Source of the DNA: an uncultured virus (IMG/VR IMGVR_UViG_3300017989_000061)
Lineage: Duplodnaviria; Heunggongvirae; Uroviricota; Caudoviricetes
IMG/VR virus record: IMGVR_UViG_3300017989_000061
Strand: one strand, 5' to 3'
DNA length: 64,000 bases
This document shows positions 1 through 64,000 of this stretch, piece after piece; the stretch's first letter is position 1; the number at the start of each line of letters is the position of its first letter. The notes under the pieces were generated by a model. That model had not been told where the DNA came from. It searched no databases and saw only the letters and a program-made list of their open reading frames with translations. Position numbers and translations under genes: made by a program.

Positions 1-647
1 CCAAAGATAAAGGTGTTGCTTGTGTGGATATTGGATTGAACAACCTATGTGCGATAACTTCCGATCAGACAACTCCCATACTGGTCAATGGTCGTATAAT
101 TAAGGCAATCAATCAACAATTCAACAAGTACAGGACTAAGAGAGAGTCTCGCAAACGCTATTTTAGGATTGAAAATTATTTTCATCATGTGAGTAAGTGG
201 TTGATCTCTTGGTGTCAAGAACATAAAATTGGCACGATCATCATTGGCAAGAATGATGGTTGGAAACAAAGAAGCAAGATGCGAAAAAAGAACAACCAGA
301 ACTTCCAATCTGTGCCATTCTTCAAGTTGATACAGAAGATCGAGTATAAGGCAATGCTGGCTGGCATCAAGGTTGTGTTCACTGAAGAAGCCTATACTAG
401 CAAAGCAAGTTTCTTGGATCGTGACACTATTCCTGTTTATGATAAAAAGAACAGTCTTAAGTTTAGCGGTTCGAGAGTGAAGCGTGGTTTGTATCGTTCC
501 AGTGATGGGACATTAGTGAATGCTGACTGTAATGGATCAGCGAATATTGGGAGAAAAGTAATCCAGAACTCTGAGTTTCTTGGACGACTGGATAGGAGCC
601 TTGCCGCAAGGCCAGTACGGATTAATCCATTGAATGTTTCTGCGTAG
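1..647 (+). CDS. tnpB: TnpB-family RNA-guided endonuclease, copy 1 (5' end outside window)
   Basis: RuvC-I VDIGLNNL, EEAYTSKASFLD, RuvC-III NADCNGSANI; near-identical to 10411..11571. Confidence 0.9.
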   Translation, partial: KDKGVACVDIGLNNLCAITSDQTTPILVNGRIIKAINQQFNKYRTKRESRKRYFRIENYFHHVSKWLISWCQEHKIGTIIIGKNDGWKQRSKMRKKNNQNFQSVPFFKLIQKIEYKAMLAGIKVVFTEEAYTSKASFLDRDTIPVYDKKNSLKFSGSRVKRGLYRSSDGTLVNADCNGSANIGRKVIQNSEFLGRLDRSLAARPVRINPLNVSA

Positions 648-730
648 AACGGCAGAGACAGGATTGATTTCGTCAAACTTAAATTTCCTTAGATTTTTAG
701 GAACGGTTTTAATGCTATACACACTGGAAG
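560..730 (+). ncRNA. Putative omega/reRNA scaffold plus guide of TnpB copy 1
   Basis: Similarity to copy 2 continues past the stop codon to ...TTTTAGGAACGGT (707) and then stops; 5' boundary is a guess. Confidence 0.5.
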
Positions 731-1131
731 TAGAATCGTATGGGGAATGGGAGTATGTTGATTCATATTTGACATTATCCGCAGCTATAGAGTTTGGCAA
801 ATCAGACTATTCTCATAATGCTTGGCGTATAGTTCGTGAAGGTTGTGTTGAACACGTTCATGATCCGATTACTGCTTTTATGGAAGAAAGTGAAGAGCAT
901 TTATATAATTGCAAATATGTAAGTGATTGGATTAGAGGGCAACAAGAGCTTCGGGAGTTCAGAGATCAGGAAAGAGAACGAGAAGAGCGTGAAAGGGAAG
1001 CGGCTCTTAATTGGTATCCATTTGAATTAGATGAAGAGAGAACGGGGTTTGAAAATTTTGCACCTGTTTTAGATAATTATTTCTTTGAGGACAAACCTGA
1101 AAAGATTGACTGGACTGTGGAGGGTTTTTAA
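712..1131 (+). CDS. Hypothetical protein with C-terminal DWTVEGF motif
   Basis: ORF 634..1131; ATG at 712 preferred because it lies downstream of the TnpB 3' scaffold. Confidence 0.75.
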   Translation: MLYTLEVESYGEWEYVDSYLTLSAAIEFGKSDYSHNAWRIVREGCVEHVHDPITAFMEESEEHLYNCKYVSDWIRGQQELREFRDQEREREEREREAALNWYPFELDEERTGFENFAPVLDNYFFEDKPEKIDWTVEGF

Positions 1132-1331
1132 TGACTGACAAAGAATTAAATATGCTTTGTGAAGAGCTAGGAAGCAGAAAAGGAATACGTGTTGTTGTTC
1201 AATGTAACACGGACAAAGAAGCGGGTGATCTCCTTCAAAAGTTGAAAGATTTCAATTGGCAAGCTATGCTTCAACAGTCGGCTTTTTGTGACTATGAAGT
1301 GGTTGTGGTGGAAAGAAATGAAAACTCTTGA
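1131..1331 (+). CDS. Hypothetical protein
   Basis: TAATG overlap with the previous gene. Confidence 0.65.
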   Translation: MTDKELNMLCEELGSRKGIRVVVQCNTDKEAGDLLQKLKDFNWQAMLQQSAFCDYEVVVVERNENS

Positions 1332-1530
1332 TCTTCATGGAAAACGTCATCATGAAGTAACTAGGCTTGTTGAAGATTTTATGCTTGAAAATGAATTGCC
1401 GGTAAGGATTGTTACCGGCAATTCATTTTTGATGAAAAAATTAGTTGAAGAATCTCTTCCTGATGATGTTATTTGGCAAAATGAAAGTGATTGGAATTTA
1501 GGCTCCATGATAGTTCTAATTAAGACTTGA
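1318..1530 (+). CDS. Stand-alone Smr-domain protein
   Basis: MKTLDLHG and IVTGNS Smr motifs. Confidence 0.75.
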   Translation: MKTLDLHGKRHHEVTRLVEDFMLENELPVRIVTGNSFLMKKLVEESLPDDVIWQNESDWNLGSMIVLIKT

Positions 1531-1593
1531 CACAGATTCAGTTTTTAGTCATAAATGTCATCGTTGACGTTAAGTCTTAAAAGGAATTTGGTC

Positions 1594-2184
1594 ATGCAAG
1601 AGATGTTCATATTTGGATCGTTTTGGTTTTGGACTATTGTCGCTGTTGAAACAGTATTGCTGTTCCTTTTCATTGAGAAAAAGAATGGCACCGGAGCGAC
1701 AATATCCATGCTTATTTTTGCTGCTATCATCCAGTTCTTTGGTGATGTTGATATTATAGGGTTTACTACTGAACACCCTGTTAGAGCAGCATTGGGCATT
1801 CTTGCTTATTTTGCACTAGGTACACTCACAGCCGTCGCTAAATGGCTTTTGTATGCTAAAGACCATATCGAACATGTGAATGAAGTTCGAGATGAATGGC
1901 TGAAATCTCAGGGTTATGGTTGGCCTCTTGTTAGTGATGATCAAAAAAGTCAGTGGAAATCTCATAAGCTAAACCACGGGCTGCAAAAGCCACTAATCCG
2001 ACAGCATAAATCTGACTTTATTCGTTGGATGACTTTTTGGTGGATTATACTTGTTTGGTCAATTTTCGCAGACGGCGTAAAACGTATCTGTAAATCGATT
2101 TACAAAAGAATCTCTAAGTTCTTGCAGAAGATGGTCGATGATATGTGGAGAAAAGCCGGGTATGATCCTGATGATGAAGATTAA
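1594..2184 (+). CDS. Hypothetical membrane protein
   Basis: Several hydrophobic segments; start uncertain (1555/1594/1603). Confidence 0.75.
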   Translation: MQEMFIFGSFWFWTIVAVETVLLFLFIEKKNGTGATISMLIFAAIIQFFGDVDIIGFTTEHPVRAALGILAYFALGTLTAVAKWLLYAKDHIEHVNEVRDEWLKSQGYGWPLVSDDQKSQWKSHKLNHGLQKPLIRQHKSDFIRWMTFWWIILVWSIFADGVKRICKSIYKRISKFLQKMVDDMWRKAGYDPDDED

Positions 2185-2190
2185 CTAGAA

Positions 2191-2288
2191 TAGGAGAGAG
2201 CCGCTCCCAAGGATAAGGGAGCGGGCCATGGATGGCGGTCATGGATGACACCCACTGGAGGTGGGGTGCCGCATGGAGGCGGCTTTTC
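2191..2288 (+). ncRNA. CsrB/RsmZ-like CsrA-binding small RNA (five GGA-loop hairpins)
   Basis: CCGCTCCC-AAGGATAA-GGGAGCGG, GCCA-TGGA-TGGC, GTCA-TGGA-TGAC, CCCAC-TGGAG-GTGGG, GCCGC-ATGGAG-GCGGC followed by TTTT; GC-rich island in AT-rich DNA. Confidence 0.75.
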
Positions 2289-2333
2289 ATTGGGAACTCA
2301 TATATAGCATGTTCCCAATTTGTAGGAGAAAGA

Positions 2334-2717
2334 ATGGAGGAATATACAATTGCGAGAAGGAACTCTCTCAGAGCCTCTGTTAAAAAAGCCATAGAAGAAT
2401 ATCATGAAGCTATGAATAGAAGGGATTGGCATCAATGCTTGTTGATGACTTGTCCCAGTAAGCTTCACAAAATCAATGAATATGACTTCCAGTCAGGGTT
2501 ATCCCTCTATATGGATTTCTACGGCTTCATTAAGCCTGATAACTTTCTTATTTCTTTGGTTTTGGGCAAAGAGCATCTTTTGTACAATCGAAAAGATTAT
2601 GCTCAAATTCTTTACAGTAGAATTACTGAAAAACGGATTATCAAAGTCAATGAAGCTTGGGTTTTGTGGGATGGAGAATGGAAGAGCACAATAACTCGTT
2701 TCCCCAAACCGAAGTAG
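2334..2717 (+). CDS. Hypothetical protein
   Basis: ATG 2334 with AGGAG SD; the longer start at 2232 would run through the sRNA. Confidence 0.7.
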   Translation: MEEYTIARRNSLRASVKKAIEEYHEAMNRRDWHQCLLMTCPSKLHKINEYDFQSGLSLYMDFYGFIKPDNFLISLVLGKEHLLYNRKDYAQILYSRITEKRIIKVNEAWVLWDGEWKSTITRFPKPK

Positions 2718-2899
2718 ATTTTGACAAAGATGCATATTTGGCCATTCTTGAAATGAATTGGTACATGAAGCATCACCCCGAGCAACTGAGCCATCTTTTC
2801 TTTGATGATGAAGAACATCATCTTTTTTGCGAAAATAACCGAACTAAACCTGATCTTCTGTGTCCATTGGACGTTGTTTGGAAAAAAGAGGGCTTTTGA
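2678..2899 (+). CDS. Small hypothetical protein with C-terminal VWKKEGF motif
   Basis: GGAG SD before ATG 2678; shares its C-terminal motif with 712..1131. Confidence 0.6.
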   Translation: MEEHNNSFPQTEVDFDKDAYLAILEMNWYMKHHPEQLSHLFFDDEEHHLFCENNRTKPDLLCPLDVVWKKEGF

Positions 2900-3016
2900 T
2901 TTTTTGGCAACTCATATATACTTGCGAGAGTAACAAGAAATGGCCCGAAACATCTTTCCAAGAGAAAGAGAGGAGTGTGGAATGGGTTTCACTTAGACTT
3001 TAAAGGAGGACCAATT

Positions 3017-3628
3017 ATGTCAATCATGACAAAACAAAGGTGTTTGGTGCTGAACAAGAGCTGGACACCAATTAAGACAATCCCATTGAGAAGAGCTGTT
3101 ATCATGCTTTTCTCAGAGCACAATGATGGAACGCCAAAAGCACGAGTCATTGAGCCAGAGAGCTACCAAGCTTTCACATGGGAAGATTGGTCCAAAATGA
3201 AACCGTTGGCCACAGATGAGGCGATTCAGGCTGCGAACATAAGGTTCAAAGTGCCTGAAATCATCTTGCTGTCTCGTTATAACAAGTTGCCAAAGCCGAA
3301 GGTTCACTTCAGCAGACGCAACCTTTACAAGCGAGACGAAATGACTTGTCAGTATTGTGGTAAGCAGCCGGGTTCAGCAGAGTTGAACATTGACCATGTT
3401 ATTCCACGTGCACAAGGTGGTCAGTCCAGTTGGGAAAACTGTGTTTTGAGCTGCATTCCATGTAACTCAAAAAAGGCTAACCGTCAGCCACATGAATGTG
3501 GAATGAAGCTTCTCAAGACACCTAAGAAGCCAAAAATGGACATGTTTAAGCTCGATGAACTAAGTGATATTCCAGATAGTTGGAACGCATTTATTTCGGA
3601 GGCTTATTGGAATACCGAGATGAAGTAG
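3017..3628 (+). CDS. HNH endonuclease (McrA-like)
   Basis: CLVLN, FSRRNLYKRD..CQYCG, IDHVIP..GG, W.N.V.SC..CN..K; AAGGAGG SD. Confidence 0.9.
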   Translation: MSIMTKQRCLVLNKSWTPIKTIPLRRAVIMLFSEHNDGTPKARVIEPESYQAFTWEDWSKMKPLATDEAIQAANIRFKVPEIILLSRYNKLPKPKVHFSRRNLYKRDEMTCQYCGKQPGSAELNIDHVIPRAQGGQSSWENCVLSCIPCNSKKANRQPHECGMKLLKTPKKPKMDMFKLDELSDIPDSWNAFISEAYWNTEMK

Positions 3629-3653
3629 AAACATCTTTGATGTTTCAAGATTC

Positions 3654-3694
3654 AAGACCTGTAGGGGACAACCTCTACAGGTCTTTTCTTTTTT
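3654..3694 (+). terminator. Rho-independent terminator
   Basis: AAGACCTGTAGGGG/CCTCTACAGGTCTT stem followed by a T-tract. Confidence 0.85.
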
Positions 3695-3850
3695 GGCTAA
3701 TTGCTGTTGACTCTTGTTTAAAGTTCGTTAAACTGCTTTGAGTCTTTGGGCTGACAAAAGTGGCGTGGGATCACTTGTTGGGTCTTAGATTAACTGCTTA
3801 AAAAAACTTTATTTATGCCACGATGGATGGTTTAAAGAAAGGGAATTCTA

Positions 3851-6130
3851 ATGTCTGATATTACACGCACTTTTACAGATGCTCAACTTGGTCTTCGAGA
3901 GCGACATCGTCGAACAAAGCGAAATCCAATAAATCCTGTTTTGGCTTTTTTTCGAGAACAAGCAGCTAATGCTTCTTCTTGGGGAGCAAAAAACTTTGGA
4001 ATTGTAAGCGCCAAATACAAACGACATTCTTACTTAATTTGTTACCATGATGGAGAAGGGTTTCCTACATCGCAAACAGTGTTCGATTGTTTACATCCTT
4101 CATCTGCTTTTGGCAACAAAGGGTTGATGGGCAATGGAGGTAAGCTGTCTGGAATTTTGCTTGTCAATAAAAATGATAATTATCACATGTGTGTTTATAG
4201 TGCGTGTTTAGATGGCACTCATTGTGCTTTTGATTTGAAAATCAAAGGCCGTAAACCAGTTGTTAAAAATGCAGATAATGTTATCCATGAGTTTTTAACT
4301 CCAGTGCTGAAGGGAGCTAAATTCAAACCATCTGTTATTTACATGCATCGTTTCGATGTTGTTGGTGATGAAAAAGCCCTTCAGACCATTTCAACAATGA
4401 ATAGTTATGGTTTGTTTGCTCCTTCAACTTTATCTAAAGGCATGAAGATTTATTTTGGAAACGGGGTGTTGGTTGATCCCGGTTTCAATTCCATCGATGT
4501 TGCTACAAAGGGAAATAAAAACAAAATATACTCTGATTTGGGTGCCTCTTATAGTTATCAAGACGGAGCAGGTGGAAAATACACGCACGTTGAAGTTGCA
4601 CCTTATTCAGATATAAGAAACAAGTTTTGTCCTGAAAATTACAGGTTTAAATATGGTTTTTCAGGCTGTGATGTTTCTTTGAACGGAGAAAAATTCACTT
4701 TAGAGGGTAATCTTTTTGTAGATGTCTATCCGGGATTGTGCAAAAAACGTCATGACAGTCAGGGGTTGATCCCTTTACAAGGTGCTGGGAAGGCAAGTCA
4801 TCAATATCAGCCAATTGAGGATTCTACATATTTGATTTTGAATTGTTTTGAGGACGAAGCATCAGTTCGTTTGTCTCAAGATCCAGTATTTGTTGGCAAC
4901 ATGAATACTCCATTGGCAACAGAGATGCAATTGCCAATAATTGAATCAATTCCTAAGATCACAAATGACTTGAATGATTTTTCTGGGAAAGGTTTTTTGG
5001 GTTATGACCTTTCATTGAAAGACAAAGAAAAACAAACGAAACTTTATCGCTCTCCATTTATTGTTCTTAAATTTGAAGTAACTAATGTTGTTGCTGACTT
5101 AAGCCGCTCTGAACCTGAACGACGAAATGCTTTGGGCGGAATAGATGAATTGTTCACATCAATTGATAGATCAAAAAGCAGGAAAATCATCAAGGGAATT
5201 GGAATTCATGTTGCTGAAAAACACAATCTTAATTCACTTAAAAAATGTTTGCGAGAAGTGTACCCACTTACTGTTGACAATTTAGCTCCTTTGGATTTTG
5301 AATCTAAAACAGTGGGTTGTAAAGTGGAGTTTATTCCTGAAAAGGGGCCTCGAAAAATTGTAGAGCCTAGTCAAACCTATACTGGAGCTTTGAAGTATGT
5401 CGATAGCGGACTTGATGTTGATGGAAGTGATCAAATTGAGGCACTTAGTGAGGGGTTTGTGTTAAGTTTTATGGGCGATGGTTGCTGGGCTTTGCGTATT
5501 TTGCCTTTGTCTCTTCGATTAAATGATGGTAGCAAACGAGAGGTCTTGGAAGAAGAATGGTTAAAAGCTAATAGGTATGACAGAATTCCACGTCAGCGAA
5601 ATCAGATTAGCATCAATGGTGCCATTTATGAATTTGAACCTAGATTTACTTTACCGAAAGAAAATAATCGAACATACAAGGGTCGTGAAGCTGTAATTAA
5701 AGGTGGGGTTGTTGCAGGTGATGACGAAAAATTCACAATGCATTTCTATAAACCACTGGGAGAAAATCCTGATCGATATATCGAATATCATCCAAAGCAA
5801 GGTGTTTTCTTGAATCAAGATAATCAGACGATTCAAGTTCATTTTCGAAACATTCATGAATCGAAGGCGTGGCGAAAAACATTGTGGGAAGAAATTCGCA
5901 CAGAGTGCCATAAGGCATGGAATACAATTCAACACTTAACTCACAAGTTCTCTGAACGAGGAGATAAAGAGTTGGCTGATAAGTGGGGGAATGATGAAGA
6001 ACATGGTGCTCAAATGTTTCTGATGAACAGAATGATTGAACATGTGTTTAAGAATAAAAGAGCTAAAAATAAAGAAAAGGAGATTCTTGTGGCTATAGCC
6101 CGATATGAGGATGCCCCTGAATTGGTTTAA
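3851..6130 (+). CDS. Large hypothetical protein, possible divergent N-terminal GHKL ATPase
   Basis: 759-aa ORF; REQAANA, HDGEGF and GLMGNGGK resemble Bergerat-fold N, G1 and G2 boxes. Confidence 0.55.
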   Translation: MSDITRTFTDAQLGLRERHRRTKRNPINPVLAFFREQAANASSWGAKNFGIVSAKYKRHSYLICYHDGEGFPTSQTVFDCLHPSSAFGNKGLMGNGGKLSGILLVNKNDNYHMCVYSACLDGTHCAFDLKIKGRKPVVKNADNVIHEFLTPVLKGAKFKPSVIYMHRFDVVGDEKALQTISTMNSYGLFAPSTLSKGMKIYFGNGVLVDPGFNSIDVATKGNKNKIYSDLGASYSYQDGAGGKYTHVEVAPYSDIRNKFCPENYRFKYGFSGCDVSLNGEKFTLEGNLFVDVYPGLCKKRHDSQGLIPLQGAGKASHQYQPIEDSTYLILNCFEDEASVRLSQDPVFVGNMNTPLATEMQLPIIESIPKITNDLNDFSGKGFLGYDLSLKDKEKQTKLYRSPFIVLKFEVTNVVADLSRSEPERRNALGGIDELFTSIDRSKSRKIIKGIGIHVAEKHNLNSLKKCLREVYPLTVDNLAPLDFESKTVGCKVEFIPEKGPRKIVEPSQTYTGALKYVDSGLDVDGSDQIEALSEGFVLSFMGDGCWALRILPLSLRLNDGSKREVLEEEWLKANRYDRIPRQRNQISINGAIYEFEPRFTLPKENNRTYKGREAVIKGGVVAGDDEKFTMHFYKPLGENPDRYIEYHPKQGVFLNQDNQTIQVHFRNIHESKAWRKTLWEEIRTECHKAWNTIQHLTHKFSERGDKELADKWGNDEEHGAQMFLMNRMIEHVFKNKRAKNKEKEILVAIARYEDAPELV

Positions 6131-6136
6131 TAAATA

Positions 6137-6712
6137 TCATTTGTTGCAAACATAAATCTGTCGAGAACCCGCTTCTGGCCCTTCAAGGGCACTTGGGATC
6201 ACATTTACTTCAAATCCTAAGTCTTCTAACAAATTTTCTACGGGCACTTGAAGGTGCTTGAGGTGGGGAGTTTCAATGATCAATTTTTCTTTTGTATGTT
6301 CGGAAAGTTTTTCAATCACAGCCTGAGCATGTCCTTTGAGGTGATGAAGAACATTCAGAATAATCACATAGTCGTAAGTTTCAGGCAGTTCATAGTCGAT
6401 GATGCTTTCCTGCAAAAACACAACTTTGCTCTCAAGCACCTCTTTGAACAATTCTGCACGTTTGATTCTTTGAGGCTTTGTTTCAAGCCCAACTACATGT
6501 GTAGCGCCCAATTTTTCAGCTTCGAAACACAAATATCCATAGGCTGTGCCAATATCCAAAACGCTTTTACCATCAATTCGTTCCGGGAAAATCAAGTCTC
6601 TTGTGGCTGATCGATCCAATCCTTTCGTGTGCATCCCGTGTGGAAGTTCGATTCGACCATATCTTTCAAATTTAAACTGATCAACTATTTTCTTGATATC
6701 TTTTTTTGTCAT
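6137..6712 (-). CDS. Class I SAM-dependent methyltransferase
   Basis: VLDIGTAYG motif I; YDYVIILNVLHH. Confidence 0.85.
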   Translation of the reverse strand: MTKKDIKKIVDQFKFERYGRIELPHGMHTKGLDRSATRDLIFPERIDGKSVLDIGTAYGYLCFEAEKLGATHVVGLETKPQRIKRAELFKEVLESKVVFLQESIIDYELPETYDYVIILNVLHHLKGHAQAVIEKLSEHTKEKLIIETPHLKHLQVPVENLLEDLGFEVNVIPSALEGPEAGSRQIYVCNK

Positions 6713-7244
6713 ATTCAACTCCCAGAAACTGTATCATTTCTTCTTTGGTGATAGCTGGTAAACGATCCTTTTCTGCGTCAAGTAAGATGTAAGGGATTTT
6801 AATGTCTTCCAAGTTTGTAACGCCTCGGTAGTACAGACTTGCCCACTGTTCATCAGTGAAAGTGCGATTGACGGTTACTGGTCTGGCAACATCTTTCCCT
6901 TTTGCCCACAGTTCATGTCGGTGATTTGCTCTTTTCTTTCTGGTTTCTTTTGATGCTACCAAAACAATGGCCTGTTTGTTGATTGGGGAATTCAGGTAAA
7001 ACTCAAAAGAGATGTTGTAGGAAAGACAACAGTGCAAATAAGCGGTGTGGTTGATTACATCGTGTCCATGGTCAACCACATTTTTGTAGTATTCCCCAGC
7101 AGGGTAGACCGGTGGCTTATCGAGAAGACCTGTGATTTCAGCCAATCTTGTGTTTTGTTGAATAAACGTTGTCTTCCCGATGCAGCTTGGAGCAATGATG
7201 AGCCACATGGTTTCATTCATGGTTGTATCTAGTGTTTTTGCCAA
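6681..7244 (-). CDS. P-loop NTPase/kinase-like protein
   Basis: IIAPSCIGKTT Walker A-like motif; start uncertain. Confidence 0.6.
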   Translation of the reverse strand: MAKTLDTTMNETMWLIIAPSCIGKTTFIQQNTRLAEITGLLDKPPVYPAGEYYKNVVDHGHDVINHTAYLHCCLSYNISFEFYLNSPINKQAIVLVASKETRKKRANHRHELWAKGKDVARPVTVNRTFTDEQWASLYYRGVTNLEDIKIPYILLDAEKDRLPAITKEEMIQFLGVEYDKKRYQENS

Positions 7245-7252
7245 ATTGTTTC

Positions 7253-7281
7253 TTTACGATTGTTTTCAACTGCCGTACAAT
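7253..7281 (+). promoter_or_regulatory. Sigma70-like promoter (TTTACG-17-TACAAT)
   Basis: Member of a repeated family with TGnCG before the -10 box. Confidence 0.6.
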
Positions 7282-7317
7282 GCAGTCAGATACAATTCTG
7301 TCCTCTTTGTTCAACGG

Positions 7318-7992
7318 ATGAAATTCATGTACACCGCTCCTGACATTCAGAAAAAAGTTGTTAATCATCTTTCTCGCATGAAAGAAGGCGAGTTGGTAAC
7401 AGTTAAAGCCTGTTGTGAGGAATACAAAGATTTCTCTGAAAAGGAAAGAGAACGAATCAAAGGGACCATAACGGGCGTTCTCAGTACGCTTACCAATGGT
7501 GGCTTTCTGATCCCTGAAAAGCCCGGAAGGAGGTTTAACCGGATCATCTCCAAAGAATTTGTTCTTTTGATAAAAGCGAACAAAGTGTTTTCTTTCTTGG
7601 AGTTGTGGAGTAAGTTGGGTAGCAAGAAGGTTAAGCCTTCTTTCAAGACAAACAAATCCAATACTTTGCAGTCTTATTACCGATTCTATGAAATCGAATA
7701 CCGAGAATGGCTTCAAAGGGTTAACATTGATCAAGATGCTTTGACGAAGAACAGGAGCAATTTGCTGCCGCCAAAAATCAAAGATAAATCAATTCAGGAT
7801 TTGTCAAAAACCGTTGAGGAAGCTCAAAGCACTGAAGAGGTTCAAGAACTTCCAGAAAGTGTTGGAGATATTACAGGGGTGAAAGATTCCTTGACTCAAA
7901 AGCAAGCATCTGTCTTTGATGTCTTCACGGTCGAAGAGCTGAAAGACCTACCAGTGGAACAAAGAGCAAAGATGATTGAGATTCTTGGTTAA
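7318..7992 (+). CDS. Hypothetical protein (possible winged-helix DNA-binding N-terminus)
   Basis: ORF 7180..7992; start placed after the promoter. Confidence 0.65.
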   Translation: MKFMYTAPDIQKKVVNHLSRMKEGELVTVKACCEEYKDFSEKERERIKGTITGVLSTLTNGGFLIPEKPGRRFNRIISKEFVLLIKANKVFSFLELWSKLGSKKVKPSFKTNKSNTLQSYYRFYEIEYREWLQRVNIDQDALTKNRSNLLPPKIKDKSIQDLSKTVEEAQSTEEVQELPESVGDITGVKDSLTQKQASVFDVFTVEELKDLPVEQRAKMIEILG

Positions 7993-8786
7993 AAAGTCTT
8001 GCTGTTTTTACGAAGCATGTACTTTGCCATTGGCGATCTATGAGGGGCATCCTGTGAAGGGACGCCTTTTGTTTTCAAAGAGTTCTTCTCGTTTCGGATG
8101 TGAGCTTTAAGTTGTCCTCTGACTTTATCCGTTAATGTCGGAACTTGAGCGAGCTTTTCTAGTTCGCCAATCAATTCCAATGTTGCTTTTTCAGAGTGCT
8201 GGGGAGCTACATCGACGTATTTTCTTTTAGCAATAATTGCTTTTGCTGCTTGTTGAGAGATCTCTTTTGATTTAGCTTCACTTGGCTCAACAGTCTGAAT
8301 ATCAGGAGCTGCTTTTGTTTTGCCCATTCTTGATATGACTTGTCCTTTTGAGTTCAAGTCGTCTACGTCATAAACGTCTTCGACCCCTTGCTGACGTGTG
8401 ACATCATAGTCTTCGTCTCCAAGGTTTCCATCTTCTGCGCTTTGTGGCTTGCCAACCCAATGGCCTTTGCCAATTTTTGGATCAAGGTGAGTTCCAATAT
8501 CCTGAATGTCACCTCTTTTTACACCCAGTCTTTTTCCTGAGTGCTTCAAGTGATCAGCTCTACGTGATCTTTCCATTCTTTCAGCCGTACCACGAATAAC
8601 TTTGCTTTTTCGTTTCGGCGTAACTCCAACGTATTCTTCTCCATGATCACCACTGTCATAACCCATTTGGTCAGCAGCAAATTCTGCTGAAGCATTAGCT
8701 CGTGCTGCCGCAGCTTCTGCATCTTTTCGTGTATCTCGCCAGTCATCATTTTCGACAAGTTGAAGCATTTCATAGAATGTAAGCAT
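7989..8786 (-). CDS. Hydrophilic hypothetical protein, possible virion internal protein
   Basis: N-terminus MLTFYEMLQLVE resembles the T4 capsid-targeting sequence; upstream CTAAATA motif. Confidence 0.65.
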   Translation of the reverse strand: MLTFYEMLQLVENDDWRDTRKDAEAAAARANASAEFAADQMGYDSGDHGEEYVGVTPKRKSKVIRGTAERMERSRRADHLKHSGKRLGVKRGDIQDIGTHLDPKIGKGHWVGKPQSAEDGNLGDEDYDVTRQQGVEDVYDVDDLNSKGQVISRMGKTKAAPDIQTVEPSEAKSKEISQQAAKAIIAKRKYVDVAPQHSEKATLELIGELEKLAQVPTLTDKVRGQLKAHIRNEKNSLKTKGVPSQDAPHRSPMAKYMLRKNSKTF

Positions 8787-8817
8787 ATTTCAATCCCCTA
8801 TTTCGAGGTATTTAGGA

Positions 8818-8846
8818 TTGAATTCTGCAATTTTTAAGGCTATAAT
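8818..8846 (+). promoter_or_regulatory. Sigma70-like promoter of the release-factor gene (TTGAAT-17-TATAAT)
   Basis: Perfect -10 box, 17-nt spacer, ~30 nt upstream of ATG 8877. Confidence 0.75.
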
Positions 8847-8876
8847 ACACTGTCTTTAAACAAAAGGAGCATTGCT

Positions 8877-9649
8877 ATGTCTAAGAAAAACAAACAACGG
8901 AGGTATCTTTAGTGATGCCGTGACTGACGACTCACGGAGGCGTCTTTGAGAACGCTACCGAACTGACGCTGGAAGTTCAAAATGGAGAAGGTGGAGATGA
9001 CTCAAAAATCTTCGTTCATGAACTTTTCTCGGCTTATGTGAGATACTCCGAATCTCTTAATCTCGAAGTAGAGATCATTAATTCTACTGAAGGTAACGTG
9101 AAAGCCATTGTCTCTGGTAAAGGTGCGGGTAAAGCCTTTGCAAACGAACCGGGGAAGCACGTATGCCAACGGATACCACCAACTGAACAGAAGGGTCGAA
9201 AACATACTTCGACTGTTTCTGTTTCCGTGTTGCCACTTGAAAATAATACTGAAATCCAACTTTTGGATGAAGATGTTGTTGTTGAAAAGTGCAATTTGGG
9301 AGGTCCGGGGGGTCAAAAACGCAATAAAACGATGTGCGATGTTCGTTTGACTCACAAACCCACTGGATTACAAGCAGTGGTTAGTGGCAGGAGTTATCAT
9401 AAAAACCTCGCAGAAGCTCTTAAAATACTTTCAAATAGAGTAAATGACAAATACCTCGGAGAAAAGCGACAAGCCCGCTCAGAGGCTCGTAAGGGCCAAA
9501 TGGGAGGCGGTTCGAGATCGGATAAAATTCGGACATATAATTTCTTAAATTCTCGTGTTTCTGATCATCGATTGGGGACGAAAACCGGTAATATCAAAGG
9601 AGTTATGCGTGGAAGGTTGGATTTGATTTTCAAAAAACCTTCAAAATAA
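8877..9649 (+). CDS. Class I peptide chain release factor, RF1-type (PxT), lacking domain 1; predicted to need two +1 programmed frameshifts (~256 aa)
   Basis: GEGGDD..F..LF.AY, QRIPPTEQKGRKHTS, GGPGGQ, RTYNF motifs; AAGGAG SD + ATG 8877; shift sites CTT-TAG 8907-8912 and CTT-TGA 8944-8949. Confidence 0.9.
8899..8950 (+). promoter_or_regulatory. Two tandem prfB-type +1 frameshift cassettes (UAG, then UGA)
   Basis: GGAGG TAT CTT TAG and GGAGG CGT CTT TGA: internal SD, 3-nt spacer, CUU-U slippery site, stop; each is in the frame reached by the previous step. Confidence 0.85.
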
Positions 9650-9936
9650 ACGAATTTTTATTTCCTTTTCTGCCACTTCACACCCCCTTCAGTGACATAG
9701 GAAATAGGGAGCTTGTCACGGTCCTGCGTTTTACTGGCAGGGGTATCATCAATCGCACAATGTCGCCTTTTTGAAAAAAGTGACGTTGTGCGATTCTTTT
9801 TTGGAAAAAAGGGACAGGTTTCCCCTGTATGCGTTACCGGTTTTTGGCTTTTGAAACGATTAAGCCAAAAAACACGAATCAAATCGCCATTACGGAGATA
9901 TTGGTTTTTGAGATTCATTTTTCTGAAAGGGAAACC

Positions 9937-10366
9937 GATGAAAAAGCTGTTGTGTCTTTTTTTTTTGATGTTTGACAATTACAAAAATGCAGCCGCTCAA
10001 ATTTGGCAAGAGTATTCTGTTGAACGTTGGGAGGTGGAAGTTTCTTTTTCTGATGCCAAATCATTCATTGAAGAAATAATTGATTATTACATCAGTTCCA
10101 GATTCACTTCAGAGCAATGGAACAAAGTGCTTACGCCTCATATTGAACGAGGTGATTTTTGGGCACGAGAAACCAGTAGGGCAGTTACCGACCGTTGGCG
10201 AGTTTATTTGATTAAACGTGATTACTTTCCCGGAACAGGACAGGACAGTGCTTATGATTTTCCTGTTGGGGATTACGCTCGTAGTAAAATGTTCAATACC
10301 AACCTGAAAGTTGCTCCAATCAATGCAGATGCGGCGAGCATCACAGGTCTGACAAAATCAGCTTAA
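9937..10366 (+). CDS. Hypothetical protein
   Basis: MKKLLCLFF start after AAGGG; contains a long T homopolymer. Confidence 0.6.
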
Positions 10367-10410
10367 AAATACACGAATAAATTTGGGTTAACCCTACTAT
10401 ATAAAAAAAC

Positions 10411-11571
10411 ATGTTATTGGTAGAACGACACCACATCCAAGGAAATCACGAAATTGTAAAGCTGTGCGAAACAAGCAAAGAGCTTTACAATAAATGCAAT
10501 TACTATATGCGAAAAGCGTGGTTCGGGGATGAGCAATTGCCTGACATTACAATTCTTGTTCAACTTGTAAAACATGAGTCAAGTTTTAAAAATTTACACA
10601 ACACCAAAACGGCAAAACAAACAGTTAGAAAGTGTTTGATAGACTGGACTAACTTCAAAAAAGCAATTAAAACTTGGAAGAAAGACAAAAGTAAGTTTCT
10701 GAAAATGCCAAAACCTCCTAAGTACAAGAAGAAGATGGCACAAGTGATCTTCTACAAAGAAACAATCAAAGGTGGTCAAAGTAAAAATAAACGAAATATA
10801 ATCATTCCAACTAATGGTTGTTTTGGTATTAAAAGTGATCGAAACTATAAACAGGTAGTTGTTACACCAAAACGTTTTGGGTTCATTGTAGATGTTCAAT
10901 ATGAACAAACAATTCCAAATAAAACTAAAGATAAAGGTGTTGCTTGTGTGGATATTGGATTGAACAACTTATGTGCGATAACTTCCGATCAGACAACTCC
11001 CATACTGATTAACGGTCGTATAGTCAAGACAATCAACCAGAAATTCAATAAATATAGAACCAGACGTGAGAGTCAAAAACGTTATTTTAGGATCGAAAAT
11101 TACTTTCATCATGTAAGTAAATGGTTGATCCTTTGGTGTCAAGAACACAAGATTGGCACGATTATCATTGGTAAAAATGATGGCTGGAAACAAAGGCAAA
11201 AACACGGTAAACGTAATAACCAAAACTTTCAAAGTGTTCCTTTTTCCAAATTGATTCAAAAGATTGAGTACAAGGCGATGTTGGTGGGCATCAAGGTTGT
11301 ATTCACTGAGGAAGCTTATACAAGTAAAGCGAGTTTTTTGGATCGTGATGCAATTCCTGCTTACTCAAAAGATAATGATCTTGAGTTTAGTGGTTCGAGA
11401 GTGAAACGTGGTTTGTATTGTTCTAGTGATGGGGCATTAGTGAATGCTGACTGTAATGGATCAGCGAATATTGGGAGAAAAGTAATCCAGAACTCTGAGT
11501 TTCTTGGACGACTGGATAGGAGCCTTGCCGCAAGGCCAGTGCGGATCAATCCATTAGAAATTTTTGCGTAA
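10411..11571 (+). CDS. tnpB: TnpB-family RNA-guided endonuclease, copy 2 (no adjacent transposase)
   Basis: SKELYN helix, VDIGLNNL, EEAYTSK, NADCNG; Zn-finger cysteines absent. Confidence 0.9.
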   Translation: MLLVERHHIQGNHEIVKLCETSKELYNKCNYYMRKAWFGDEQLPDITILVQLVKHESSFKNLHNTKTAKQTVRKCLIDWTNFKKAIKTWKKDKSKFLKMPKPPKYKKKMAQVIFYKETIKGGQSKNKRNIIIPTNGCFGIKSDRNYKQVVVTPKRFGFIVDVQYEQTIPNKTKDKGVACVDIGLNNLCAITSDQTTPILINGRIVKTINQKFNKYRTRRESQKRYFRIENYFHHVSKWLILWCQEHKIGTIIIGKNDGWKQRQKHGKRNNQNFQSVPFSKLIQKIEYKAMLVGIKVVFTEEAYTSKASFLDRDAIPAYSKDNDLEFSGSRVKRGLYCSSDGALVNADCNGSANIGRKVIQNSEFLGRLDRSLAARPVRINPLEIFA

Positions 11572-11645
11572 AACGGCAAAAATTAGATTGGTTTCGTCAA
11601 ACCTAGATATTTTTAGGAACGGTAATATTGAATTTTCAAATGAAA
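11480..11645 (+). ncRNA. Putative omega/reRNA scaffold plus guide of TnpB copy 2
   Basis: Shared with copy 1 up to TTTTAGGAACGGT (11623). Confidence 0.5.
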
Positions 11646-11656
11646 GGTAACAGAAA

Positions 11657-12052
11657 ATGCGTAATGACAAACACGAAGTTGACGAATCTATTCGAAAACT
11701 CAAACAAGAAGAAGTTCGAAGGTTTAATGAAAATTTTTTCGGCAGCAAAAGTTATGCTAACCGCAATTTTTCCATTGATGCTCCAGTAGGATCAATTCAG
11801 TTTGATTTAGATGTTCGAGCTACCAAGATGCTGGAATCTTGGTATGTTAGTTGTCTTGAAGGGAATGATGAAGAATATTCCTACGAAGATGCAAATAGTA
11901 AACTTTTCAAATATGTGCTTTCTGAAAAGCGACATGAGTTTCGTGATAAAGTTTTCAACGAAGTTTATGAACGTAGAATCAAGGGCTTGGAAAACCCGGC
12001 TGATTTTCCGGCTGACTCTTACAGAGGAGAAAGCTTCTATAAGCAACTTGAT
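11657..12052 (+). pseudogene. 5' part of a hypothetical gene split by an inversion (3' part at 22126..22335, minus strand)
   Basis: Joins in frame to an otherwise start-less 69-codon acidic ORF when the segment is flipped. Confidence 0.7.
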
Positions 12053-12341
12053 TCTAGATTACGTCGAAGACCAAAACTTAGAAGAGTGTGATCAACATTT
12101 GATGCTTCAATCCAAGCTGATCGATCTAAACAACTCAGATTTTATCGGAAGACATGAAACGTTCGAATCAGATGTTGCTTTTGTCATGAAGACGCTGGAC
12201 ATAAGCTTCGAAACCATACCTCGCAAAAACCCTTCAAAGACAAAAGGCTACAAACAGTTTTATTCACCGAAATCAATCGACAGAGTTGCAAAAATGTATG
12301 CCAAGGATATCAACAAATTTCAATACTCATGGGAAAAGTAG
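12053..12341 (+). pseudogene. C-terminal half of a Sulfotransfer_2-type sulfotransferase (split by inversion)
   Basis: DQHL.LQS.LID...DFIGR.ETF..D and Y..DI..F.Y motifs; no start codon of its own. Confidence 0.8.
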
Positions 12342-13042
12342 CTTATTTCATTTACAGCGGACAACTTAGCCGAATTGGAGAAAAGTGTTTCCAATCTCTT
12401 CAAGAAAAGTCTGACTGTCGCATAATTCTCTACCACGACTCTGTTTGTAACAAGCCGAAAAATACAGAGCTAATTCCCATTGATATCAATCGATGGAACA
12501 ACAGGAGAATGACTCATCGAATGGAGTTGGCTCTTGAGCTACCTGTTCTTGAAGGTGACCAAATTTTGGTTCTGGATACCGATTTATTGTTTCAAAGCGA
12601 CCCCTTTGCTGTATTCCAAGAAGCTGAATTCGACCTGTTTTACACCTCTAGGGGATTCGTCTCCGACTTCAATATCAATGCAGGAGTGTGGGGGTTTGTG
12701 CAAAATGAACGCAGCAAAAAACTACTCGAATTCATGGTGAAACAAGCCAACAATCCATCGTGGGAACCATACAAAGAGTTCAGAAGAGCTTTTCGCAAAA
12801 ACGATTCGAGAGAAAAAGATTGGTGGACTAACCAAGACCTGTTATGCGTTCTCTCCAAACACGCACCACCAATAAATGCCTCACTGTATGATGCTGGAGA
12901 AAAATACAATTGTTGCCCCAGAAGCGGAGGCGGCATCAGTCTGACCGGAGATGCAATGAAAGAGTTTGTGCAAAAGATTGGAGACGACTCTTATGTGATA
13001 ATGCACTACAAAGAAATGGAGAAACAATGTCGGTTGTTGTAA
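12329..13042 (+). CDS. Nucleotide-diphospho-sugar transferase (GT-A fold)
   Basis: VLDTDL DxD motif, INAGV, NQD.L. Confidence 0.75.
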   Translation: MGKVAYFIYSGQLSRIGEKCFQSLQEKSDCRIILYHDSVCNKPKNTELIPIDINRWNNRRMTHRMELALELPVLEGDQILVLDTDLLFQSDPFAVFQEAEFDLFYTSRGFVSDFNINAGVWGFVQNERSKKLLEFMVKQANNPSWEPYKEFRRAFRKNDSREKDWWTNQDLLCVLSKHAPPINASLYDAGEKYNCCPRSGGGISLTGDAMKEFVQKIGDDSYVIMHYKEMEKQCRLL

Positions 13043-13905
13043 CAACTTTTGTCCATGGGTGGTATGTTGATTACGTCCCTATGTTCATCTACAGTGTGCT
13101 CAAAGCATACCCTGATTATTTTGTCAAGGTGTTTGTCCAAGGTGAAATGTCTAAACACAACAAGGAAGCACTTGAGTTAATTTCAAACAACAGGTTTGAA
13201 GTCGTTGAACACTTCTTTGATGAGTATAAGCAAAATGAAGCTTCCAAAAAACCATATTATCTAAGGTGGCTCATACCTCACAATCATCTAAAGGAATTTA
13301 CATACGCTTTCATATGCGATGTTGACCTAATTATGCTTCGGGAAGAACCTACTTTGGTTGAACAAAGGATATCCAACTCACATGGCCTCCCTTACACAAA
13401 CTTTATGAGAGCACCTCATCCAAACTACCCTTCAAGAATCAGTGGCTGGCACTTCATTGAAGTCGAAGAATACTATGAGAAGGCAGAGCCAATAATACAA
13501 AGGGTCTTAAACGATAGTTCGTTTGATATATCAAACCCTCCCAGTTATTCTTATGACAATGGAACTGGAGAACGACAGTGGGGACAGGAAGCATTGTTGC
13601 ATTCGATAATAGATGCAGCATTTGGGATCGATGAAAGAATCGATGAAAGACGCAATTCTTATCCTTATCATCATGGATTACATCTGGGTCCATTTAGAGG
13701 GCGGTTGCCTCAAAGAATGAGATCAAATGATAGTCAGGCAAAACAACACATTGGAAGGAACTCCATATACTGGGAGCGAACAAGTGACATTTTGTCTGTA
13801 ATCAAAGACAAAGATTTCCAAAAGATAACGGCAGAGATCAAAGAAGACAAAGTGAAAAATGTTCTGAACAACCTGAAGCAACACGTGCTGTTAACCACCA
13901 TTTAG
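13027..13905 (+). CDS. Putative glycosyltransferase (GT-A fold)
   Basis: YLRW, ICDVD DxD motif, HHGLHLG. Confidence 0.65.
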   Translation: MSVVVTTFVHGWYVDYVPMFIYSVLKAYPDYFVKVFVQGEMSKHNKEALELISNNRFEVVEHFFDEYKQNEASKKPYYLRWLIPHNHLKEFTYAFICDVDLIMLREEPTLVEQRISNSHGLPYTNFMRAPHPNYPSRISGWHFIEVEEYYEKAEPIIQRVLNDSSFDISNPPSYSYDNGTGERQWGQEALLHSIIDAAFGIDERIDERRNSYPYHHGLHLGPFRGRLPQRMRSNDSQAKQHIGRNSIYWERTSDILSVIKDKDFQKITAEIKEDKVKNVLNNLKQHVLLTTI

Positions 13906-14516
13906 TTCACATATGGCTTGACTTTTCCTTTGCTATCAATAAGAGATGGACCAATTACAGTTTGGTTAGGTTCCACATAAGCTCCGGGCATAGAAAATAC
14001 ATTAGCCCCTATTCTAGCACAGTCACCAATGGTAACCCCAAAACCCTTGTTGCCACCTGTGTCAACAGAATCTTGTTCCCATGTAGATTCTATGTTGTTC
14101 TCATCCATTCTTAGATTTGCTGTGGTGAAAGAAGCTGCTATCTTCACGTTTTCTCCAATAACAGAATCACAAATCATGCCCTTGTGCCCCACGACAGAAT
14201 CCTTCAAAAACACAGACCGCACTATTTCACTGTGAGGACCAATGTGAACACCATCACCCAAAAACACCGGACCTCGTATCAGAGTATATGGACCAACAGA
14301 CACACCTTCGCCCACAAATACAACCCCCATGAATGTAACATGGCTTTGTAGAATCAAATCAACCTTGCCAACTATTCGACCTCCCATCAAATCCCTTTTA
14401 TGGTTCGGCAACTTTTCAGATTGAGCAACGAACTCCCTAAGAACATCACTGGGATGATCGCTGTCACATTGAAAGTCAGGCAACACAGATCGAATTTGTT
14501 CTATGGCCTTTTTCAT
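13902..14516 (-). CDS. Hexapeptide-repeat (LbH) acyltransferase, GlmU C-terminus-like
   Basis: Repeated VFVGEGVSVG/IGENVKI/IGDCARIG; TANLR. Confidence 0.8.
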   Translation of the reverse strand: MKKAIEQIRSVLPDFQCDSDHPSDVLREFVAQSEKLPNHKRDLMGGRIVGKVDLILQSHVTFMGVVFVGEGVSVGPYTLIRGPVFLGDGVHIGPHSEIVRSVFLKDSVVGHKGMICDSVIGENVKIAASFTTANLRMDENNIESTWEQDSVDTGGNKGFGVTIGDCARIGANVFSMPGAYVEPNQTVIGPSLIDSKGKVKPYVN

Positions 14517-15091
14517 TGGATGCCCCTGTGTAACACAAAGCTTTCTGCATAATTTGTCTTTGCTTCAAACCCATCTACCACCATTCTGGCCTTGATGTAA
14601 TCAGTTTGAAAGTAAGGCTTGTCTTTGTATATTTCATAGCACTTCAAGGCGTTTAGTTTCGCCTCTACATCAGATTTTGATACCCGGAAGTAATAGTTTG
14701 AATCCAGTTTTTTCGTGGGGGAATACAAGATGACCGATTTCCCCGTGAATACACGCAAGGTTTCTTCCTTCAAAACCCTATGATCAACATGACCATCATC
14801 CTCCGTGCAAAAAATCAAATCGAAACTGTTTCCCTGATTTAGTTCGGTCAAAAACTCCCAAACAGATTGTCTATTCAAATCCCTTGTGAGCATCGCTGCT
14901 TCTGTGATTCGATTAGCTTCTACACCTAAAGTTTTCAAGGCATTGCAATGAGTTGGAAAGAGGTGTGTCCCTTTAGGTTCGCATGGACAAAGTGTCGCAC
15001 AATGAACATCCCAATCTTTCTGCGAACTAATAGTTGCTCCACATCCAAGTTCTATATCGTCACAATGACAGCCCAAAAACAAAACATTCAT
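14513..15091 (-). CDS. PIG-L/LmbE-family deacetylase
   Basis: HCDDIELGCG and HVDH motifs; start MNVLFLG at 15091. Confidence 0.85.
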   Translation of the reverse strand: MNVLFLGCHCDDIELGCGATISSQKDWDVHCATLCPCEPKGTHLFPTHCNALKTLGVEANRITEAAMLTRDLNRQSVWEFLTELNQGNSFDLIFCTEDDGHVDHRVLKEETLRVFTGKSVILYSPTKKLDSNYYFRVSKSDVEAKLNALKCYEIYKDKPYFQTDYIKARMVVDGFEAKTNYAESFVLHRGIQ

Positions 15092-15105
15092 GCCAATATA
15101 AGAGT

Positions 15106-15927
15106 ATGGAAACCCTAATTGTAGCCAACCCGTCATTGGGAGATGCTTTAGCATACACAGTTCCCGTAGCAATAGCTGTGGGCAAACCAAATTTAATCGC
15201 CTCAACTCCCCATGTAGACAAAATACTCAGAGCCATGCCTTGTTTTGGGAAAGGTCAATCAGGTGATCAAATCATCTTCACAGGAGCACCCGGCATCCAC
15301 AAAAAACCATACCGATGCAACAACTGTCCCACCAGTGGCAAATGCATTAAATGCGGAAAGCATCAAACGCATCATCAAAATTGCCAAAAGCTAATAACAA
15401 ACAACGAATGCTATGGAGAATGGTATGGATTTTTGAACCCACTTTGGAAACACAACAATTCAACCATAAAATACAGGCCCCAGAAACTGTGTGACACTTG
15501 GGGAATAAAGTGGCGTGATGAAATGGACCAACTGAAGCTCGAATGGTATATGGACCACCATCGAGACTTTCAATGCACGACCAAAACCCTGTTAGTGAAT
15601 CTCACCTCAGCCAGTGCAAACAGATCATTAGGCAAAGATGTCATCAAAAGACTGTCGAAAGATTGGGATGTCAGAGAGTTTGATTTCGAAGAAGATATAA
15701 GAACAAATTTGTTTCTAATCGATCAAGCAGAACACATTGTGACAGTTGATACATCAACTGTTTGGTTAGCTAAATACTTAGGTCACAAAAACATACATGT
15801 CATAACCCCCGGAAAGTTAAACAGACATCTCGAATTGGGGTGCAAGCAATTGATATCAGATCAATCCACCAGATACTGTGAGATAGACATTGACTTGATC
15901 ATGAAAAGACTCAATATGGTTCTATGA
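15106..15927 (+). CDS. GT9-like (heptosyltransferase-like) glycosyltransferase
   Basis: SLGDAL near the N-terminus, VTVDTSTVWLA near the C-terminus. Confidence 0.65.
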   Translation: METLIVANPSLGDALAYTVPVAIAVGKPNLIASTPHVDKILRAMPCFGKGQSGDQIIFTGAPGIHKKPYRCNNCPTSGKCIKCGKHQTHHQNCQKLITNNECYGEWYGFLNPLWKHNNSTIKYRPQKLCDTWGIKWRDEMDQLKLEWYMDHHRDFQCTTKTLLVNLTSASANRSLGKDVIKRLSKDWDVREFDFEEDIRTNLFLIDQAEHIVTVDTSTVWLAKYLGHKNIHVITPGKLNRHLELGCKQLISDQSTRYCEIDIDLIMKRLNMVL

Positions 15928-16649
15928 TTTACAACCTGCACAAAATGACAACTTGGAACATAGGGGACATGATGTGTCCAGTGTCTCTTCATTTTGATCT
16001 AGGTGAATCAAAAATACTGGACCTTTGTCGTGTTAAATCAAATGACTTCAATGTGAATGACGCAGATGTTGTTGTTGTCGGAGGTGGCGGCCTTTTCTTT
16101 TTCGACAGCCTGAAATACCTGATGGAGATTTGCACCAAGCCAATCATAGGTTGGGGAATTGGATGCAATGAACATGGATGTCAACAAATACGATACCCTC
16201 AATATGCCCATTCATTCACTTTGTTGGGCACAAGAGACTGGAACACGGAATTTGAATGGGTTCCTTGCCCAAGTTGCATGGACTCAATCTTCAATGAAAG
16301 TATAAAGATGCAACACGATGTGGTTGTTTACGAACACAAAGACAGACCTCTGGGGCTGGATTTCCCAACGAAAAACAACAGTGTTAGCTTCCCTGAAGCC
16401 ATTCGTCACATTGCCTCTGGGTCAACAGTGCTAACTAACACATATCATGGAATGTATTGGGGGACACTGTTGAGTCGAAAAGTGATAGCGTTCCCATTTT
16501 CCAGCAGATTCTACGGAATGAAATACCCTGTTCGCCTTAGTGAAGATGGGTCATGGAAAGAATCCGATGGAGCCATCTTCCCGGAAGCACTGGAAGAATG
16601 CAGAGAAGCTAACACCAAATTCTACAAACGATTTATGGAGTATCTGTAA
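15924..16649 (+). CDS. Polysaccharide pyruvyl-transferase-like protein
   Basis: NIGD, VVGGGGLF, GTRD, TNTYHG. Confidence 0.7.
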   Translation: MIYNLHKMTTWNIGDMMCPVSLHFDLGESKILDLCRVKSNDFNVNDADVVVVGGGGLFFFDSLKYLMEICTKPIIGWGIGCNEHGCQQIRYPQYAHSFTLLGTRDWNTEFEWVPCPSCMDSIFNESIKMQHDVVVYEHKDRPLGLDFPTKNNSVSFPEAIRHIASGSTVLTNTYHGMYWGTLLSRKVIAFPFSSRFYGMKYPVRLSEDGSWKESDGAIFPEALEECREANTKFYKRFMEYL

Positions 16650-17293
16650 TGAGGTCATATGAGCACTTAAAAAGAGCGATCTCAAATTCATCTGTCATCG
16701 AAAAACCATACAAGCATGTTGTCGTAGACAATGCACTTCCATGGGATTTTTACGACGAACTAATGGACAACTTGAACACCACATCATTCGCTTCTGTGTC
16801 TTTCTATCCGGGGGACCACACAAAGGTTTGTTCAAACAATTGTGGTTGTTGGGAGTTTTTGAACGAGATGAACAAGGTCGATTTTTCTCAAATGCTATCT
16901 GATAAATTTCAAACACCAAATGGCCGATCACATTGCTTCTTACACAAAGACACGTGTGGATATGAAATCTCTCCACACAGAGACATACCGTCAAAGCTGA
17001 TTAGCTACATGCTTTACCTACCAAGAGACCCAAGTCACAAAGAACTGGGAACAATGATTTGCAAACCCAAACGGGAGATTGAAGGGAGCAGAGAGAAATG
17101 GTTTGAATGGGATGATTTCGAACACACCACGATAGACTTCATACCCAATCGATTTTTCGCCTTCGCCCCTTCTGAAAATTCCTTTCATGCTGTCAAGCAT
17201 GAAACACCAAATGTGAATCGATTCATCGTGAGAGGTTTCGTGTTTGACACAACCAAAAAACTTCCGGGCTATCTGTCAATCACGAACCTATAA
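16649..17293 (+). CDS. 2OG-Fe(II) oxygenase
   Basis: PHRD (HxD) ... SFHAV ... NR. Confidence 0.8.
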   Translation: MRSYEHLKRAISNSSVIEKPYKHVVVDNALPWDFYDELMDNLNTTSFASVSFYPGDHTKVCSNNCGCWEFLNEMNKVDFSQMLSDKFQTPNGRSHCFLHKDTCGYEISPHRDIPSKLISYMLYLPRDPSHKELGTMICKPKREIEGSREKWFEWDDFEHTTIDFIPNRFFAFAPSENSFHAVKHETPNVNRFIVRGFVFDTTKKLPGYLSITNL

Positions 17294-18115
17294 GAACTTC
17301 AGAGGGCTCTTACCTTCACCGGCAATGAATTCACGCAATGTGGATTCCTCAGCAAAATCGACATTTGCTCCAATCTCATCAGCAACCATCAAAAACTCAG
17401 GATGGATCGGAACGCCCCATTTGCGGCAGTATTTGATTCCGTTCCAAAGATTCATCAATCTGAAAGTCAGCACACCATCTGCGTAATCATGTTTCAAATG
17501 CAATTCTGTGCAATCAATTTCCTTGAACTCAAAGTCCATGCTTTCAAGCTTGTGAAAGTAATCCAAATCAGGACAACCCCAGCCTTCAAACAAATAGTCG
17601 AGACCACCTGATCTCTCAAATGCAGATCGTGTCAATGCCGTGCAGCCTGATATTGGATTCTTTCTTCTGACAGGACCAGTAGTGGTAATCCTGTGATCTG
17701 GAATCAACATGTCACTGTAAGCCAACGGGTTTTCCCTAATCTCTCGCACCTTTGATGTAGAGACCTTCTCATTGAGAGAAAACAGTCTCTTGGGGAAAAG
17801 TATCGAGTTGTCATCAATTTGCTCTATCAGCAAATCAAGGTAATTTGTCGGTAGTATTCTGTCAGAGTCTATGTAAAGGATGTTGTCAAACTCAGAAACA
17901 GCAATTGCTTCATCCCACATTTTGGCCCAACAATAGAACTCATTTGGCCTCTCTACTTCCAATACCTCGAATTCGTATGGCCTTATGTTTGTTTCTCCAT
18001 CAACGACCAACATCTTCTGGCAATCACCATAATGGTTCATTTCCTGAAGACAGAAAATGGTTGTTATCAGTTCATCCAGTCGATCCTTCGAGTAAAGTAT
18101 GAATATGCTAAACAC
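17288..18115 (-). CDS. Glycosyltransferase GT2/GT7-like
   Basis: IDSDRILP, GGLD..F.GWG.PD.D; paralog of 37029..37868 and 20401..21162. Confidence 0.8.
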   Translation of the reverse strand: MFSIFILYSKDRLDELITTIFCLQEMNHYGDCQKMLVVDGETNIRPYEFEVLEVERPNEFYCWAKMWDEAIAVSEFDNILYIDSDRILPTNYLDLLIEQIDDNSILFPKRLFSLNEKVSTSKVREIRENPLAYSDMLIPDHRITTTGPVRRKNPISGCTALTRSAFERSGGLDYLFEGWGCPDLDYFHKLESMDFEFKEIDCTELHLKHDYADGVLTFRLMNLWNGIKYCRKWGVPIHPEFLMVADEIGANVDFAEESTLREFIAGEGKSPLKFL

Positions 18116-18126
18116 TAAATACCCCT

Positions 18127-19341
18127 ATGATGAATTTGCTGATGATTGTTGCTGATGACATGACTTACGATCCATTGTCGAACCTCAACATATATGAGAG
18201 CTTTCCTGCAATCAAAAAATTGTCCCAAGAAGGATGTTGTTTCCACAATGGACACACAACCGTAGGGCTGTGTCAGCCAGCACGTTCTGTCATGATGACT
18301 GGAATGTATCCTTGGAACAATGGTGCAACCGGGTTCAACCCAATCAGGCAAGGGGTCAACACTTTGCCTGTATTGTTGAAAAATCTCGGCTTCTCTCTTG
18401 GAATCATAGGGAAAACATCGCATTTAGCACCGGTTTCAGCTTTCCCTTGGGACTTCAAAGAAGAAACCGGAAGGGATGTCCACAAATATGAAAGATTGAT
18501 CAAGTCTTTCTTCAACAGCTTTCAATCACCCTTTTTCCTTATGGTGAATTCGCATGATCCGCACCGTCCATTCCCAATCAAACCCATCTACAAACCAGAA
18601 GACATGTTGGTGCCAGAGTTCCTTGAAGACACTCCTGACACAAGAATGGAACTAGCCAGATATTACACTGGCGTTCGTAACTGTGACAAAATAGTTGAAG
18701 TCACATTGGAACAATTGGGAAAGCAAGAACGTGATACCCTTGTGATATTTACAAGCGACCATGGAATGGCATTCCCTTTTTCAAAAGCACACTGTTACCA
18801 CTTCAGCACACGTATTCCTTTGATCTACAAGCTAAAGGGAGCCGTAGAACAAATGAACGTAAATGAATTGGTGTCAGGGGTAGACATGATGCCGACCATA
18901 TTGGAAACAATGGGCATCAATGTTCCAATCACCAATGGTGAATCCTACTCAGATTTACTCAAAGGAAAAAAGCAAGAGAGAAGACATGCATACACCTGTT
19001 TGATCAAGAACTACTTTGGCACAGAGTTTCAAACCAGAGCATTGCATAACTCCAAATTCTGTTACGTTCGGAACTTCTGGGCAAACAAAGAGTTCTCTGA
19101 GGATGGTTGTCTCGAAAATCAACCTTCATTTATGTCGTTGAACAAATCCAAAAAACATCACATACGAAATAGAACTCCTCAAGAACTTTATGACGTAAAG
19201 AATGACCCCTATGGTCAAAACAATCTTTCAGAGGTCAGGCCAGAAATAGTCAGGGAAATGACTGAAGAAATGCGAAAGGTTGGCAGAGAAGCCAATGACG
19301 AGATTGACAAACTGCTGATCTCTCAAATCAAAAGTTTTTGA
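18127..19341 (+). CDS. Formylglycine-dependent sulfatase (sulfamidase-like)
   Basis: IVADD, CQPARSVMMTG (CxPxR), DPHRPF, TSDHG, ELYD..NDP. Confidence 0.9.
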   Translation: MMNLLMIVADDMTYDPLSNLNIYESFPAIKKLSQEGCCFHNGHTTVGLCQPARSVMMTGMYPWNNGATGFNPIRQGVNTLPVLLKNLGFSLGIIGKTSHLAPVSAFPWDFKEETGRDVHKYERLIKSFFNSFQSPFFLMVNSHDPHRPFPIKPIYKPEDMLVPEFLEDTPDTRMELARYYTGVRNCDKIVEVTLEQLGKQERDTLVIFTSDHGMAFPFSKAHCYHFSTRIPLIYKLKGAVEQMNVNELVSGVDMMPTILETMGINVPITNGESYSDLLKGKKQERRHAYTCLIKNYFGTEFQTRALHNSKFCYVRNFWANKEFSEDGCLENQPSFMSLNKSKKHHIRNRTPQELYDVKNDPYGQNNLSEVRPEIVREMTEEMRKVGREANDEIDKLLISQIKSF

Positions 19342-19405
19342 CCGAACCCTTCGAAAAACTGCTGTGTCCTACTCTCCTAACCTCCTGTATAATGGAGAAA
19401 GAGAG

Positions 19406-20338
19406 ATGGCTAGCGTAACACAAAAACTACACAAAAGAGGGCTGATTCATCCGCCTCCTTGGCTCCCTATGAACGTGCATTACGAAACCGTAATGGGCTC
19501 GGTCGCCTATGGCTGTGCTGATACCAGCGTTAAGAAAAACAGAGTCGCAGACACAGATGTCTACGGTTTTGCTATTCCGCCAAAAGACTACATCTTCCCT
19601 CACCTCAGAGGAGAGATCGCAGGCTTTGGAACACATGGAGAAACCTTTCATAACTGGCAGAAGCATCACATTCTGGACGAAGATGCTAACGCTGGGAAAG
19701 GTGAAGAGTTCGACATCAGTCTGTTCAACATCGTTTCATTCTTTGAATTATGTCGGGGCAATAACCCTAACATGATTGACTCACTGTTTGTGCCCGAAAA
19801 CTGCATCCTTCACTGCACCAACGTAGGTCAGATTGTTCGGGACAACCGGCGTCTATTCTTGTCTAAGTTGTGCTGGAAGAAATTCCGTGGCTACGCCATG
19901 ACGCAACTCAAGAAGATGAATGACAAGAACCCTGTTGGCAAACGAAGAGAAATCATCGACCAACATGGATACGATGTCAAATTTGCCTATCACATCATTC
20001 GTCTGTTCGATGAAGTTGAACAGATCATGTTGGAAGGCGATTTGGACCTTCAGCGTGCCAAAGAGACAATGAAGGCTATCCGTCGTGGAGATTGGACAGT
20101 CGATGAAGTTCGCTCTTGGGCCATGGAAAAGGAGAAAGCTCTTGAGGTTGCTTACACAAAGTGCAAACTCCCAGAGAGACCTCCAGAAAAACCCCTGTAT
20201 GATTTGCTAATCAGGTGTCTTGAAGAACATTATGGTTCTCTGGAAGCCTGTGTAACGCAAACAGACTGGGCCGTTGATGGCCTGAAGGAAGTTGACCAAC
20301 TTTTGGAAAAGTTCCGAACTAAGATGTATAGCAATTGA
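19406..20338 (+). CDS. Pol-beta superfamily nucleotidyltransferase (phage type)
   Basis: GSVAYG..D.D.YG, NNPNMIDSLF, GYDVKFAYH. Confidence 0.8.
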   Translation: MASVTQKLHKRGLIHPPPWLPMNVHYETVMGSVAYGCADTSVKKNRVADTDVYGFAIPPKDYIFPHLRGEIAGFGTHGETFHNWQKHHILDEDANAGKGEEFDISLFNIVSFFELCRGNNPNMIDSLFVPENCILHCTNVGQIVRDNRRLFLSKLCWKKFRGYAMTQLKKMNDKNPVGKRREIIDQHGYDVKFAYHIIRLFDEVEQIMLEGDLDLQRAKETMKAIRRGDWTVDEVRSWAMEKEKALEVAYTKCKLPERPPEKPLYDLLIRCLEEHYGSLEACVTQTDWAVDGLKEVDQLLEKFRTKMYSN

Positions 20339-20341
20339 TGA

Positions 20342-20379
20342 AACCCTGTTGTGCAACAAATTTGTTGCACAACAGGGTT
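20342..20379. repeat. Perfect 38-bp palindrome
   Basis: AACCCTGTTGTGCAACAAA|TTTGTTGCACAACAGGGTT. Confidence 0.9.
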
Positions 20380-20400
20380 GTTGTATACTAATCTAAATCC

Positions 20401-21162
20401 ATGTATGCATCGTTTGTAATTCACTTCCACACTGGTCGCATGGACAACCTACTTCAGACTCTGAGATTCTTGGAAAAGAATCACCCTGAAGTTATCAGTA
20501 AATCTCAGCTAGTGACTGTCTGCCAAAATAAGTGCAAGCCTCTTGAAAACGGATTTCTCGACTACAAACACATCAACATGGATGTCGAGAACATGCAGTT
20601 GCCGAAACTTACCAACACAGGAGTAGCGAACTGTGACGCTGAGAAGATCATCATCTTGGAAAGTGACCGAATACTACCCAAAGGTTACTTCGCTGAAGTG
20701 ATTGACGAAATGCAACTAAGGCATCAATACACCACTTTAGAAATGAACAAACTCACCGCACCAGCAACTGATGAAGAAATTGAAGCTGGAGACTACGAAA
20801 CCACCTGCGACAACAGAAGCAGAAACAACGAATTTGGCATCAAAAACATCTGGAGCGGCAACACAGCAATCATGAAGTCTGACTTCGACAAAGTGGGTCG
20901 AATGGATGACTCCTACACCGGATATGGTTGGGGTGATTATGACATGACATTCACCACTGAATCCAAGGGGATCATCTCAATCTACAAAGAGGGGTACAAA
21001 GAACTTCATCTATGGCATGAAGGCCAAACCTATGGAAGCGGAGACCAAAAGAAGCTTTATATCGACAATTGCTTGAAGTTCTGTCGTAAATGGAACCAAC
21101 CTGTTCCGCAATACATGAAAGAAGAAATCATCAAACATCGAGGAGCGAAACTACACTCATGA
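20401..21162 (+). CDS. Glycosyltransferase GT2/GT7-like
   Basis: LESDRILP, Y.GYGWGD.D, LHLWH. Confidence 0.8.
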   Translation: MYASFVIHFHTGRMDNLLQTLRFLEKNHPEVISKSQLVTVCQNKCKPLENGFLDYKHINMDVENMQLPKLTNTGVANCDAEKIIILESDRILPKGYFAEVIDEMQLRHQYTTLEMNKLTAPATDEEIEAGDYETTCDNRSRNNEFGIKNIWSGNTAIMKSDFDKVGRMDDSYTGYGWGDYDMTFTTESKGIISIYKEGYKELHLWHEGQTYGSGDQKKLYIDNCLKFCRKWNQPVPQYMKEEIIKHRGAKLHS

Positions 21163-22160
21163 ACAAAGCAGTTATTTTTCACTGGTGGCAGGAATGGAGT
21201 CCGGGAAACAAAAGTTCATTTGCTGACACGCCTAAACCATACCAAAACCTTAGAGTGCCGGTGGTATTATCCATAGCAACTCTAAGAGCCCACAACAATT
21301 ACATTCCCATTTATTTAATGGATTGCAGTGATCATCCTGCTGAATGGGATGATTTCCCTGAAAAACTAGACTTCAAAGTCGTACCTTGGAAACCATATCT
21401 GCAAGATTACAAAAATAGAAATGGCTGGAAGAACCTGTCGAGAATGGGTGACATTTACGAGTTTTCAAAAAGAATCCCGGAACAGGAAATTATCTACACC
21501 GATTCTGATATCTTTTGGTTGAAAGATGTTCTGCCTCTTTGGCAACAATCAGACAAATTCTGTTTCAATCATTACAATAGCGGCTTTTACTATTACGACA
21601 AAACCTCGAAACATGTCAAAGATTTCATTGAATTATTCAAAGCATATGTCACTGTAGCTCTCAATGACAAAAACATTCGAAAACAAATCAACAGCACTGT
21701 TAGTTGGGACTTTTGGTACTATGTTTTGGATGAAGTAGTCATGCAGTACATGTGGCAGAAAAACCCTGAATGCGTTAACAAAATAGGTTACGCAGAACAT
21801 GGTTTACCAAGAGATATTCGATGGCCTAATGTCAACGTAAAAGACATCAAAATGTTTCACTCCAATGGAATGGCTGTTGATAACAAATTCCACAAAGTAA
21901 ACGCTGAACAAAAAGATTCACGTGGATTAGTCTGCTTGGTTTTTAAAGAGTTGTATGACGCTATTGCAAAAGTGTTGTCGCAGGAAGACATTGAGTCTAT
22001 CTTCACCAGAGAAGAAATTAACTACTATGTCCCCCTGCAACTTTCAATGATGAACGGAGAACTCGTCCAACGACTTCAAGCAATAGATGTCGATTACAAT
22101 GACGACATTCCGTTCAAAGAAATCATTAATCCAAATTCTTGCAAACAGGAACTTCAGTAA
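21159..22160 (+). CDS. Putative glycosyltransferase (GT-A fold)
   Basis: YTDSDIF DxD motif, NSGF. Confidence 0.65.
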   Translation: MNKAVIFHWWQEWSPGNKSSFADTPKPYQNLRVPVVLSIATLRAHNNYIPIYLMDCSDHPAEWDDFPEKLDFKVVPWKPYLQDYKNRNGWKNLSRMGDIYEFSKRIPEQEIIYTDSDIFWLKDVLPLWQQSDKFCFNHYNSGFYYYDKTSKHVKDFIELFKAYVTVALNDKNIRKQINSTVSWDFWYYVLDEVVMQYMWQKNPECVNKIGYAEHGLPRDIRWPNVNVKDIKMFHSNGMAVDNKFHKVNAEQKDSRGLVCLVFKELYDAIAKVLSQEDIESIFTREEINYYVPLQLSMMNGELVQRLQAIDVDYNDDIPFKEIINPNSCKQELQ

Positions 22161-22335
22161 TCTCTTCGACAACTTCCTCAGTAGAATTTTGCAAGGATGC
22201 AACAACTTCTTCTTTTACTTTCTCCATTGCCTGAACAACACTTTCTTCTAAGTCTGGTGAACATTCATAGCAATAATCTGGAAGAAATCGAGGGTCTTCT
22301 TCTCTTGCTTTTTGACGCAGTGCTTCAATTTCAAG
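22126..22335 (-). pseudogene. 3' part of the gene starting at 11657 (split by inversion)
   Basis: Open frame LEIEALRQKAREEDPRF...VCKNLD* with no start codon at its 5' end. Confidence 0.7.
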
Positions 22336-22826
22336 AAACTCTCAAACTGTTTCATTTTCTCATGTGTCGAATCATCGAAGTTGAAGTAATTTTGGTCAAC
22401 TCCCGATTCGACAACTTTGTCCTTCCAGCAGGAAGCAAGTCTGTCCCAAGGGTTTCTGACGAATGCGAACTTGAAGTAGGATTCAAATAGTTTCGGAGGA
22501 TAATGGCAGAACATAGTGTGTTCTGCATCAAGCCTGACCTGTCCTTGTTTGAATATGTTGAAGATGGTTCTTGTGCAGACCTTTGCTACACGAAACCACA
22601 AGAACTTCTTCTCGTGACAAATTGTGAGGTTGTATCGGCTTTGTGATGGAATGTATGTGTTTGATTTCAAAAACTCTTCACATTGTTTCTGGTAAGCTTT
22701 GCTGGCTTCATCGAGTTGAGCACAAAGGGGCCATTCTTTCTTTAGAGTTCTTATTGTGACACCAGTTGTTTTCAACATCAGATCAGTGGTATATCCTGTA
22801 TCATAGGGAAGCTGTAATTTTGCCAA
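22336..22826 (-). pseudogene. N-terminal half of a Sulfotransfer_2-type sulfotransferase (split by inversion)
   Basis: FRVAKVCTRTI (5'-PSB-like) and FAFVRNPWDRLAS (3'-PB); similarity ends at KQFESFL. Confidence 0.85.
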
Positions 22827-23629
22827 TCAAAGTAGGTATCTCGATCATATCTGAAAAATTGACCTTTGAGCCCATAGTGTTCTTTGACTTTCTTCTTGTG
22901 ATCTGGGTTGTGTCGGTATTGGGCGTATTCGGCATTGTAGACTTTGTATCCCATTATGTTCCCGTTTCTCCAAGATGTATACTGCACCGATGGGTAATGG
23001 ACAACATGAACATCTGGGGTTTCTACCACCTTGAAAAAGTTGGGCAATCTGATGAAGAAATCTTCATGTTCCATCACCTTGAATTCTTCATTCCACTTGA
23101 TGTCGTTTTTTCTGAACGATGTTGTGTTTCCTAGAAAGAAGTTCTGACAGAATCTGCATTGGTAGTATCTGATTCCTGACGTTTTTGATATCGGGATGCT
23201 TTTTAGATCGTAGAATTTGAGCACGATTTCCCCATCATCACGATCAAAAAAACCGCAAAAGTTGATGGGTTCAGTGATCCCATAATCCCAAAGAAGACCT
23301 CCAACGATATCTGCATTTGTGTCATCCATGACTTTAGACATTTTTTGGATGCCCTCGGGGTCTTTCAGGACGAAGTCGCCATCCATCAACAGGAACCTTT
23401 CTGTCTCTACTTTTTCGAGTAGGAGGTTTCTGCCAGCACTCAGACCAATGTTAGGTTGATCTGTTCTATACAGTTCGACATCTAGGTCTTTTATTTTCCG
23501 TTCGGTCTCGGGCAGCATTTCAAAGCTGTCATCGAGAACAATGATCCTGAAATCACAGTGAGACCTGAGAGTCTCGATTGCAAATATCAGCATATCATGT
23601 CGCAGGAATGATTTGAATAGTATGTCCAT
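22778..23629 (-). CDS. Glycosyltransferase GT2 (B4GALNT-like)
   Basis: VLDDS, GLSAGRN, QNFFL, EHEDFF. Confidence 0.85.
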   Translation of the reverse strand: MDILFKSFLRHDMLIFAIETLRSHCDFRIIVLDDSFEMLPETERKIKDLDVELYRTDQPNIGLSAGRNLLLEKVETERFLLMDGDFVLKDPEGIQKMSKVMDDTNADIVGGLLWDYGITEPINFCGFFDRDDGEIVLKFYDLKSIPISKTSGIRYYQCRFCQNFFLGNTTSFRKNDIKWNEEFKVMEHEDFFIRLPNFFKVVETPDVHVVHYPSVQYTSWRNGNIMGYKVYNAEYAQYRHNPDHKKKVKEHYGLKGQFFRYDRDTYFDWQNYSFPMIQDIPLI

Positions 23630-23658
23630 TTTTCAACACTCGTCACTTTACTAGAGTA

Positions 23659-24393
23659 ATGTTTAAGAAACTCCAAGATATACATGGTTTTTGGGTCGGG
23701 GAACCTCTTTCGGAAATGGAAATCATGTCAATGAATTCCTTTCTTTATCACGGTCACAAATACGTTTTGTGGCTTTACGAAGAGTTTGATGGGATTCCAA
23801 GCGGCGTTGATGTGAGGGATGCCAGAGAGATAGTCCAAGAAGATGTTTTGAAACTATGGTTCCCATCATCTGTGAATCACGCTAAACAAACGTTCGCTAA
23901 TTTCTTCCGATACAAGTTGATTGAAAATCAAGGCGATTGGTGGTGTGACTTAGACATCATTTGCTTGAAGCCTTTTGTTGCCCCCGGAGATTTTTTGTTC
24001 ACAAGCGTTCATGACATACCGGTAAGAGAGCAACTCAAACCTTTGGGATTGAAGTTCAATGTGGCCAATGGCTGTTTTTGTGCACCCAAGAACTCTGACT
24101 TGTTGAAATCGATACTGTCTGAAATCGAAGATCAAGCGGGTGTTGGGGATTTTCCATCTTTGTTTGGTGAGTGGGGGACAATTTTGTTTACGAAAAACAT
24201 AGTGAAACATGGTTTGCTGAAACACCATGTGCCTTTTTGGATAGGGCATGGTTACCAGCTTGCCGAGCAACAATACACCGATCCCTCTCTCGAAACACCT
24301 GATTCTCAATGTGTTCACTTCTACAATTACTTGGGCAAAATGGATGCTGTGGACGGGAGTTTATATGATCGCTTAAGAAAGAGGTTCTTGTGA
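23659..24393 (+). CDS. Glycosyltransferase GT32-like
   Basis: FWVG..LS..E, FANFFRY, WWCDLD. Confidence 0.8.
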   Translation: MFKKLQDIHGFWVGEPLSEMEIMSMNSFLYHGHKYVLWLYEEFDGIPSGVDVRDAREIVQEDVLKLWFPSSVNHAKQTFANFFRYKLIENQGDWWCDLDIICLKPFVAPGDFLFTSVHDIPVREQLKPLGLKFNVANGCFCAPKNSDLLKSILSEIEDQAGVGDFPSLFGEWGTILFTKNIVKHGLLKHHVPFWIGHGYQLAEQQYTDPSLETPDSQCVHFYNYLGKMDAVDGSLYDRLRKRFL

Positions 24394-24956
24394 AAATTCT
24401 AGGTGTTGGCTTAAGTAGAACAGGTACATTGTCTTTGTGTGAAGCACTTGGGGTATTGGGCTTCAATGCAATACATTGGGAACCCGAGAGGCTTCGGGAT
24501 GTTATTTTTGGGGATGACCCTTGCCCAAGTTTTGACAGATATGATGACGTAGATGCTGTCACGGATTTACCAGCTTCTGTTTTTTACGATGAGATCAAAG
24601 AAGCTTACCCTGATTGTCGGTTTATCTTAACCACAAGGGATGAGGATTCTTGGTATGAAAGTGTCAGGTATCATTATGATGTGCGTGTGCCTCGTGACAT
24701 GAAAGATAAACCTTTGCTTCTAAGTGAAGCGAGAGCAACTCAGTCATATGTGTATGGCTCTGTTGAGCCAATTGAGTTTCTTTACAAGAAGAGGTTCAAA
24801 GATCATCAGAAATTGGTTTTGAGCAAATACCCTGAAACTTTGGTGATGGATATTGTGGGTGGTGATGGGTGGGACATTCTTTGTGAATACCTAAATTTGC
24901 CAGTTCCTGATATTCCGTTCCCTTTGAGAAACAAAAGCCTTCCTTTACCTTTGTGA
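24390..24956 (+). CDS. Sulfotransferase (Sulfotransfer_4-like)
   Basis: GVGLSRTGTLSL, YPDCRFILTTRD..SWY.S, GWD.LC..L..P.P..PFP. Confidence 0.85.
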   Translation: MKILGVGLSRTGTLSLCEALGVLGFNAIHWEPERLRDVIFGDDPCPSFDRYDDVDAVTDLPASVFYDEIKEAYPDCRFILTTRDEDSWYESVRYHYDVRVPRDMKDKPLLLSEARATQSYVYGSVEPIEFLYKKRFKDHQKLVLSKYPETLVMDIVGGDGWDILCEYLNLPVPDIPFPLRNKSLPLPL

Positions 24957-24965
24957 GAGCCTCAA

Positions 24966-25721
24966 ATGAGACCACTAGCAAGATGGACAATCGGTCCTGT
25001 TTCAAAATCCGGCATGGATGTTTTAAGGGAATCTGTTTTTAGATTCGAAGAAGTGTATCCTGAATTTGAAACCATTGTGTGCTACAACAATATCGATGAA
25101 GTCAAAATCGGATCATGCAAAGCGGGTTTGTATAAACAGTCAACAAATGAGGTTGATTACCCCCTTACATCATTTGATGACCCGCTTTTAGATGTTGAAG
25201 AACCTCTTCGGAGGGCGGGCATGGCAGGTTCTGGCTGGAAGTTGTCGCCTCCCAGATTAAGGTTGGAAGCTCATGAACTGTGGATGGACAATGACATCGT
25301 GATATCAAGTAGGTTGCCAGAAATCGATGATTGGTTAAATCAGTCTGATGCCGGGATCATCTCTGAGGGTAGGCATAGAATATTTGGCGTCTACGAAGAC
25401 TTGGTTCCCAGTCATCTTAGGATATGTGCGGGGTTTTTTGGTGTGCCACCTAATTTTGATTTACATCAGAGCGTAGTGGATTTATGCAACCTTCGTTTGA
25501 AAGGAAAAAGCTTAGGGCATTATGATGAACAAGGTCTTGTAGCGGCGATTGTTACCAATATGGACAACTTCATTGTTGTTTCTCAGGAACATTTGACGAT
25601 TGTTGAAGATCGAGAGCATCTACCGGATGAATTTATGGGGATTCATTTCGTTGGCGTGAATAGGTCAAATGAACATAGTGGTTGGAGTGAATTCAAAAAT
25701 AGGGTTTTGAAAGTAATATGA
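24966..25721 (+). CDS. Putative glycosyltransferase; paralog of 33030..33818
   Basis: RWTIGP, WK..PPRLR...HE..MDND, DEQGL. Confidence 0.65.
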   Translation: MRPLARWTIGPVSKSGMDVLRESVFRFEEVYPEFETIVCYNNIDEVKIGSCKAGLYKQSTNEVDYPLTSFDDPLLDVEEPLRRAGMAGSGWKLSPPRLRLEAHELWMDNDIVISSRLPEIDDWLNQSDAGIISEGRHRIFGVYEDLVPSHLRICAGFFGVPPNFDLHQSVVDLCNLRLKGKSLGHYDEQGLVAAIVTNMDNFIVVSQEHLTIVEDREHLPDEFMGIHFVGVNRSNEHSGWSEFKNRVLKVI

Positions 25722-26788
25722 TGCACGATATTGAAATTTTTCTTCCTGCCTGTTTCAAGGGAAAATATGGCGAGAGAATGGAGTGTTTTAAGAAATATGG
25801 CTTATTGGGCAACTTGTCAGGTCATCGTGTCAAACTGGTCCTTGGTCTGAAAAAAGGGTCATATGATGTACGAACAACGTTGTTTGGGTGGCCAAAACAC
25901 TTACATGTCGAGGTTTTTGAAACTTATTCAGATACACCCGCTCCCAAAGTTTATCAATATTATGATTCACTTAAAAAATTAGATGCCAAATGGTATATGA
26001 GAATAGATGATGACAGCATTACTCATGTTGAAAGATTGTTGAAAGGTTTGTTGAGCATAAACAATAATGAAAAGCATTATTTTACAACAGATACTTGTAT
26101 TGGCGACATTGGTGTAGAAGAAGAATTATTGAATAAGCATAATTTACCATATACCATATTTCAAATGAAACATGAAATCGAAGCTTCTATTATGTCAAAT
26201 GCTTGTGTTAGGGCTATACTCGACAATGAAACAGCGAAAATGTTGATTAAAGAAAGGTTAGAAATATGGCATGGTTATACAGATATTCTCATGTCTTATT
26301 GTTCTAAATTTTGTTCTATTTATCCTGCAAGATACCACAGAATATCTCAGTCTCCTTTGATTGTCCCTTTTATGAAAGAAGATCTGGATCACATACATTA
26401 TTTGTCAAAAGATGTTAATTCGGAGACTTTTAAAATCATTCAAAGATGGATTGATGGTAAAGAAGTATGTGATCCCAGAGTGATGAATACTGAGATAAAC
26501 ATTGAATTAAAATGCAAGAGGGATTCTTTTGATCCAGTGCATAACAGAATTGTGTTAAAGGAAAATAATGGAGTTGGTGTAATTGAAAGTAGAGATGAAG
26601 ATTGGAATTTAGATTCTTGGGTGAGTAGTGGTTCGGAGTTGTTATTTTTTAGCAAAGAGGGCCATAAAAGCCATACTTTTTATTTGCAGAATGGTAAGGA
26701 AGATCAAAAAGGAAAATGTCATTACAGTAAAGACATCATTCCCAGTTTAAATTTCAAACTTAAGAAACAACGTACAAGATATGTCTAG
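25718..26788 (+). CDS. GT31/Fringe-like glycosyltransferase
   Basis: KWYMRIDDDS. Confidence 0.6.
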   Translation: MMHDIEIFLPACFKGKYGERMECFKKYGLLGNLSGHRVKLVLGLKKGSYDVRTTLFGWPKHLHVEVFETYSDTPAPKVYQYYDSLKKLDAKWYMRIDDDSITHVERLLKGLLSINNNEKHYFTTDTCIGDIGVEEELLNKHNLPYTIFQMKHEIEASIMSNACVRAILDNETAKMLIKERLEIWHGYTDILMSYCSKFCSIYPARYHRISQSPLIVPFMKEDLDHIHYLSKDVNSETFKIIQRWIDGKEVCDPRVMNTEINIELKCKRDSFDPVHNRIVLKENNGVGVIESRDEDWNLDSWVSSGSELLFFSKEGHKSHTFYLQNGKEDQKGKCHYSKDIIPSLNFKLKKQRTRYV

Positions 26789-27497
26789 GATCAGATATTT
26801 AGTTACTGGAACCGGTCGATGTGGTACTGTTTTTATGGCAAGGCTGCTTACGAGCTTGGGTGTTCCTTGTGCTCATGAAACCATATTTCAAAATGATGGA
26901 ATTGATGCCGCAACTAAGCGAATGCTCGGAATTACGCCTCTTCATTTAAGTGGAGTTTCTATGCGTGATAGTCAAGATTGGTTAAATCCTGACAATTTGG
27001 AAGCGGAGTCCAGCTATATGGCCGCTCCGTTCTTGAATCATGATTTTCTGATGGATTCATTGGTGATACATGTCGTTAGACATCCTGTAAAAGTCGTGAA
27101 TTCATTTTGCAATTACCTTGATTACTTTCAGTCATCTGATCCAACAAATGCATATGAGGCATTTATTTACAACCATATCCCTGAATTGCGTGATGAATTA
27201 ACTCCTTATGATCGTGGTTGTCTTTATTACGTCCGATGGAATGAAATGATTGAACGAAATTTGATGAATCGAGGTTATTTGTTTCATCGAATTGAAGAAG
27301 GCATAAAACCAATTTTGGAATTTCTGGAAATCGAAGAGCCAGAGGAATTTTTTAAAGACAAGAAAGCGAATACTTTTGAAAAGCCGTGTGCTAAATTTTC
27401 CGTAAAAGACATTGAACAGGATTATGTTCGTGAAACTTTTACGGAAATAGGCAATCGATATGGTTATTCAATGCTATCAGAAAACCTTTTGGTTTGA
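26781..27497 (+). CDS. Sulfotransferase-like protein
   Basis: VTGTGRCGT, IHVVRHP..VVNS. Confidence 0.75.
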   Translation: MSRIRYLVTGTGRCGTVFMARLLTSLGVPCAHETIFQNDGIDAATKRMLGITPLHLSGVSMRDSQDWLNPDNLEAESSYMAAPFLNHDFLMDSLVIHVVRHPVKVVNSFCNYLDYFQSSDPTNAYEAFIYNHIPELRDELTPYDRGCLYYVRWNEMIERNLMNRGYLFHRIEEGIKPILEFLEIEEPEEFFKDKKANTFEKPCAKFSVKDIEQDYVRETFTEIGNRYGYSMLSENLLV

Positions 27498-28484
27498 GTC
27501 ATTTGCTTCAAGAATGTAATCGACATATTCAATGGACATTTGCGATAGATCTGCATTGGCATATTCAAGTCTTTTTCTAAGAGCAGCGGGTGGATTCAAA
27601 AAGAAATCTTCTACTTTTTGAGTCACCATTGATTCATCTTTGATCACTAATCCAGCAGATTTAATCCATTTTCTGTAAATGTCAGTTGGTTGAGTTATTG
27701 GATGAACCTCTTCGGTAGAAACGCCAAACAACCTAAGTAGCTCTGTTTCATCTAAACACATGTGGAGAAATGCTTTGTTGATCTTGTCGTAGAGATGACC
27801 ACCGTGACGAGAGCACCAAGGGTGTGTTCGAAGGTAAATTCTACCATCTGATGTTAGGGAATTTTTAACTTCATTAAGTAGCCCAACTGGATCAGCTTCT
27901 TTGATGTGATCAATGACATCATAAATAATTACGACATCGAAAGGTGCATTCTTTTTAGCTCTTTCAATTTCAGTCGTAAGAATAAGTGTTTCTGTATTAG
28001 GAGTGTTCCATTTTTCCTCTATATCATATCCCACTACTTTAAGAGCGCCTCTTTCTGAGGCTGCTCTTGCCACATGGCCTTCTCCACAGCCCACATCCAA
28101 TATCCTGAGTCCTTCTAAGTGTTCTGTTACAAATATGTCCAGTATTGTTTCAGCTCGTTCAATTTTATCTGATTCACTTTGAGGAATGGCTTCATCGGGA
28201 ACTGCTTTTGGCCAATCATCTGAAGTAATCATTTCTTTCATTTTTGCTAAATCAGATTCATACCGATTGATGCCGGGCATGCCTTTAAGGACAAGTTGTT
28301 CCTCAAGAGACTGAATTCTGTCTGTAGTTTCTTGCAGCTCTGCTAAAACTTCTGACGATTGACGATTGATGACTGTTTTCAACAAAAGAAGCATTTCATC
28401 TAATTTAGATGAAAATTCTATGAGTTGGTTGATTTGTCCTTGGAGTTCTAAAGCGTATTTTTCGATTTGCTTGATATCAATCAT
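27477..28484 (-). CDS. SAM methyltransferase with N-terminal coiled coil (paralog 1 of 3)
   Basis: LDVGCGEG, YDVIDH, RTHPWCSRHGGH. Confidence 0.85.
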   Translation of the reverse strand: MIDIKQIEKYALELQGQINQLIEFSSKLDEMLLLLKTVINRQSSEVLAELQETTDRIQSLEEQLVLKGMPGINRYESDLAKMKEMITSDDWPKAVPDEAIPQSESDKIERAETILDIFVTEHLEGLRILDVGCGEGHVARAASERGALKVVGYDIEEKWNTPNTETLILTTEIERAKKNAPFDVVIIYDVIDHIKEADPVGLLNEVKNSLTSDGRIYLRTHPWCSRHGGHLYDKINKAFLHMCLDETELLRLFGVSTEEVHPITQPTDIYRKWIKSAGLVIKDESMVTQKVEDFFLNPPAALRKRLEYANADLSQMSIEYVDYILEANDSNQKVF

Positions 28485-28510
28485 ATGAATTCTTTCTTTG
28501 AATTATCATA

Positions 28511-29413
28511 TTAGAGTTTGATGATGGGCAAATTTTGAATTACTTCTGATTGCTGAAATTGTTTCATGAAACTATTTGGGTTAAGGTGACTTTTGTCCAT
28601 GTTTTGAAGGTATTCATGGGCAGAAATTAAAATTGAATTATCTCTCAATTTATCTCTGGCATCATTGAGTGATTCAAAAAACAGAGGATATTCTTTGCCT
28701 AGATATTCTACTGTGGCTGGCAGAATGTTTGTCATAACAGGGGTGTTTCTTGCAATACATTCTAAAATTGTATTGCATGCAGCAGCGTCATATAAATCGA
28801 GAAACACAATGGAGCTTGTGAGCAGATTGTCATAATCTTCATTTGTCAAATAATCAACACATTTCGAATTTGATTGTGTGTAATCTTGGTCGAATCCTTT
28901 AGTTTTCAGTAATATTTTTTCATAACATGAGTCTAGTTCATCGAGGCTTTGATATCTTCTCATCCATTGGCCTATCATTGTGACTTTTGGGTTCTTTTTG
29001 AACAGGCTCCATTGAAATTTGTTTTTCTCAATTTCAACAGGGTGCCAAAGAAAAGAAACTGGCACATCTACATTTCTTTTAAGAAAATTTGCATTGTTTT
29101 TACACAACGTAAAAAGTCCATAACAAGCTTTGAGACTATTGCGAAAGAATTCTTCTTGAACCAGTTTTGACAGTGGGTGAATAGCTATTTCTTTTTGATA
29201 TTTGTGGGGTAATTCATGTTCTGGATAAGTGAGCACATTATGCAGGAATCCAATCCAGTTTTCTTTGATTTCTTTTCCTTCTCGAAATTTCCAATCAGCC
29301 CAATCGTATAATTCAACATTAGAAGTCGAGCTGCTAATGGAATGCAGTTTTTCAGATGCTACTACCCATCCTTTTCTGTGATGTTCAAAATCAATGATGT
29401 TGTGCTTAAACAT
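28511..29413 (-). CDS. Glycosyltransferase-like protein (GT-B-like C-terminus)
   Basis: FLDLYDAAACNTILECIARNTP, EYLG..YPL. Confidence 0.55.
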   Translation of the reverse strand: MFKHNIIDFEHHRKGWVVASEKLHSISSSTSNVELYDWADWKFREGKEIKENWIGFLHNVLTYPEHELPHKYQKEIAIHPLSKLVQEEFFRNSLKACYGLFTLCKNNANFLKRNVDVPVSFLWHPVEIEKNKFQWSLFKKNPKVTMIGQWMRRYQSLDELDSCYEKILLKTKGFDQDYTQSNSKCVDYLTNEDYDNLLTSSIVFLDLYDAAACNTILECIARNTPVMTNILPATVEYLGKEYPLFFESLNDARDKLRDNSILISAHEYLQNMDKSHLNPNSFMKQFQQSEVIQNLPIIKL

Positions 29414-30384
29414 TAAATCATACTAACTTTTTGAATTAGGGTTTTGTCAGGGAAGATAATTTTCTTAATCCCATCTTCTCCTGTGTTGTTTGTTTCTTTG
29501 TATTGCATTAAAACTTTGTTTATGCTGTTCTGGGGTAGATGTTTTTTCACGATTGACCAAGGTATGATTTTGTCGCTCATTTCTTCTTTGTCAAATAACA
29601 TTGAACTCATGAACGAAAATGCTGGAAGTCCCCTGCGGCATTTTTCAAATGGTTTATTTATGTAAGTGACATTCCCTTTGCGTTTTATGTGATTTGCAAC
29701 TTCCAGCATACCCCAACAATGATTGTAACTGGCCTTCATTGAAGTTTCTTTGATTCTGTTTGGCCAATTTGTTGCTATTTCTAATCCAATCAAATCAGAA
29801 CCGTCCAGTTTATCATCTTTTTCTAACTTCTTCTTTCTGTGAATCCATTCAATTCGAGAAGACTTTAATTTGTCTGTGGAAACTAATTGGTTTATAGATC
29901 CTGACTGAAAAGTTAATCCTAGTTCACATATAGCGTTTCGATTATAGAATCCACAAAAATCATGTGTTCTTGTGATTTTCTTGTTTCCAATTTTGAATTT
30001 ATGTTCTTTGAACTGGAAGTCGCCTTTGTAGTTTGAGTAAGGTAGAGTGATTGCTATGAGTTCGTTATCTAAGTTTATTTCCCAGTTATCCAGCCAAAAC
30101 ATATCAGCATGTTGTACGCAAACCCAATCGTGTTTGATCTCTTTCATGGCCCAGTCAATCAATTTAAGATGAATGCCATGTTCTTTCCCTTTCAGTGGAG
30201 ATAAAAGGTGATTGTTTTTAATGACTCGATCTAAACGGCGGTTGTAATCACTTGATGTAACAAAGAAAATCTCCACTTCATTTTTGCTCTTTTCTTTTAT
30301 GTTTTTCATTACTGCTTGAGCTAAAAATGGATAATCTCCAATTGGTATTATGATTGCCATTTTAGTGGAGTGGATAGATTTCAT
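29413..30384 (-). CDS. Putative GT2-like glycosyltransferase
   Basis: AIIIP, QHADMF. Confidence 0.55.
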   Translation of the reverse strand: MKSIHSTKMAIIIPIGDYPFLAQAVMKNIKEKSKNEVEIFFVTSSDYNRRLDRVIKNNHLLSPLKGKEHGIHLKLIDWAMKEIKHDWVCVQHADMFWLDNWEINLDNELIAITLPYSNYKGDFQFKEHKFKIGNKKITRTHDFCGFYNRNAICELGLTFQSGSINQLVSTDKLKSSRIEWIHRKKKLEKDDKLDGSDLIGLEIATNWPNRIKETSMKASYNHCWGMLEVANHIKRKGNVTYINKPFEKCRRGLPAFSFMSSMLFDKEEMSDKIIPWSIVKKHLPQNSINKVLMQYKETNNTGEDGIKKIIFPDKTLIQKVSMI

Positions 30385-30428
30385 CGTCTTGATTTTTGTA
30401 CTTGATTAAAGTGAATTTTGATTTGATT

Positions 30429-31247
30429 TTATGCATTAAGTATTTTAGGTAATTTATCACCATACACCTCTTGGATTTTTCTTAAGTAAGATTCGGCATG
30501 CAAACTATGTGATTTTATTCCGGGATGTCCTCCATCTCTTCCTGTATCAACTTTATTCAATGGCTTAACAAAGAGTTTGTTGTCAGTGTATTGCTTCAAA
30601 GTTTGCTCGTCTTCTTTTTGAACAGAAAACAACCAAGGAGTTGATTGAATTGTTTTTTCGATCAACTTGAAATTTTTGAAGAACCTGTAAATTGATTGGT
30701 ACTCACTGGCTAAACCATCAATCAATTCTTTATTTTGTTTTTCTATCAAGTCTGTTGTTTTAGCTAATGGTCTATAGTCATAAAGTCTTCCATTGCAGTC
30801 AAAATATTCCATTCTCCCAATGTGTGGGAAATTAACTAAAACTAAATCTGGCTTTAGTTGATCAAAACAAAGTGCAATAATGCGTGAGCAATAATCACCT
30901 GAAGTTCCCGGCCAAGCTAAATTCCAATCAGCAATATCTTTTCCTAGTTCGTTGCATATCAATGTACTGAATCTGTCATAAACAGGTACAGCGTTACCAA
31001 AGGTCATGCTGCAACCCAAAGTCATGATATTGAATGCTTTTCTTGTAAATTCATTACATCGATATCCTTGACTGTTAAATTCATAGCTTATCCTTTCAGA
31101 ATAATCGACTGGGAAATTTCTTTCTTCTATGTCAGTGCTGAACCATTTGTGGCTTTGGCTTTCAAACCCTGTTCTTGGAATTTCTTCAAAGCACTCTTCA
31201 AAAGAGACTCTTATTTTCTCCAGATTTTTCTTCTTTATGAAAAACAT
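30429..31247 (-). CDS. SGNH/GDSL hydrolase-like protein
   Basis: NSQGYR, LGCSMTFG, NLAWPG, RDGGHPG. Confidence 0.7.
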   Translation of the reverse strand: MFFIKKKNLEKIRVSFEECFEEIPRTGFESQSHKWFSTDIEERNFPVDYSERISYEFNSQGYRCNEFTRKAFNIMTLGCSMTFGNAVPVYDRFSTLICNELGKDIADWNLAWPGTSGDYCSRIIALCFDQLKPDLVLVNFPHIGRMEYFDCNGRLYDYRPLAKTTDLIEKQNKELIDGLASEYQSIYRFFKNFKLIEKTIQSTPWLFSVQKEDEQTLKQYTDNKLFVKPLNKVDTGRDGGHPGIKSHSLHAESYLRKIQEVYGDKLPKILNA

Positions 31248-31316
31248 TTATAGCTGCTCCTTGTTCTTTATTTACGTGGCGGCGGGAAAACCCCTACGGC
31301 AACGCTCAAATAATAC

Positions 31317-31734
31317 TCACCCCTGCTCTTCAATATATCGTTTAATGGTCTCAGTGCTAACATCCCCTGTAGAGCAGGCGAAATACCCATCAGACCAGAA
31401 TGTATGTTCTTTCCAAAAATGACCAGATAAGTAAGCTCGATGTAGTTCCCAAATGCGATTAGTGGACATGCTCTTCAACCGATTGACAATGCTACTCACC
31501 TTCACCGTAGGGGGATAATCAATCAGCAAGTGGATATGGTCTCCATCCTCAGACTGCATGGTCTCAATCGTGAAATCTGACTCGTTTGTCACATCAAACA
31601 ATATCTGCTTCATGTCCTCGTCCACCTGAACCACAGACAACAACCGCTTCCGATATTTGCATACTAAAATGATGTGAACCTTCAACAAAAACTTGGAATG
31701 TGAAGAACTTTTGTATTTTTTTCTTTTTTCCCAT
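31317..31734 (-). CDS. tnpA: Y1 (HUH) transposase, apparently frameshifted just after its ATG
   Basis: HIILVCKYR, DHIH, LKSMS, FWSDGYF, YIEEQ; ATG 31734 is one base out of frame across A-runs. Confidence 0.85.
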
Positions 31735-31769
31735 GAGAGAATGATCCTTGCCTTACTACATATACTGTA

Positions 31770-32996
31770 GTGAAAAAGAGCATAGAACACCAGATTGATT
31801 ATACCTACAAGTTCCGCTTGTATCCCACGAAACAACAGGAGCAGAAGTTAGCCCAACACTTCGGTTGCGTTCGCTGGACGTATAATCATTTCTTGGATCG
31901 CCGAGTAAAGTTCTACCTCAATGCCAAAGAAAAGCAACTCGATAAGAAACACCTGAATTACTACGATGATGCTCGTGAAATCACAGAACTTAAACAAGAG
32001 TTCCCATGGTTGAAGGATGTAAATTCCCAATCACTGCAACATTCCCTGAAAAACTTGGAAGCAGGGTTTAACCGTTTTTACAAAAAGTTGGCTAAGTTCC
32101 CAAGATTTAAGAACAAAAGAGCGAAGCAAAGCTTCCGAGTTCCACAACATATCAAAGTTAATGACAATAAGTTGTATATCGTTAAGTTCAGGGAAGGCAT
32201 TAAGGTGAAATTACATCGCCCGATTGAAGGTGATATTCGTCATGCCACCATCAGCAGAAACAAGGCAGGACAATACTTTGTCTGTCTGGGAGTTCAGCGT
32301 CATGTTAAGAAATTACCCAAGAACAAAAAGGCGGTAGGGGTTGATTTGGGAGTGAAGGACTTAGCCACCTGTAGTGACGGCAAGGTGTTTCCCAATATCA
32401 GACCTTACAGGAATAGAGAAAAGAAACGGCGAGTGTTAGCCAAAGCTTTGTCTCGAAAACAAAAGGGAAGCAACGGAAGAGAGAAAGCTCGCCGAGCATT
32501 AGCCAAATTTGACCTAAGAATTGCAAACATTCGTAATGACCATTTGCATAAGATTAGTCATCAACTCGTTAGCGAGAACCAAACTATCGTGATGGAAGAC
32601 TTGAATGTGAAGGGAATGTTGGCAAATCGCAGGTTGTCAAAGTCAGTGTGGGATTGTTCGTTGTATGAACTGGCTCGCCAGATTGCTTACAAAGCGAAGT
32701 GGTATGGTCGTGAGTTCATCCAAGTTAGCCGATGGTTTCCGAGTAGTAAGACTTGTGGAAGTTGCGGTCACGTGAATGATGCTCTCACATTGGCAGATAG
32801 AGAATGGGCTTGTCCGAGATGTGAGAAGGTGTTGGAGCGTGATTTCAATGCTTCGCAGAATATTTTGCGACAAGGACTTAATCAAGAAAATAGAACCGTA
32901 GGAACTACGGAGATAGCTGATCGTCATGGTGTAAGACCTGCATTGAGTGGGCAACTGTCTGGGTCAGAAGCCCCGCCGTCTTTAGCGGCGGGGTAG
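31770..32996 (+). CDS. tnpB: TnpB, canonical RuvC D/E/D with Zn finger
   Basis: YKFRLYPT, GVDLGV, VMEDL, CGSC/CPRC, RDFNAS. Confidence 0.95.
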   Translation: MKKSIEHQIDYTYKFRLYPTKQQEQKLAQHFGCVRWTYNHFLDRRVKFYLNAKEKQLDKKHLNYYDDAREITELKQEFPWLKDVNSQSLQHSLKNLEAGFNRFYKKLAKFPRFKNKRAKQSFRVPQHIKVNDNKLYIVKFREGIKVKLHRPIEGDIRHATISRNKAGQYFVCLGVQRHVKKLPKNKKAVGVDLGVKDLATCSDGKVFPNIRPYRNREKKRRVLAKALSRKQKGSNGREKARRALAKFDLRIANIRNDHLHKISHQLVSENQTIVMEDLNVKGMLANRRLSKSVWDCSLYELARQIAYKAKWYGREFIQVSRWFPSSKTCGSCGHVNDALTLADREWACPRCEKVLERDFNASQNILRQGLNQENRTVGTTEIADRHGVRPALSGQLSGSEAPPSLAAG

Positions 32997-33029
32997 TTCA
33001 CTGCCTTTCAATTACTATACTAGAACATT

Positions 33030-33818
33030 ATGAAACCAATACTCAGATGGACTGTAGGCCCCTGTTTGCAACAAGGGCTGGATATTCTGGAAGAATCAAT
33101 CAAACGAACTACTGAAGCTTTGGGGTTTGACAATTTTGATTGGGCTATTTGCTATAATGGGCTCACTTCAGATCAAATTGATTTTGTCAAAAAAGCCAAA
33201 GGGAATAAGCCGATTTTTCTAATAGCTCAGGATTGGGCAAATTGCCCTATTCCTGATAATGTTCAAACTCCACGTCGTCGAGATGGTTCATTTGAGATGA
33301 ATGGCACGAGGTGCGGTGGAACTTTATGGAAAGTATGTCCAGCCAGAATTCGCATGGAATCACATGAAATTGTGATGGATAATGATATTATCATTCGGAA
33401 AAAGTTTCCTCAGATAGATGAATTTCTGGTTGCGAAAGATAAAGCTTTGGTTCTCGAAGAGCCAGTCAGATTTTATGGTCGATATGACTGTTTGTTCCCT
33501 CCAGATTCAGCAAATTTGAACTCTGGATTCATGGGATTCCCTCCCGGATATGACTTTGCTAAAGCTATCCATAAAGAATGGACTAATCATGGAAAGTACA
33601 CTCAATTACGTCAAGATGACGAACAAGGTCTTTTGACGTATACGTTGAATCTTCAACCAAATATTAGAATTGGCAAAGATCAAATGCGAGAAATTCTACA
33701 CAGAGAAATTGGCAAAGACATAACTGGCGAAGAAGAAGCTTATCATTTCACGCAGGCAAATCGTGGAATTAATCACAGGGCTTGGTTGTATTACAAGGAA
33801 AAATTTATTGATGAATGA
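33030..33818 (+). CDS. Putative glycosyltransferase; paralog of 24966..25721
   Basis: RWTVGP, HEIVMDND, DEQGL. Confidence 0.65.
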   Translation: MKPILRWTVGPCLQQGLDILEESIKRTTEALGFDNFDWAICYNGLTSDQIDFVKKAKGNKPIFLIAQDWANCPIPDNVQTPRRRDGSFEMNGTRCGGTLWKVCPARIRMESHEIVMDNDIIIRKKFPQIDEFLVAKDKALVLEEPVRFYGRYDCLFPPDSANLNSGFMGFPPGYDFAKAIHKEWTNHGKYTQLRQDDEQGLLTYTLNLQPNIRIGKDQMREILHREIGKDITGEEEAYHFTQANRGINHRAWLYYKEKFIDE

Positions 33819-34779
33819 AGCAAATGTTAGAAAGTACCTTGAGGTCATTAAACGAGCTACTCAGCTCATTGAACGTGAATTGACAGAGCCATCATCGCCA
33901 GAGCAATTGATGAATGAAATCAATATGCCTCAAATAACACATGTTCAATCTCAGACCCAAGATTCCAGTGAGTCGCCAAAGATTAACAGCAAAGCATTGG
34001 CAGCAAGGCAAGAACATGTAAAATCTTTGATGGAGATAGATTGTTGGCCTGTTGCTGTTCCTGACCATCTTGTCAATAGTGCTACCAAAGAGGATCAAAT
34101 TAATCGTGCTAATATGGTTTGGGACATGTTCTCAGATCGACCAATTGAAAAAATGGACTTTTTGGATTTTGGTTGTGGTGAAGGCTGGATTACAAAACAA
34201 GCTTTAAGTAGAGGTGCGTCTACAGCGACAGGTTACGACATTGAAGAGAATCCTAATTGGGCAAATATAGAAGGTGTTAATTTTACAACTGACCTTTCTG
34301 AACTTAGCGAAAACACGTATGATGTTATCATGCTTTTTGATGTGCTGGATCATTGTGAAGATCCAGTTGGTGTAATGCAGAAAGTAAAAAGTTTATTGAA
34401 GCTTAGTGGAGGATCTGTTTATGTTAGATGTCATCCATGGACATCGAAACACGCAACTCATGCTTACAAACAGGGTCTCAATAAGGCTTTTATTCATCTT
34501 TTTCTAAATTGGGATGAAATTGATTTCTTCTTGGGAGAAGATCAAAAACCTATGTTTACCAGAAAAGAAATTAACCCCGTAGAAGCTTATCGTTGGTGGT
34601 TTCATGAGTTTAATATTGCCAAAGAAAGATTTGTCAAAGGCGAGCCATTGAGTGATTTTTTCTTAGTAGAATCATTTAAGAAGCTCGTAATAGATGAGCA
34701 AAAAATTCCTTCTGATAGAGTTGAAGGGTTTTTTAAAGATATGGAAATCGACTTTGTAGATTTTGTGCTGGAGACCTGA
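33811..34779 (+). CDS. SAM methyltransferase (paralog 2 of 3)
   Basis: WPVAVP, LDFGCGEG, FDVLDH, RCHPWTSKHATH. Confidence 0.85.
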   Translation: MNEANVRKYLEVIKRATQLIERELTEPSSPEQLMNEINMPQITHVQSQTQDSSESPKINSKALAARQEHVKSLMEIDCWPVAVPDHLVNSATKEDQINRANMVWDMFSDRPIEKMDFLDFGCGEGWITKQALSRGASTATGYDIEENPNWANIEGVNFTTDLSELSENTYDVIMLFDVLDHCEDPVGVMQKVKSLLKLSGGSVYVRCHPWTSKHATHAYKQGLNKAFIHLFLNWDEIDFFLGEDQKPMFTRKEINPVEAYRWWFHEFNIAKERFVKGEPLSDFFLVESFKKLVIDEQKIPSDRVEGFFKDMEIDFVDFVLET

Positions 34780-34828
34780 TCGAATCCGCCGGTTTGTTAA
34801 TTTGCTTCAAGATTGGATACATACTAAT

Positions 34829-35734
34829 ATGAAGAGCTTAATATTAACAGCCGCTATTGTTTTTACTATGACATCTCATCTCTTTTCAGGTGAGCCTGAT
34901 AAAAAACTTCATGAAGAATGTCTTTACCCAACTGTGATGGTGTGTGGACAGGAAGGTTATGAAAGCGGATACGGCTCTGGCGTCATTATCAAATCCGAAA
35001 AAGACAAAGATGGTAAATATCTCAATTATGTTGCAACATGTGATCATGTAGTTTTGATCAAAGCAGGAACTCCATTTGGGGTAATTACCACTTATCGTCC
35101 TTGTTTGGTGAAAGTAGGCAATTATGAAAATTGGTCTACTTTCAAAGGTTATACAGAATACAAAACAGATCTAGTTTACAAAGACAAAGAACACGATCTT
35201 GCTATTTTAGTTTTTGAAAGTGATAAGGAGATGCCAACGGCTGAAATTGACCAAGAAGTCAAATTGTATATTGGGAACGATGTTATGCGGGTTGGGTGTG
35301 GTCTTGGAGATGTTATGCGGTTGGATTTTGGTAAAATAACTTCTACCAATTTCAAATTTCATGACAAATCTTTTGAGGATCTTTATCGCACATCTGTTCC
35401 AACAATTTTTGGCGATTCAGGTGGCCCGTTGTTTCACAAAGTTGGTGATGATTACAAATTGGTTGGAATCACACAGGCGATTCGATCAACTTCATCAAGT
35501 GCAAAAGTTCCTTTATCTCATGGTTATTTGGATGTTCCATTAAGTCATCCATTGATGTGCATATCATCAATGATACCAATTACCAAATTGGGTGATTGGA
35601 AGAAACATTGTCAAAAAAAAAGTGGTTTGAAGCTAGGTCTATCTTTGGAAATCAAGAAAAAAGTCAAGAATCCCAAGGGATCAAAACCAGAGGAGCCAAA
35701 AAAGAAAGTTCCATTGCCGATAAAAATTCCATAA
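34829..35734 (+). CDS. Trypsin-like serine protease with signal peptide
   Basis: ATCDH, HDLAIL, GDSGGP. Confidence 0.85.
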   Translation: MKSLILTAAIVFTMTSHLFSGEPDKKLHEECLYPTVMVCGQEGYESGYGSGVIIKSEKDKDGKYLNYVATCDHVVLIKAGTPFGVITTYRPCLVKVGNYENWSTFKGYTEYKTDLVYKDKEHDLAILVFESDKEMPTAEIDQEVKLYIGNDVMRVGCGLGDVMRLDFGKITSTNFKFHDKSFEDLYRTSVPTIFGDSGGPLFHKVGDDYKLVGITQAIRSTSSSAKVPLSHGYLDVPLSHPLMCISSMIPITKLGDWKKHCQKKSGLKLGLSLEIKKKVKNPKGSKPEEPKKKVPLPIKIP

Positions 35735-35791
35735 TAACAATTTTCGCATTGGCAATGTGGGTTCTTTTTCAAGCAGTTTGGATGACAGTAA

Positions 35792-36604
35792 ATGACAAAT
35801 ATCACATTTTGCCTAATGACTTGTGGAGAAGAAACTGAAGAACAGTGTCTTCAGCACATTGAACCCTTTAGGCACAGGATAGTTTTTCAGGAAGTACGGA
35901 ATGTATTTCCTCAAATTAAAGCATTGAATCAAATGCTGTCTCAAGTTGAAACAGACTACTTAGTTCCTCTTGATGCAGATATGCTATTGGATCAAGGAGC
36001 TTATGTCCGTATTAGAAATGCCATTAATGAAAATTCCAGCGATCCCAATTGGCACTCAATTCTTTTTTCTCTTTATGACACACTTACTGAGAGAAAAATT
36101 CTTGCTCTTAAGGTTTTGAGGTCCAAGGTCATGAAAAAATATATGTTTTCTGAAAGTGCGACACCCGATGTAGAACATTTTCAGAGGTTGACAGACGCAG
36201 GCTACACTTGTATTGACAGATATTTAGAGCAAAAGCCAATTGGCAAACACGTGGTTCAAGGTGCTCATTTTTGCTATCACAAATATCGTGATATTTATCA
36301 AACGCTTAGATCTCATGGATTTGAGTGGGATAGCGGTGTTTTCATGGGTGGAGAGACCATTTTAGAAAAGTCTAAAAAGCATTATGACTTTTTTACATAC
36401 AAATATGCTATGACTTCTAACGAAGACTACTTGTACTGTATTGCTGGAATGACAGATGGCTTAAAATCAAGTGTTGAGAATAAATCTAAAACATTAGAGA
36501 AGAGAGAATTTGCTATTCCCAAAGAAGAAGCACTGGATGCTTATTTTTCATGGTACAAAATGCAAATTCAGCAATTTCAAAATCCTGCTGCCTATTTATT
36601 TTAG
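35792..36604 (+). CDS. Putative GT2-like glycosyltransferase
   Basis: ALNQ.L..V.T..LVPLDAD. Confidence 0.65.
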   Translation: MTNITFCLMTCGEETEEQCLQHIEPFRHRIVFQEVRNVFPQIKALNQMLSQVETDYLVPLDADMLLDQGAYVRIRNAINENSSDPNWHSILFSLYDTLTERKILALKVLRSKVMKKYMFSESATPDVEHFQRLTDAGYTCIDRYLEQKPIGKHVVQGAHFCYHKYRDIYQTLRSHGFEWDSGVFMGGETILEKSKKHYDFFTYKYAMTSNEDYLYCIAGMTDGLKSSVENKSKTLEKREFAIPKEEALDAYFSWYKMQIQQFQNPAAYLF

Positions 36605-37020
36605 GCCCCAGTGTGCAGCGGAAGCCTGTCAGTTGTTCTAAGCAGACTGTCTCTCACTGTATTTAAGCCTTTGGCAACTTTGTCTTTGCCCCATTGAGCC
36701 CAGTAATTGGCCTGCACGACACCAATCTTTTTGTCCAAAGTACCAAGTGAAACAACAATAGACCCATCTGGATTTTCAGTGAAAACACCATCGGTTTTCA
36801 AATCTTCTGTTCCCCATCCATTCTTTTGAAAGCCAGCTACTTTTCGAAGGTGTTTCGGAACAGTTAATGTGTAGTTTCTTTGATCAACTTGAACCAGCCC
36901 TTTTTCGATCAAGCTTCTTAGTTTTTGTGCCAAATCTATTGCAGATCTGTCTTGAGCTTGATGAATGTTGTTGAAGTTGCCAAATGACGATTCTTGTTGT
37001 ATAAACTCTTTGAAATTCAT
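36601..37020 (-). CDS. Hypothetical protein, possible virion internal protein
   Basis: N-terminus MNFKEFIQQE resembles the T4 capsid-targeting sequence. Confidence 0.65.
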   Translation of the reverse strand: MNFKEFIQQESSFGNFNNIHQAQDRSAIDLAQKLRSLIEKGLVQVDQRNYTLTVPKHLRKVAGFQKNGWGTEDLKTDGVFTENPDGSIVVSLGTLDKKIGVVQANYWAQWGKDKVAKGLNTVRDSLLRTTDRLPLHTGA

Positions 37021-37028
37021 GCTATACT

Positions 37029-37868
37029 ATGTATGAGATGATTAGCATTTTCATAATGTATTCTACAGATCGTCAAGCTCCTTTAGGGCACACCATTAGT
37101 TGCCTTCGAGATATGGATCTGTATGATCAATGTCAAAAAACCCTGATTGTGGATGGCAAAACGAATTGTGTCCCCAAGGAATTTGAAATCGTACAGGTTC
37201 CCAGAGTTGATGGGCAATTTTCTTGGGTTAACATGTGGGATGCAGGAGTCCATTCTGCCAGATTTGAAAAAATCGTCTATTTAGATTCAGATCGCATGCT
37301 TCCTGAGAACTTCTTAAAGCTAGTTAAAGATGTTCCAGATGACACATTTATGTTTACTTCAAAGCATTTTCACATGTTAGATGATTTGAGCATCGAAGAC
37401 TGTAAAGCTTTTTTGGTTGCCAATAAAGAACAAGGTGTTTTTATGGAAGACAGATTCTTGGGTCGATTTCAATATGAGCCAAGATTCAAAGAAGTTGTCC
37501 ATGGTCCCGGTAAAAATGTAATGTCAGGAAGCGTTGCTTTTACTAAAAAGACTTATAATAAGATCGGTGGTGTTGACCCATGGTATCGAGGGCATGGAGC
37601 TTTTGCTGACACTGATTTTCACTTTACTGCAAGTCAACATGGTTGTGAATTTATAGATCTTGATATTCCTGAAATTCATTATCATCATAAGAAGCTGGAG
37701 GGCGAAGAAGAAATAGATGAAATCACCTTAAGAAGAAGAGGTTTGGATAATTTCATTTATTATTGTAAGAAGTGGGGTTTACCAGTGGCCTTGGCAGAAG
37801 ATCTGGCTGTTCGTTGTGGGATTTTACGTCCTACAAAATATATCGAAGAGAAGATGGAGAAACTATAA
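37029..37868 (+). CDS. Glycosyltransferase GT2/GT7-like
   Basis: LDSDRMLP, IGGVD..Y.GHG.FAD.D. Confidence 0.8.
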   Translation: MYEMISIFIMYSTDRQAPLGHTISCLRDMDLYDQCQKTLIVDGKTNCVPKEFEIVQVPRVDGQFSWVNMWDAGVHSARFEKIVYLDSDRMLPENFLKLVKDVPDDTFMFTSKHFHMLDDLSIEDCKAFLVANKEQGVFMEDRFLGRFQYEPRFKEVVHGPGKNVMSGSVAFTKKTYNKIGGVDPWYRGHGAFADTDFHFTASQHGCEFIDLDIPEIHYHHKKLEGEEEIDEITLRRRGLDNFIYYCKKWGLPVALAEDLAVRCGILRPTKYIEEKMEKL

Positions 37869-38557
37869 CACTCGCCAAGGGATTTTGGAAAATAGCTTTT
37901 CTTTATCTTCAAAGAGGTCATCATTAGGAAAATCTATCTCCTTTCTTTCAACCAAGTGCCTGACCAATGATGGTAAAATAAAGGTTTTCCATCTACGCAC
38001 CATTCTTCTCCATTCAAGGTTCCATAGTGATTTGGTTCAGAGTCCATGAACTTTATGAAAACATTGTCATCTACCATTTGATAATAAGCTTGTATGGCGA
38101 CATCAAAACCTTCTGGTGTTGCTCTTACTCCTTTGTATCCGGGTGTATCACGCCAATCATAACTTTGAGCTATTATTGATTTCATGAACATACATGCGGG
38201 ACGAATAGGTTTTTCTGGGACACCCTTTCCGGCAATGATATCAAATTCTCCTATTGAATTTAGCAAGGTCCATTGCCAATCCCCAATAGCATGACAGTCT
38301 ATGTCCAAGAACAAAACAAAAGGATTGTAAAATTGTTCCTGTTCAATTTGCACACCAAGATTTAGACCCGCTCCGTGACCAATGTTTTTATTGTTGATGT
38401 GATGGTAAACATTAGGTTCATTGATTGACTTGGGGTTTATGCTGTTGTCAATTAGAACAATTTTATAAGGTTCATGTATGGGTTGTCTTTCGAGAGATTC
38501 CAACATAAGTCGGAACCAGTCATATGAGTTGTGATTTACAGTAACTATGCTAATCAT
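37863..38557 (-). CDS. Glycosyltransferase GT2, probably with a 1-nt frameshift near the 3' end
   Basis: ISIVTVN, IDNS, GHGAGLN, LDID; frame stops at 37934, an alternative frame continues to 37863. Confidence 0.75.
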
Positions 38558-39005
38558 GATGTTAGATGACAAAATAGTAGTATTTGGGATGTCGTGCTCG
38601 GGCAAAACAACTTTTGCTCAACAACTTGATAGTCATGATTATTATTGTTTTGACGCCTTGTTTAAGTGGCACTTGATAGAAACTTTGGGCTTGTCAATTG
38701 CAGCCAATTATAAACACATCAGAGAAGTTTGTAAATCTGAGAAATATGTTTTAGATGGTTGGCATTTGTCAGACAAAAAGGGACTTGAATTACCAGAAGA
38801 AGCTTCGGTTTATGTTGTATACTCTGAATATGCAAAGATTATAGATCAATACCGAATTCCAGTGTGTGATCCTGATGAGCATTTATCAATGTACATTCAA
38901 TGGTATCAAGATATTGATTATCAAGCTCTGAATGCCAAGTACATTAGGAACGAAGGAGAGTTTCGAGAAACATCTTATGATGAGTTTTTGGAATTAATTT
39001 ACTAA
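38556..39005 (+). CDS. P-loop nucleotide kinase-like protein
   Basis: VFGMSCSGKTT, YVLDG; start uncertain (38547/38556). Confidence 0.7.
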   Translation: MMLDDKIVVFGMSCSGKTTFAQQLDSHDYYCFDALFKWHLIETLGLSIAANYKHIREVCKSEKYVLDGWHLSDKKGLELPEEASVYVVYSEYAKIIDQYRIPVCDPDEHLSMYIQWYQDIDYQALNAKYIRNEGEFRETSYDEFLELIY

Positions 39006-39953
39006 GCAGTAGTCTATGAATTGCAAGGAAAGTTGGAAGGAAGGAAATTCATTAAATCCAACTCTGGATTTAATTCGCTCTGCAATTTGAGGAGTTTTGA
39101 AAAATTCTTCTGGAGCTTCTCTTACGTCTCTTCGATTTAAAACGGTTAATCCTGCATCTTCAATGAATTGATTGTAAGTTGCAATAGGCTTGATGACACC
39201 ACTGTTTGGTTCTTCCAGTTCGGAATGCGGTACCATTTGTCTTAGTTCTGATTCTGTGAAAACAAGATGAACGTAAGCTTTGTTGATATCGTGATAGAGA
39301 TGAGTGGCATGTCGTGATGTAAATGGGTGGCAACGCATGTAGATTTTTCCACCCGGCTTAAGCAGGTTTTTGGCATTGTTGAGAACTTCAACAGGAGTTT
39401 CTTTATTGAGGTGATCAATGACATCAAACATGATAATGACATCATAAGGTCCATTTTGTTTGGTTTCGTCAAATGAATCAGTGATTAAGAAGTCTGGTCT
39501 TTGTTCGAATTTTTCCCAGTTCGGTCTTGATTTTGAATCGTAACCAACAGACATTTCTACTTCATATTCTGTTGCTGTAAAAGCAACATGTCCTTCGCCA
39601 CATCCATAGTCTAATATTTTGAGGCCCTTTAGGTTTTCTTCAACCATTAATTCAAGAATGCCCCTGCTTCTTTCAATTTTATCTTTTTCAGAGTTAGGGT
39701 CGCAAATCAGATTTTTGTTGACAGCTTCAGGCCAATTAGGACTGTTGAGTGCATTTTTTAGCGTTTCAAAATCAGCCGGTTGAACATTTTCCTGTGCTCT
39801 TATTTTTTCCAAAGGTGATTCAACAGCTTCGGCTGCTTGTGTTCTTTCTTCTGATATAAATTGAGCTTCACCGGGTTCAAAAACCGCTCTGAAGTCTTGA
39901 CAAGCTTTAATCATTCCATCTAACCATTTAACGACTTCATCTTCAAGTGCCAT
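38994..39953 (-). CDS. SAM methyltransferase (paralog 3 of 3)
   Basis: WPEAV, LDYGCGEG, FDVIDH, RCHPFTSRHATH. Confidence 0.85.
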   Translation of the reverse strand: MALEDEVVKWLDGMIKACQDFRAVFEPGEAQFISEERTQAAEAVESPLEKIRAQENVQPADFETLKNALNSPNWPEAVNKNLICDPNSEKDKIERSRGILELMVEENLKGLKILDYGCGEGHVAFTATEYEVEMSVGYDSKSRPNWEKFEQRPDFLITDSFDETKQNGPYDVIIMFDVIDHLNKETPVEVLNNAKNLLKPGGKIYMRCHPFTSRHATHLYHDINKAYVHLVFTESELRQMVPHSELEEPNSGVIKPIATYNQFIEDAGLTVLNRRDVREAPEEFFKTPQIAERIKSRVGFNEFPSFQLSLQFIDYCLVN

Positions 39954-39980
39954 TTTACTAACTCCTTACTCTACTATGCC

Positions 39981-40784
39981 ATGGAAACTGCTTTAGTTCT
40001 AAATGTGCATTCTGATTCTAAACTTATATTAGATACGCTCAGCTCCGTTTTGGAAAACGGGATTGAAAAAATTATGATGATAATTGATGGAGCGAGCAGT
40101 GATGAGTTTAAAGAAACACCATTTCCTGTGCCAAAAGTCATAGGATATCCTCATGGGGTGGCACGATCACCATATAAAAACATGGCTTTAGGTCTCAAGT
40201 TGCTTCATGAACAACATCCTGATTGTGAGTGGTATTGTTACGCTGAAGCAGATTGTTTATGGGCTTCTTCGAGGTTTAAAAAGAGCTTGGAATTAGCTTC
40301 ACAACAGGGGATTTGGATGATGGGTACAAATGGTCGAATAGATCATGTTCCAATGCCATTGTTGGAATCTCTTATCAATGAACAATTTCGAAGTGTTTAT
40401 TACATGTTAGGAGCATGTTTGTTTTTTCATAAGGATTTCCTGAACAAACTTGAAGAAATCAATTTCTTTGACAGATTCCTTCATATGACCAGTGATTTTT
40501 CACCGGGTCAGTTTCCTCAGTATGAAGGTTATGACATTAATGAACACATGTACCCGACTCTTGCTAGACATTTTGGAGGAAACATAGGAGTGTTCAGCAC
40601 TTACATGGATGGAGAATGGCATGGTTCTTATAAGGTTTTCCCAATTCGCTGGAAACCTGAACTTGATCCTGAAACAGAGAACTTTGATGAAGCCAGCATT
40701 CTTCATCCAGTCAAAGATGTCAACAATCCAATACGAATTTACCACAGGGAGAAGAGATGCTCTTTAGAGAACCCAGAGTTTTAA
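39981..40784 (+). CDS. Putative glycosyltransferase-like protein
   Basis: IIDG, WYCYAEAD, terminal LHPVK as in Fringe/GT31-like proteins. Confidence 0.55.
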   Translation: METALVLNVHSDSKLILDTLSSVLENGIEKIMMIIDGASSDEFKETPFPVPKVIGYPHGVARSPYKNMALGLKLLHEQHPDCEWYCYAEADCLWASSRFKKSLELASQQGIWMMGTNGRIDHVPMPLLESLINEQFRSVYYMLGACLFFHKDFLNKLEEINFFDRFLHMTSDFSPGQFPQYEGYDINEHMYPTLARHFGGNIGVFSTYMDGEWHGSYKVFPIRWKPELDPETENFDEASILHPVKDVNNPIRIYHREKRCSLENPEF

Positions 40785-41305
40785 GTGTTGTCTTGGATGT
40801 CTCATTGAGGCATGGAAATAACGGCAAGCGTGTGCTCGATGAAGTCAAATCGGATTTGATTAAACACATTAGAAAATTTGATGAAGATGATTTGTTTTAT
40901 CTTTATCATGAACAGGTTGTCGATGTAGTTGAAAGACGAGGAGAACAGGTTCATGCTGTTGCCAGTTATCAAACAGATGGATTTTCTTTTGACATCAATT
41001 ACGCTTTGAAGCAATCTCTTTATGTGGCAGGGGCAGAAGATTATGATGTTGATAAAGCAGTAGTTTTGATTACAGACAGAATGTCAAAATCGACTGTTAA
41101 TGCTTTGAATAAAATTTGCATGTTGAATGAAAAAGATGGTTTAGAATGCGGAATATTTGTTTTCAATGTCGGTGCAAATTTTGACATTGAAGAGGAATGT
41201 GATTTTGTTCTTCATCATTGCCCTGACAAATTATTTGAATTTTTGCAAAAGGAGTTTCCTGATGGTGACGAAGATCAATCAGAAATCGAGAACTTACAAA
41301 CCTAA
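40757..41305 (+). CDS. vWA-like domain protein
   Basis: VVLDVS and VVLITD (degenerate MIDAS). Confidence 0.55.
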   Translation: MLFREPRVLSVVLDVSLRHGNNGKRVLDEVKSDLIKHIRKFDEDDLFYLYHEQVVDVVERRGEQVHAVASYQTDGFSFDINYALKQSLYVAGAEDYDVDKAVVLITDRMSKSTVNALNKICMLNEKDGLECGIFVFNVGANFDIEEECDFVLHHCPDKLFEFLQKEFPDGDEDQSEIENLQT

Positions 41306-42071
41306 ACCTCTTGTTGCTGCTGGTGACTTTTCAAGCAAAGTGGATATTATCATTCCTTTCCATGGGCAATATGAACACTGTACAGCTCTTATTGAAAGCA
41401 TTCTTCGATTAACAAGAACAAACTATTATTGTCTTTGTATTGTCGATGATGCTTCGCCTAATGAAGCTTATATTGAGCGGGTAGAAAAAAATCTGTCACG
41501 CAATCAATCGCCTGCTGTTGAAATTAAGTGCATGCGAAGTGCTGATCAATTAGGATTTGCAGGTGCCGCTAAGGTTGGTTATGAAGCAACAAGTAGTCCA
41601 TATGTGGTTATCATGCATTCTGATTGTGAAGTTGAAGATTTGAATTGGCTTCGAGGAATGGGGGAATCATTGTTGTCGATGAAATCAGAGGGCGTAAGAA
41701 TGGTTTCTGCAAAAACAGATAATCCTCTCAATGGATCAGAAAAACAAAAGGGAGTTAAAGCAGAAGGTGGACTTGATTTGATTTTGGATGACAATGAACA
41801 TCTGTCAATGTATTGTTTTATGGTCCATCGTGAATTGTTTCAGCATACTGGTGGTTTTCTTAAAGCTTATCCATATGGATATTACGAAGACGAAGAGTTT
41901 GCTTATAGAATGCGAAAATATGGTTATAAGCAGGGAGTAAGTGGGAATTCGTGGGTTCATCACAAAGGTGAATTAACGATGAAGTACGTGATGAGAAAAT
42001 ACCCGGAGTCCAGAGGTATTATTGATAACAATCACGACCTGTGTCTTGCAGACATGCAGTCTCTGAAATAA
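41262..42071 (+). CDS. Glycosyltransferase GT2
   Basis: DIIIP, IVDDAS, GFAGA, HSD, YYEDEEF.YR. Confidence 0.9.
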   Translation: MVTKINQKSRTYKPKPLVAAGDFSSKVDIIIPFHGQYEHCTALIESILRLTRTNYYCLCIVDDASPNEAYIERVEKNLSRNQSPAVEIKCMRSADQLGFAGAAKVGYEATSSPYVVIMHSDCEVEDLNWLRGMGESLLSMKSEGVRMVSAKTDNPLNGSEKQKGVKAEGGLDLILDDNEHLSMYCFMVHRELFQHTGGFLKAYPYGYYEDEEFAYRMRKYGYKQGVSGNSWVHHKGELTMKYVMRKYPESRGIIDNNHDLCLADMQSLK

Positions 42072-42126
42072 TCAGATGTTAAGCCTACATAGTTTTAGTT
42101 AAGCTTAACCTGTAAGGAGGACCATT

Positions 42127-42345
42127 ATGGCCGCAGTTACACCTATATCGTCAAACAATTGCGTAGGGAATTACGCAGACGGTACCCCCAACATTCAGCA
42201 GAAATGCTTGAAATCAGATGGCACTACGACATGTGCAACTTGGAGATATTTCCTCGTAACCTGTCCAAAAGTTAATCAGCAGTGTTCGGCACTGAGCGGT
42301 GCATACGTTGCTGCTTCGACCGTATGTCGTCAAGGCTTATTTTAA
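42127..42345 (+). CDS. Small cysteine-rich protein (72 aa, 6 Cys)
   Basis: Strong AAGGAGG SD, upstream CTACATA motif, downstream terminator. Confidence 0.75.
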   Translation: MAAVTPISSNNCVGNYADGTPNIQQKCLKSDGTTTCATWRYFLVTCPKVNQQCSALSGAYVAASTVCRQGLF

Positions 42346-42367
42346 GTCGATTGATTTATGCCAGAAC

Positions 42368-42402
42368 AAAAAGCCTCAGTTGTGCACAACTGAGGCTTTT
42401 TT
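42368..42402. terminator. Bidirectional terminator (perfect 34-bp palindrome)
   Basis: AAAAAGCCTCAGTTGTG|CACAACTGAGGCTTTTT between convergent genes. Confidence 0.85.
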
Positions 42403-42853
42403 AATGGACAATTTTGATTTCGCCCAACAAAGTAATAGGATTGATATCTGCATCACAAGAGTTTTTGGATGTAAAGAGATACTTGCTATCTCTGGGCCTT
42501 CCGCCATTTTTAACACCCATTGTCACGTGTGCACAATATTCATCATCGTTCAATGTGTTGATGGGAATGAGGTCAATGATTGAATCATTTTCGATGTGTG
42601 TAGCATGTGCTTCTGTGATTTCCACGCAACACACCTTGTGATCCCACCAAAGTGCTTCTGCACGAAGAATAGCGTACATTCCAAGAATGTCGGGGTCATT
42701 TAATCTCTCATCAAATTCTCCAAGATTGATAGTCATGTGATGAGGAAGCTGCACTCCATTCACTTCTGACTCAAATCCTTTTTTGAGTAGATGATTGGTG
42801 GCGTTCTTCAGATCGTCTTTTGATTTCTTGTCCAAAACAACTGCTGTATACAT
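42401..42853 (-). CDS. 2H phosphoesterase (RNA-repair type)
   Basis: Two HxT motifs: HHMTINLG and AHVTMG. Confidence 0.75.
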   Translation of the reverse strand: MYTAVVLDKKSKDDLKNATNHLLKKGFESEVNGVQLPHHMTINLGEFDERLNDPDILGMYAILRAEALWWDHKVCCVEITEAHATHIENDSIIDLIPINTLNDDEYCAHVTMGVKNGGRPRDSKYLFTSKNSCDADINPITLLGEIKIVH

Positions 42854-42976
42854 TTTTGACTCCTTGCTTGAGATTCTACAATCAATTTAACTTTTGTGAA
42901 AGCCTCATTTTTGGTTGTAAAATCAGTGCTTTTCATTAAGATTGAATGCCAAATCTCAAATTGGGGGACGATCAGA

Positions 42977-43603
42977 ATGATTTCTGAATTGAATAAAGCT
43001 TACGGCGTTTTGAATGAAAATCTTTTTGAAGGGAATTTACAACCACCATCTTTCAGAGTTGATCTCACTGTTAAACCAGCATTTCGGTATCGTGGCGAAC
43101 GATCACCAGACATCATCATTGGAGCGGGATTTTCTGAAATTTCAGTCAATGGCATCCTTGATGGTCTTTTGCATGTCATGATTCACGTGCGAAATTATGC
43201 TTTGGGCATTGAAGATTGCACGACAAATCAATATCACAAACGAGCCTTTTCAGAAAAGGCACTTGATTTGGGTCTTGCAGTGATGAAGACGCCATCTCGT
43301 GGTTGGGGGGTGACAACTTCTCAACGGTCAGAGTGGCTGAAATTTGAAGAAGTTCGAACTCCGACATCATTGCAGGTACGAAAAAGACATGATGCTTACG
43401 AGAAAGTTCATATAAACCTTGCTACTCTGTCCAAATTCAAAGCAGAGATCAAAGAGAAATTGAATTCTGTCAAGAAAAAACAGTTTCAATTCAAGTATGT
43501 TTGCGAGTGCCCTCCACCTCATAATTCCATTCGATCAGGCAGAAAACACTTGAATGCCGGTTGTAGGGATTGTGGGGCTAAATACAAAATTTCCGACACT
43601 TGA
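42977..43603 (+). CDS. SprT-like protein with degenerate HExxH
   Basis: N..LF.G.L, LLHVMIH, YH...F, C-terminal CxC...CxxC. Confidence 0.7.
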   Translation: MISELNKAYGVLNENLFEGNLQPPSFRVDLTVKPAFRYRGERSPDIIIGAGFSEISVNGILDGLLHVMIHVRNYALGIEDCTTNQYHKRAFSEKALDLGLAVMKTPSRGWGVTTSQRSEWLKFEEVRTPTSLQVRKRHDAYEKVHINLATLSKFKAEIKEKLNSVKKKQFQFKYVCECPPPHNSIRSGRKHLNAGCRDCGAKYKISDT

Positions 43604-43632
43604 TTTACACTTTGTAGATTCTGTCGTATATT
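43604..43632 (+). promoter_or_regulatory. Sigma70-like promoter (TTTACA-17-TATATT)
   Basis: TGTCG immediately before the -10 box. Confidence 0.6.
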
Positions 43633-43656
43633 GGCTTGTGTTGAAGGATTATTGAA

Positions 43657-43902
43657 ATGGCGAATTTCGTAGATCACAAATTGTTTGAGCGTCACGATGA
43701 GCTTGAGTTTAAGAAGTTTTTCGTGATCCAGTTTTTGGCTTCGAAAGAGGCGCAAGAGTATACAGCAAACTGTCAGAATGGTTGGGAAGGTCATGCTCAG
43801 GATCTTGACTATCTAGTTGATGAGGCGAGAAGTCTGGCTGATCAAGCGTGGGAAGCGTGGGATCGAACGATAGGATTCTACCGAAGAAAAAGGGCGACTT
43901 GA
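43657..43902 (+). CDS. Hypothetical protein
   Basis: AAGGA SD; follows the promoter. Confidence 0.65.
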   Translation: MANFVDHKLFERHDELEFKKFFVIQFLASKEAQEYTANCQNGWEGHAQDLDYLVDEARSLADQAWEAWDRTIGFYRRKRAT

Positions 43903-43906
43903 GATT

Positions 43907-44536
43907 ATGCGGATCATTCATGGCCCCAGACCAAAGAGCAAAATTCTTCCAGCACAATTATTGGAATTTGAAAGTTCTGGGGCATGGCTTGCCCAGCGTA
44001 AATTCAATGGAAGAAAAAACACGTTTTGTGTTTCTCGAAATTCTGTTCAATTTTACAACAAAGGCAAAGAATTCAGTCGATATCGACTACCTGCATTTCT
44101 TCGTGATCAAATTTTGAGTCTCAAATTTGTTCAAGGACTGAAACCTGAAGAGCTTTGTTGGTTTGACTCAGAATTACTAGAACCACGTGTGCCAAACACC
44201 ATTGTCATTTACGATGTGTTGCAGGTTAGAGGCAATTACCTGATCGGTGAGCGACAGGAAGATCGACTCGCCGCACTCGGATTGATGCTGGCTGATTCAA
44301 AAGGTCTTCAGTTGTGTGAGTCTGGTGTGGCGTTTCAGGTCACAGAGAATGTTTGGTTGGCCCAGACATTTACTTCCGACTTTACAGATCGCTTCAAAGA
44401 ATTTCTGCATCTTGATTTGATTGAAGGTTTGGTTTTGAGGCGGAAAGACGGCAGGCTTAGGGATTATGGCCATCACGCTTACGTTACCGATACACAAGTC
44501 AGATGTAGAAAGCCTGCGAAGAACTATCGATTTTGA
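43907..44536 (+). CDS. Minimal ATP-dependent ligase/nucleotidyltransferase domain
   Basis: Motif I QRKFNGR, FDSEL, IYDVL, EGLVLR. Confidence 0.75.
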   Translation: MRIIHGPRPKSKILPAQLLEFESSGAWLAQRKFNGRKNTFCVSRNSVQFYNKGKEFSRYRLPAFLRDQILSLKFVQGLKPEELCWFDSELLEPRVPNTIVIYDVLQVRGNYLIGERQEDRLAALGLMLADSKGLQLCESGVAFQVTENVWLAQTFTSDFTDRFKEFLHLDLIEGLVLRRKDGRLRDYGHHAYVTDTQVRCRKPAKNYRF

Positions 44537-44738
44537 TGTTTCTTTCTTGAAAGCAAGAAGGGAGAGGTTGACGGGCTGTATGGGGTTTAGGTAAAACCGA
44601 GATTGGAAATGTCTATCCACTAAAAAGCGAAAGGAGGAACCCGCTCTCTCGGAGAAAAGAGAGTAGTTTGCCCAGACCAGATATGGGCATCTCTGGTGTG
44701 ATTTTGGATTTACTGGGTTTTTCCAGAAAGGAAGCAAA

Positions 44739-46115
44739 ATGGTTGCTCAGACAGCAACAAAGGGGACTTCCCGCAAGAAGTCTTCAACTAAGAATAGGCG
44801 AGCTAAATCAAATGGCAAGCCAGAATCTAACGGCCAATCCATCATTATTGGGAGCGGCCCATACCAACTGATCCCGATTGATCGGATTCAGATCATTGAA
44901 CGTCCCACGGAAGGGGAAGAAACGGATCAGCTTCTCTTCAATCCTCGTTCTCTGGAAAGTTTTGATCCAGAATCTATGTCGGAGTTGAGAAACTCCATCA
45001 AGCAACGAGGTCTTCTGCACCCAATCACTGTGCGGGTGCGAACTGAAGATGAAGAGGTCATTTCAATTGAACTGATTGCCGGTGAACGCCGCTTCCGTTC
45101 AATTAAGATGCTTGTCGAAGCAAATGAGGAAGTCTTCGACAAAGACACCCGTGAGATGGTTCCGGCAACGGAACTGTATCAGCATCTTCCTTGTTGTCCT
45201 CATTACGACATCAGCGATGAAGAAGCCTTCTCTTTGATGTGCGAAGAGAACGGTAAAACAAAACCGTTGACTGTTCGAGAAGAAATTCTCTTGGTTGAAA
45301 GGTTGTTGAGTCGAGGTCTGAAACAGGATGCCATCGCCAAACTTATTGGCGAACAGGGTTCGTGGGTTTCACACACACGAAACTTTGAAAGAGCGCTTCC
45401 CAAAGAGGCTTTCGAGATGTTGCTCGAAGGCAAAATGACCAGAAATGTTGCTGTCAATCTGATTAGCTACCCGGAAGACAAACGGAATGATGTATTCCAG
45501 TCTGCCAAAGCTGCTGAGAAGAAGGCACGACAGAAGAAGTTGGACGCAGCACAGTCTGAACATGATGCCGCAGATGACGCCGAAATTCTGCATCAGTCTG
45601 ATCTGGAACGGGCTGAAGAAGAAGGTGATCAGGCAAAAGTTGACAAGGCTGCAAAAGCTGCAAAATCTGCTCAGGCCAAGAAAGAGCAGGCTGCAAAGAA
45701 GAAAGAGAAAATTGAGAAGAATGCTGGCAATATCACTCAGGGTGATCTTGCAGCAGGTGCTCGCAATGCTCAAATTTCTCCAAAGAAAGCAAAACAGCTT
45801 TCCAAGACTGACCTTGTTCAGTTGATTGTTGATCCTTTGGATGAACACATCAATGAAGGTGAGTATGAAGCAGATTCAGGTGAAACTGTGCCTGAAGACA
45901 TTCTGACCATCATTCGCACAACTGTGGCATGTGTGGCCGAAGGTGTTCGTGATCCAAAACAGATCATCGAACGTGCAATGAGGGCATCTGGTCGTTGGAT
46001 GGATGAAGACGACGAAATTGATGAACTTGAAGATGATGGCGGGCTGGCTGCTGCTGAAGCTGATTTTGAAAGCGATGGCGGATACGAAGAAGAACTGTTT
46101 GATGACGATTTTTAA
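44739..46115 (+). CDS. ParB/Spo0J-like protein with coiled coil and acidic tail
   Basis: NPR, GLLHPITVR, LIAGERRFR, EN, following HTH. Confidence 0.85.
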   Translation: MVAQTATKGTSRKKSSTKNRRAKSNGKPESNGQSIIIGSGPYQLIPIDRIQIIERPTEGEETDQLLFNPRSLESFDPESMSELRNSIKQRGLLHPITVRVRTEDEEVISIELIAGERRFRSIKMLVEANEEVFDKDTREMVPATELYQHLPCCPHYDISDEEAFSLMCEENGKTKPLTVREEILLVERLLSRGLKQDAIAKLIGEQGSWVSHTRNFERALPKEAFEMLLEGKMTRNVAVNLISYPEDKRNDVFQSAKAAEKKARQKKLDAAQSEHDAADDAEILHQSDLERAEEEGDQAKVDKAAKAAKSAQAKKEQAAKKKEKIEKNAGNITQGDLAAGARNAQISPKKAKQLSKTDLVQLIVDPLDEHINEGEYEADSGETVPEDILTIIRTTVACVAEGVRDPKQIIERAMRASGRWMDEDDEIDELEDDGGLAAAEADFESDGGYEEELFDDDF

Positions 46116-46133
46116 TCGTCTTTAAACTCACAT

Positions 46134-46175
46134 AAAAAGGCTCGATGAGGATTACTTCTCATCGGGTCTTTTTTT
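46134..46175. terminator. Bidirectional terminator
   Basis: AAAAAGGCTCGATGAG...CTCATCGGGTCTTTTT between convergent genes. Confidence 0.8.
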
Positions 46176-46361
46176 ATGCATTTTATTGCAAATATCTTCA
46201 TAATCTTTTTTCGTAAGCAACATGCCCTGTTTGTCGAAATGTTCTTTGCACTGTTCGAAACTTGGTGCAACATTTGCCAGATAGCATTGCAACCACTTTC
46301 GTGTTTCATGGCGTTTTTCATTTCTTTCAACAAAGAGTTGTTTGGAGTAACTTCGACTCAT
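46152..46361 (-). CDS. Small hypothetical protein
   Basis: ATGA overlap with the upstream gene. Confidence 0.55.
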   Translation of the reverse strand: MSRSYSKQLFVERNEKRHETRKWLQCYLANVAPSFEQCKEHFDKQGMLLTKKDYEDICNKMHKKRPDEK

Positions 46362-46636
46362 ATTTCTTTCCAGTTTCCTTTGGGATCTACTTCGTATTGT
46401 TGTCTCATAGACATTCCCAGTTTTTCAGTGCCAATTTTTTGGGCTTCACCGGGGTTGTCAATTGTCTGCATATTATCGCCTACTTCCATGTTTTGGATTT
46501 TGGCCTGTTGCTGCATTATTGCTTCTTCAAAATCAGGATTAATTGTAGGGTAACTTAGTTTATTTTGATCAATGGGCTCCAACTCATAAGGTTCTTCACC
46601 ATTCATCGTGCAGTTCATTTGGTAAAAATTCATCAT
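46358..46636 (-). CDS. Hypothetical protein (MMNFYQM start)
   Basis: Start placed at 46636 because the longer ORF overlaps the divergent gene. Confidence 0.6.
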   Translation of the reverse strand: MMNFYQMNCTMNGEEPYELEPIDQNKLSYPTINPDFEEAIMQQQAKIQNMEVGDNMQTIDNPGEAQKIGTEKLGMSMRQQYEVDPKGNWKEI

Positions 46637-46663
46637 GCTATTATGTAGTATGAAGAATACATA

Positions 46664-46984
46664 TTGTATATGATAAATCGATGTCCGCATTGTGGTCACA
46701 CTCTGAAAAATGCCATTCTTGATGGCATCACCAGTTGTGGCCATTGTAACCGTGTGTTTGATGCCAGCCCATTTCATAGGTTGCTCGCCGCAAGTTGGAT
46801 AGTAAGACGCCAAAATTTGGAGTCTGTTGAGGGCTTTATCCAGCTTGGGTACACTAAAGACGAAGCTGAGATGGTCATCCATTTTGTGGCTGACAAATGT
46901 TATTCTCACGAAGATTTCGTCAAAGTGCTAACAGAATTAGGGATATCGAAACAGTATCAAATCTGTATTGACCGAGCTGGTTGA
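46664..46984 (+). CDS. Zn-ribbon hypothetical protein
   Basis: CPHCG...CGHC. Confidence 0.7.
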   Translation: MYMINRCPHCGHTLKNAILDGITSCGHCNRVFDASPFHRLLAASWIVRRQNLESVEGFIQLGYTKDEAEMVIHFVADKCYSHEDFVKVLTELGISKQYQICIDRAG

Positions 46985-47019
46985 TTTCCATAGACTCTTT
47001 TCTTCTAAGGAGGACAAGG

Positions 47020-47571
47020 ATGTCTAAGATTAGACGTATCTGCGTATACGCAGGCCCCGGATCAGGCAAATCAACTTTAGCAGCAGGTCTATTTTCAAAG
47101 TTCAAAATTGCTGGTTATGACATAGAGCACGTTAGCGAATATGTCAAGACTTGGGCTTATCAAGGTTATCAACCTCAGTCTTACGACCAATTGTACATAT
47201 TTGCAAAGCAGGTCCACATGGAAGACGCTGCTTTACGACATGTTGATCGAATAGTCACTGACTGTCCCTTACTGATGTGCTGCACTTACGCCCAATTTTA
47301 TGGGTTCCCAGTACACAAACAGCTAACCGATATTGCTTGTGCTTTCGACGAAGAATTTCCTGCTTTGAATCTTTTGATTGAACGAACAGTTCCATATAAC
47401 GGCAAAGGTCGTTATCAATCAGAAGATCAGGCACATGAATTTGATGAGATTCTTCGAGAAAATATGAAGCTTTGTGCAAATGGTTATGAGACTGTGCGTG
47501 TTGATGATTTTCTAGGAATTGTTGACTTGGTACAGAGGCGAATTGAAGTCGCTGATGCTTTACAGATGTGA
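47020..47571 (+). CDS. P-loop ATPase/kinase (NadR/AAA_28-like)
   Basis: AGPGSGKST, EYVK.W, VTDCPL, GRYQ. Confidence 0.8.
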   Translation: MSKIRRICVYAGPGSGKSTLAAGLFSKFKIAGYDIEHVSEYVKTWAYQGYQPQSYDQLYIFAKQVHMEDAALRHVDRIVTDCPLLMCCTYAQFYGFPVHKQLTDIACAFDEEFPALNLLIERTVPYNGKGRYQSEDQAHEFDEILRENMKLCANGYETVRVDDFLGIVDLVQRRIEVADALQM

Positions 47572-47587
47572 GTTTTTGACGTACATT
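47559..47587 (+). promoter_or_regulatory. Sigma70-like promoter (TTTACA-17-TACATT)
   Basis: TGACG before the -10 box; upstream of prs. Confidence 0.6.
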
Positions 47588-47613
47588 GTTTATACCCAAA
47601 TGGAAGGAAACCC

Positions 47614-48654
47614 ATGGATTTTATTCAGCATCCCATGAAACTGTTCGGTTTGAAGGGCAGTGAGGAATACGCCAAAGAAGTTGCTGATGCTTTGAGTATC
47701 AAATTGTCAACTCATGAAGAGCGTGTTTTTGATGATGGGGAACCGTATTTGAAATCTTCTGATGGCAAACACGGAAATGTTCGTGGGCACAATTGTTTCG
47801 TAATTCAAAGTTTGTACGGCGACGACGAACTGACTGTCTCTGAAAGGTTCACGAGACTTCTCATCTTCATTGGTTCTTTGAAACAGGCAAGTGCCAATGA
47901 AGTGATTCCTGTTATTCCTCATTTAGGTTGGGCACGTCAGGATCGCAAGACAGCAAGTCGTGCTCCTGTCACTACCAAGATCATTGCAAAGGCATTACAG
48001 GACGCTGGCGGCGACAGGTTTCTGTTTTTTGACGTTCACAACAAATCAGCAATTGAAAATGCCTTTGATGTTCCAATTGACAATCTCGAAGCAAAACCAC
48101 TTCATGCTGACTGGTGTGCGAAGAAATTGGACGGAGCTGAAAAAATTGTTGTCATGTCACCCGATGCAGGTGGTTTGGGGCGAGCTGAAAGGTTCCGTAC
48201 AGCGTTGCACAGGCGATTGCCGAAATCCAACATTGGATTGGCTGTTTTTGACAAATTGCGTGATTCCACAACGGGAGAAGCACGTAGTGCAACAGGTGGG
48301 AAGTCCGTAGGGAACATTATCGGTGACGTACAGGATGCTCTTGTTATCATGCTTGATGACATGATTTCAACGTGTGGCACGATGATCAAGGCATGTCGAG
48401 CAGTGCCGGAATTTGGTGGGAAGGTGTATGCCATCTGCGTTACCCATGGCTTGTTTGTGGGAAAAGCCAATGAAAGATTGACAGAATTGGCTGACGATAC
48501 AAAAATTGTAATCGCCGACACAATACCCCCGTTCCGAGTCAATAAAGAGAATCGGAAGAGAGTACGTGTCGTCAAAACCACCGATATGGTTGCCGAAGCC
48601 ATATCAAAAATTAACAGTGGCACAGGCTCGATTTCTGAGTTGATTAACGCTTAA
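47614..48654 (+). CDS. prs: Ribose-phosphate pyrophosphokinase
   Basis: FDDGE, ARQDRK, DVH, SPDAGG..RA, DDMISTCGT, THGLF. Confidence 0.95.
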   Translation: MDFIQHPMKLFGLKGSEEYAKEVADALSIKLSTHEERVFDDGEPYLKSSDGKHGNVRGHNCFVIQSLYGDDELTVSERFTRLLIFIGSLKQASANEVIPVIPHLGWARQDRKTASRAPVTTKIIAKALQDAGGDRFLFFDVHNKSAIENAFDVPIDNLEAKPLHADWCAKKLDGAEKIVVMSPDAGGLGRAERFRTALHRRLPKSNIGLAVFDKLRDSTTGEARSATGGKSVGNIIGDVQDALVIMLDDMISTCGTMIKACRAVPEFGGKVYAICVTHGLFVGKANERLTELADDTKIVIADTIPPFRVNKENRKRVRVVKTTDMVAEAISKINSGTGSISELINA

Positions 48655-48842
48655 GCAACAGATGGGACAGCTTTTGGGTTTTTCCCATCAAGCAGTTCTT
48701 CCCTCAAAATCGTTACATTATCACCTGCTTTTATTCCCAGCCGTACTTTGTTGGCGTCGATTCTCACAACAGTGAGTTCGATATCCTCCTCACCAAACTG
48801 GAACAAAATCTTTTCGTCTCTTTTTCTTGACAGTACTAACAA
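48651..48842 (-). CDS. csrA: Carbon storage regulator CsrA/RsmA homolog
   Basis: (M)LVLSRK.DEKI...V..I..NKVRLGI.A...V.ILREEL; AAAGGAGG SD before TTG 48842. Confidence 0.9.
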   Translation of the reverse strand: MLVLSRKRDEKILFQFGEEDIELTVVRIDANKVRLGIKAGDNVTILREELLDGKNPKAVPSVA

Positions 48843-48920
48843 TTCGCCTCCTTTCATGGCTGCAATATAGGAGTAAATATGTTGCGATTTGTATTTTTTG
48901 AAAAATTTGGTGTTTAACTG

Positions 48921-48949
48921 TGGACATACCCTCATATCGGTCGTACTAT
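48921..48949 (+). promoter_or_regulatory. Sigma70-like promoter (TGGACA-17-TACTAT)
   Basis: GTCG before the -10 box. Confidence 0.55.
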
Positions 48950-49052
48950 TCATCTCAGGTGGTGACGATTGTTTGTTTGTGAGTTTCTTTAGTAGTCGGT
49001 GCTCTCAAACGTAAATCGTCAAAAGACTACATTTTCGCAAAGGAAACTCATT

Positions 49053-49595
49053 ATGAGTACCGCAGTCGATGTCAATCAGGTCGAAGATCAGTTGCTGGAC
49101 ACTTACGAACAGCTTGTCGAACGAACGTCACAGGCCGGTGAAACGCTGAAGAATTTCATCGATCAAAACCGTGAAATTCGAAAAGCTGAAAGTAAGATTC
49201 AGGAGCAACTCATGCAACTGATGGGCGGGAGTGCGATTCAGTCGCCACCTGCACCATCTGCTCCAAGCAAACGTGCATCTTCAAAAACAGGTGCCAAAAA
49301 GCGTGGTCGTCCCAAGAAGGGAACCAAAGCGGCAGCCAAGAGCAGCACAGGGAAGAAAAGAGATGGTTACCAGAACGATAAATCGCTCGCCACGGTAATC
49401 ATGGAAGTTCTGGGTCGCTCTGAAAACAAGAGCGGTCTCAACATTGCAGCCATTCGAGATGTCATCGAAGGCGAAAAGCTTTGGCTGACAGACAAAGACC
49501 TCAGCAAGCAGGTTCAGACTAACCTGCAATCTCTGAAGGGTCGTAAAAAGATCGTTCGAGATGCTGAAAAGAAGGTCTATTTCATTCCAGCCTGA
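49053..49595 (+). CDS. Nucleoid/histone-like protein (coiled coil, AT-hook, winged-helix-like C-terminus)
   Basis: KKRGRPKK AT-hook in a K/A-rich linker. Confidence 0.65.
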   Translation: MSTAVDVNQVEDQLLDTYEQLVERTSQAGETLKNFIDQNREIRKAESKIQEQLMQLMGGSAIQSPPAPSAPSKRASSKTGAKKRGRPKKGTKAAAKSSTGKKRDGYQNDKSLATVIMEVLGRSENKSGLNIAAIRDVIEGEKLWLTDKDLSKQVQTNLQSLKGRKKIVRDAEKKVYFIPA

Positions 49596-49609
49596 TTTCA
49601 GGTCAAATC

Positions 49610-49649
49610 AAAAAGTCCACGGAGATTTCGGTTTCCGTGGACTTTTTTT
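49610..49649. terminator. Bidirectional terminator
   Basis: AAAAAGTCCACGGA...TCCGTGGACTTTTT. Confidence 0.85.
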
Positions 49650-49650
49650 G

Positions 49651-50157
49651 TTATCTTACTTTTTTCATTGCACGTTCATAAAGGGCTTTTTGTCGAGCTT
49701 CTTCCTGTAAGAAAATCATTGGTCGATTGTAAAGCCTTCTATTCGCCAAAAATTCTTTAGCTTGTTGGCGACGAAATTCTTCTATTCTTTGCTTGCGGTG
49801 TATTGACGCTGCTCGTTCTTTAGCTGCTGCCAAAACTTTGGCATACGCCTCTGATTTCTGAAAATCTTTGACGCTGTCATATTTTACGCCCTTGTGGACA
49901 AAATAGCCTCTTTTTCCTTTTGTTTTATTTTTTCTTCTCTCAGCAGCTTTGGCTCTTCTTTCTTCTCTTTCTGCTTCTTTTCTCGCTTTGGCTTCATCTT
50001 CAATTTCCCAGTTGATTCGAACATGATTTGCCCAAGCATGAACATCTTTGACCCAAATATCGATGTCATTATAAGCTTTGGGATTAGGCACCTGAGCGTT
50101 GACATTGTTTCCAAACATTAAAATCGCTATTGCCGTAATAAGGAACCACTTCATCAT
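49651..50157 (-). CDS. Hypothetical protein with signal peptide
   Basis: AAAGGAGG SD, MMKWFLITAIAIL, charged helical body. Confidence 0.7.
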   Translation of the reverse strand: MMKWFLITAIAILMFGNNVNAQVPNPKAYNDIDIWVKDVHAWANHVRINWEIEDEAKARKEAEREERRAKAAERRKNKTKGKRGYFVHKGVKYDSVKDFQKSEAYAKVLAAAKERAASIHRKQRIEEFRRQQAKEFLANRRLYNRPMIFLQEEARQKALYERAMKKVR

Positions 50158-50202
50158 TACCTCCTTTCTGTAAAGATTTCCCATATACCACTCTTATATC
50201 TA

Positions 50203-51033
50203 GTGTTAAACTTAGAAACCAACATCCCAAAAATCAGTTGTTTGCTTGTTACAGCGGGAGGACGATTTGAATATTTCAAACAAAGCGTTCGTTGTTATCT
50301 TGATCAAACGTATCCAAATACGGAATTATTGATTCTAAATGAAGGGCCTAAAGAATATCAGCAACAAATTTCTGAACACGTTGAAAAGTTGAATCGGCCA
50401 GATGTTCGCCCTGTATTTTTAAATGGAGATTACACTTTAGGTGCTCTTCGAAACATTTCTATTGGGTTGGCTGAAGGAGATCTTTTTTGTCAGTGGGATG
50501 ACGACGATTTTAATATGCCCAATCGATTGGCTGTGCAATTTTCTTATTTGCGACACAGACCTCATTTGAGGGCCGTTTATCTTTCAGATCAGTTGCATTA
50601 TTATTTTCCAACCAGAGAGCTTTATTGGGAAGATTGGAAAATGTATCTCAGTAGTGGTCTTCTCAGGTATTCTTTGATTCCCGGAACAATCCTTGCTTGG
50701 AAGAAAGGTTTGGAAGGGCGTTATCCTTCCAGCGGAACACAATGCAAGACAGGCGAAGATACTGTGTTTTCAAATTATCTTTTGAGCAAACATGTGAACA
50801 TAGAAGTTCTCTCCGGGTTTGGCAATTTGCAGATTTACAGTTTTCACGGAAAGAATGTTTTTGATTTGGAACATCACACTGTGCTTTCTCGTTTAAGAAG
50901 TCATGGAAGACAAAAGATGATTCAGGAACGTGAACGTATTTGCAAAACAATTGATTACCTTAAACTGGAAGGCAAAATAAACGTAATGGGCCGAGAAGGT
51001 TTGGCTTTCACTTACACTTGTGGTGACTCATGA
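50203..51033 (+). CDS. Glycosyltransferase GT2
   Basis: ISCLLVT, QTYPN.E, LGALRN, WDDDD, GED. Confidence 0.9.
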   Translation: MLNLETNIPKISCLLVTAGGRFEYFKQSVRCYLDQTYPNTELLILNEGPKEYQQQISEHVEKLNRPDVRPVFLNGDYTLGALRNISIGLAEGDLFCQWDDDDFNMPNRLAVQFSYLRHRPHLRAVYLSDQLHYYFPTRELYWEDWKMYLSSGLLRYSLIPGTILAWKKGLEGRYPSSGTQCKTGEDTVFSNYLLSKHVNIEVLSGFGNLQIYSFHGKNVFDLEHHTVLSRLRSHGRQKMIQERERICKTIDYLKLEGKINVMGREGLAFTYTCGDS

Positions 51034-51431
51034 TTTCAAATACAATACCGAAGATTAGCTGCATTGTTTTGTCAGATAAAACACCTGATCAATCTTTTGT
51101 CGATGGTTTTTTGAATCAAAATTATCCCAACAAAGAGTTGGTGGCGTTGATTGAAGATTTGTCACTCATTGATGACAATTTTCTTTTTGTTCAAAGGCCG
51201 AGCAATTTAAGTGTTAACGAACAAAAAGATTTGTTGATTGAATTGACAACAGGAGATTTGATTTGTTGGTGGGAGTCTCAAGATGATGAATATTGGCTAA
51301 CTCGAAAATACAAACATTGGTGTGAAAAACATGAAGATGACGATGTGTTTTTCTCTAAAGTCAAATTCCACAAAGCCGGGAACATGTTGTATTCCGGCAC
51401 GGAGACAGAAATAGATCATGACTACTTCTAA
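51030..51431 (+). CDS. Short degenerate GT2-like protein
   Basis: PKISC, QNYPNKE, TGDLIC resemble the preceding gene; DxD motif lost. Confidence 0.6.
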   Translation: MISNTIPKISCIVLSDKTPDQSFVDGFLNQNYPNKELVALIEDLSLIDDNFLFVQRPSNLSVNEQKDLLIELTTGDLICWWESQDDEYWLTRKYKHWCEKHEDDDVFFSKVKFHKAGNMLYSGTETEIDHDYF

Positions 51432-52200
51432 AAGAGATAAGGTTATTGATTACATCGCATTAGTGACTAAGCCATTGGTTTGGTATTCAGTCATCATGCT
51501 TTTCTTGGAAATACACGCCGGTGCTGAAACAAGTCATGAATCACACTGGTTTTTTCTTTGGTCAGAGCGATTTGTCGCAGGTGTAATGACTATTGAATAT
51601 GTTTTACGATGGAAGAAAAGCGGGAAATTTCTTGAATACCCGCTTTCTGCTTTTGGAATCATTGATCTGATATCTATTGTGCCATTCTGGGCAGGATTCT
51701 TTCTTGCATCACAAAGCTCTTTGCACTTAGTGCGTACACTCAGATGTCTGAGAATGCTCAAGTTCTTCCGTTACAGCCGATCACTTCAATTGATGGCTCT
51801 CGGGTTTTACAGATCGTGGTTTAATTTAAAGCCTCTGTTGTTCACTACTTTTATTGTCGTGATGTTTACCATGTTTGCTCTTTATGAAGTGGAAGGACCA
51901 CATCAGGAAGAGTTTCGTGATTTATTCACTGTGCTTTACTTCTTGGAAACAACAGCAACGACTGTTGGGTATGGAGATCATTCTCCAGCTACAGTTGGTG
52001 GTCGTTTGATTGTGATGGGCTTTATGGTTGTTGGCTTGGCTATTTTTATGGCTTGTTTTTCTGCCATCACAAATGCTTTCGATAAGACAATAGAAGAGGA
52101 AATCGACCCAAACATTGATCCACTTGAAGAATTCAAAAAGGTGAGAGAACAGCGTAAGGGAAAAGGAAAGTGGTTTAGTTGGAGGAACAATGAAGTTTGA
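51418..52200 (+). CDS. Voltage-gated-type potassium channel
   Basis: TTVGYGD selectivity filter; S4-like RTLRCLRMLKFFR; several TM segments. Confidence 0.9.
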   Translation: MTTSKRDKVIDYIALVTKPLVWYSVIMLFLEIHAGAETSHESHWFFLWSERFVAGVMTIEYVLRWKKSGKFLEYPLSAFGIIDLISIVPFWAGFFLASQSSLHLVRTLRCLRMLKFFRYSRSLQLMALGFYRSWFNLKPLLFTTFIVVMFTMFALYEVEGPHQEEFRDLFTVLYFLETTATTVGYGDHSPATVGGRLIVMGFMVVGLAIFMACFSAITNAFDKTIEEEIDPNIDPLEEFKKVREQRKGKGKWFSWRNNEV

Positions 52201-53182
52201 ACAGAGATATCCCGATGGAGGTTCACATGATTTTGGTCATACGGTAATGGTCAGAGGCGATTTGGGAGCTTGTGATCATTGCCAAAGTTTTACACGTTGG
52301 AAAGATAAAGTCCTCAACAAATTAGTTTGTAGTGAAGAGTGCGGGACAGCTTTGTGGAAAGATAATGCTGCGGAATCGCCTGAAATAACCAGACAAAACA
52401 CTTATGCTCTGTACGGACGCCAAATTAGAGAAGAATTAGACCTGACAGCAGAGTGGATGGATAATAATGTTGCAACTAAAGACATCATTGTTGTTGTCAA
52501 AGATCAACTGGAATATGTTCAAAATTGTTTGAAGTCCATCAAAGAACACACTGTTGAGTATCGTTTGTTTGTTTGGGACAACGGTTCAGACACCCCTACA
52601 CGTGAGTATCTTGAACAATTGAGTATCAGTGGAGAAATCGAACTGTTACGAAGTGAGAAAAATATTGGCTTCATAAAGCCGAACAATGAATTGGCTGGTT
52701 GGGGAGATGGAGATTATATCATTCTTCTCAACAGCGACACTGTTGTGTTTGAAGGTTGGGATTCGGCAATGATTGCTTTCCTTCAAACACACGAAGACGT
52801 AGGAGTTGTGGGCCAGCTTGGCGGAATGTTGAATGAAACAGGATTGGGAGTAGATTCTGGTTTTGGTTATGATGTTGATTACATCATGGGTTGGTGTCTT
52901 TGTCTCAGCAGAGACACTTACGAAGAGCATGGTCTATTCAATAAGCAATTGACTTTTGCATATTGTGAGGATGCTGATTTGAGTCTGAGGCTCAAAGAAG
53001 CTGGATTGAAAGTGTATGCCCTGCACGCACCTTTGGTTCATCATTATGGCAACAAGACAATTAAGCAGGTTTCACAGGAAGGTGAGATCGATGTCAAGAA
53101 GACGTTTGATCTCAACCATCAATACATGCAGGTCAGATGGAAAGATTATCTCGAAAAAGGAAGAGTGAGACATGGAAGTTAA
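52190..53182 (+). CDS. Glycosyltransferase GT2 with N-terminal Cys motif
   Basis: CDHC...CSEEC; WDNGSD, NIGF, LLNSD, YCEDAD. Confidence 0.9.
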   Translation: MKFEQRYPDGGSHDFGHTVMVRGDLGACDHCQSFTRWKDKVLNKLVCSEECGTALWKDNAAESPEITRQNTYALYGRQIREELDLTAEWMDNNVATKDIIVVVKDQLEYVQNCLKSIKEHTVEYRLFVWDNGSDTPTREYLEQLSISGEIELLRSEKNIGFIKPNNELAGWGDGDYIILLNSDTVVFEGWDSAMIAFLQTHEDVGVVGQLGGMLNETGLGVDSGFGYDVDYIMGWCLCLSRDTYEEHGLFNKQLTFAYCEDADLSLRLKEAGLKVYALHAPLVHHYGNKTIKQVSQEGEIDVKKTFDLNHQYMQVRWKDYLEKGRVRHGS

Positions 53183-53924
53183 AAAGAACATTTTTGATTA
53201 CCTTACCATCCCTCTTGGGAAGTGGTTTAAAGTTCCGGTTTATTTGCATTGGAGCTGGACCATCTTCTTTGGGTTGTTGTTGTTCGTGGATTTGAAAAGT
53301 AGTTCCAGTAATTCAGTCATTTTGTTGGGCGTGTTCTTAATTGTCATTCTTCATGAATTTGGCCATTGTATAGCTGCTCAATACTATCACTGGAAAGTTC
53401 ATCATATTTACCTTTACCCCATTGGGGGAGCAGCTTACATGGAATTTCAACCAGTTCCAAAAGAGGAGTTGGTTGTTTCTGCGGCGGGTCCATTGGTTAA
53501 CGTGTTGTTGATTCCATTTTTCTCTTTTTTAACGATACCATTTATACCAGAACCCATTTGGGTCAAAATTGCAGCAGTAAATATCGTTATCTTGTTCTTT
53601 AATCTTCTTCCAATATTTCCCATGGATGGAGGTAGATTGTTGAGGGCAACATTGCAGTTTAAGTTGCCTCGTTTGAAAGCCACTCTGTACGCAACACGAA
53701 TTGGTCAGGTTTGCTGTGTGTTGCTTGCCGGTTTTGGTTTCATGATGGGCCATGTGATGCTCATTGCGATTTCAATTTTCATTGCATTAGCTGGACAAAG
53801 TGAACTGGAAGCTGTGAAAAAGGCCGAAGAGAAGAACGAAAATGTCAATCTTCTATCGAATTCCGTAGATACACTGGAGAGCCTCCAAGCTAAAATCGAT
53901 AAACACAACAAAAAATTTGATTAA
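53172..53924 (+). CDS. Site-2 protease (peptidase M50)
   Basis: HEFGH, AAGP, FNLLPIFPMDGGR. Confidence 0.95.
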   Translation: MEVKKNIFDYLTIPLGKWFKVPVYLHWSWTIFFGLLLFVDLKSSSSNSVILLGVFLIVILHEFGHCIAAQYYHWKVHHIYLYPIGGAAYMEFQPVPKEELVVSAAGPLVNVLLIPFFSFLTIPFIPEPIWVKIAAVNIVILFFNLLPIFPMDGGRLLRATLQFKLPRLKATLYATRIGQVCCVLLAGFGFMMGHVMLIAISIFIALAGQSELEAVKKAEEKNENVNLLSNSVDTLESLQAKIDKHNKKFD

Positions 53925-53943
53925 TTCGGATTTTAGAATCTGC

Positions 53944-53972
53944 TTTACAGAGACCCATTTTTGACGTAAAAT
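53944..53972 (+). promoter_or_regulatory. Sigma70-like promoter (TTTACA-17-TAAAAT)
   Basis: TGACG before the -10 box; upstream of clpX. Confidence 0.65.
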
Positions 53973-54006
53973 GTAGGCATACAGGGGTTTCCCAAAAGGA
54001 GGTTAC

Positions 54007-55269
54007 ATGTCAAGTCGAGTAAAACATTGCAATTTTTGTGGCAAACCCAACGAGCCAATGATCGAGGGGATTTTTGGCACAAAGGTTGCAAAAGAGAAAT
54101 CTGTGCACATTTGCGCAGATTGTGTTGAGCAGTGTGAAGAAGTGTTGAATGAAGAGTTAAGGAAGAGAGCAGTTGCTCGAAACCGACTTCTCACCGTTCC
54201 AACGCCCAAAGAAGTATACGATCACCTCAGTCAGTACGTTGTCGGTCAGGAAGACGCTAAGCGTGTTCTTTCCGTGGCTGTAACAAGCCACTTCAGAAGG
54301 TTGCGAGACCTTGATTCGAATACAATTACCGACAAAGAACTGCGAGATGTTGAGATTGAAAAATCCAATGTGCTTCTCATGGGTCCAACAGGAACAGGAA
54401 AGACACTATTGGCAAAGACATTGTCAGAGTTTCTGGATGTTCCTCTTGCGATTGGTGATTCAACGACATTAACCGAAGCAGGTTATGTCGGAGAAGATGT
54501 TGAAAACCTTCTTCTCAAACTTCTTCATGCTTGCGATTTCGATATCGATAAAGCCCAACGAGGGATCATTTTTATCGATGAGATCGATAAGATTGGAAGT
54601 ACACATAATAACGTTTCCATCACACGTGATGTGAGCGGAGAAGGCGTGCAGCAGTCTTTGCTTAAGATCATTGAGGGAACTGTAGCCAATGTGCCTCCTC
54701 AAGGTGGGCGAAAGCATCCAGAGCAGCAATACATTCAGTTTGATACATCGAATGTGCTGTTTATATGTGGTGGATCATTCGTTCATCTTCCAGAAATTAT
54801 CCAACGCCGAGTTGGCGGTGGGAACATTGGTTTCAATCAGGAGGCAAAGACAGAAAAGGAAGAGATTACTGGTTTGATGTCGCAAGTTGAGCCAGAAGAT
54901 CTTGAGAAGTTCGGTTTGATCCCCGAGCTAATCGGACGACTTCCTGTGATCACATCTTTGCAGGAAATGTCTGAAGCTGATTTAATTAGAGTCATGACAG
55001 AACCCAAGAATGCATTGATCAAGCAATATCGAAAGCGATTTGCTTATGAAGGTGCTGATTTGAGTTTTACAGATGGTGCTCTTGAGGAAATTGCACGAGT
55101 TGCCAAAGAAAAGGGAACTGGTGCAAGAGCACTCAGGTCTGTCATTGAAGGACTAATGAACGATTGGCTGTTTGAACTTCCTGAGTACACAGGTGATAAA
55201 ACTTTACGTGTCACTGCTGCTCATGTGAAGGGTGACAAACCGTTGCTCAAGAAAACCAAGGCTGCTTAA
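54007..55269 (+). CDS. clpX: ATP-dependent Clp protease ATPase subunit ClpX
   Basis: C4 zinc finger, [24 protein letters not shown] and IGF loops, GARALR. Confidence 0.97.
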
Positions 55270-55285
55270 ACTGTCAATTGACGCT

Positions 55286-55314
55286 AAAAGCCGTCCATTG
55301 GGCGGCTTTTCTTT
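55286..55314 (+). terminator. Rho-independent terminator
   Basis: AAAAGCCGTCCA-T-TGGGCGGCTTTT followed by T-tract. Confidence 0.75.
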
Positions 55315-55324
55315 TGGAGGAATC

Positions 55325-55618
55325 ATGGCTACTCAGGATGGGCCTCGATACGTTGTCTGTTTACAGAAATTGGATGATTTGTGTTGTTCAACGTATGAAT
55401 TTGAAACAGAGAAGCTGGCCGAGGCAAAATCTAAAGCAGATGAAATGTTTGAACAACATGGAAAGAAACGTATGGTTCATATTATTGATCGTGAAAATGG
55501 TCTAAGCGATCCGTATAGACTCAAACCATTAGAAGATGCTAAAATTGATGAACCAGAAGAAAAACCAACTAAGAAGAAAAGAAAGGCAACACAGAGAACT
55601 GTGAAAAGGAAAAAATGA
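55325..55618 (+). CDS. Hypothetical protein with basic tail
   Basis: GGAGG SD before MATQDG. Confidence 0.7.
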   Translation: MATQDGPRYVVCLQKLDDLCCSTYEFETEKLAEAKSKADEMFEQHGKKRMVHIIDRENGLSDPYRLKPLEDAKIDEPEEKPTKKKRKATQRTVKRKK

Positions 55619-56376
55619 CAATCAATCGAACTCTCAGCCATGATAAGACTTCTTTTCTCCGCATCGTCGGGGATATTCATGGCTATCATAAGTGGTATAG
55701 AAGATTAACAAAAGGACATAGCCCCAGTGGTTTATCCGAACCCGAATACACCATTCAGATAGGTGATTTGGGTTTTATGTATAATGTTTTGGATGAACTT
55801 GATCCACAGCACCATAAAGTGTTAGCTGGCAACCATGATAACTATGCTATCATGGGAAACTATCCTCATTTCTTGGGGGATTTTGGAGTTCATACAATCC
55901 CTGAATTTGGTGATGTGTTTTTTATTCGAGGTGCATTTAGCATAGATAAAGTAAATCGTAGTCTTGGTGTTGATTGGTGGGAAGAAGAAGAATTGACTGT
56001 AGAGCAGGGAGAGGAAGCTTTAAAGCTTTACAAAGAAGTCAAACCTGATTTTGTTATCTCACATGATGCTCCTTTGAATGTCGTGCCTTATGTGACGAAT
56101 CCCAGAATAGCATTTAATTTCGGCTTTTCTAATTCAGTAATTAAAACCAAAACAGCTCAATTGCTACAGGTAATGGCTGCGTTTCATCGTCCTAAAATTC
56201 ATTTCTTTGGTCATTATCACGTTGATTTTGATTGTTATGTTGATGCAACCAATGGCGAAGTGATGCCAGATGATTGTCTTCCAGAAGACAAGAAATATTA
56301 CACTCGTTACATATGCGTGGATAAAATGAAGCATATAGATTTAGATAAAGACTTCTTGCAAAACATGCGAGAATGA
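55615..56376 (+). CDS. Metallophosphoesterase (calcineurin-like)
   Basis: GDIHG, GDLG, GNHD, SH, GHYH. Confidence 0.9.
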   Translation: MTINRTLSHDKTSFLRIVGDIHGYHKWYRRLTKGHSPSGLSEPEYTIQIGDLGFMYNVLDELDPQHHKVLAGNHDNYAIMGNYPHFLGDFGVHTIPEFGDVFFIRGAFSIDKVNRSLGVDWWEEEELTVEQGEEALKLYKEVKPDFVISHDAPLNVVPYVTNPRIAFNFGFSNSVIKTKTAQLLQVMAAFHRPKIHFFGHYHVDFDCYVDATNGEVMPDDCLPEDKKYYTRYICVDKMKHIDLDKDFLQNMRE

Positions 56377-56759
56377 TTCAGGAGGATAAGATGTGGGAAT
56401 ACTTACCTTGGTTAGCAATATTATTTTTGTCAGGTGGTTATTTCATGCAGGTTTGGAAGATTCACGTACATCGAGAAGTTCGTGACCTTTCCATAACATA
56501 CCACATCTTTCTTTTGATTGGGTTTTCTCTGTTGTTTATCAGAGCTTGGCATGATTCATCAACTCTTTTTATCGTGAAGCAAGTTGCCTCTTTTGTTCCA
56601 GTTTTAATTATTTTGCTCCAGATATTCTATCATCGAAAAGATCATTGGCACGATGATGCCGACCCGACTTGTTCAGGCTGCGAAGGGGAAATTGAATTGG
56701 ATTGGAAGCATTGTCCATATTGTGGCTTGGAAGTGCCCAAAGAAGAAGTTCAGTTTTGA
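56373..56759 (+). CDS. PQ-loop/SemiSWEET-like membrane protein with C-terminal Zn ribbon
   Basis: QVWKI....VRDLS, three TM segments, CxxC...CPYCG. Confidence 0.6.
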   Translation: MIQEDKMWEYLPWLAILFLSGGYFMQVWKIHVHREVRDLSITYHIFLLIGFSLLFIRAWHDSSTLFIVKQVASFVPVLIILLQIFYHRKDHWHDDADPTCSGCEGEIELDWKHCPYCGLEVPKEEVQF

Positions 56760-56781
56760 ATATGGATATCTATATTAAAGC

Positions 56782-57855
56782 ATGTATGTAGAAGCTTACT
56801 GCCCATATCCGTTTAATCGTGCAAGAGTCACAGCCGAAGGCAATGTGGCCTTTTGTTGTTTTCAGCGTCCTCCCAGTGTTGATGCTGGTTTAGTGCATTT
56901 GAAAACAAACAATGCGCCTCAATCGCCTTATATTGGAAATGTATTTGATCAACCATTTGATGAAATTTGGTTTGGTGATTTAGCGGAAGAAATAAGGGAG
57001 AAAACGCTGGAAGGAGAATTGCATTCTCTTTGTCAGGTTCCCGGTTGTCCGTTCACTAAGATGAAGTTGCCTTATCCGAAAGAAAATATAACGTACAATG
57101 AATATCCAAATTTTCTTGAAGTGGATCTTCCAAATACACACTGTAATGTTGGGCTTCAAAATCCAAATGAAGAACATCCAGCATGTGTAATGTGCGAGCG
57201 TGCTAACCCTTTGTTCCAGCCCGAAGAAAATCGGATCATGGAAGTGATGGAACGAATTAAACACATTGTTCCAAATTTACACCAAATACACATACAAGGA
57301 ATTGCTGAGCCATTTTGGAAAGATATGATTTTCGAAATGATGGATGCAATTGAATATGACAAATATTCTGATGGCATCACAATGAGCACAACGACCAATG
57401 GAATACCCCTCAATAAAAAAAGAAGAGAAGAGTGGTTGAAACGTGCTCCATATTCTATCACCAATTTTTCAATAGATGCAGCCAGCCCTGAAACATATCA
57501 AGGGATTCGCATTCTTCCTGTTTTTGACACTGTGTTGGAACACCTTTATGCTTTTTCAAAAGCTCGTGTCAGAGAGCGGCAGTTCCTTAGAATCCACAAT
57601 AATATCAACGTCATGAATTTACATGAGGTTTTGGATATGGTTAACATCGCTGCCAAGGCTAATGTAGAATACATAGAATTTAATCCCACAGATGGTTTTA
57701 ATCACGTTATTCTCGTTAACGAAAAGAATTGCGGCAAATTCAAAAAGGCACAGGAAGACATCATTGAGAAGTGTGAAAAACTAGGTGTGCCGTACAACTT
57801 TTTAAGACCACTGGATATGGGACTGACTGATAGATTGGTTCAGATTACGTTATGA
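56782..57855 (+). CDS. Radical SAM protein (N-terminal SPASM-like domain, CX13CX2C)
   Basis: CPYPF...GNVAFCC, CNVGLQNPNEEHPACVMC, AEP, TNG, SIDAA..ETY..IR. Confidence 0.8.
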   Translation: MYVEAYCPYPFNRARVTAEGNVAFCCFQRPPSVDAGLVHLKTNNAPQSPYIGNVFDQPFDEIWFGDLAEEIREKTLEGELHSLCQVPGCPFTKMKLPYPKENITYNEYPNFLEVDLPNTHCNVGLQNPNEEHPACVMCERANPLFQPEENRIMEVMERIKHIVPNLHQIHIQGIAEPFWKDMIFEMMDAIEYDKYSDGITMSTTTNGIPLNKKRREEWLKRAPYSITNFSIDAASPETYQGIRILPVFDTVLEHLYAFSKARVRERQFLRIHNNINVMNLHEVLDMVNIAAKANVEYIEFNPTDGFNHVILVNEKNCGKFKKAQEDIIEKCEKLGVPYNFLRPLDMGLTDRLVQITL

Positions 57856-58583
57856 AAAATTTTGTTATTGTTGCTGAATTGCGTTCGGGTTATCAGATGT
57901 TAGCGACATCTTTAAACTCTCATCCCGGTATTTTTTGTTTTGGAGAAATATTTGGTAGCGACAAAGCAATAAGAAAAAAGAGCTTATTCAATCAGCAAAT
58001 ACCTGTTTTGGAAGACAATGGTAACCCTGTCAATTACATAAAAAACGTTCTGTCTACATACGCAAAAAACAAAGGCTTGAGAGCGGTTGGGTTTAAGTTG
58101 AATTACGTTTGTGCGAGAAAACCCGATTGGCGTTGTTTATGGGATCACGTGCGTGAAGAACAATGGAGTGTAATTCATCTCACACGTAATAATTTGTTAA
58201 ACAGAATGACATCACAACTGTTAGCTGATCAGGAGAACAATTGGAGTTTTCAAGAATACAAAACAACTGTTGAAATTACTCCAGAGCATTTTTTGTTTGC
58301 GTGGAATCGCAGCAGAGAATGGCAACAAAACTTACGTGAAGAGATGAAGGGTGTGCCGATATTGGAAGTGACTTACGAAGACATGGATGAATCTCCACAA
58401 GGTATTTTCAATGAAGTTCAGTATTTTCTTGAAGTAAAACCCAAGGCTTTGAAGATACCAATGGTGAAACAGCAAACTAAAAGACAAAGCGAAGTGATCA
58501 GTAATTATCGTGAGTTGTATTCATATGTTATGGAAAATCGTCCAGATTTGGCACATTATTTTGAGGACACCTTGTTCATATGA
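57852..58583 (+). CDS. Stf0-like sulfotransferase
   Basis: RSGY..L...LNSHP.I.C.GEIF, GFKL, IHLTR.N.L...S, TYED. Confidence 0.8.
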   Translation: MKNFVIVAELRSGYQMLATSLNSHPGIFCFGEIFGSDKAIRKKSLFNQQIPVLEDNGNPVNYIKNVLSTYAKNKGLRAVGFKLNYVCARKPDWRCLWDHVREEQWSVIHLTRNNLLNRMTSQLLADQENNWSFQEYKTTVEITPEHFLFAWNRSREWQQNLREEMKGVPILEVTYEDMDESPQGIFNEVQYFLEVKPKALKIPMVKQQTKRQSEVISNYRELYSYVMENRPDLAHYFEDTLFI

Positions 58584-59695
58584 CCTTCAAAATAAACCCA
58601 GTACATCATGAAGATATTGTTGAGCATCAAGCTTTCTGTGGGTTGCCTTTTACGAAATGCATATTGAATGCAGATGGGAATGTTTCAACGTGTTGCTATC
58701 AATTGGAACAACTTGGTAGTTTGATAGACGATGAAATTTTAGACATTTGGAACAGCCCTCGTGCTCAGGCCATTCGTGAATCTACAATGAAAGGTGAATT
58801 GCATTCAATCTGCAAGAGTTGGAATGTTTGTCCTTTTCTTGTTAGAGAAAAGGAACCAGTGCCATTCAAAGCTTACAAGAAGTTTACTTATCCAACATAT
58901 CTTGAAATTTGTCTTCCCGATTCACATTGCAACATCGGTGGGTTGATTCCATCAGATGAAAAACCGGCTTGCATTATGTGCATCAGAAACCATCGAAAAC
59001 CTAAGCAAGAAGATTTAACTGGTTTTCTTTGTGATAAAGCAAGGCCGATTATGCCTTTTCTTAAGCACCTGTGTGTTTTGGGTATCGCTGAGCCATTTTG
59101 GAAAGATCAGGTTTTTCAGGTTTTTGAATGGTTGGAGTTTCCACGTTATCGTGATCAAATCAGGTTTGAAACTAACACTAATGCAACTCTGTTGATTCCA
59201 AAAATAAATGAACGATTCTTTGCAGAAGTTGGTTGGTCAGATATCAGTTTTTCAATTGATGCAGCGACACCAGATACTTTCATTAAGATACGTCGAATTG
59301 ATGCTTACAACAACATCATCAAAAATATCAAAAACTATATGGAACTTCGTGAAGAACATGGAGGCAAAGAGAGACATATCACTACAATTTGGAATAACAT
59401 CAATTTGTTGAATGTTTCCGAGATGACAGATATGGTGGAAACTGCCGCTGATTTGGGTGTGGACAAGATGGTGATGCTTCCAACACATGATCAGAATGGC
59501 AATGTTTCTCTTGGCGAGATTCTTTTGAACCATAAAAATGTGGAGATTTTCGAACGAAATGCAGATAAGGCGATGCAGAGAGCAATTGATTTGAATGTTC
59601 CTCTTACTTACCCAAAGCCATTCAATTGCGTTCCTCCTCCAGTGGAAAATGCCAGATCGCCAAATGAATTGGTTCAAATTTCTTTGAAGTCCTGA
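58580..59695 (+). CDS. Radical SAM protein (N-terminal SPASM-like domain, CX13CX2C); paralog of 56782
   Basis: CGLPF...DGNVSTCC, CNIGGLIPSDEKPACIMC, AEP, TNA, SIDAAT..TF..IR. Confidence 0.8.
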   Translation: MTFKINPVHHEDIVEHQAFCGLPFTKCILNADGNVSTCCYQLEQLGSLIDDEILDIWNSPRAQAIRESTMKGELHSICKSWNVCPFLVREKEPVPFKAYKKFTYPTYLEICLPDSHCNIGGLIPSDEKPACIMCIRNHRKPKQEDLTGFLCDKARPIMPFLKHLCVLGIAEPFWKDQVFQVFEWLEFPRYRDQIRFETNTNATLLIPKINERFFAEVGWSDISFSIDAATPDTFIKIRRIDAYNNIIKNIKNYMELREEHGGKERHITTIWNNINLLNVSEMTDMVETAADLGVDKMVMLPTHDQNGNVSLGEILLNHKNVEIFERNADKAMQRAIDLNVPLTYPKPFNCVPPPVENARSPNELVQISLKS

Positions 59696-59696
59696 C

Positions 59697-59725
59697 TTTA
59701 CAGCCAAATCTTTTTGCCGTACCAT
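59697..59725 (+). promoter_or_regulatory. Sigma70-like promoter (TTTACA-17-TACCAT), likely leaderless transcript
   Basis: TGCCG before the -10 box; ATG starts 7 nt downstream. Confidence 0.6.
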
Positions 59726-59731
59726 GCAAAC

Positions 59732-60331
59732 ATGAGTACAGAGTTTAACACACCACAAGATGCCATTTCCTTTGCAATTGATTTTATTGCCAAAGCGCAT
59801 GGTGGCGATTTCAGAAACGGTGAAGGCGATTTAAGGGTTCCGTATCTTATTCATCCGCTTGATGTGATGCGTGAGATTTTTCATTTCGGAATCAGAGATG
59901 CTCGGCACCTCAATATTTGGCTTACTGCTCTTAATCACGATGTCGATGAGGGTACAGATCAAGATCTATCAGTGATAGCTGATTTGCTTAATAGAGAAGT
60001 GGCTGATTACGTTGGTGAGCTTACTTTTCGAGATCGTCTTCCTGATGAATCGCCACAGGATTATCAGAAAGAAAAGTCAGAGCATCTTGCAGATTTTATC
60101 AACAAGAGTCTTGTTGCATTAGTTGTGAAGATTGCTGACAGACTTTGCAATGTCAGAGATTATTTGAATTCTGGCGATAAGCGTTATGCACGAAAGTATT
60201 TCTACAGAGCAAAGGGTCTGTTTGAAGCTTTTGAGGCAAGAAAAGACGAAATCATTGCTGAGTTTGGAAGACCTGTGTTTGAAAAAATCAGACAAAGAAT
60301 CGAAACGGTTCTGAAATCTGTTTCTTATTGA
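59732..60331 (+). CDS. HD-domain hydrolase, SpoT/Mesh1-like small alarmone hydrolase
   Basis: AH....R.....PYLIHP..V, ALNHDVDE, VKIADRLCN. Confidence 0.8.
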   Translation: MSTEFNTPQDAISFAIDFIAKAHGGDFRNGEGDLRVPYLIHPLDVMREIFHFGIRDARHLNIWLTALNHDVDEGTDQDLSVIADLLNREVADYVGELTFRDRLPDESPQDYQKEKSEHLADFINKSLVALVVKIADRLCNVRDYLNSGDKRYARKYFYRAKGLFEAFEARKDEIIAEFGRPVFEKIRQRIETVLKSVSY

Positions 60332-60384
60332 TCTTGATCTTCTAATCACAGTTAACTAAAATTTAAGTTTACACGGAGGTAAAC

Positions 60385-60663
60385 ATGAAGAAAACCATAG
60401 GATGGTTGTTGTTTATTTGTTTGCAGATAACTGCTGTTGCATGGACTGGCTGGAATTTACACCAGCAACTTGAACGTGAAGATTTCATTGAAGATTTCAT
60501 CACGGTTTCAAACAATCAATTTGGCACAGTAATGCAAACAGAGATGATTACTTGGCATCTTGCTGCTAAACATGAAGGGTTGTTTCCTGAGTGCGAAAGA
60601 TGCAAAGAAGAATACATGAGATTTCAAGCTGACATAAAGGATTATGTCGAAAACAATGACTAA
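60385..60663 (+). CDS. Small membrane-anchored protein
   Basis: GGAGG SD, N-terminal TM segment, H...H....ECERC. Confidence 0.7.
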   Translation: MKKTIGWLLFICLQITAVAWTGWNLHQQLEREDFIEDFITVSNNQFGTVMQTEMITWHLAAKHEGLFPECERCKEEYMRFQADIKDYVENND

Positions 60664-60672
60664 GGAGGTCAT

Positions 60673-60945
60673 ATGGTTAAATATATTATTTCAGTTATGC
60701 TCATTTTTGCATTGATTGGCATCAATGCTTATGGTCATTTTGAAATCAAAGCAAGACATGAAAAAATAGAGCCTGCTTTTATTGAAAATGAACTGCTTGT
60801 TTATTACATTAAGCACACTCATGTGCGAGTTCGACACTACATGCTTCCGCATACTAAAGTTGAAATGTATTGTCCTGAATGTGGTGATTTGCAAAAATTG
60901 GGCACAATGGATTTGAAAACAACAGAATCATTAGGAAGTGAATGA
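60673..60945 (+). CDS. Small membrane-anchored protein
   Basis: AAGGAGG SD, N-terminal TM segment, H...H.....CPEC. Confidence 0.7.
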   Translation: MVKYIISVMLIFALIGINAYGHFEIKARHEKIEPAFIENELLVYYIKHTHVRVRHYMLPHTKVEMYCPECGDLQKLGTMDLKTTESLGSE

Positions 60946-61268
60946 TGGAACTTTCTCAACGAGAACAATCAGTTATACAATCCGCAATTAAATACGCTGA
61001 AGCGGAACGAATGGAAGATCTCCAGAAAGCTCTGGAGACATATGATTCAGAAGATGAAATCAAAAGGCTTTTTGGCAAAAACACTTTCGGTTGTCACGAG
61101 GCAGTTGACAGAAGTTTTATGGTTGCAGAAAACTGGGAACATTATGTTCAAAATCACCCAGCAATTTTGATGGACCCGGAAATTTATCGTATGTCGAAAA
61201 TAGTATCATCTATGATGTATGAAGTTTACAATTCGATTTCAACAAAAGACATAGATATGCCTGATTAA
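60942..61268 (+). CDS. Hypothetical protein
   Basis: ATGA overlap with the previous gene. Confidence 0.7.
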   Translation: MMELSQREQSVIQSAIKYAEAERMEDLQKALETYDSEDEIKRLFGKNTFGCHEAVDRSFMVAENWEHYVQNHPAILMDPEIYRMSKIVSSMMYEVYNSISTKDIDMPD

Positions 61269-61313
61269 ATCAATGGTGGCGGGGGAATAAAAGCGTTCGT
61301 TTCTAAATAAGGA

Positions 61314-61982
61314 ATGAACGCTTTTTTTATAGACTTTTTCAAACGAAAGAAATGGAGCATATTGGCTACAATGCTTTTGTTTTTTGTGGTCTTAATAAAT
61401 TACGAACAGTTTGTTTTAGTTGATTATCCATCATCTCATCATATTGATTTTTCGCCGATTTTTAAACAACCTGATGGGATTACCTGTGGCCCAACTTCAT
61501 GTGCTATGTTGTTGCAATATTATGGCAAAGATGTCAGCATCGAAGATGCAGCAAAAAACGCCAAGACAGAGTGGTTTAAATATGGAGAAAAGTCTGTAGG
61601 AATGACTTCTCCAGACTTTGTTGAAAGAACAGTTAAGGATTTTGGTGTACCTGCCAAACTTCAAAGATCCAACATTGGCCACTTGAAATACTATGTCAGT
61701 CAAAATCGTCCAACTATTGTACTTGTGAGGAGTGGCTTGAACACATGGCATTATGTTGTGGTTGTTGGTTATGACGAGCAAAAAATCACATTGGCAGATC
61801 CCGGATATGGCAAAGAGAGAATAGTAGCCCTAGATATATTCATGAAAGCATGGTCTTTCACAGGTGATTTACGTGGCAATGAGTTTGGCTCGGATCACTG
61901 GAAGTGGGCACTCAAAATATCAGATGTTTTTGAGTTCACTTTGATAGCCCCAAGGAGAGCATATGATAAGAGACATAGTTAA
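61314..61982 (+). CDS. Peptidase C39-like cysteine protease
   Basis: Q.....CGPTS.AM.L.Y, HYVVVVG, LADP. Confidence 0.85.
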   Translation: MNAFFIDFFKRKKWSILATMLLFFVVLINYEQFVLVDYPSSHHIDFSPIFKQPDGITCGPTSCAMLLQYYGKDVSIEDAAKNAKTEWFKYGEKSVGMTSPDFVERTVKDFGVPAKLQRSNIGHLKYYVSQNRPTIVLVRSGLNTWHYVVVVGYDEQKITLADPGYGKERIVALDIFMKAWSFTGDLRGNEFGSDHWKWALKISDVFEFTLIAPRRAYDKRHS

Positions 61983-62074
61983 AGGCATGGTTCTCGTTGT
62001 ATGCTGTGCGGTGGCGAAAGATCTATATACATGGACCAAAAATAAAGTGGTTCAAAACAACAAGGAGAGTTAAT

Positions 62075-62362
62075 ATGTTTTATTTGATTTGGATTTTGGT
62101 GATTGGTTTCGTAGCGGGCCTGATTGGGAAAGCTATACATCCGGGGCCTGAGCCGGGTGGCTTAATTGCTACTCTGGTGATTGGGGTTGCAGGAAGTTTC
62201 ATAGGTGGTATGATTAACTGGTTGATTGCTGGTGGTTCATTTGGTCCAGCAGGATTGCTGTTTTCGATTATCGGTGCAGTGATCTTTTGTTTTGCATATC
62301 GCAAGTATAACTTGAGCAAATACATTCCACTGGAAGACGACAAAGACGAAACTGAAGAATGA
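62075..62362 (+). CDS. GlsB/YeaQ/YmgE (transglycosylase-associated) membrane protein
   Basis: WILVIGFVAGLIG..I.PG, GVAGSFIGG, SIIGAVI. Confidence 0.85.
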   Translation: MFYLIWILVIGFVAGLIGKAIHPGPEPGGLIATLVIGVAGSFIGGMINWLIAGGSFGPAGLLFSIIGAVIFCFAYRKYNLSKYIPLEDDKDETEE

Positions 62363-62372
62363 AAGACGACTA

Positions 62373-62648
62373 ATGGAATCTTTGATGACTGTTGCCAGAA
62401 ATATTCGTCACACAATGATTGAGACGAAAGAAGGCAAAAAGACTGTTCCAGAAATTGAAGCTGTGCTCACGACATTTGATAAAGCAATGGAATTTCATGG
62501 TGGAAGCATGGTGAATGTTGAACGCACGAATACAATTCGTTTTCAGATGACAACTGAGACAGCTAGAAATTTTGCTGAGAATTTACATTCTTGGGCAAAT
62601 GAGGCCGAAGAGCAATCCGAATCTTTGGTTATCGAGGAACAGGCATGA
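62373..62648 (+). CDS. Hypothetical protein
   Basis: Co-oriented ORF with ATGA overlap to the next gene. Confidence 0.65.
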   Translation: MESLMTVARNIRHTMIETKEGKKTVPEIEAVLTTFDKAMEFHGGSMVNVERTNTIRFQMTTETARNFAENLHSWANEAEEQSESLVIEEQA

Positions 62649-62914
62649 ATCTTTACATTTATCGCCCAAAATCTTTTGTGGCTCGTGCTGTTCGCAAATG
62701 CACGACATGTAGAAAGAAAAGGCGATTTTTGGTGAAAGTATATGGCTGGCACCCCTCCACATGGATTTGTGGAGGGTGTGGCTGGTCTTTTTGTGGAGGT
62801 CGGCAAAATGTGACACCCACTAAACGAGAAGAAAACAAAGAGTTCGTTCGCACTGAGTGGAAAAATGCAATGAACCACAAACAGGCGATTGAGGAAATTC
62901 TCTCTGTGACATGA
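62645..62914 (+). CDS. Zn-finger hypothetical protein
   Basis: CTTC...CGGCG. Confidence 0.6.
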   Translation: MNLYIYRPKSFVARAVRKCTTCRKKRRFLVKVYGWHPSTWICGGCGWSFCGGRQNVTPTKREENKEFVRTEWKNAMNHKQAIEEILSVT

Positions 62915-62924
62915 AAGGGAAGTC

Positions 62925-63518
62925 ATGACACGCATCAATGCTGGGGTTCATCCTTTTGAACTTCCAGATAAATTGCTTCTTGCAGAACATCGTGAAATTG
63001 TTCGTATTCCAAATGCTGTGCGTTCAGGACGTGCAGTCCTTGAAGGAAAAATTCCAAAGGATTTCACGCTTGGCACCGGACATGTACGGTTTTTTTACGA
63101 TAAAATTGGTTACTTGCTCACACGTTACTTAGAAATTTTTCTTGAATGTGAAGATCGTGATTTCAATGTAACATGGATGGGCGGTGCTTTTCGTGAAATT
63201 CCTGATAAACAAATGAACAATTGGTCACCAACCACAGAAGCTCGTCGTCTTATTATTGAACGTATTGAATCCAAGGGATTTTCATTAAGGCGATGTCAAG
63301 CTTGTCCTTTTAGAGATGGTGAAAACAAAGATGCGACAGTGGCTCAAAATTTAGGTTGTTTGCCATCTGCAAGAAATATGATCAAACTGTTCGATGAAGA
63401 AGGCGTTTCTTTATCTTGTCATAATGATGATGAAATGCCATGTAGAGGACTTTCTTCTGTAAGAAACACAAAGAACACAACAATCAAAGCATACACTGAT
63501 TGGTATCATAATGGCTAA
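62925..63518 (+). CDS. denV: Pyrimidine-dimer DNA glycosylase (T4 endonuclease V-like) with extra Cys-rich C-terminal domain
   Basis: MTRIN, LLAEHREIVRI, FTLGTGHVRFFYDK. Confidence 0.9.
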   Translation: MTRINAGVHPFELPDKLLLAEHREIVRIPNAVRSGRAVLEGKIPKDFTLGTGHVRFFYDKIGYLLTRYLEIFLECEDRDFNVTWMGGAFREIPDKQMNNWSPTTEARRLIIERIESKGFSLRRCQACPFRDGENKDATVAQNLGCLPSARNMIKLFDEEGVSLSCHNDDEMPCRGLSSVRNTKNTTIKAYTDWYHNG

Positions 63519-63891
63519 AAAAGAATCTTATGCTAAACGCATTGAAGATCGTTGGGAAAATGGAGTTGAACACAATGAAGAAGCAATGCACATTGCTTAT
63601 GCATTAGCCAGATATCTTGAGCCGTAATTCGATATCAAATTTGGTGGCGATGGTGATTTTGGTGAAGGCATTTGTTTTGCTTTGTCATTATGGATTGAAG
63701 ATGGCAAGCCTGATATGAGGCCGGATTGGGTGAACTACCCCGACCTCTTTAGGGTCGGGGTAGTTCACAAAAGAGGCAGCGATCTTCATCTGCGAATCAC
63801 TCATGAGGCTTCATGTGATGAAAAATGGAATGTGACGCTTCAGTTTGCTTTACAAGCCAACTTTTCGTTCGTAAAATGTTCTTGGATTTAA
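63511..63891 (+). pseudogene. Hypothetical gene with an in-frame TAA (63625) and a palindromic IS-end-like sequence
   Basis: MAKKESY...YLEP*FDIKFGGDGDFGE reads in one frame; true 3' end unclear. Confidence 0.55.
63730..63768. mobile_element. Near-perfect palindrome resembling two fused IS605 right ends
   Basis: GTGAACTACCCCGACC-TCTTTAG-GGTCGGGGTAGTTCAC; compare 32971-33001. Confidence 0.65.
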
Positions 63892-63913
63892 CTTCAAGTT
63901 TGTAGGAGATATC

Positions 63914-64000
63914 ATGGCAGTAGCAGCAAAGATGAAGCTTTGGCCACAGATACGTGATCTGGTCACATGGTGGATTTTCTACAATCTCGATTCGGAGTTT
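63914..64000 (+). CDS. Hypothetical protein, truncated by the window end
   Basis: AGGAG SD + ATG, open to the end of the window. Confidence 0.55.
   Translation, partial: MAVAAKMKLWPQIRDLVTWWIFYNLDSEF

Follow-up and report, generated by a model that had tools for sequence, protein, structure and literature searches.

The window, as we call the whole stretch of 64,000 nucleotides analyzed here, carries at positions 2201 to 2283 of its plus strand five back-to-back, G+C-rich hairpins with GGA in every loop. This array starts 7 to 17 nt past the stop codon (2182 to 2184) of a gene that we call gene X, and it is followed by a further hairpin and a short gene. A gene for a CsrA-family protein lies elsewhere in the window. 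The features are as follows.

1594..2184, plus strand: gene X, 196 amino acids (209 from an alternative start at 1555), a predicted membrane protein with the array in its 3' untranslated region (3'UTR)
2193..2195, plus strand: leader GGA, in AUAGGAGAG, the short stretch that links the gene X stop codon to hairpin 1; unpaired in part, with a probability of 0.53 to 0.73
2201..2224, plus strand: hairpin 1, CCGCUCCC / AAGGAUAA / GGGAGCGG; 8-bp stem, with the loop AAGGAUAA reading as ANGGAX plus two bases
2225..2236, plus strand: hairpin 2, GCCA / UGGA / UGGC
2238..2249, plus strand: hairpin 3, GUCA / UGGA / UGAC
2251..2265, plus strand: hairpin 4, CCCAC / UGGAG / GUGGG
2268..2287, plus strand: hairpin 5, GCCGC / AUGGAG / GCGGC (stem-loop to 2283), then UUUU at 2284-2287; an exact ANGGAX hexaloop, terminator-like
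2289..2323, plus strand: second terminator hairpin, 9-bp stem and 13-nt loop (2289-2319), then UUGU; seen in the minimum free energy (MFE) fold and aligned to the terminator of the RsmZ model; probably a back-up terminator separating the array from the next gene
2324..2717, plus strand: downstream gene, with Shine-Dalgarno GGAG at 2325-2328 within GUAGGAGAAAGA and ATG at 2334; 127 amino acids, no assigned function
48651..48842, minus strand: csrA, 63 amino acids, with a TTG start behind AAAGGAGG

The genome is that of a tailed jumbo phage. Genes for the major head protein, portal, protease, large terminase, and baseplate are found on the record G001, which represents the same genome as the window (5 mismatches over an overlap of 12,699 nt), and the assignment of the array to a phage is supported. 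Gene X was matched by neither Pfam nor PHROG families; its own family comprises 2714 representative clusters at an E value of ≤1e-3, and one homologue, P0123, is 52% identical to it.

All five hairpins were present in both the MFE and the centroid fold of the array region, at the positions that an earlier note on this DNA had given them. The same note described a GC-rich island in which every loop keeps GGA while the stems differ. This description held: the five loop GGAs were unpaired with ensemble probabilities of 0.92 to 1.00, and the G+C content of the array was 0.67, compared with 0.38 to 0.40 in the flanks. Four of the five loops read A-N-GGA. The functional class of CsrA-binding RNAs is marked by several GGAs exposed in loops, ideally as ANGGAX on a stem, and such exposure was found in 5 of 5 loops here. 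ANGGAX at the top of a stem is described as the high-affinity motif of CsrA/RsmE (PMC4005645), and sequence comparison supports a fit of the array hairpins to this published motif. The single strain polymorphism within the array, 2260 G>U, falls in the loop of hairpin 4 and leaves its GGA intact.

To gauge chance, we counted GGA-loop hairpins in 5000 dinucleotide shuffles of the 98-nt region. The shuffles held a mean of 0.61 such hairpins, with four reached in 10 and five in 1 of the 5000. In 285,932 nt of phage sequence (the window plus G001, both strands), the array was the sole cluster of five; the next-best clusters had three hairpins each and lay inside coding sequence. A covariance model built from the array of the window, R1, matched only itself in 298,631 nt (window plus G001). 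Since the array is single copy, with one cluster per genome (286 kb here and 239 kb in the relative G005), it is not a dispersed, REP-like intergenic repeat.

G005 is colinear with the window, as indicated by blastn blocks of 64 to 74% DNA identity that extend from window position 3093 to 76765. Its homologue of gene X is 42% identical to the window protein, and directly 3' of that homologue lie six GGA-loop hairpins and a U6 terminator. The hairpin count of the G005 array was reached by 0 of 5000 shuffles, and the cluster is unique in the 239 kb. A sigma-70-like site lies about 30 nt before gene X in G005, followed by the gene, the array, and the terminator, so that the unit looks monocistronic; the next gene, about 130 nt past the array, differs from that of the window. 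Thus, in both phages the array sits on the sense strand between the stop codon of gene X and a terminator. In both phages, a terminator-like hairpin with a U-tract lies on the plus strand, at which a discrete RNA may end. Among the sequencing runs listed as containing window positions 1400 to 3000, none was an RNA run.

Each of the last four hairpins has a single counterpart in the other phage. All 18 of their stem pairs are kept, 6 of them by changes on both sides. A MAFFT alignment of the last hairpins, free of gaps, has 14 of 14 pairs standard in both phages; 5 of these changed on both sides, none changed on one side only, and none is broken. When the partners were slid as a control, only 18 to 61% of cells paired. 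The changes fall in hairpin 4 (2 of 5 pairs), hairpin 5 (3 of 5 pairs, with the G005 counterpart then followed by U6), and hairpin 3, whose counterpart reads CUCA-CGGA-UGAG and contributes the sixth compensatory pair by an outer G-C to C-G exchange. The stem of hairpin 2 is identical in G005, with AGGA in its loop. GGA is invariant in the four aligned loops (AGGA, CGGA, AGGAU, and CGGA in G005), and the N and X of ANGGAX vary. Further, a third, diverged copy of the array occurs on a 963-nt contig from sediment run X5, in which hairpin 1 is kept through two compensatory pair changes, with the loop AAGGAC, and hairpin 2 also occurs. The earlier note had proposed covariation across related phages as a check, and the six compensatory pairs with invariant GGA in G005 bear it out, on a basis of two full sequences and one fragment. 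Compensatory stem changes around an invariant GGA in a syntenic relative support the view that the design of the array is under selection.

The primary sequence of the G005 array has drifted far, and for this reason the model built from the window misses it; the array was located only through the loose pattern CANGGANG..CANGGANG. R1 found nothing in G002, LR756511.1, or 19 CsrA-bearing viral records. Full scans of LR756511.1 (595 kb), G004 (459 kb), and G003 (177 kb), three relatives that bear CsrA, showed no array, and 16 more CsrA-bearing records checked by model and pattern only had none. LR756511.1, G004, and G003 are more distant relatives than G005. From these genomes, phage CsrA clearly appears to work without the array in most of the group. 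At the spot of the array, relatives carry a plain hairpin or tRNA genes (in LR756511.1, a plain long hairpin after gene X), which indicates a general slot for 3' ends or RNA genes.

Other searches returned no further array. Single-protein searches of viral contigs yielded no relatives of the flanking genes, and megablast of phages with window positions 1 to 8000 gave zero matches. In viral contigs, the exact 24-mer of window positions 2226 to 2249 and a hairpin-1/2 pattern that allowed any base (N) where the stems covary each had 0 matches, and the 53 loci matching CATGGATG..CATGGATG..TGGAG were all coding (for example, protease genes and acidic repeats). The hairpin-1/2 pattern had 3 chance matches in coding sequence among genome contigs. 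AAGGA..CATGGATG..CATGGATG matched at least 117 loci in metagenome contigs; among the matches listed, most were simple repeats and none was an R1 homologue. Matches to GCCANGGATGGC outside G005, in G004, G006, and G020, were isolated and formed no arrays.

The product of 48651..48842, which the earlier note had called a phage CsrA, belongs to that family: it scores 56 bits against Pfam CsrA (PF02599; cut-off, 27), shows the beta-strand motif at its N terminus, and can be aligned with CsrA proteins of solved structure (best matches, 5dmb and 1t3o). The protein starts with MLVLSRK, and its LREEL aligns with HRKEI of the solved structures, so that the (H/L)R(K/E)E motif retains its Arg on the RNA-binding face. 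It is part of a large, tightly conserved subfamily that occurs on contigs of up to 693 kb, with L4, R6, K7, and R47 invariant across 39 members. The G005 protein is 67% identical to that of the window, and the LR756511.1 protein is 63.5% identical, with a convergent PRPP-synthetase neighbor in both the window and LR756511.1; csrA and this neighbor are conserved throughout the phage group. One survey reports csrA in 30 of 2517 phage genomes (PMC7366521), and another, of phage RsmA, proposes CRISPR-Cas repression as a role (PMC8450108).

The array is not a member of the RsmZ or CsrB families of Rfam (clan CL00106). No Rfam family reached its gathering score in the 64-kb window. RF00166 (PrrB_RsmZ) matched the array over the full model on the plus strand with 21.8 bits (gathering, 44), and RF00018 (CsrB) matched the G005 array in part with 16.8 bits (gathering, 71); hence, the comparison with CsrB/Rsm models that the earlier note had suggested came out below both cut-offs. 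The best RF00166 match in G001, within coding sequence, had 12.1 bits. In LR756511.1, matches of 17 to 23 bits were mostly ordinary terminators and included no GGA arrays, so sub-threshold RsmZ and CsrB scores carry little weight. Upstream of the array, we found no promoter above chance (5 sites versus 5.1 expected, one of them a 9/12 sigma-70-like match at 2138 to 2166). The GacA/UvrY box of Gac-controlled Rsm small RNA genes in the Gammaproteobacteria is TGTAAGN6CTTACA; with ≤3 mismatches, this motif occurred 28 times in the window versus 27.65 expected and was absent from 1900 to 2200. With no promoter above chance and no GacA-box-like site, a free-standing small RNA gene is not supported. 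Of the earlier label "CsrB/RsmZ-like," then, the architecture stands, without the Rfam scores, GacA box, or promoter that would go with it; the proposed intergenic sponge RNA does lie outside genes and looks like the 3'UTR of gene X rather than a gene of its own.

Several known systems resemble the array in part. Like CsrB, CsrC, and RsmB of enterobacteria, which are multisite GGA decoys for CsrA, the array offers repeated GGA sites. CsrB is about 350 nt long and has roughly 20 sites; the phage element has five to six and scores far under 71 bits. Pseudomonas RsmZ, RsmY, and RsmX (RF00166, RF00195, and RF02144) are closer in size (about 100 to 140 nt) and, like the array, string together short hairpins that carry ANGGAX in their loops and finish with a Rho-independent terminator. 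For instance, SL1 of RsmZ has an 8-nt loop of ANGGAX plus two bases, as does hairpin 1 (PMC4005645). Unlike these RNAs, the array is phage-borne, lies in the 3'UTR of a protein gene with no GacA-box-like site or above-chance promoter, and has no detectable sequence homology to them. RsmW of Pseudomonas aeruginosa is described as an RNA that binds RsmA and comes from the PA4570 3'UTR (PMC4950607; bioRxiv 10.64898/2026.09.03.749296). It shares with the array the position at an mRNA 3' end, from which the phage RNA, too, may be processed; RsmW is chromosomal and from another lineage, and the likeness is one of placement. In Campylobacter, the flaA mRNA, together with FliW, is reported to titrate CsrA itself (PMC4894983). 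The FliW-partnered type of CsrA, with its MLVLSRK N terminus, is the closest to the phage protein, but such titrators are flagellin mRNAs of the host whose sites lie at the 5' end or within the coding region. A search of 5 related phage records for FliW, a protein that antagonizes CsrA, found it in none. The available text of the two papers on phage CsrA/RsmA (PMC7366521 and PMC8450108) describes the protein and mentions no phage-borne GGA decoy RNA, and our full-text literature search found no report of a phage-encoded decoy of the Csr type.

On balance, we think that the array is a CsrA-binding decoy, acting either within the 3'UTR of gene X or as a small RNA processed from that transcript. 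The array would be transcribed as the last part of the gene X mRNA, and transcription would stop either at hairpin 5 or at the back-up terminator. The array would display five, perhaps six, high-affinity ANGGAX-on-stem sites, 13 to 19 nt apart, and at this number and spacing several CsrA dimers could dock side by side, as on RsmZ. Acting in trans during infection, it would titrate a CsrA-family protein, whether that of the phage, that of the host, or both, and could thereby time the repression and release of ribosome-binding sites that contain GGA. More tentatively, this lineage of marine jumbo phages may possess a self-contained Csr module, namely CsrA and a decoy RNA in the 3' end of a membrane-protein mRNA, that is used as a timer. 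The decoy would then buffer the CsrA of the phage, of the host, or of both until a change in its own level switches the translation of GGA-bearing host and phage mRNAs.

The binding of CsrA might instead act in cis, with docking altering the fate of the gene X mRNA (protection from 3' exonucleases or RNase E, termination, or read-through) and titration as a by-product. Much of the genomic context fits this reading: both phages have the array right behind gene X and different genes downstream of it, the array begins shortly past the stop codon with no above-chance promoter before it, the G005 unit looks monocistronic, and the spot serves relatives as a general slot for 3' ends or RNA genes. The number of tandem high-affinity sites, five to six, is far above that known for cis regulation and is a better match to decoy RNAs, a comparison that favors a decoy, and we consider a purely cis-acting element unlikely. 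It is important to note that cis and trans action are indistinguishable here and that the two readings are not exclusive.

A little less probable still is a terminator or RNA-stability module with no link to CsrA, whose loops would be read by another factor, for example 16S rRNA, with which they would pair as Shine-Dalgarno mimics, or a phage RNA-binding protein. The last hairpin and its U-tract are terminator-like in both phages, and the array is absent from most CsrA-bearing relatives. Moreover, the loop sequences GGAG and AGGA are also the Shine-Dalgarno core, which precedes 23 of the 81 ORF starts in the window compared with 8.5% of random sites. However, one hairpin suffices for a terminator, not five or six, and both array-carrying phages have a CsrA gene. 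The loops keep A and GGA fixed with N and X free, which is the CsrA/RsmE consensus and unlike a Shine-Dalgarno sequence; from the G005 loops given above, GGAG is not kept.

A role of the array as the 5' leader of the 2334-2717 gene, in which CsrA would bridge an upstream hairpin and the Shine-Dalgarno sequence and repress translation, is very improbable. The Shine-Dalgarno GGAG at 2325 and the hairpin 5 GGA are indeed separated by 50 nt, within the reported range for dual-site CsrA binding, but two terminator-like hairpins stand between the array and this gene, and in G005 the downstream gene differs, with its Shine-Dalgarno sequence about 128 nt beyond the U6 terminator. By this comparison, the downstream gene is outside the conserved unit. 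The earlier note had also allowed that the array might be translated as the N terminus of the longer ORF 2232..2717. This is unlikely, and we rejected that ORF as a genuine N-terminal extension: a terminator hairpin and a strong Shine-Dalgarno/ATG at 2334 intervene, and G005 has another gene there. The start of the gene is thus the ATG at 2334 behind GUAGGAGAAAGA, not that at 2232.

The fold-energy z-score was modest on the plus strand (-2.9; 2 of 200 shuffles folded as well) and stronger on the minus strand (-4.8; 0 of 200 shuffles as good), so energy alone cannot choose the strand, and the stems are all Watson-Crick, with zero G-U pairs to mark it. The orientation is nonetheless that of the plus strand: in both phages, GGA is read in the same sense as gene X, and a U-tract follows the last GGA hairpin. 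A functional minus strand (a UCC-loop RNA pairing with Shine-Dalgarno sequences) or a DNA-level cruciform or recombination site, which the minus-strand score and the lack of G-U pairs would allow, is hardly credible given that the flanking genes are both on the plus strand, that U-tracts follow the hairpins on that strand only in both phages, that the orientation relative to gene X is conserved, that the Rfam Csr/Rsm matches are on the plus strand only, and that the array is single copy with no dispersed repeat.

The comparison with G005 offers a view of how RNAs of this kind evolve: hairpins come and go and their stems are replaced, with ANGGAX persisting throughout, and covariance models therefore miss them. 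With five sites in about 90 nt, the array may serve as a small, naturally occurring part for CsrA titration in synthetic circuits. CsrA governs hundreds of bacterial mRNAs, including those for motility, carbon storage, and biofilm formation, and in Serratia CRISPR-Cas genes are described among those under its control (PMC8450108). For phages, whose csrA genes are already known, a decoy would be a means of controlling so blunt a tool. If the array is indeed a CsrA decoy, it would be the first case of a Csr-type protein sponge among viral RNAs, and the Csr decoy design would have arisen independently on a terminator hairpin. The phage would then hold both halves of the switch, which would represent a new route of host takeover at the level of translation.

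The earlier note had claimed an intergenic run of five hairpins, with GGA in every loop and UUUU after the last stem. Sequence readout and both the MFE and centroid folds, each of which contains all five hairpins, placed them exactly at the coordinates below (window positions).

1594-2184, +, gene X, predicted membrane protein, stop codon at 2182-2184
2201-2224, +, hairpin 1, loop AAGGAUAA
2225-2236, +, hairpin 2, GCCA-UGGA-UGGC
2238-2249, +, hairpin 3, GUCA-UGGA-UGAC
2251-2265, +, hairpin 4, loop UGGAG
2268-2283, +, hairpin 5, loop AUGGAG, then UUUU
2289-2319, +, further 9-bp hairpin 3' of the array, then UUGU
48651-48842, -, csrA, 63 aa, TTG start behind AAAGGAGG

A short leader containing AUAGGAGAG separates the gene X stop codon from hairpin 1, and the 9-bp hairpin is followed by GUAGGAGAAAGA and then the ATG (2334) of the downstream gene. 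The GGA is present in each of the five loops, as had been claimed, and is predicted by the partition function to be unpaired with a probability of 0.92 to 1.00. Dinucleotide shuffles of the 98-nt region yielded a mean of 0.61 GGA-loop hairpins, and five were reached in 1 of 5000. When both strands of 285,932 nt from this phage were scanned, the runner-up clusters had three hairpins and all lay within coding sequence; in a second scan, based on A-N-GGA density, the array was again the sole outlier. Further, the array is a G+C island (0.67 versus 0.38 to 0.40 in the flanks), and its successive GGAs follow one another at intervals of 19, 13, 14, and 18 nt.

The window overlaps G001, an IMG/VR record of the same phage genome (234,631 nt; CheckV completeness, 44%), at 51302-64000 with 5 mismatches in 12,699 nt. 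Because of this overlap, and because G001 has genes for a major head protein, head protease, portal, large terminase, and baseplate wedge, the window belongs to a tailed jumbo phage whose genome spans at least 286 kb. The nearest named record is LR756511.1, an uncultured phage of 595 kb (large terminase, 52.9% identical; CsrA, 63.5%), and the stretch occurs in DNA runs that carry marine sediment and seawater metagenome labels. The window encodes many glycosyl-, sulfo-, and methyltransferases, as well as ClpX-like, PRPP-synthetase, ion-channel, and TnpB genes. Its glycan-modification repertoire is unusually large for a phage: the ∼30 kb at 11600-42100 are dense in sulfotransferases, sulfatase, family-2 glycosyltransferases, SAM methyltransferases, and pyruvyl-/acetyl-transferase-like genes. 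Two radical-SAM/SPASM proteins lie at 56782-59695, and a voltage-gated-type ion-channel protein, a ClpX-like ATPase, and a pyrimidine-dimer DNA glycosylase lie at 51418-52200, 54007-55269, and 62925-63518, respectively. There are three TnpB/IS605-type genes (3-647, 10411-11571, and 31317-32996), one cut by the window edge and one forming a complete IS200/IS605 pair with a Y1 transposase; G001 has an additional transposase set. The phage gene at 9038-9649 (+) is class-I release-factor-like but truncated or divergent: its 203-aa product combines an RF-1 domain with just the C-terminal portion of a PCRF domain.

The phage CsrA proposed earlier also held up. It scores 56 bits against Pfam CsrA (cut-off, 27) and aligns along its length with solved CsrA structures, best with the FliW-partnered Geobacillus and Bacillus proteins; compared with these structures, its MLVLSRK start and the arginine of its LREEL/HRKEI motif are retained. 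The CsrA subfamily (MLVLSRKRDEKILL...IELTVVRIDANKVRLGI) is very tightly conserved (354 of 442 candidates at E<=1e-5), and many of its members come from contigs of 100 to 693 kb. The gene is convergent with a PRPP-synthetase gene (47614-48654, +), a pairing also kept in LR756511.1 (locus coordinates, L190 2986-4248), and FliW was found in none of five related records. Phage csrA genes are already in print (PMC7366521, PMC8450108), and the accessible parts of both papers describe the protein only. Full-text literature searches turned up no Csr-type decoy RNA encoded by a phage.

Exact and gapped DNA patterns of the array recovered no homologue, and neither did R1, a covariance model built from the window copy, in the window and G001, LR756511.1, or 19 CsrA-bearing viral records. 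A loose pattern, CANGGANG..CANGGANG, scanned across 21 related records matched mostly acidic coding repeats and one true array, in the relative G005 (238,888 nt; CsrA 67% identical to that of the window). This array is directly 3' of the stop codon of a 212-aa ORF that shares 42% identity with gene X along its entire length. Six of its eight hairpins have a loop GGA (UGGA, AGGAC, AGGA, CGGA, AGGA, CGGA), and the last, GGGCCA-CGGA-UGGCCC, is followed by U6. The first of the six GGAs has a predicted unpaired probability of ∼0.5, and the other five reach P>=0.99. The scanner counted seven hairpins, one of them an alternative pairing within a longer stem, a count reached by 0 of 5000 shuffles; with the full hairpin scanner it is the single such cluster in the record (runner-up, four hairpins). 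G005 and the window are colinear: of 14 blastn blocks (64 to 74% identity), 13 follow one another in inverted order, from window 3093 (G005 87038) to joined-genome 76765 (G005 13812), and the G005 array is at the position matching the window array by synteny. The two genomes are well diverged, as their G+C contents (51% in G005 versus ∼40%) indicate.

Covariation across related phages, a check suggested by the earlier note, favored the predicted stems. When window 2225-2288 and the last four hairpins of G005 were aligned with MAFFT (two rows, no gaps), hairpins 2, 4, and 5 fell into register without structural fitting. All 14 of their pairs are standard in both phages (28 of 28 cells), with five changed on both sides, none on one side, and none broken. 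When the 3' partners were slid by 1 to 3 columns as a control, 18 to 61% of cells paired and at most two pairs were double-changed; column shuffles reached the observed values in 16 of 500 cases, a control that is weak with two rows. Hairpin 3, aligned separately, contributed a sixth compensatory pair (G-C to C-G). Thus, 6 of 18 pairs changed and none was lost, so that all stem substitutions between the window and G005 are compensated. The 5' portions of the two arrays differ in hairpin number, and therefore whole hairpins have been gained and lost. All four aligned loops keep GGA; the preceding base changes from U to A, C, A, and C, the following base changes twice from G to U, and the A two bases 5' of GGA is kept in three. 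At the sequence level, this is the pattern expected for ANGGAX, described in the accessible part of PMC4005645 as the motif recognised by CsrA/RsmE; a Shine-Dalgarno mimic would instead be expected to keep GGAG, which these loops do not.

The array is represented by two complete copies, a fragment, and a nearly identical strain, the last two from contigs of four DNA runs compared with window 1400-3000. The strain, in runs X6 and X8, is 98.7% identical to the window (21 SNPs in 1601 nt), and its sole SNP inside the array (2260 G>U, hairpin 4 loop) leaves GGA intact. A 963-nt contig of run X5, with read depth similar to that of the phage's own contigs, matches window 2223-2253 only (31 nt, one mismatch), and its unmatched flanks carry another, diverged GGA-hairpin array. 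The upstream flank has a counterpart of hairpin 1, CCUCCCCC-AAGGAC-GGGGGAGG, with two pairs changed on both sides relative to the window (G-C to U-A; U-A to C-G), and the downstream flank has more hairpins, including GGGCCA-GGGA-UGGCCC. This array may be a paralogue elsewhere in this genome or may come from a close relative. The metagenome pattern matches listed also include unrelated GGA-loop hairpin arrays, for example, UGCAUGGAUGCA, or CCACAUGGAUGUGG followed by GGAGG-rich hairpins (L107 ∼3001-3040, -; L140 ∼1250-1286, -; L106; L093; L116), which may be Csr-type RNAs of unknown organisms.

No Rfam family reached its gathering score in the whole window. The best permissive match in window 1900-2600 was PrrB_RsmZ (RF00166; + strand; model 1-133), which matched the array with 21.8 bits against a gathering score of 44 (E, 0.0075 in a 701-nt search), so that the comparison with CsrB/Rsm models proposed earlier gave a sub-threshold result. 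The RsmZ model reached at most 12.1 bits in G001 and gave five full-length matches of 13 to 23 bits in LR756511.1 (369669-369805, 449120-449247, 196467-196595, 575869-576020, and 342489-342646). We rejected these five as decoy RNAs; they are mostly strong intrinsic terminators at gene ends, without a GGA array. Given the shortfall in score and the similar scores on terminators, the array is not a member of RF00166, the sub-threshold score alone is not diagnostic, and such matches should not be taken for decoy RNAs.

Neither a promoter above chance nor a GacA-type box was found upstream of the array, and the G005 copy of gene X is closely preceded by a sigma-70-like site. Because of this, the simplest reading would be one transcription unit running from promoter through gene X and the array to a terminator, with the array as the 3'UTR of the gene X transcript, possibly trimmed to a small RNA. 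Pseudomonas aeruginosa RsmW, which the accessible parts of its source papers (PMC4950607; bioRxiv 10.64898/2026.09.03.749296) describe as a 3'UTR-derived, trimmed small RNA, is similar in placement. In predicted mode of action the array would resemble RsmZ, RsmY, and RsmX, although it differs from the RsmZ family in failing Rfam membership and in having no Gac-type promoter features. We lean toward the array being a decoy for CsrA, one that could bind several dimers and whose target would be the CsrA of the phage, of the host, or of both. A purely cis role on the gene X mRNA is unlikely, since five or six tandem predicted high-affinity sites, 13 to 19 nt apart, suit a multi-dimer decoy better than control of a single mRNA. 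We give somewhat less credence to an array unrelated to CsrA; a Shine-Dalgarno mimic in particular is at odds with the loops of the two phages. A role as leader of the downstream gene seems very improbable. Both the window and G005 carry the GGAs on the sense strand of gene X, with a U-tract after the last GGA hairpin in this orientation and not in the other, and the neighbouring genes share that strand; a minus-strand RNA or DNA-level element seems equally improbable.

The putative decoy was found in two of the genomes scanned in full.

Occurrence of the array in the phage records searched
Present (full hairpin scanner): window genome (window and G001; 286 kb) and G005 (239 kb)
Absent (full hairpin scanner): LR756511.1 (595 kb) and the CsrA-bearing relatives G004 (459 kb) and G003 (177 kb)
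Not found (model and patterns alone): 16 additional CsrA-bearing records

Gene X, which has no Pfam or PHROG name, belongs to a family of 2714 representative clusters (E<=1e-3) and has a homologue in 2 of 22 records, G005 and LR756511.1, the latter with one long plain hairpin 3' of the gene. At two distant homologue loci (L276 and L277), gene X is inside a tRNA gene cluster and is directly followed by a tRNA (L276 2063-2137; L277 2046-2121), the slot where the window and G005 have the GGA array. Based on the distribution of the array and gene X, the array looks like an elaboration of the terminator region of gene X, arising in one sub-lineage of phages in which csrA was already present.
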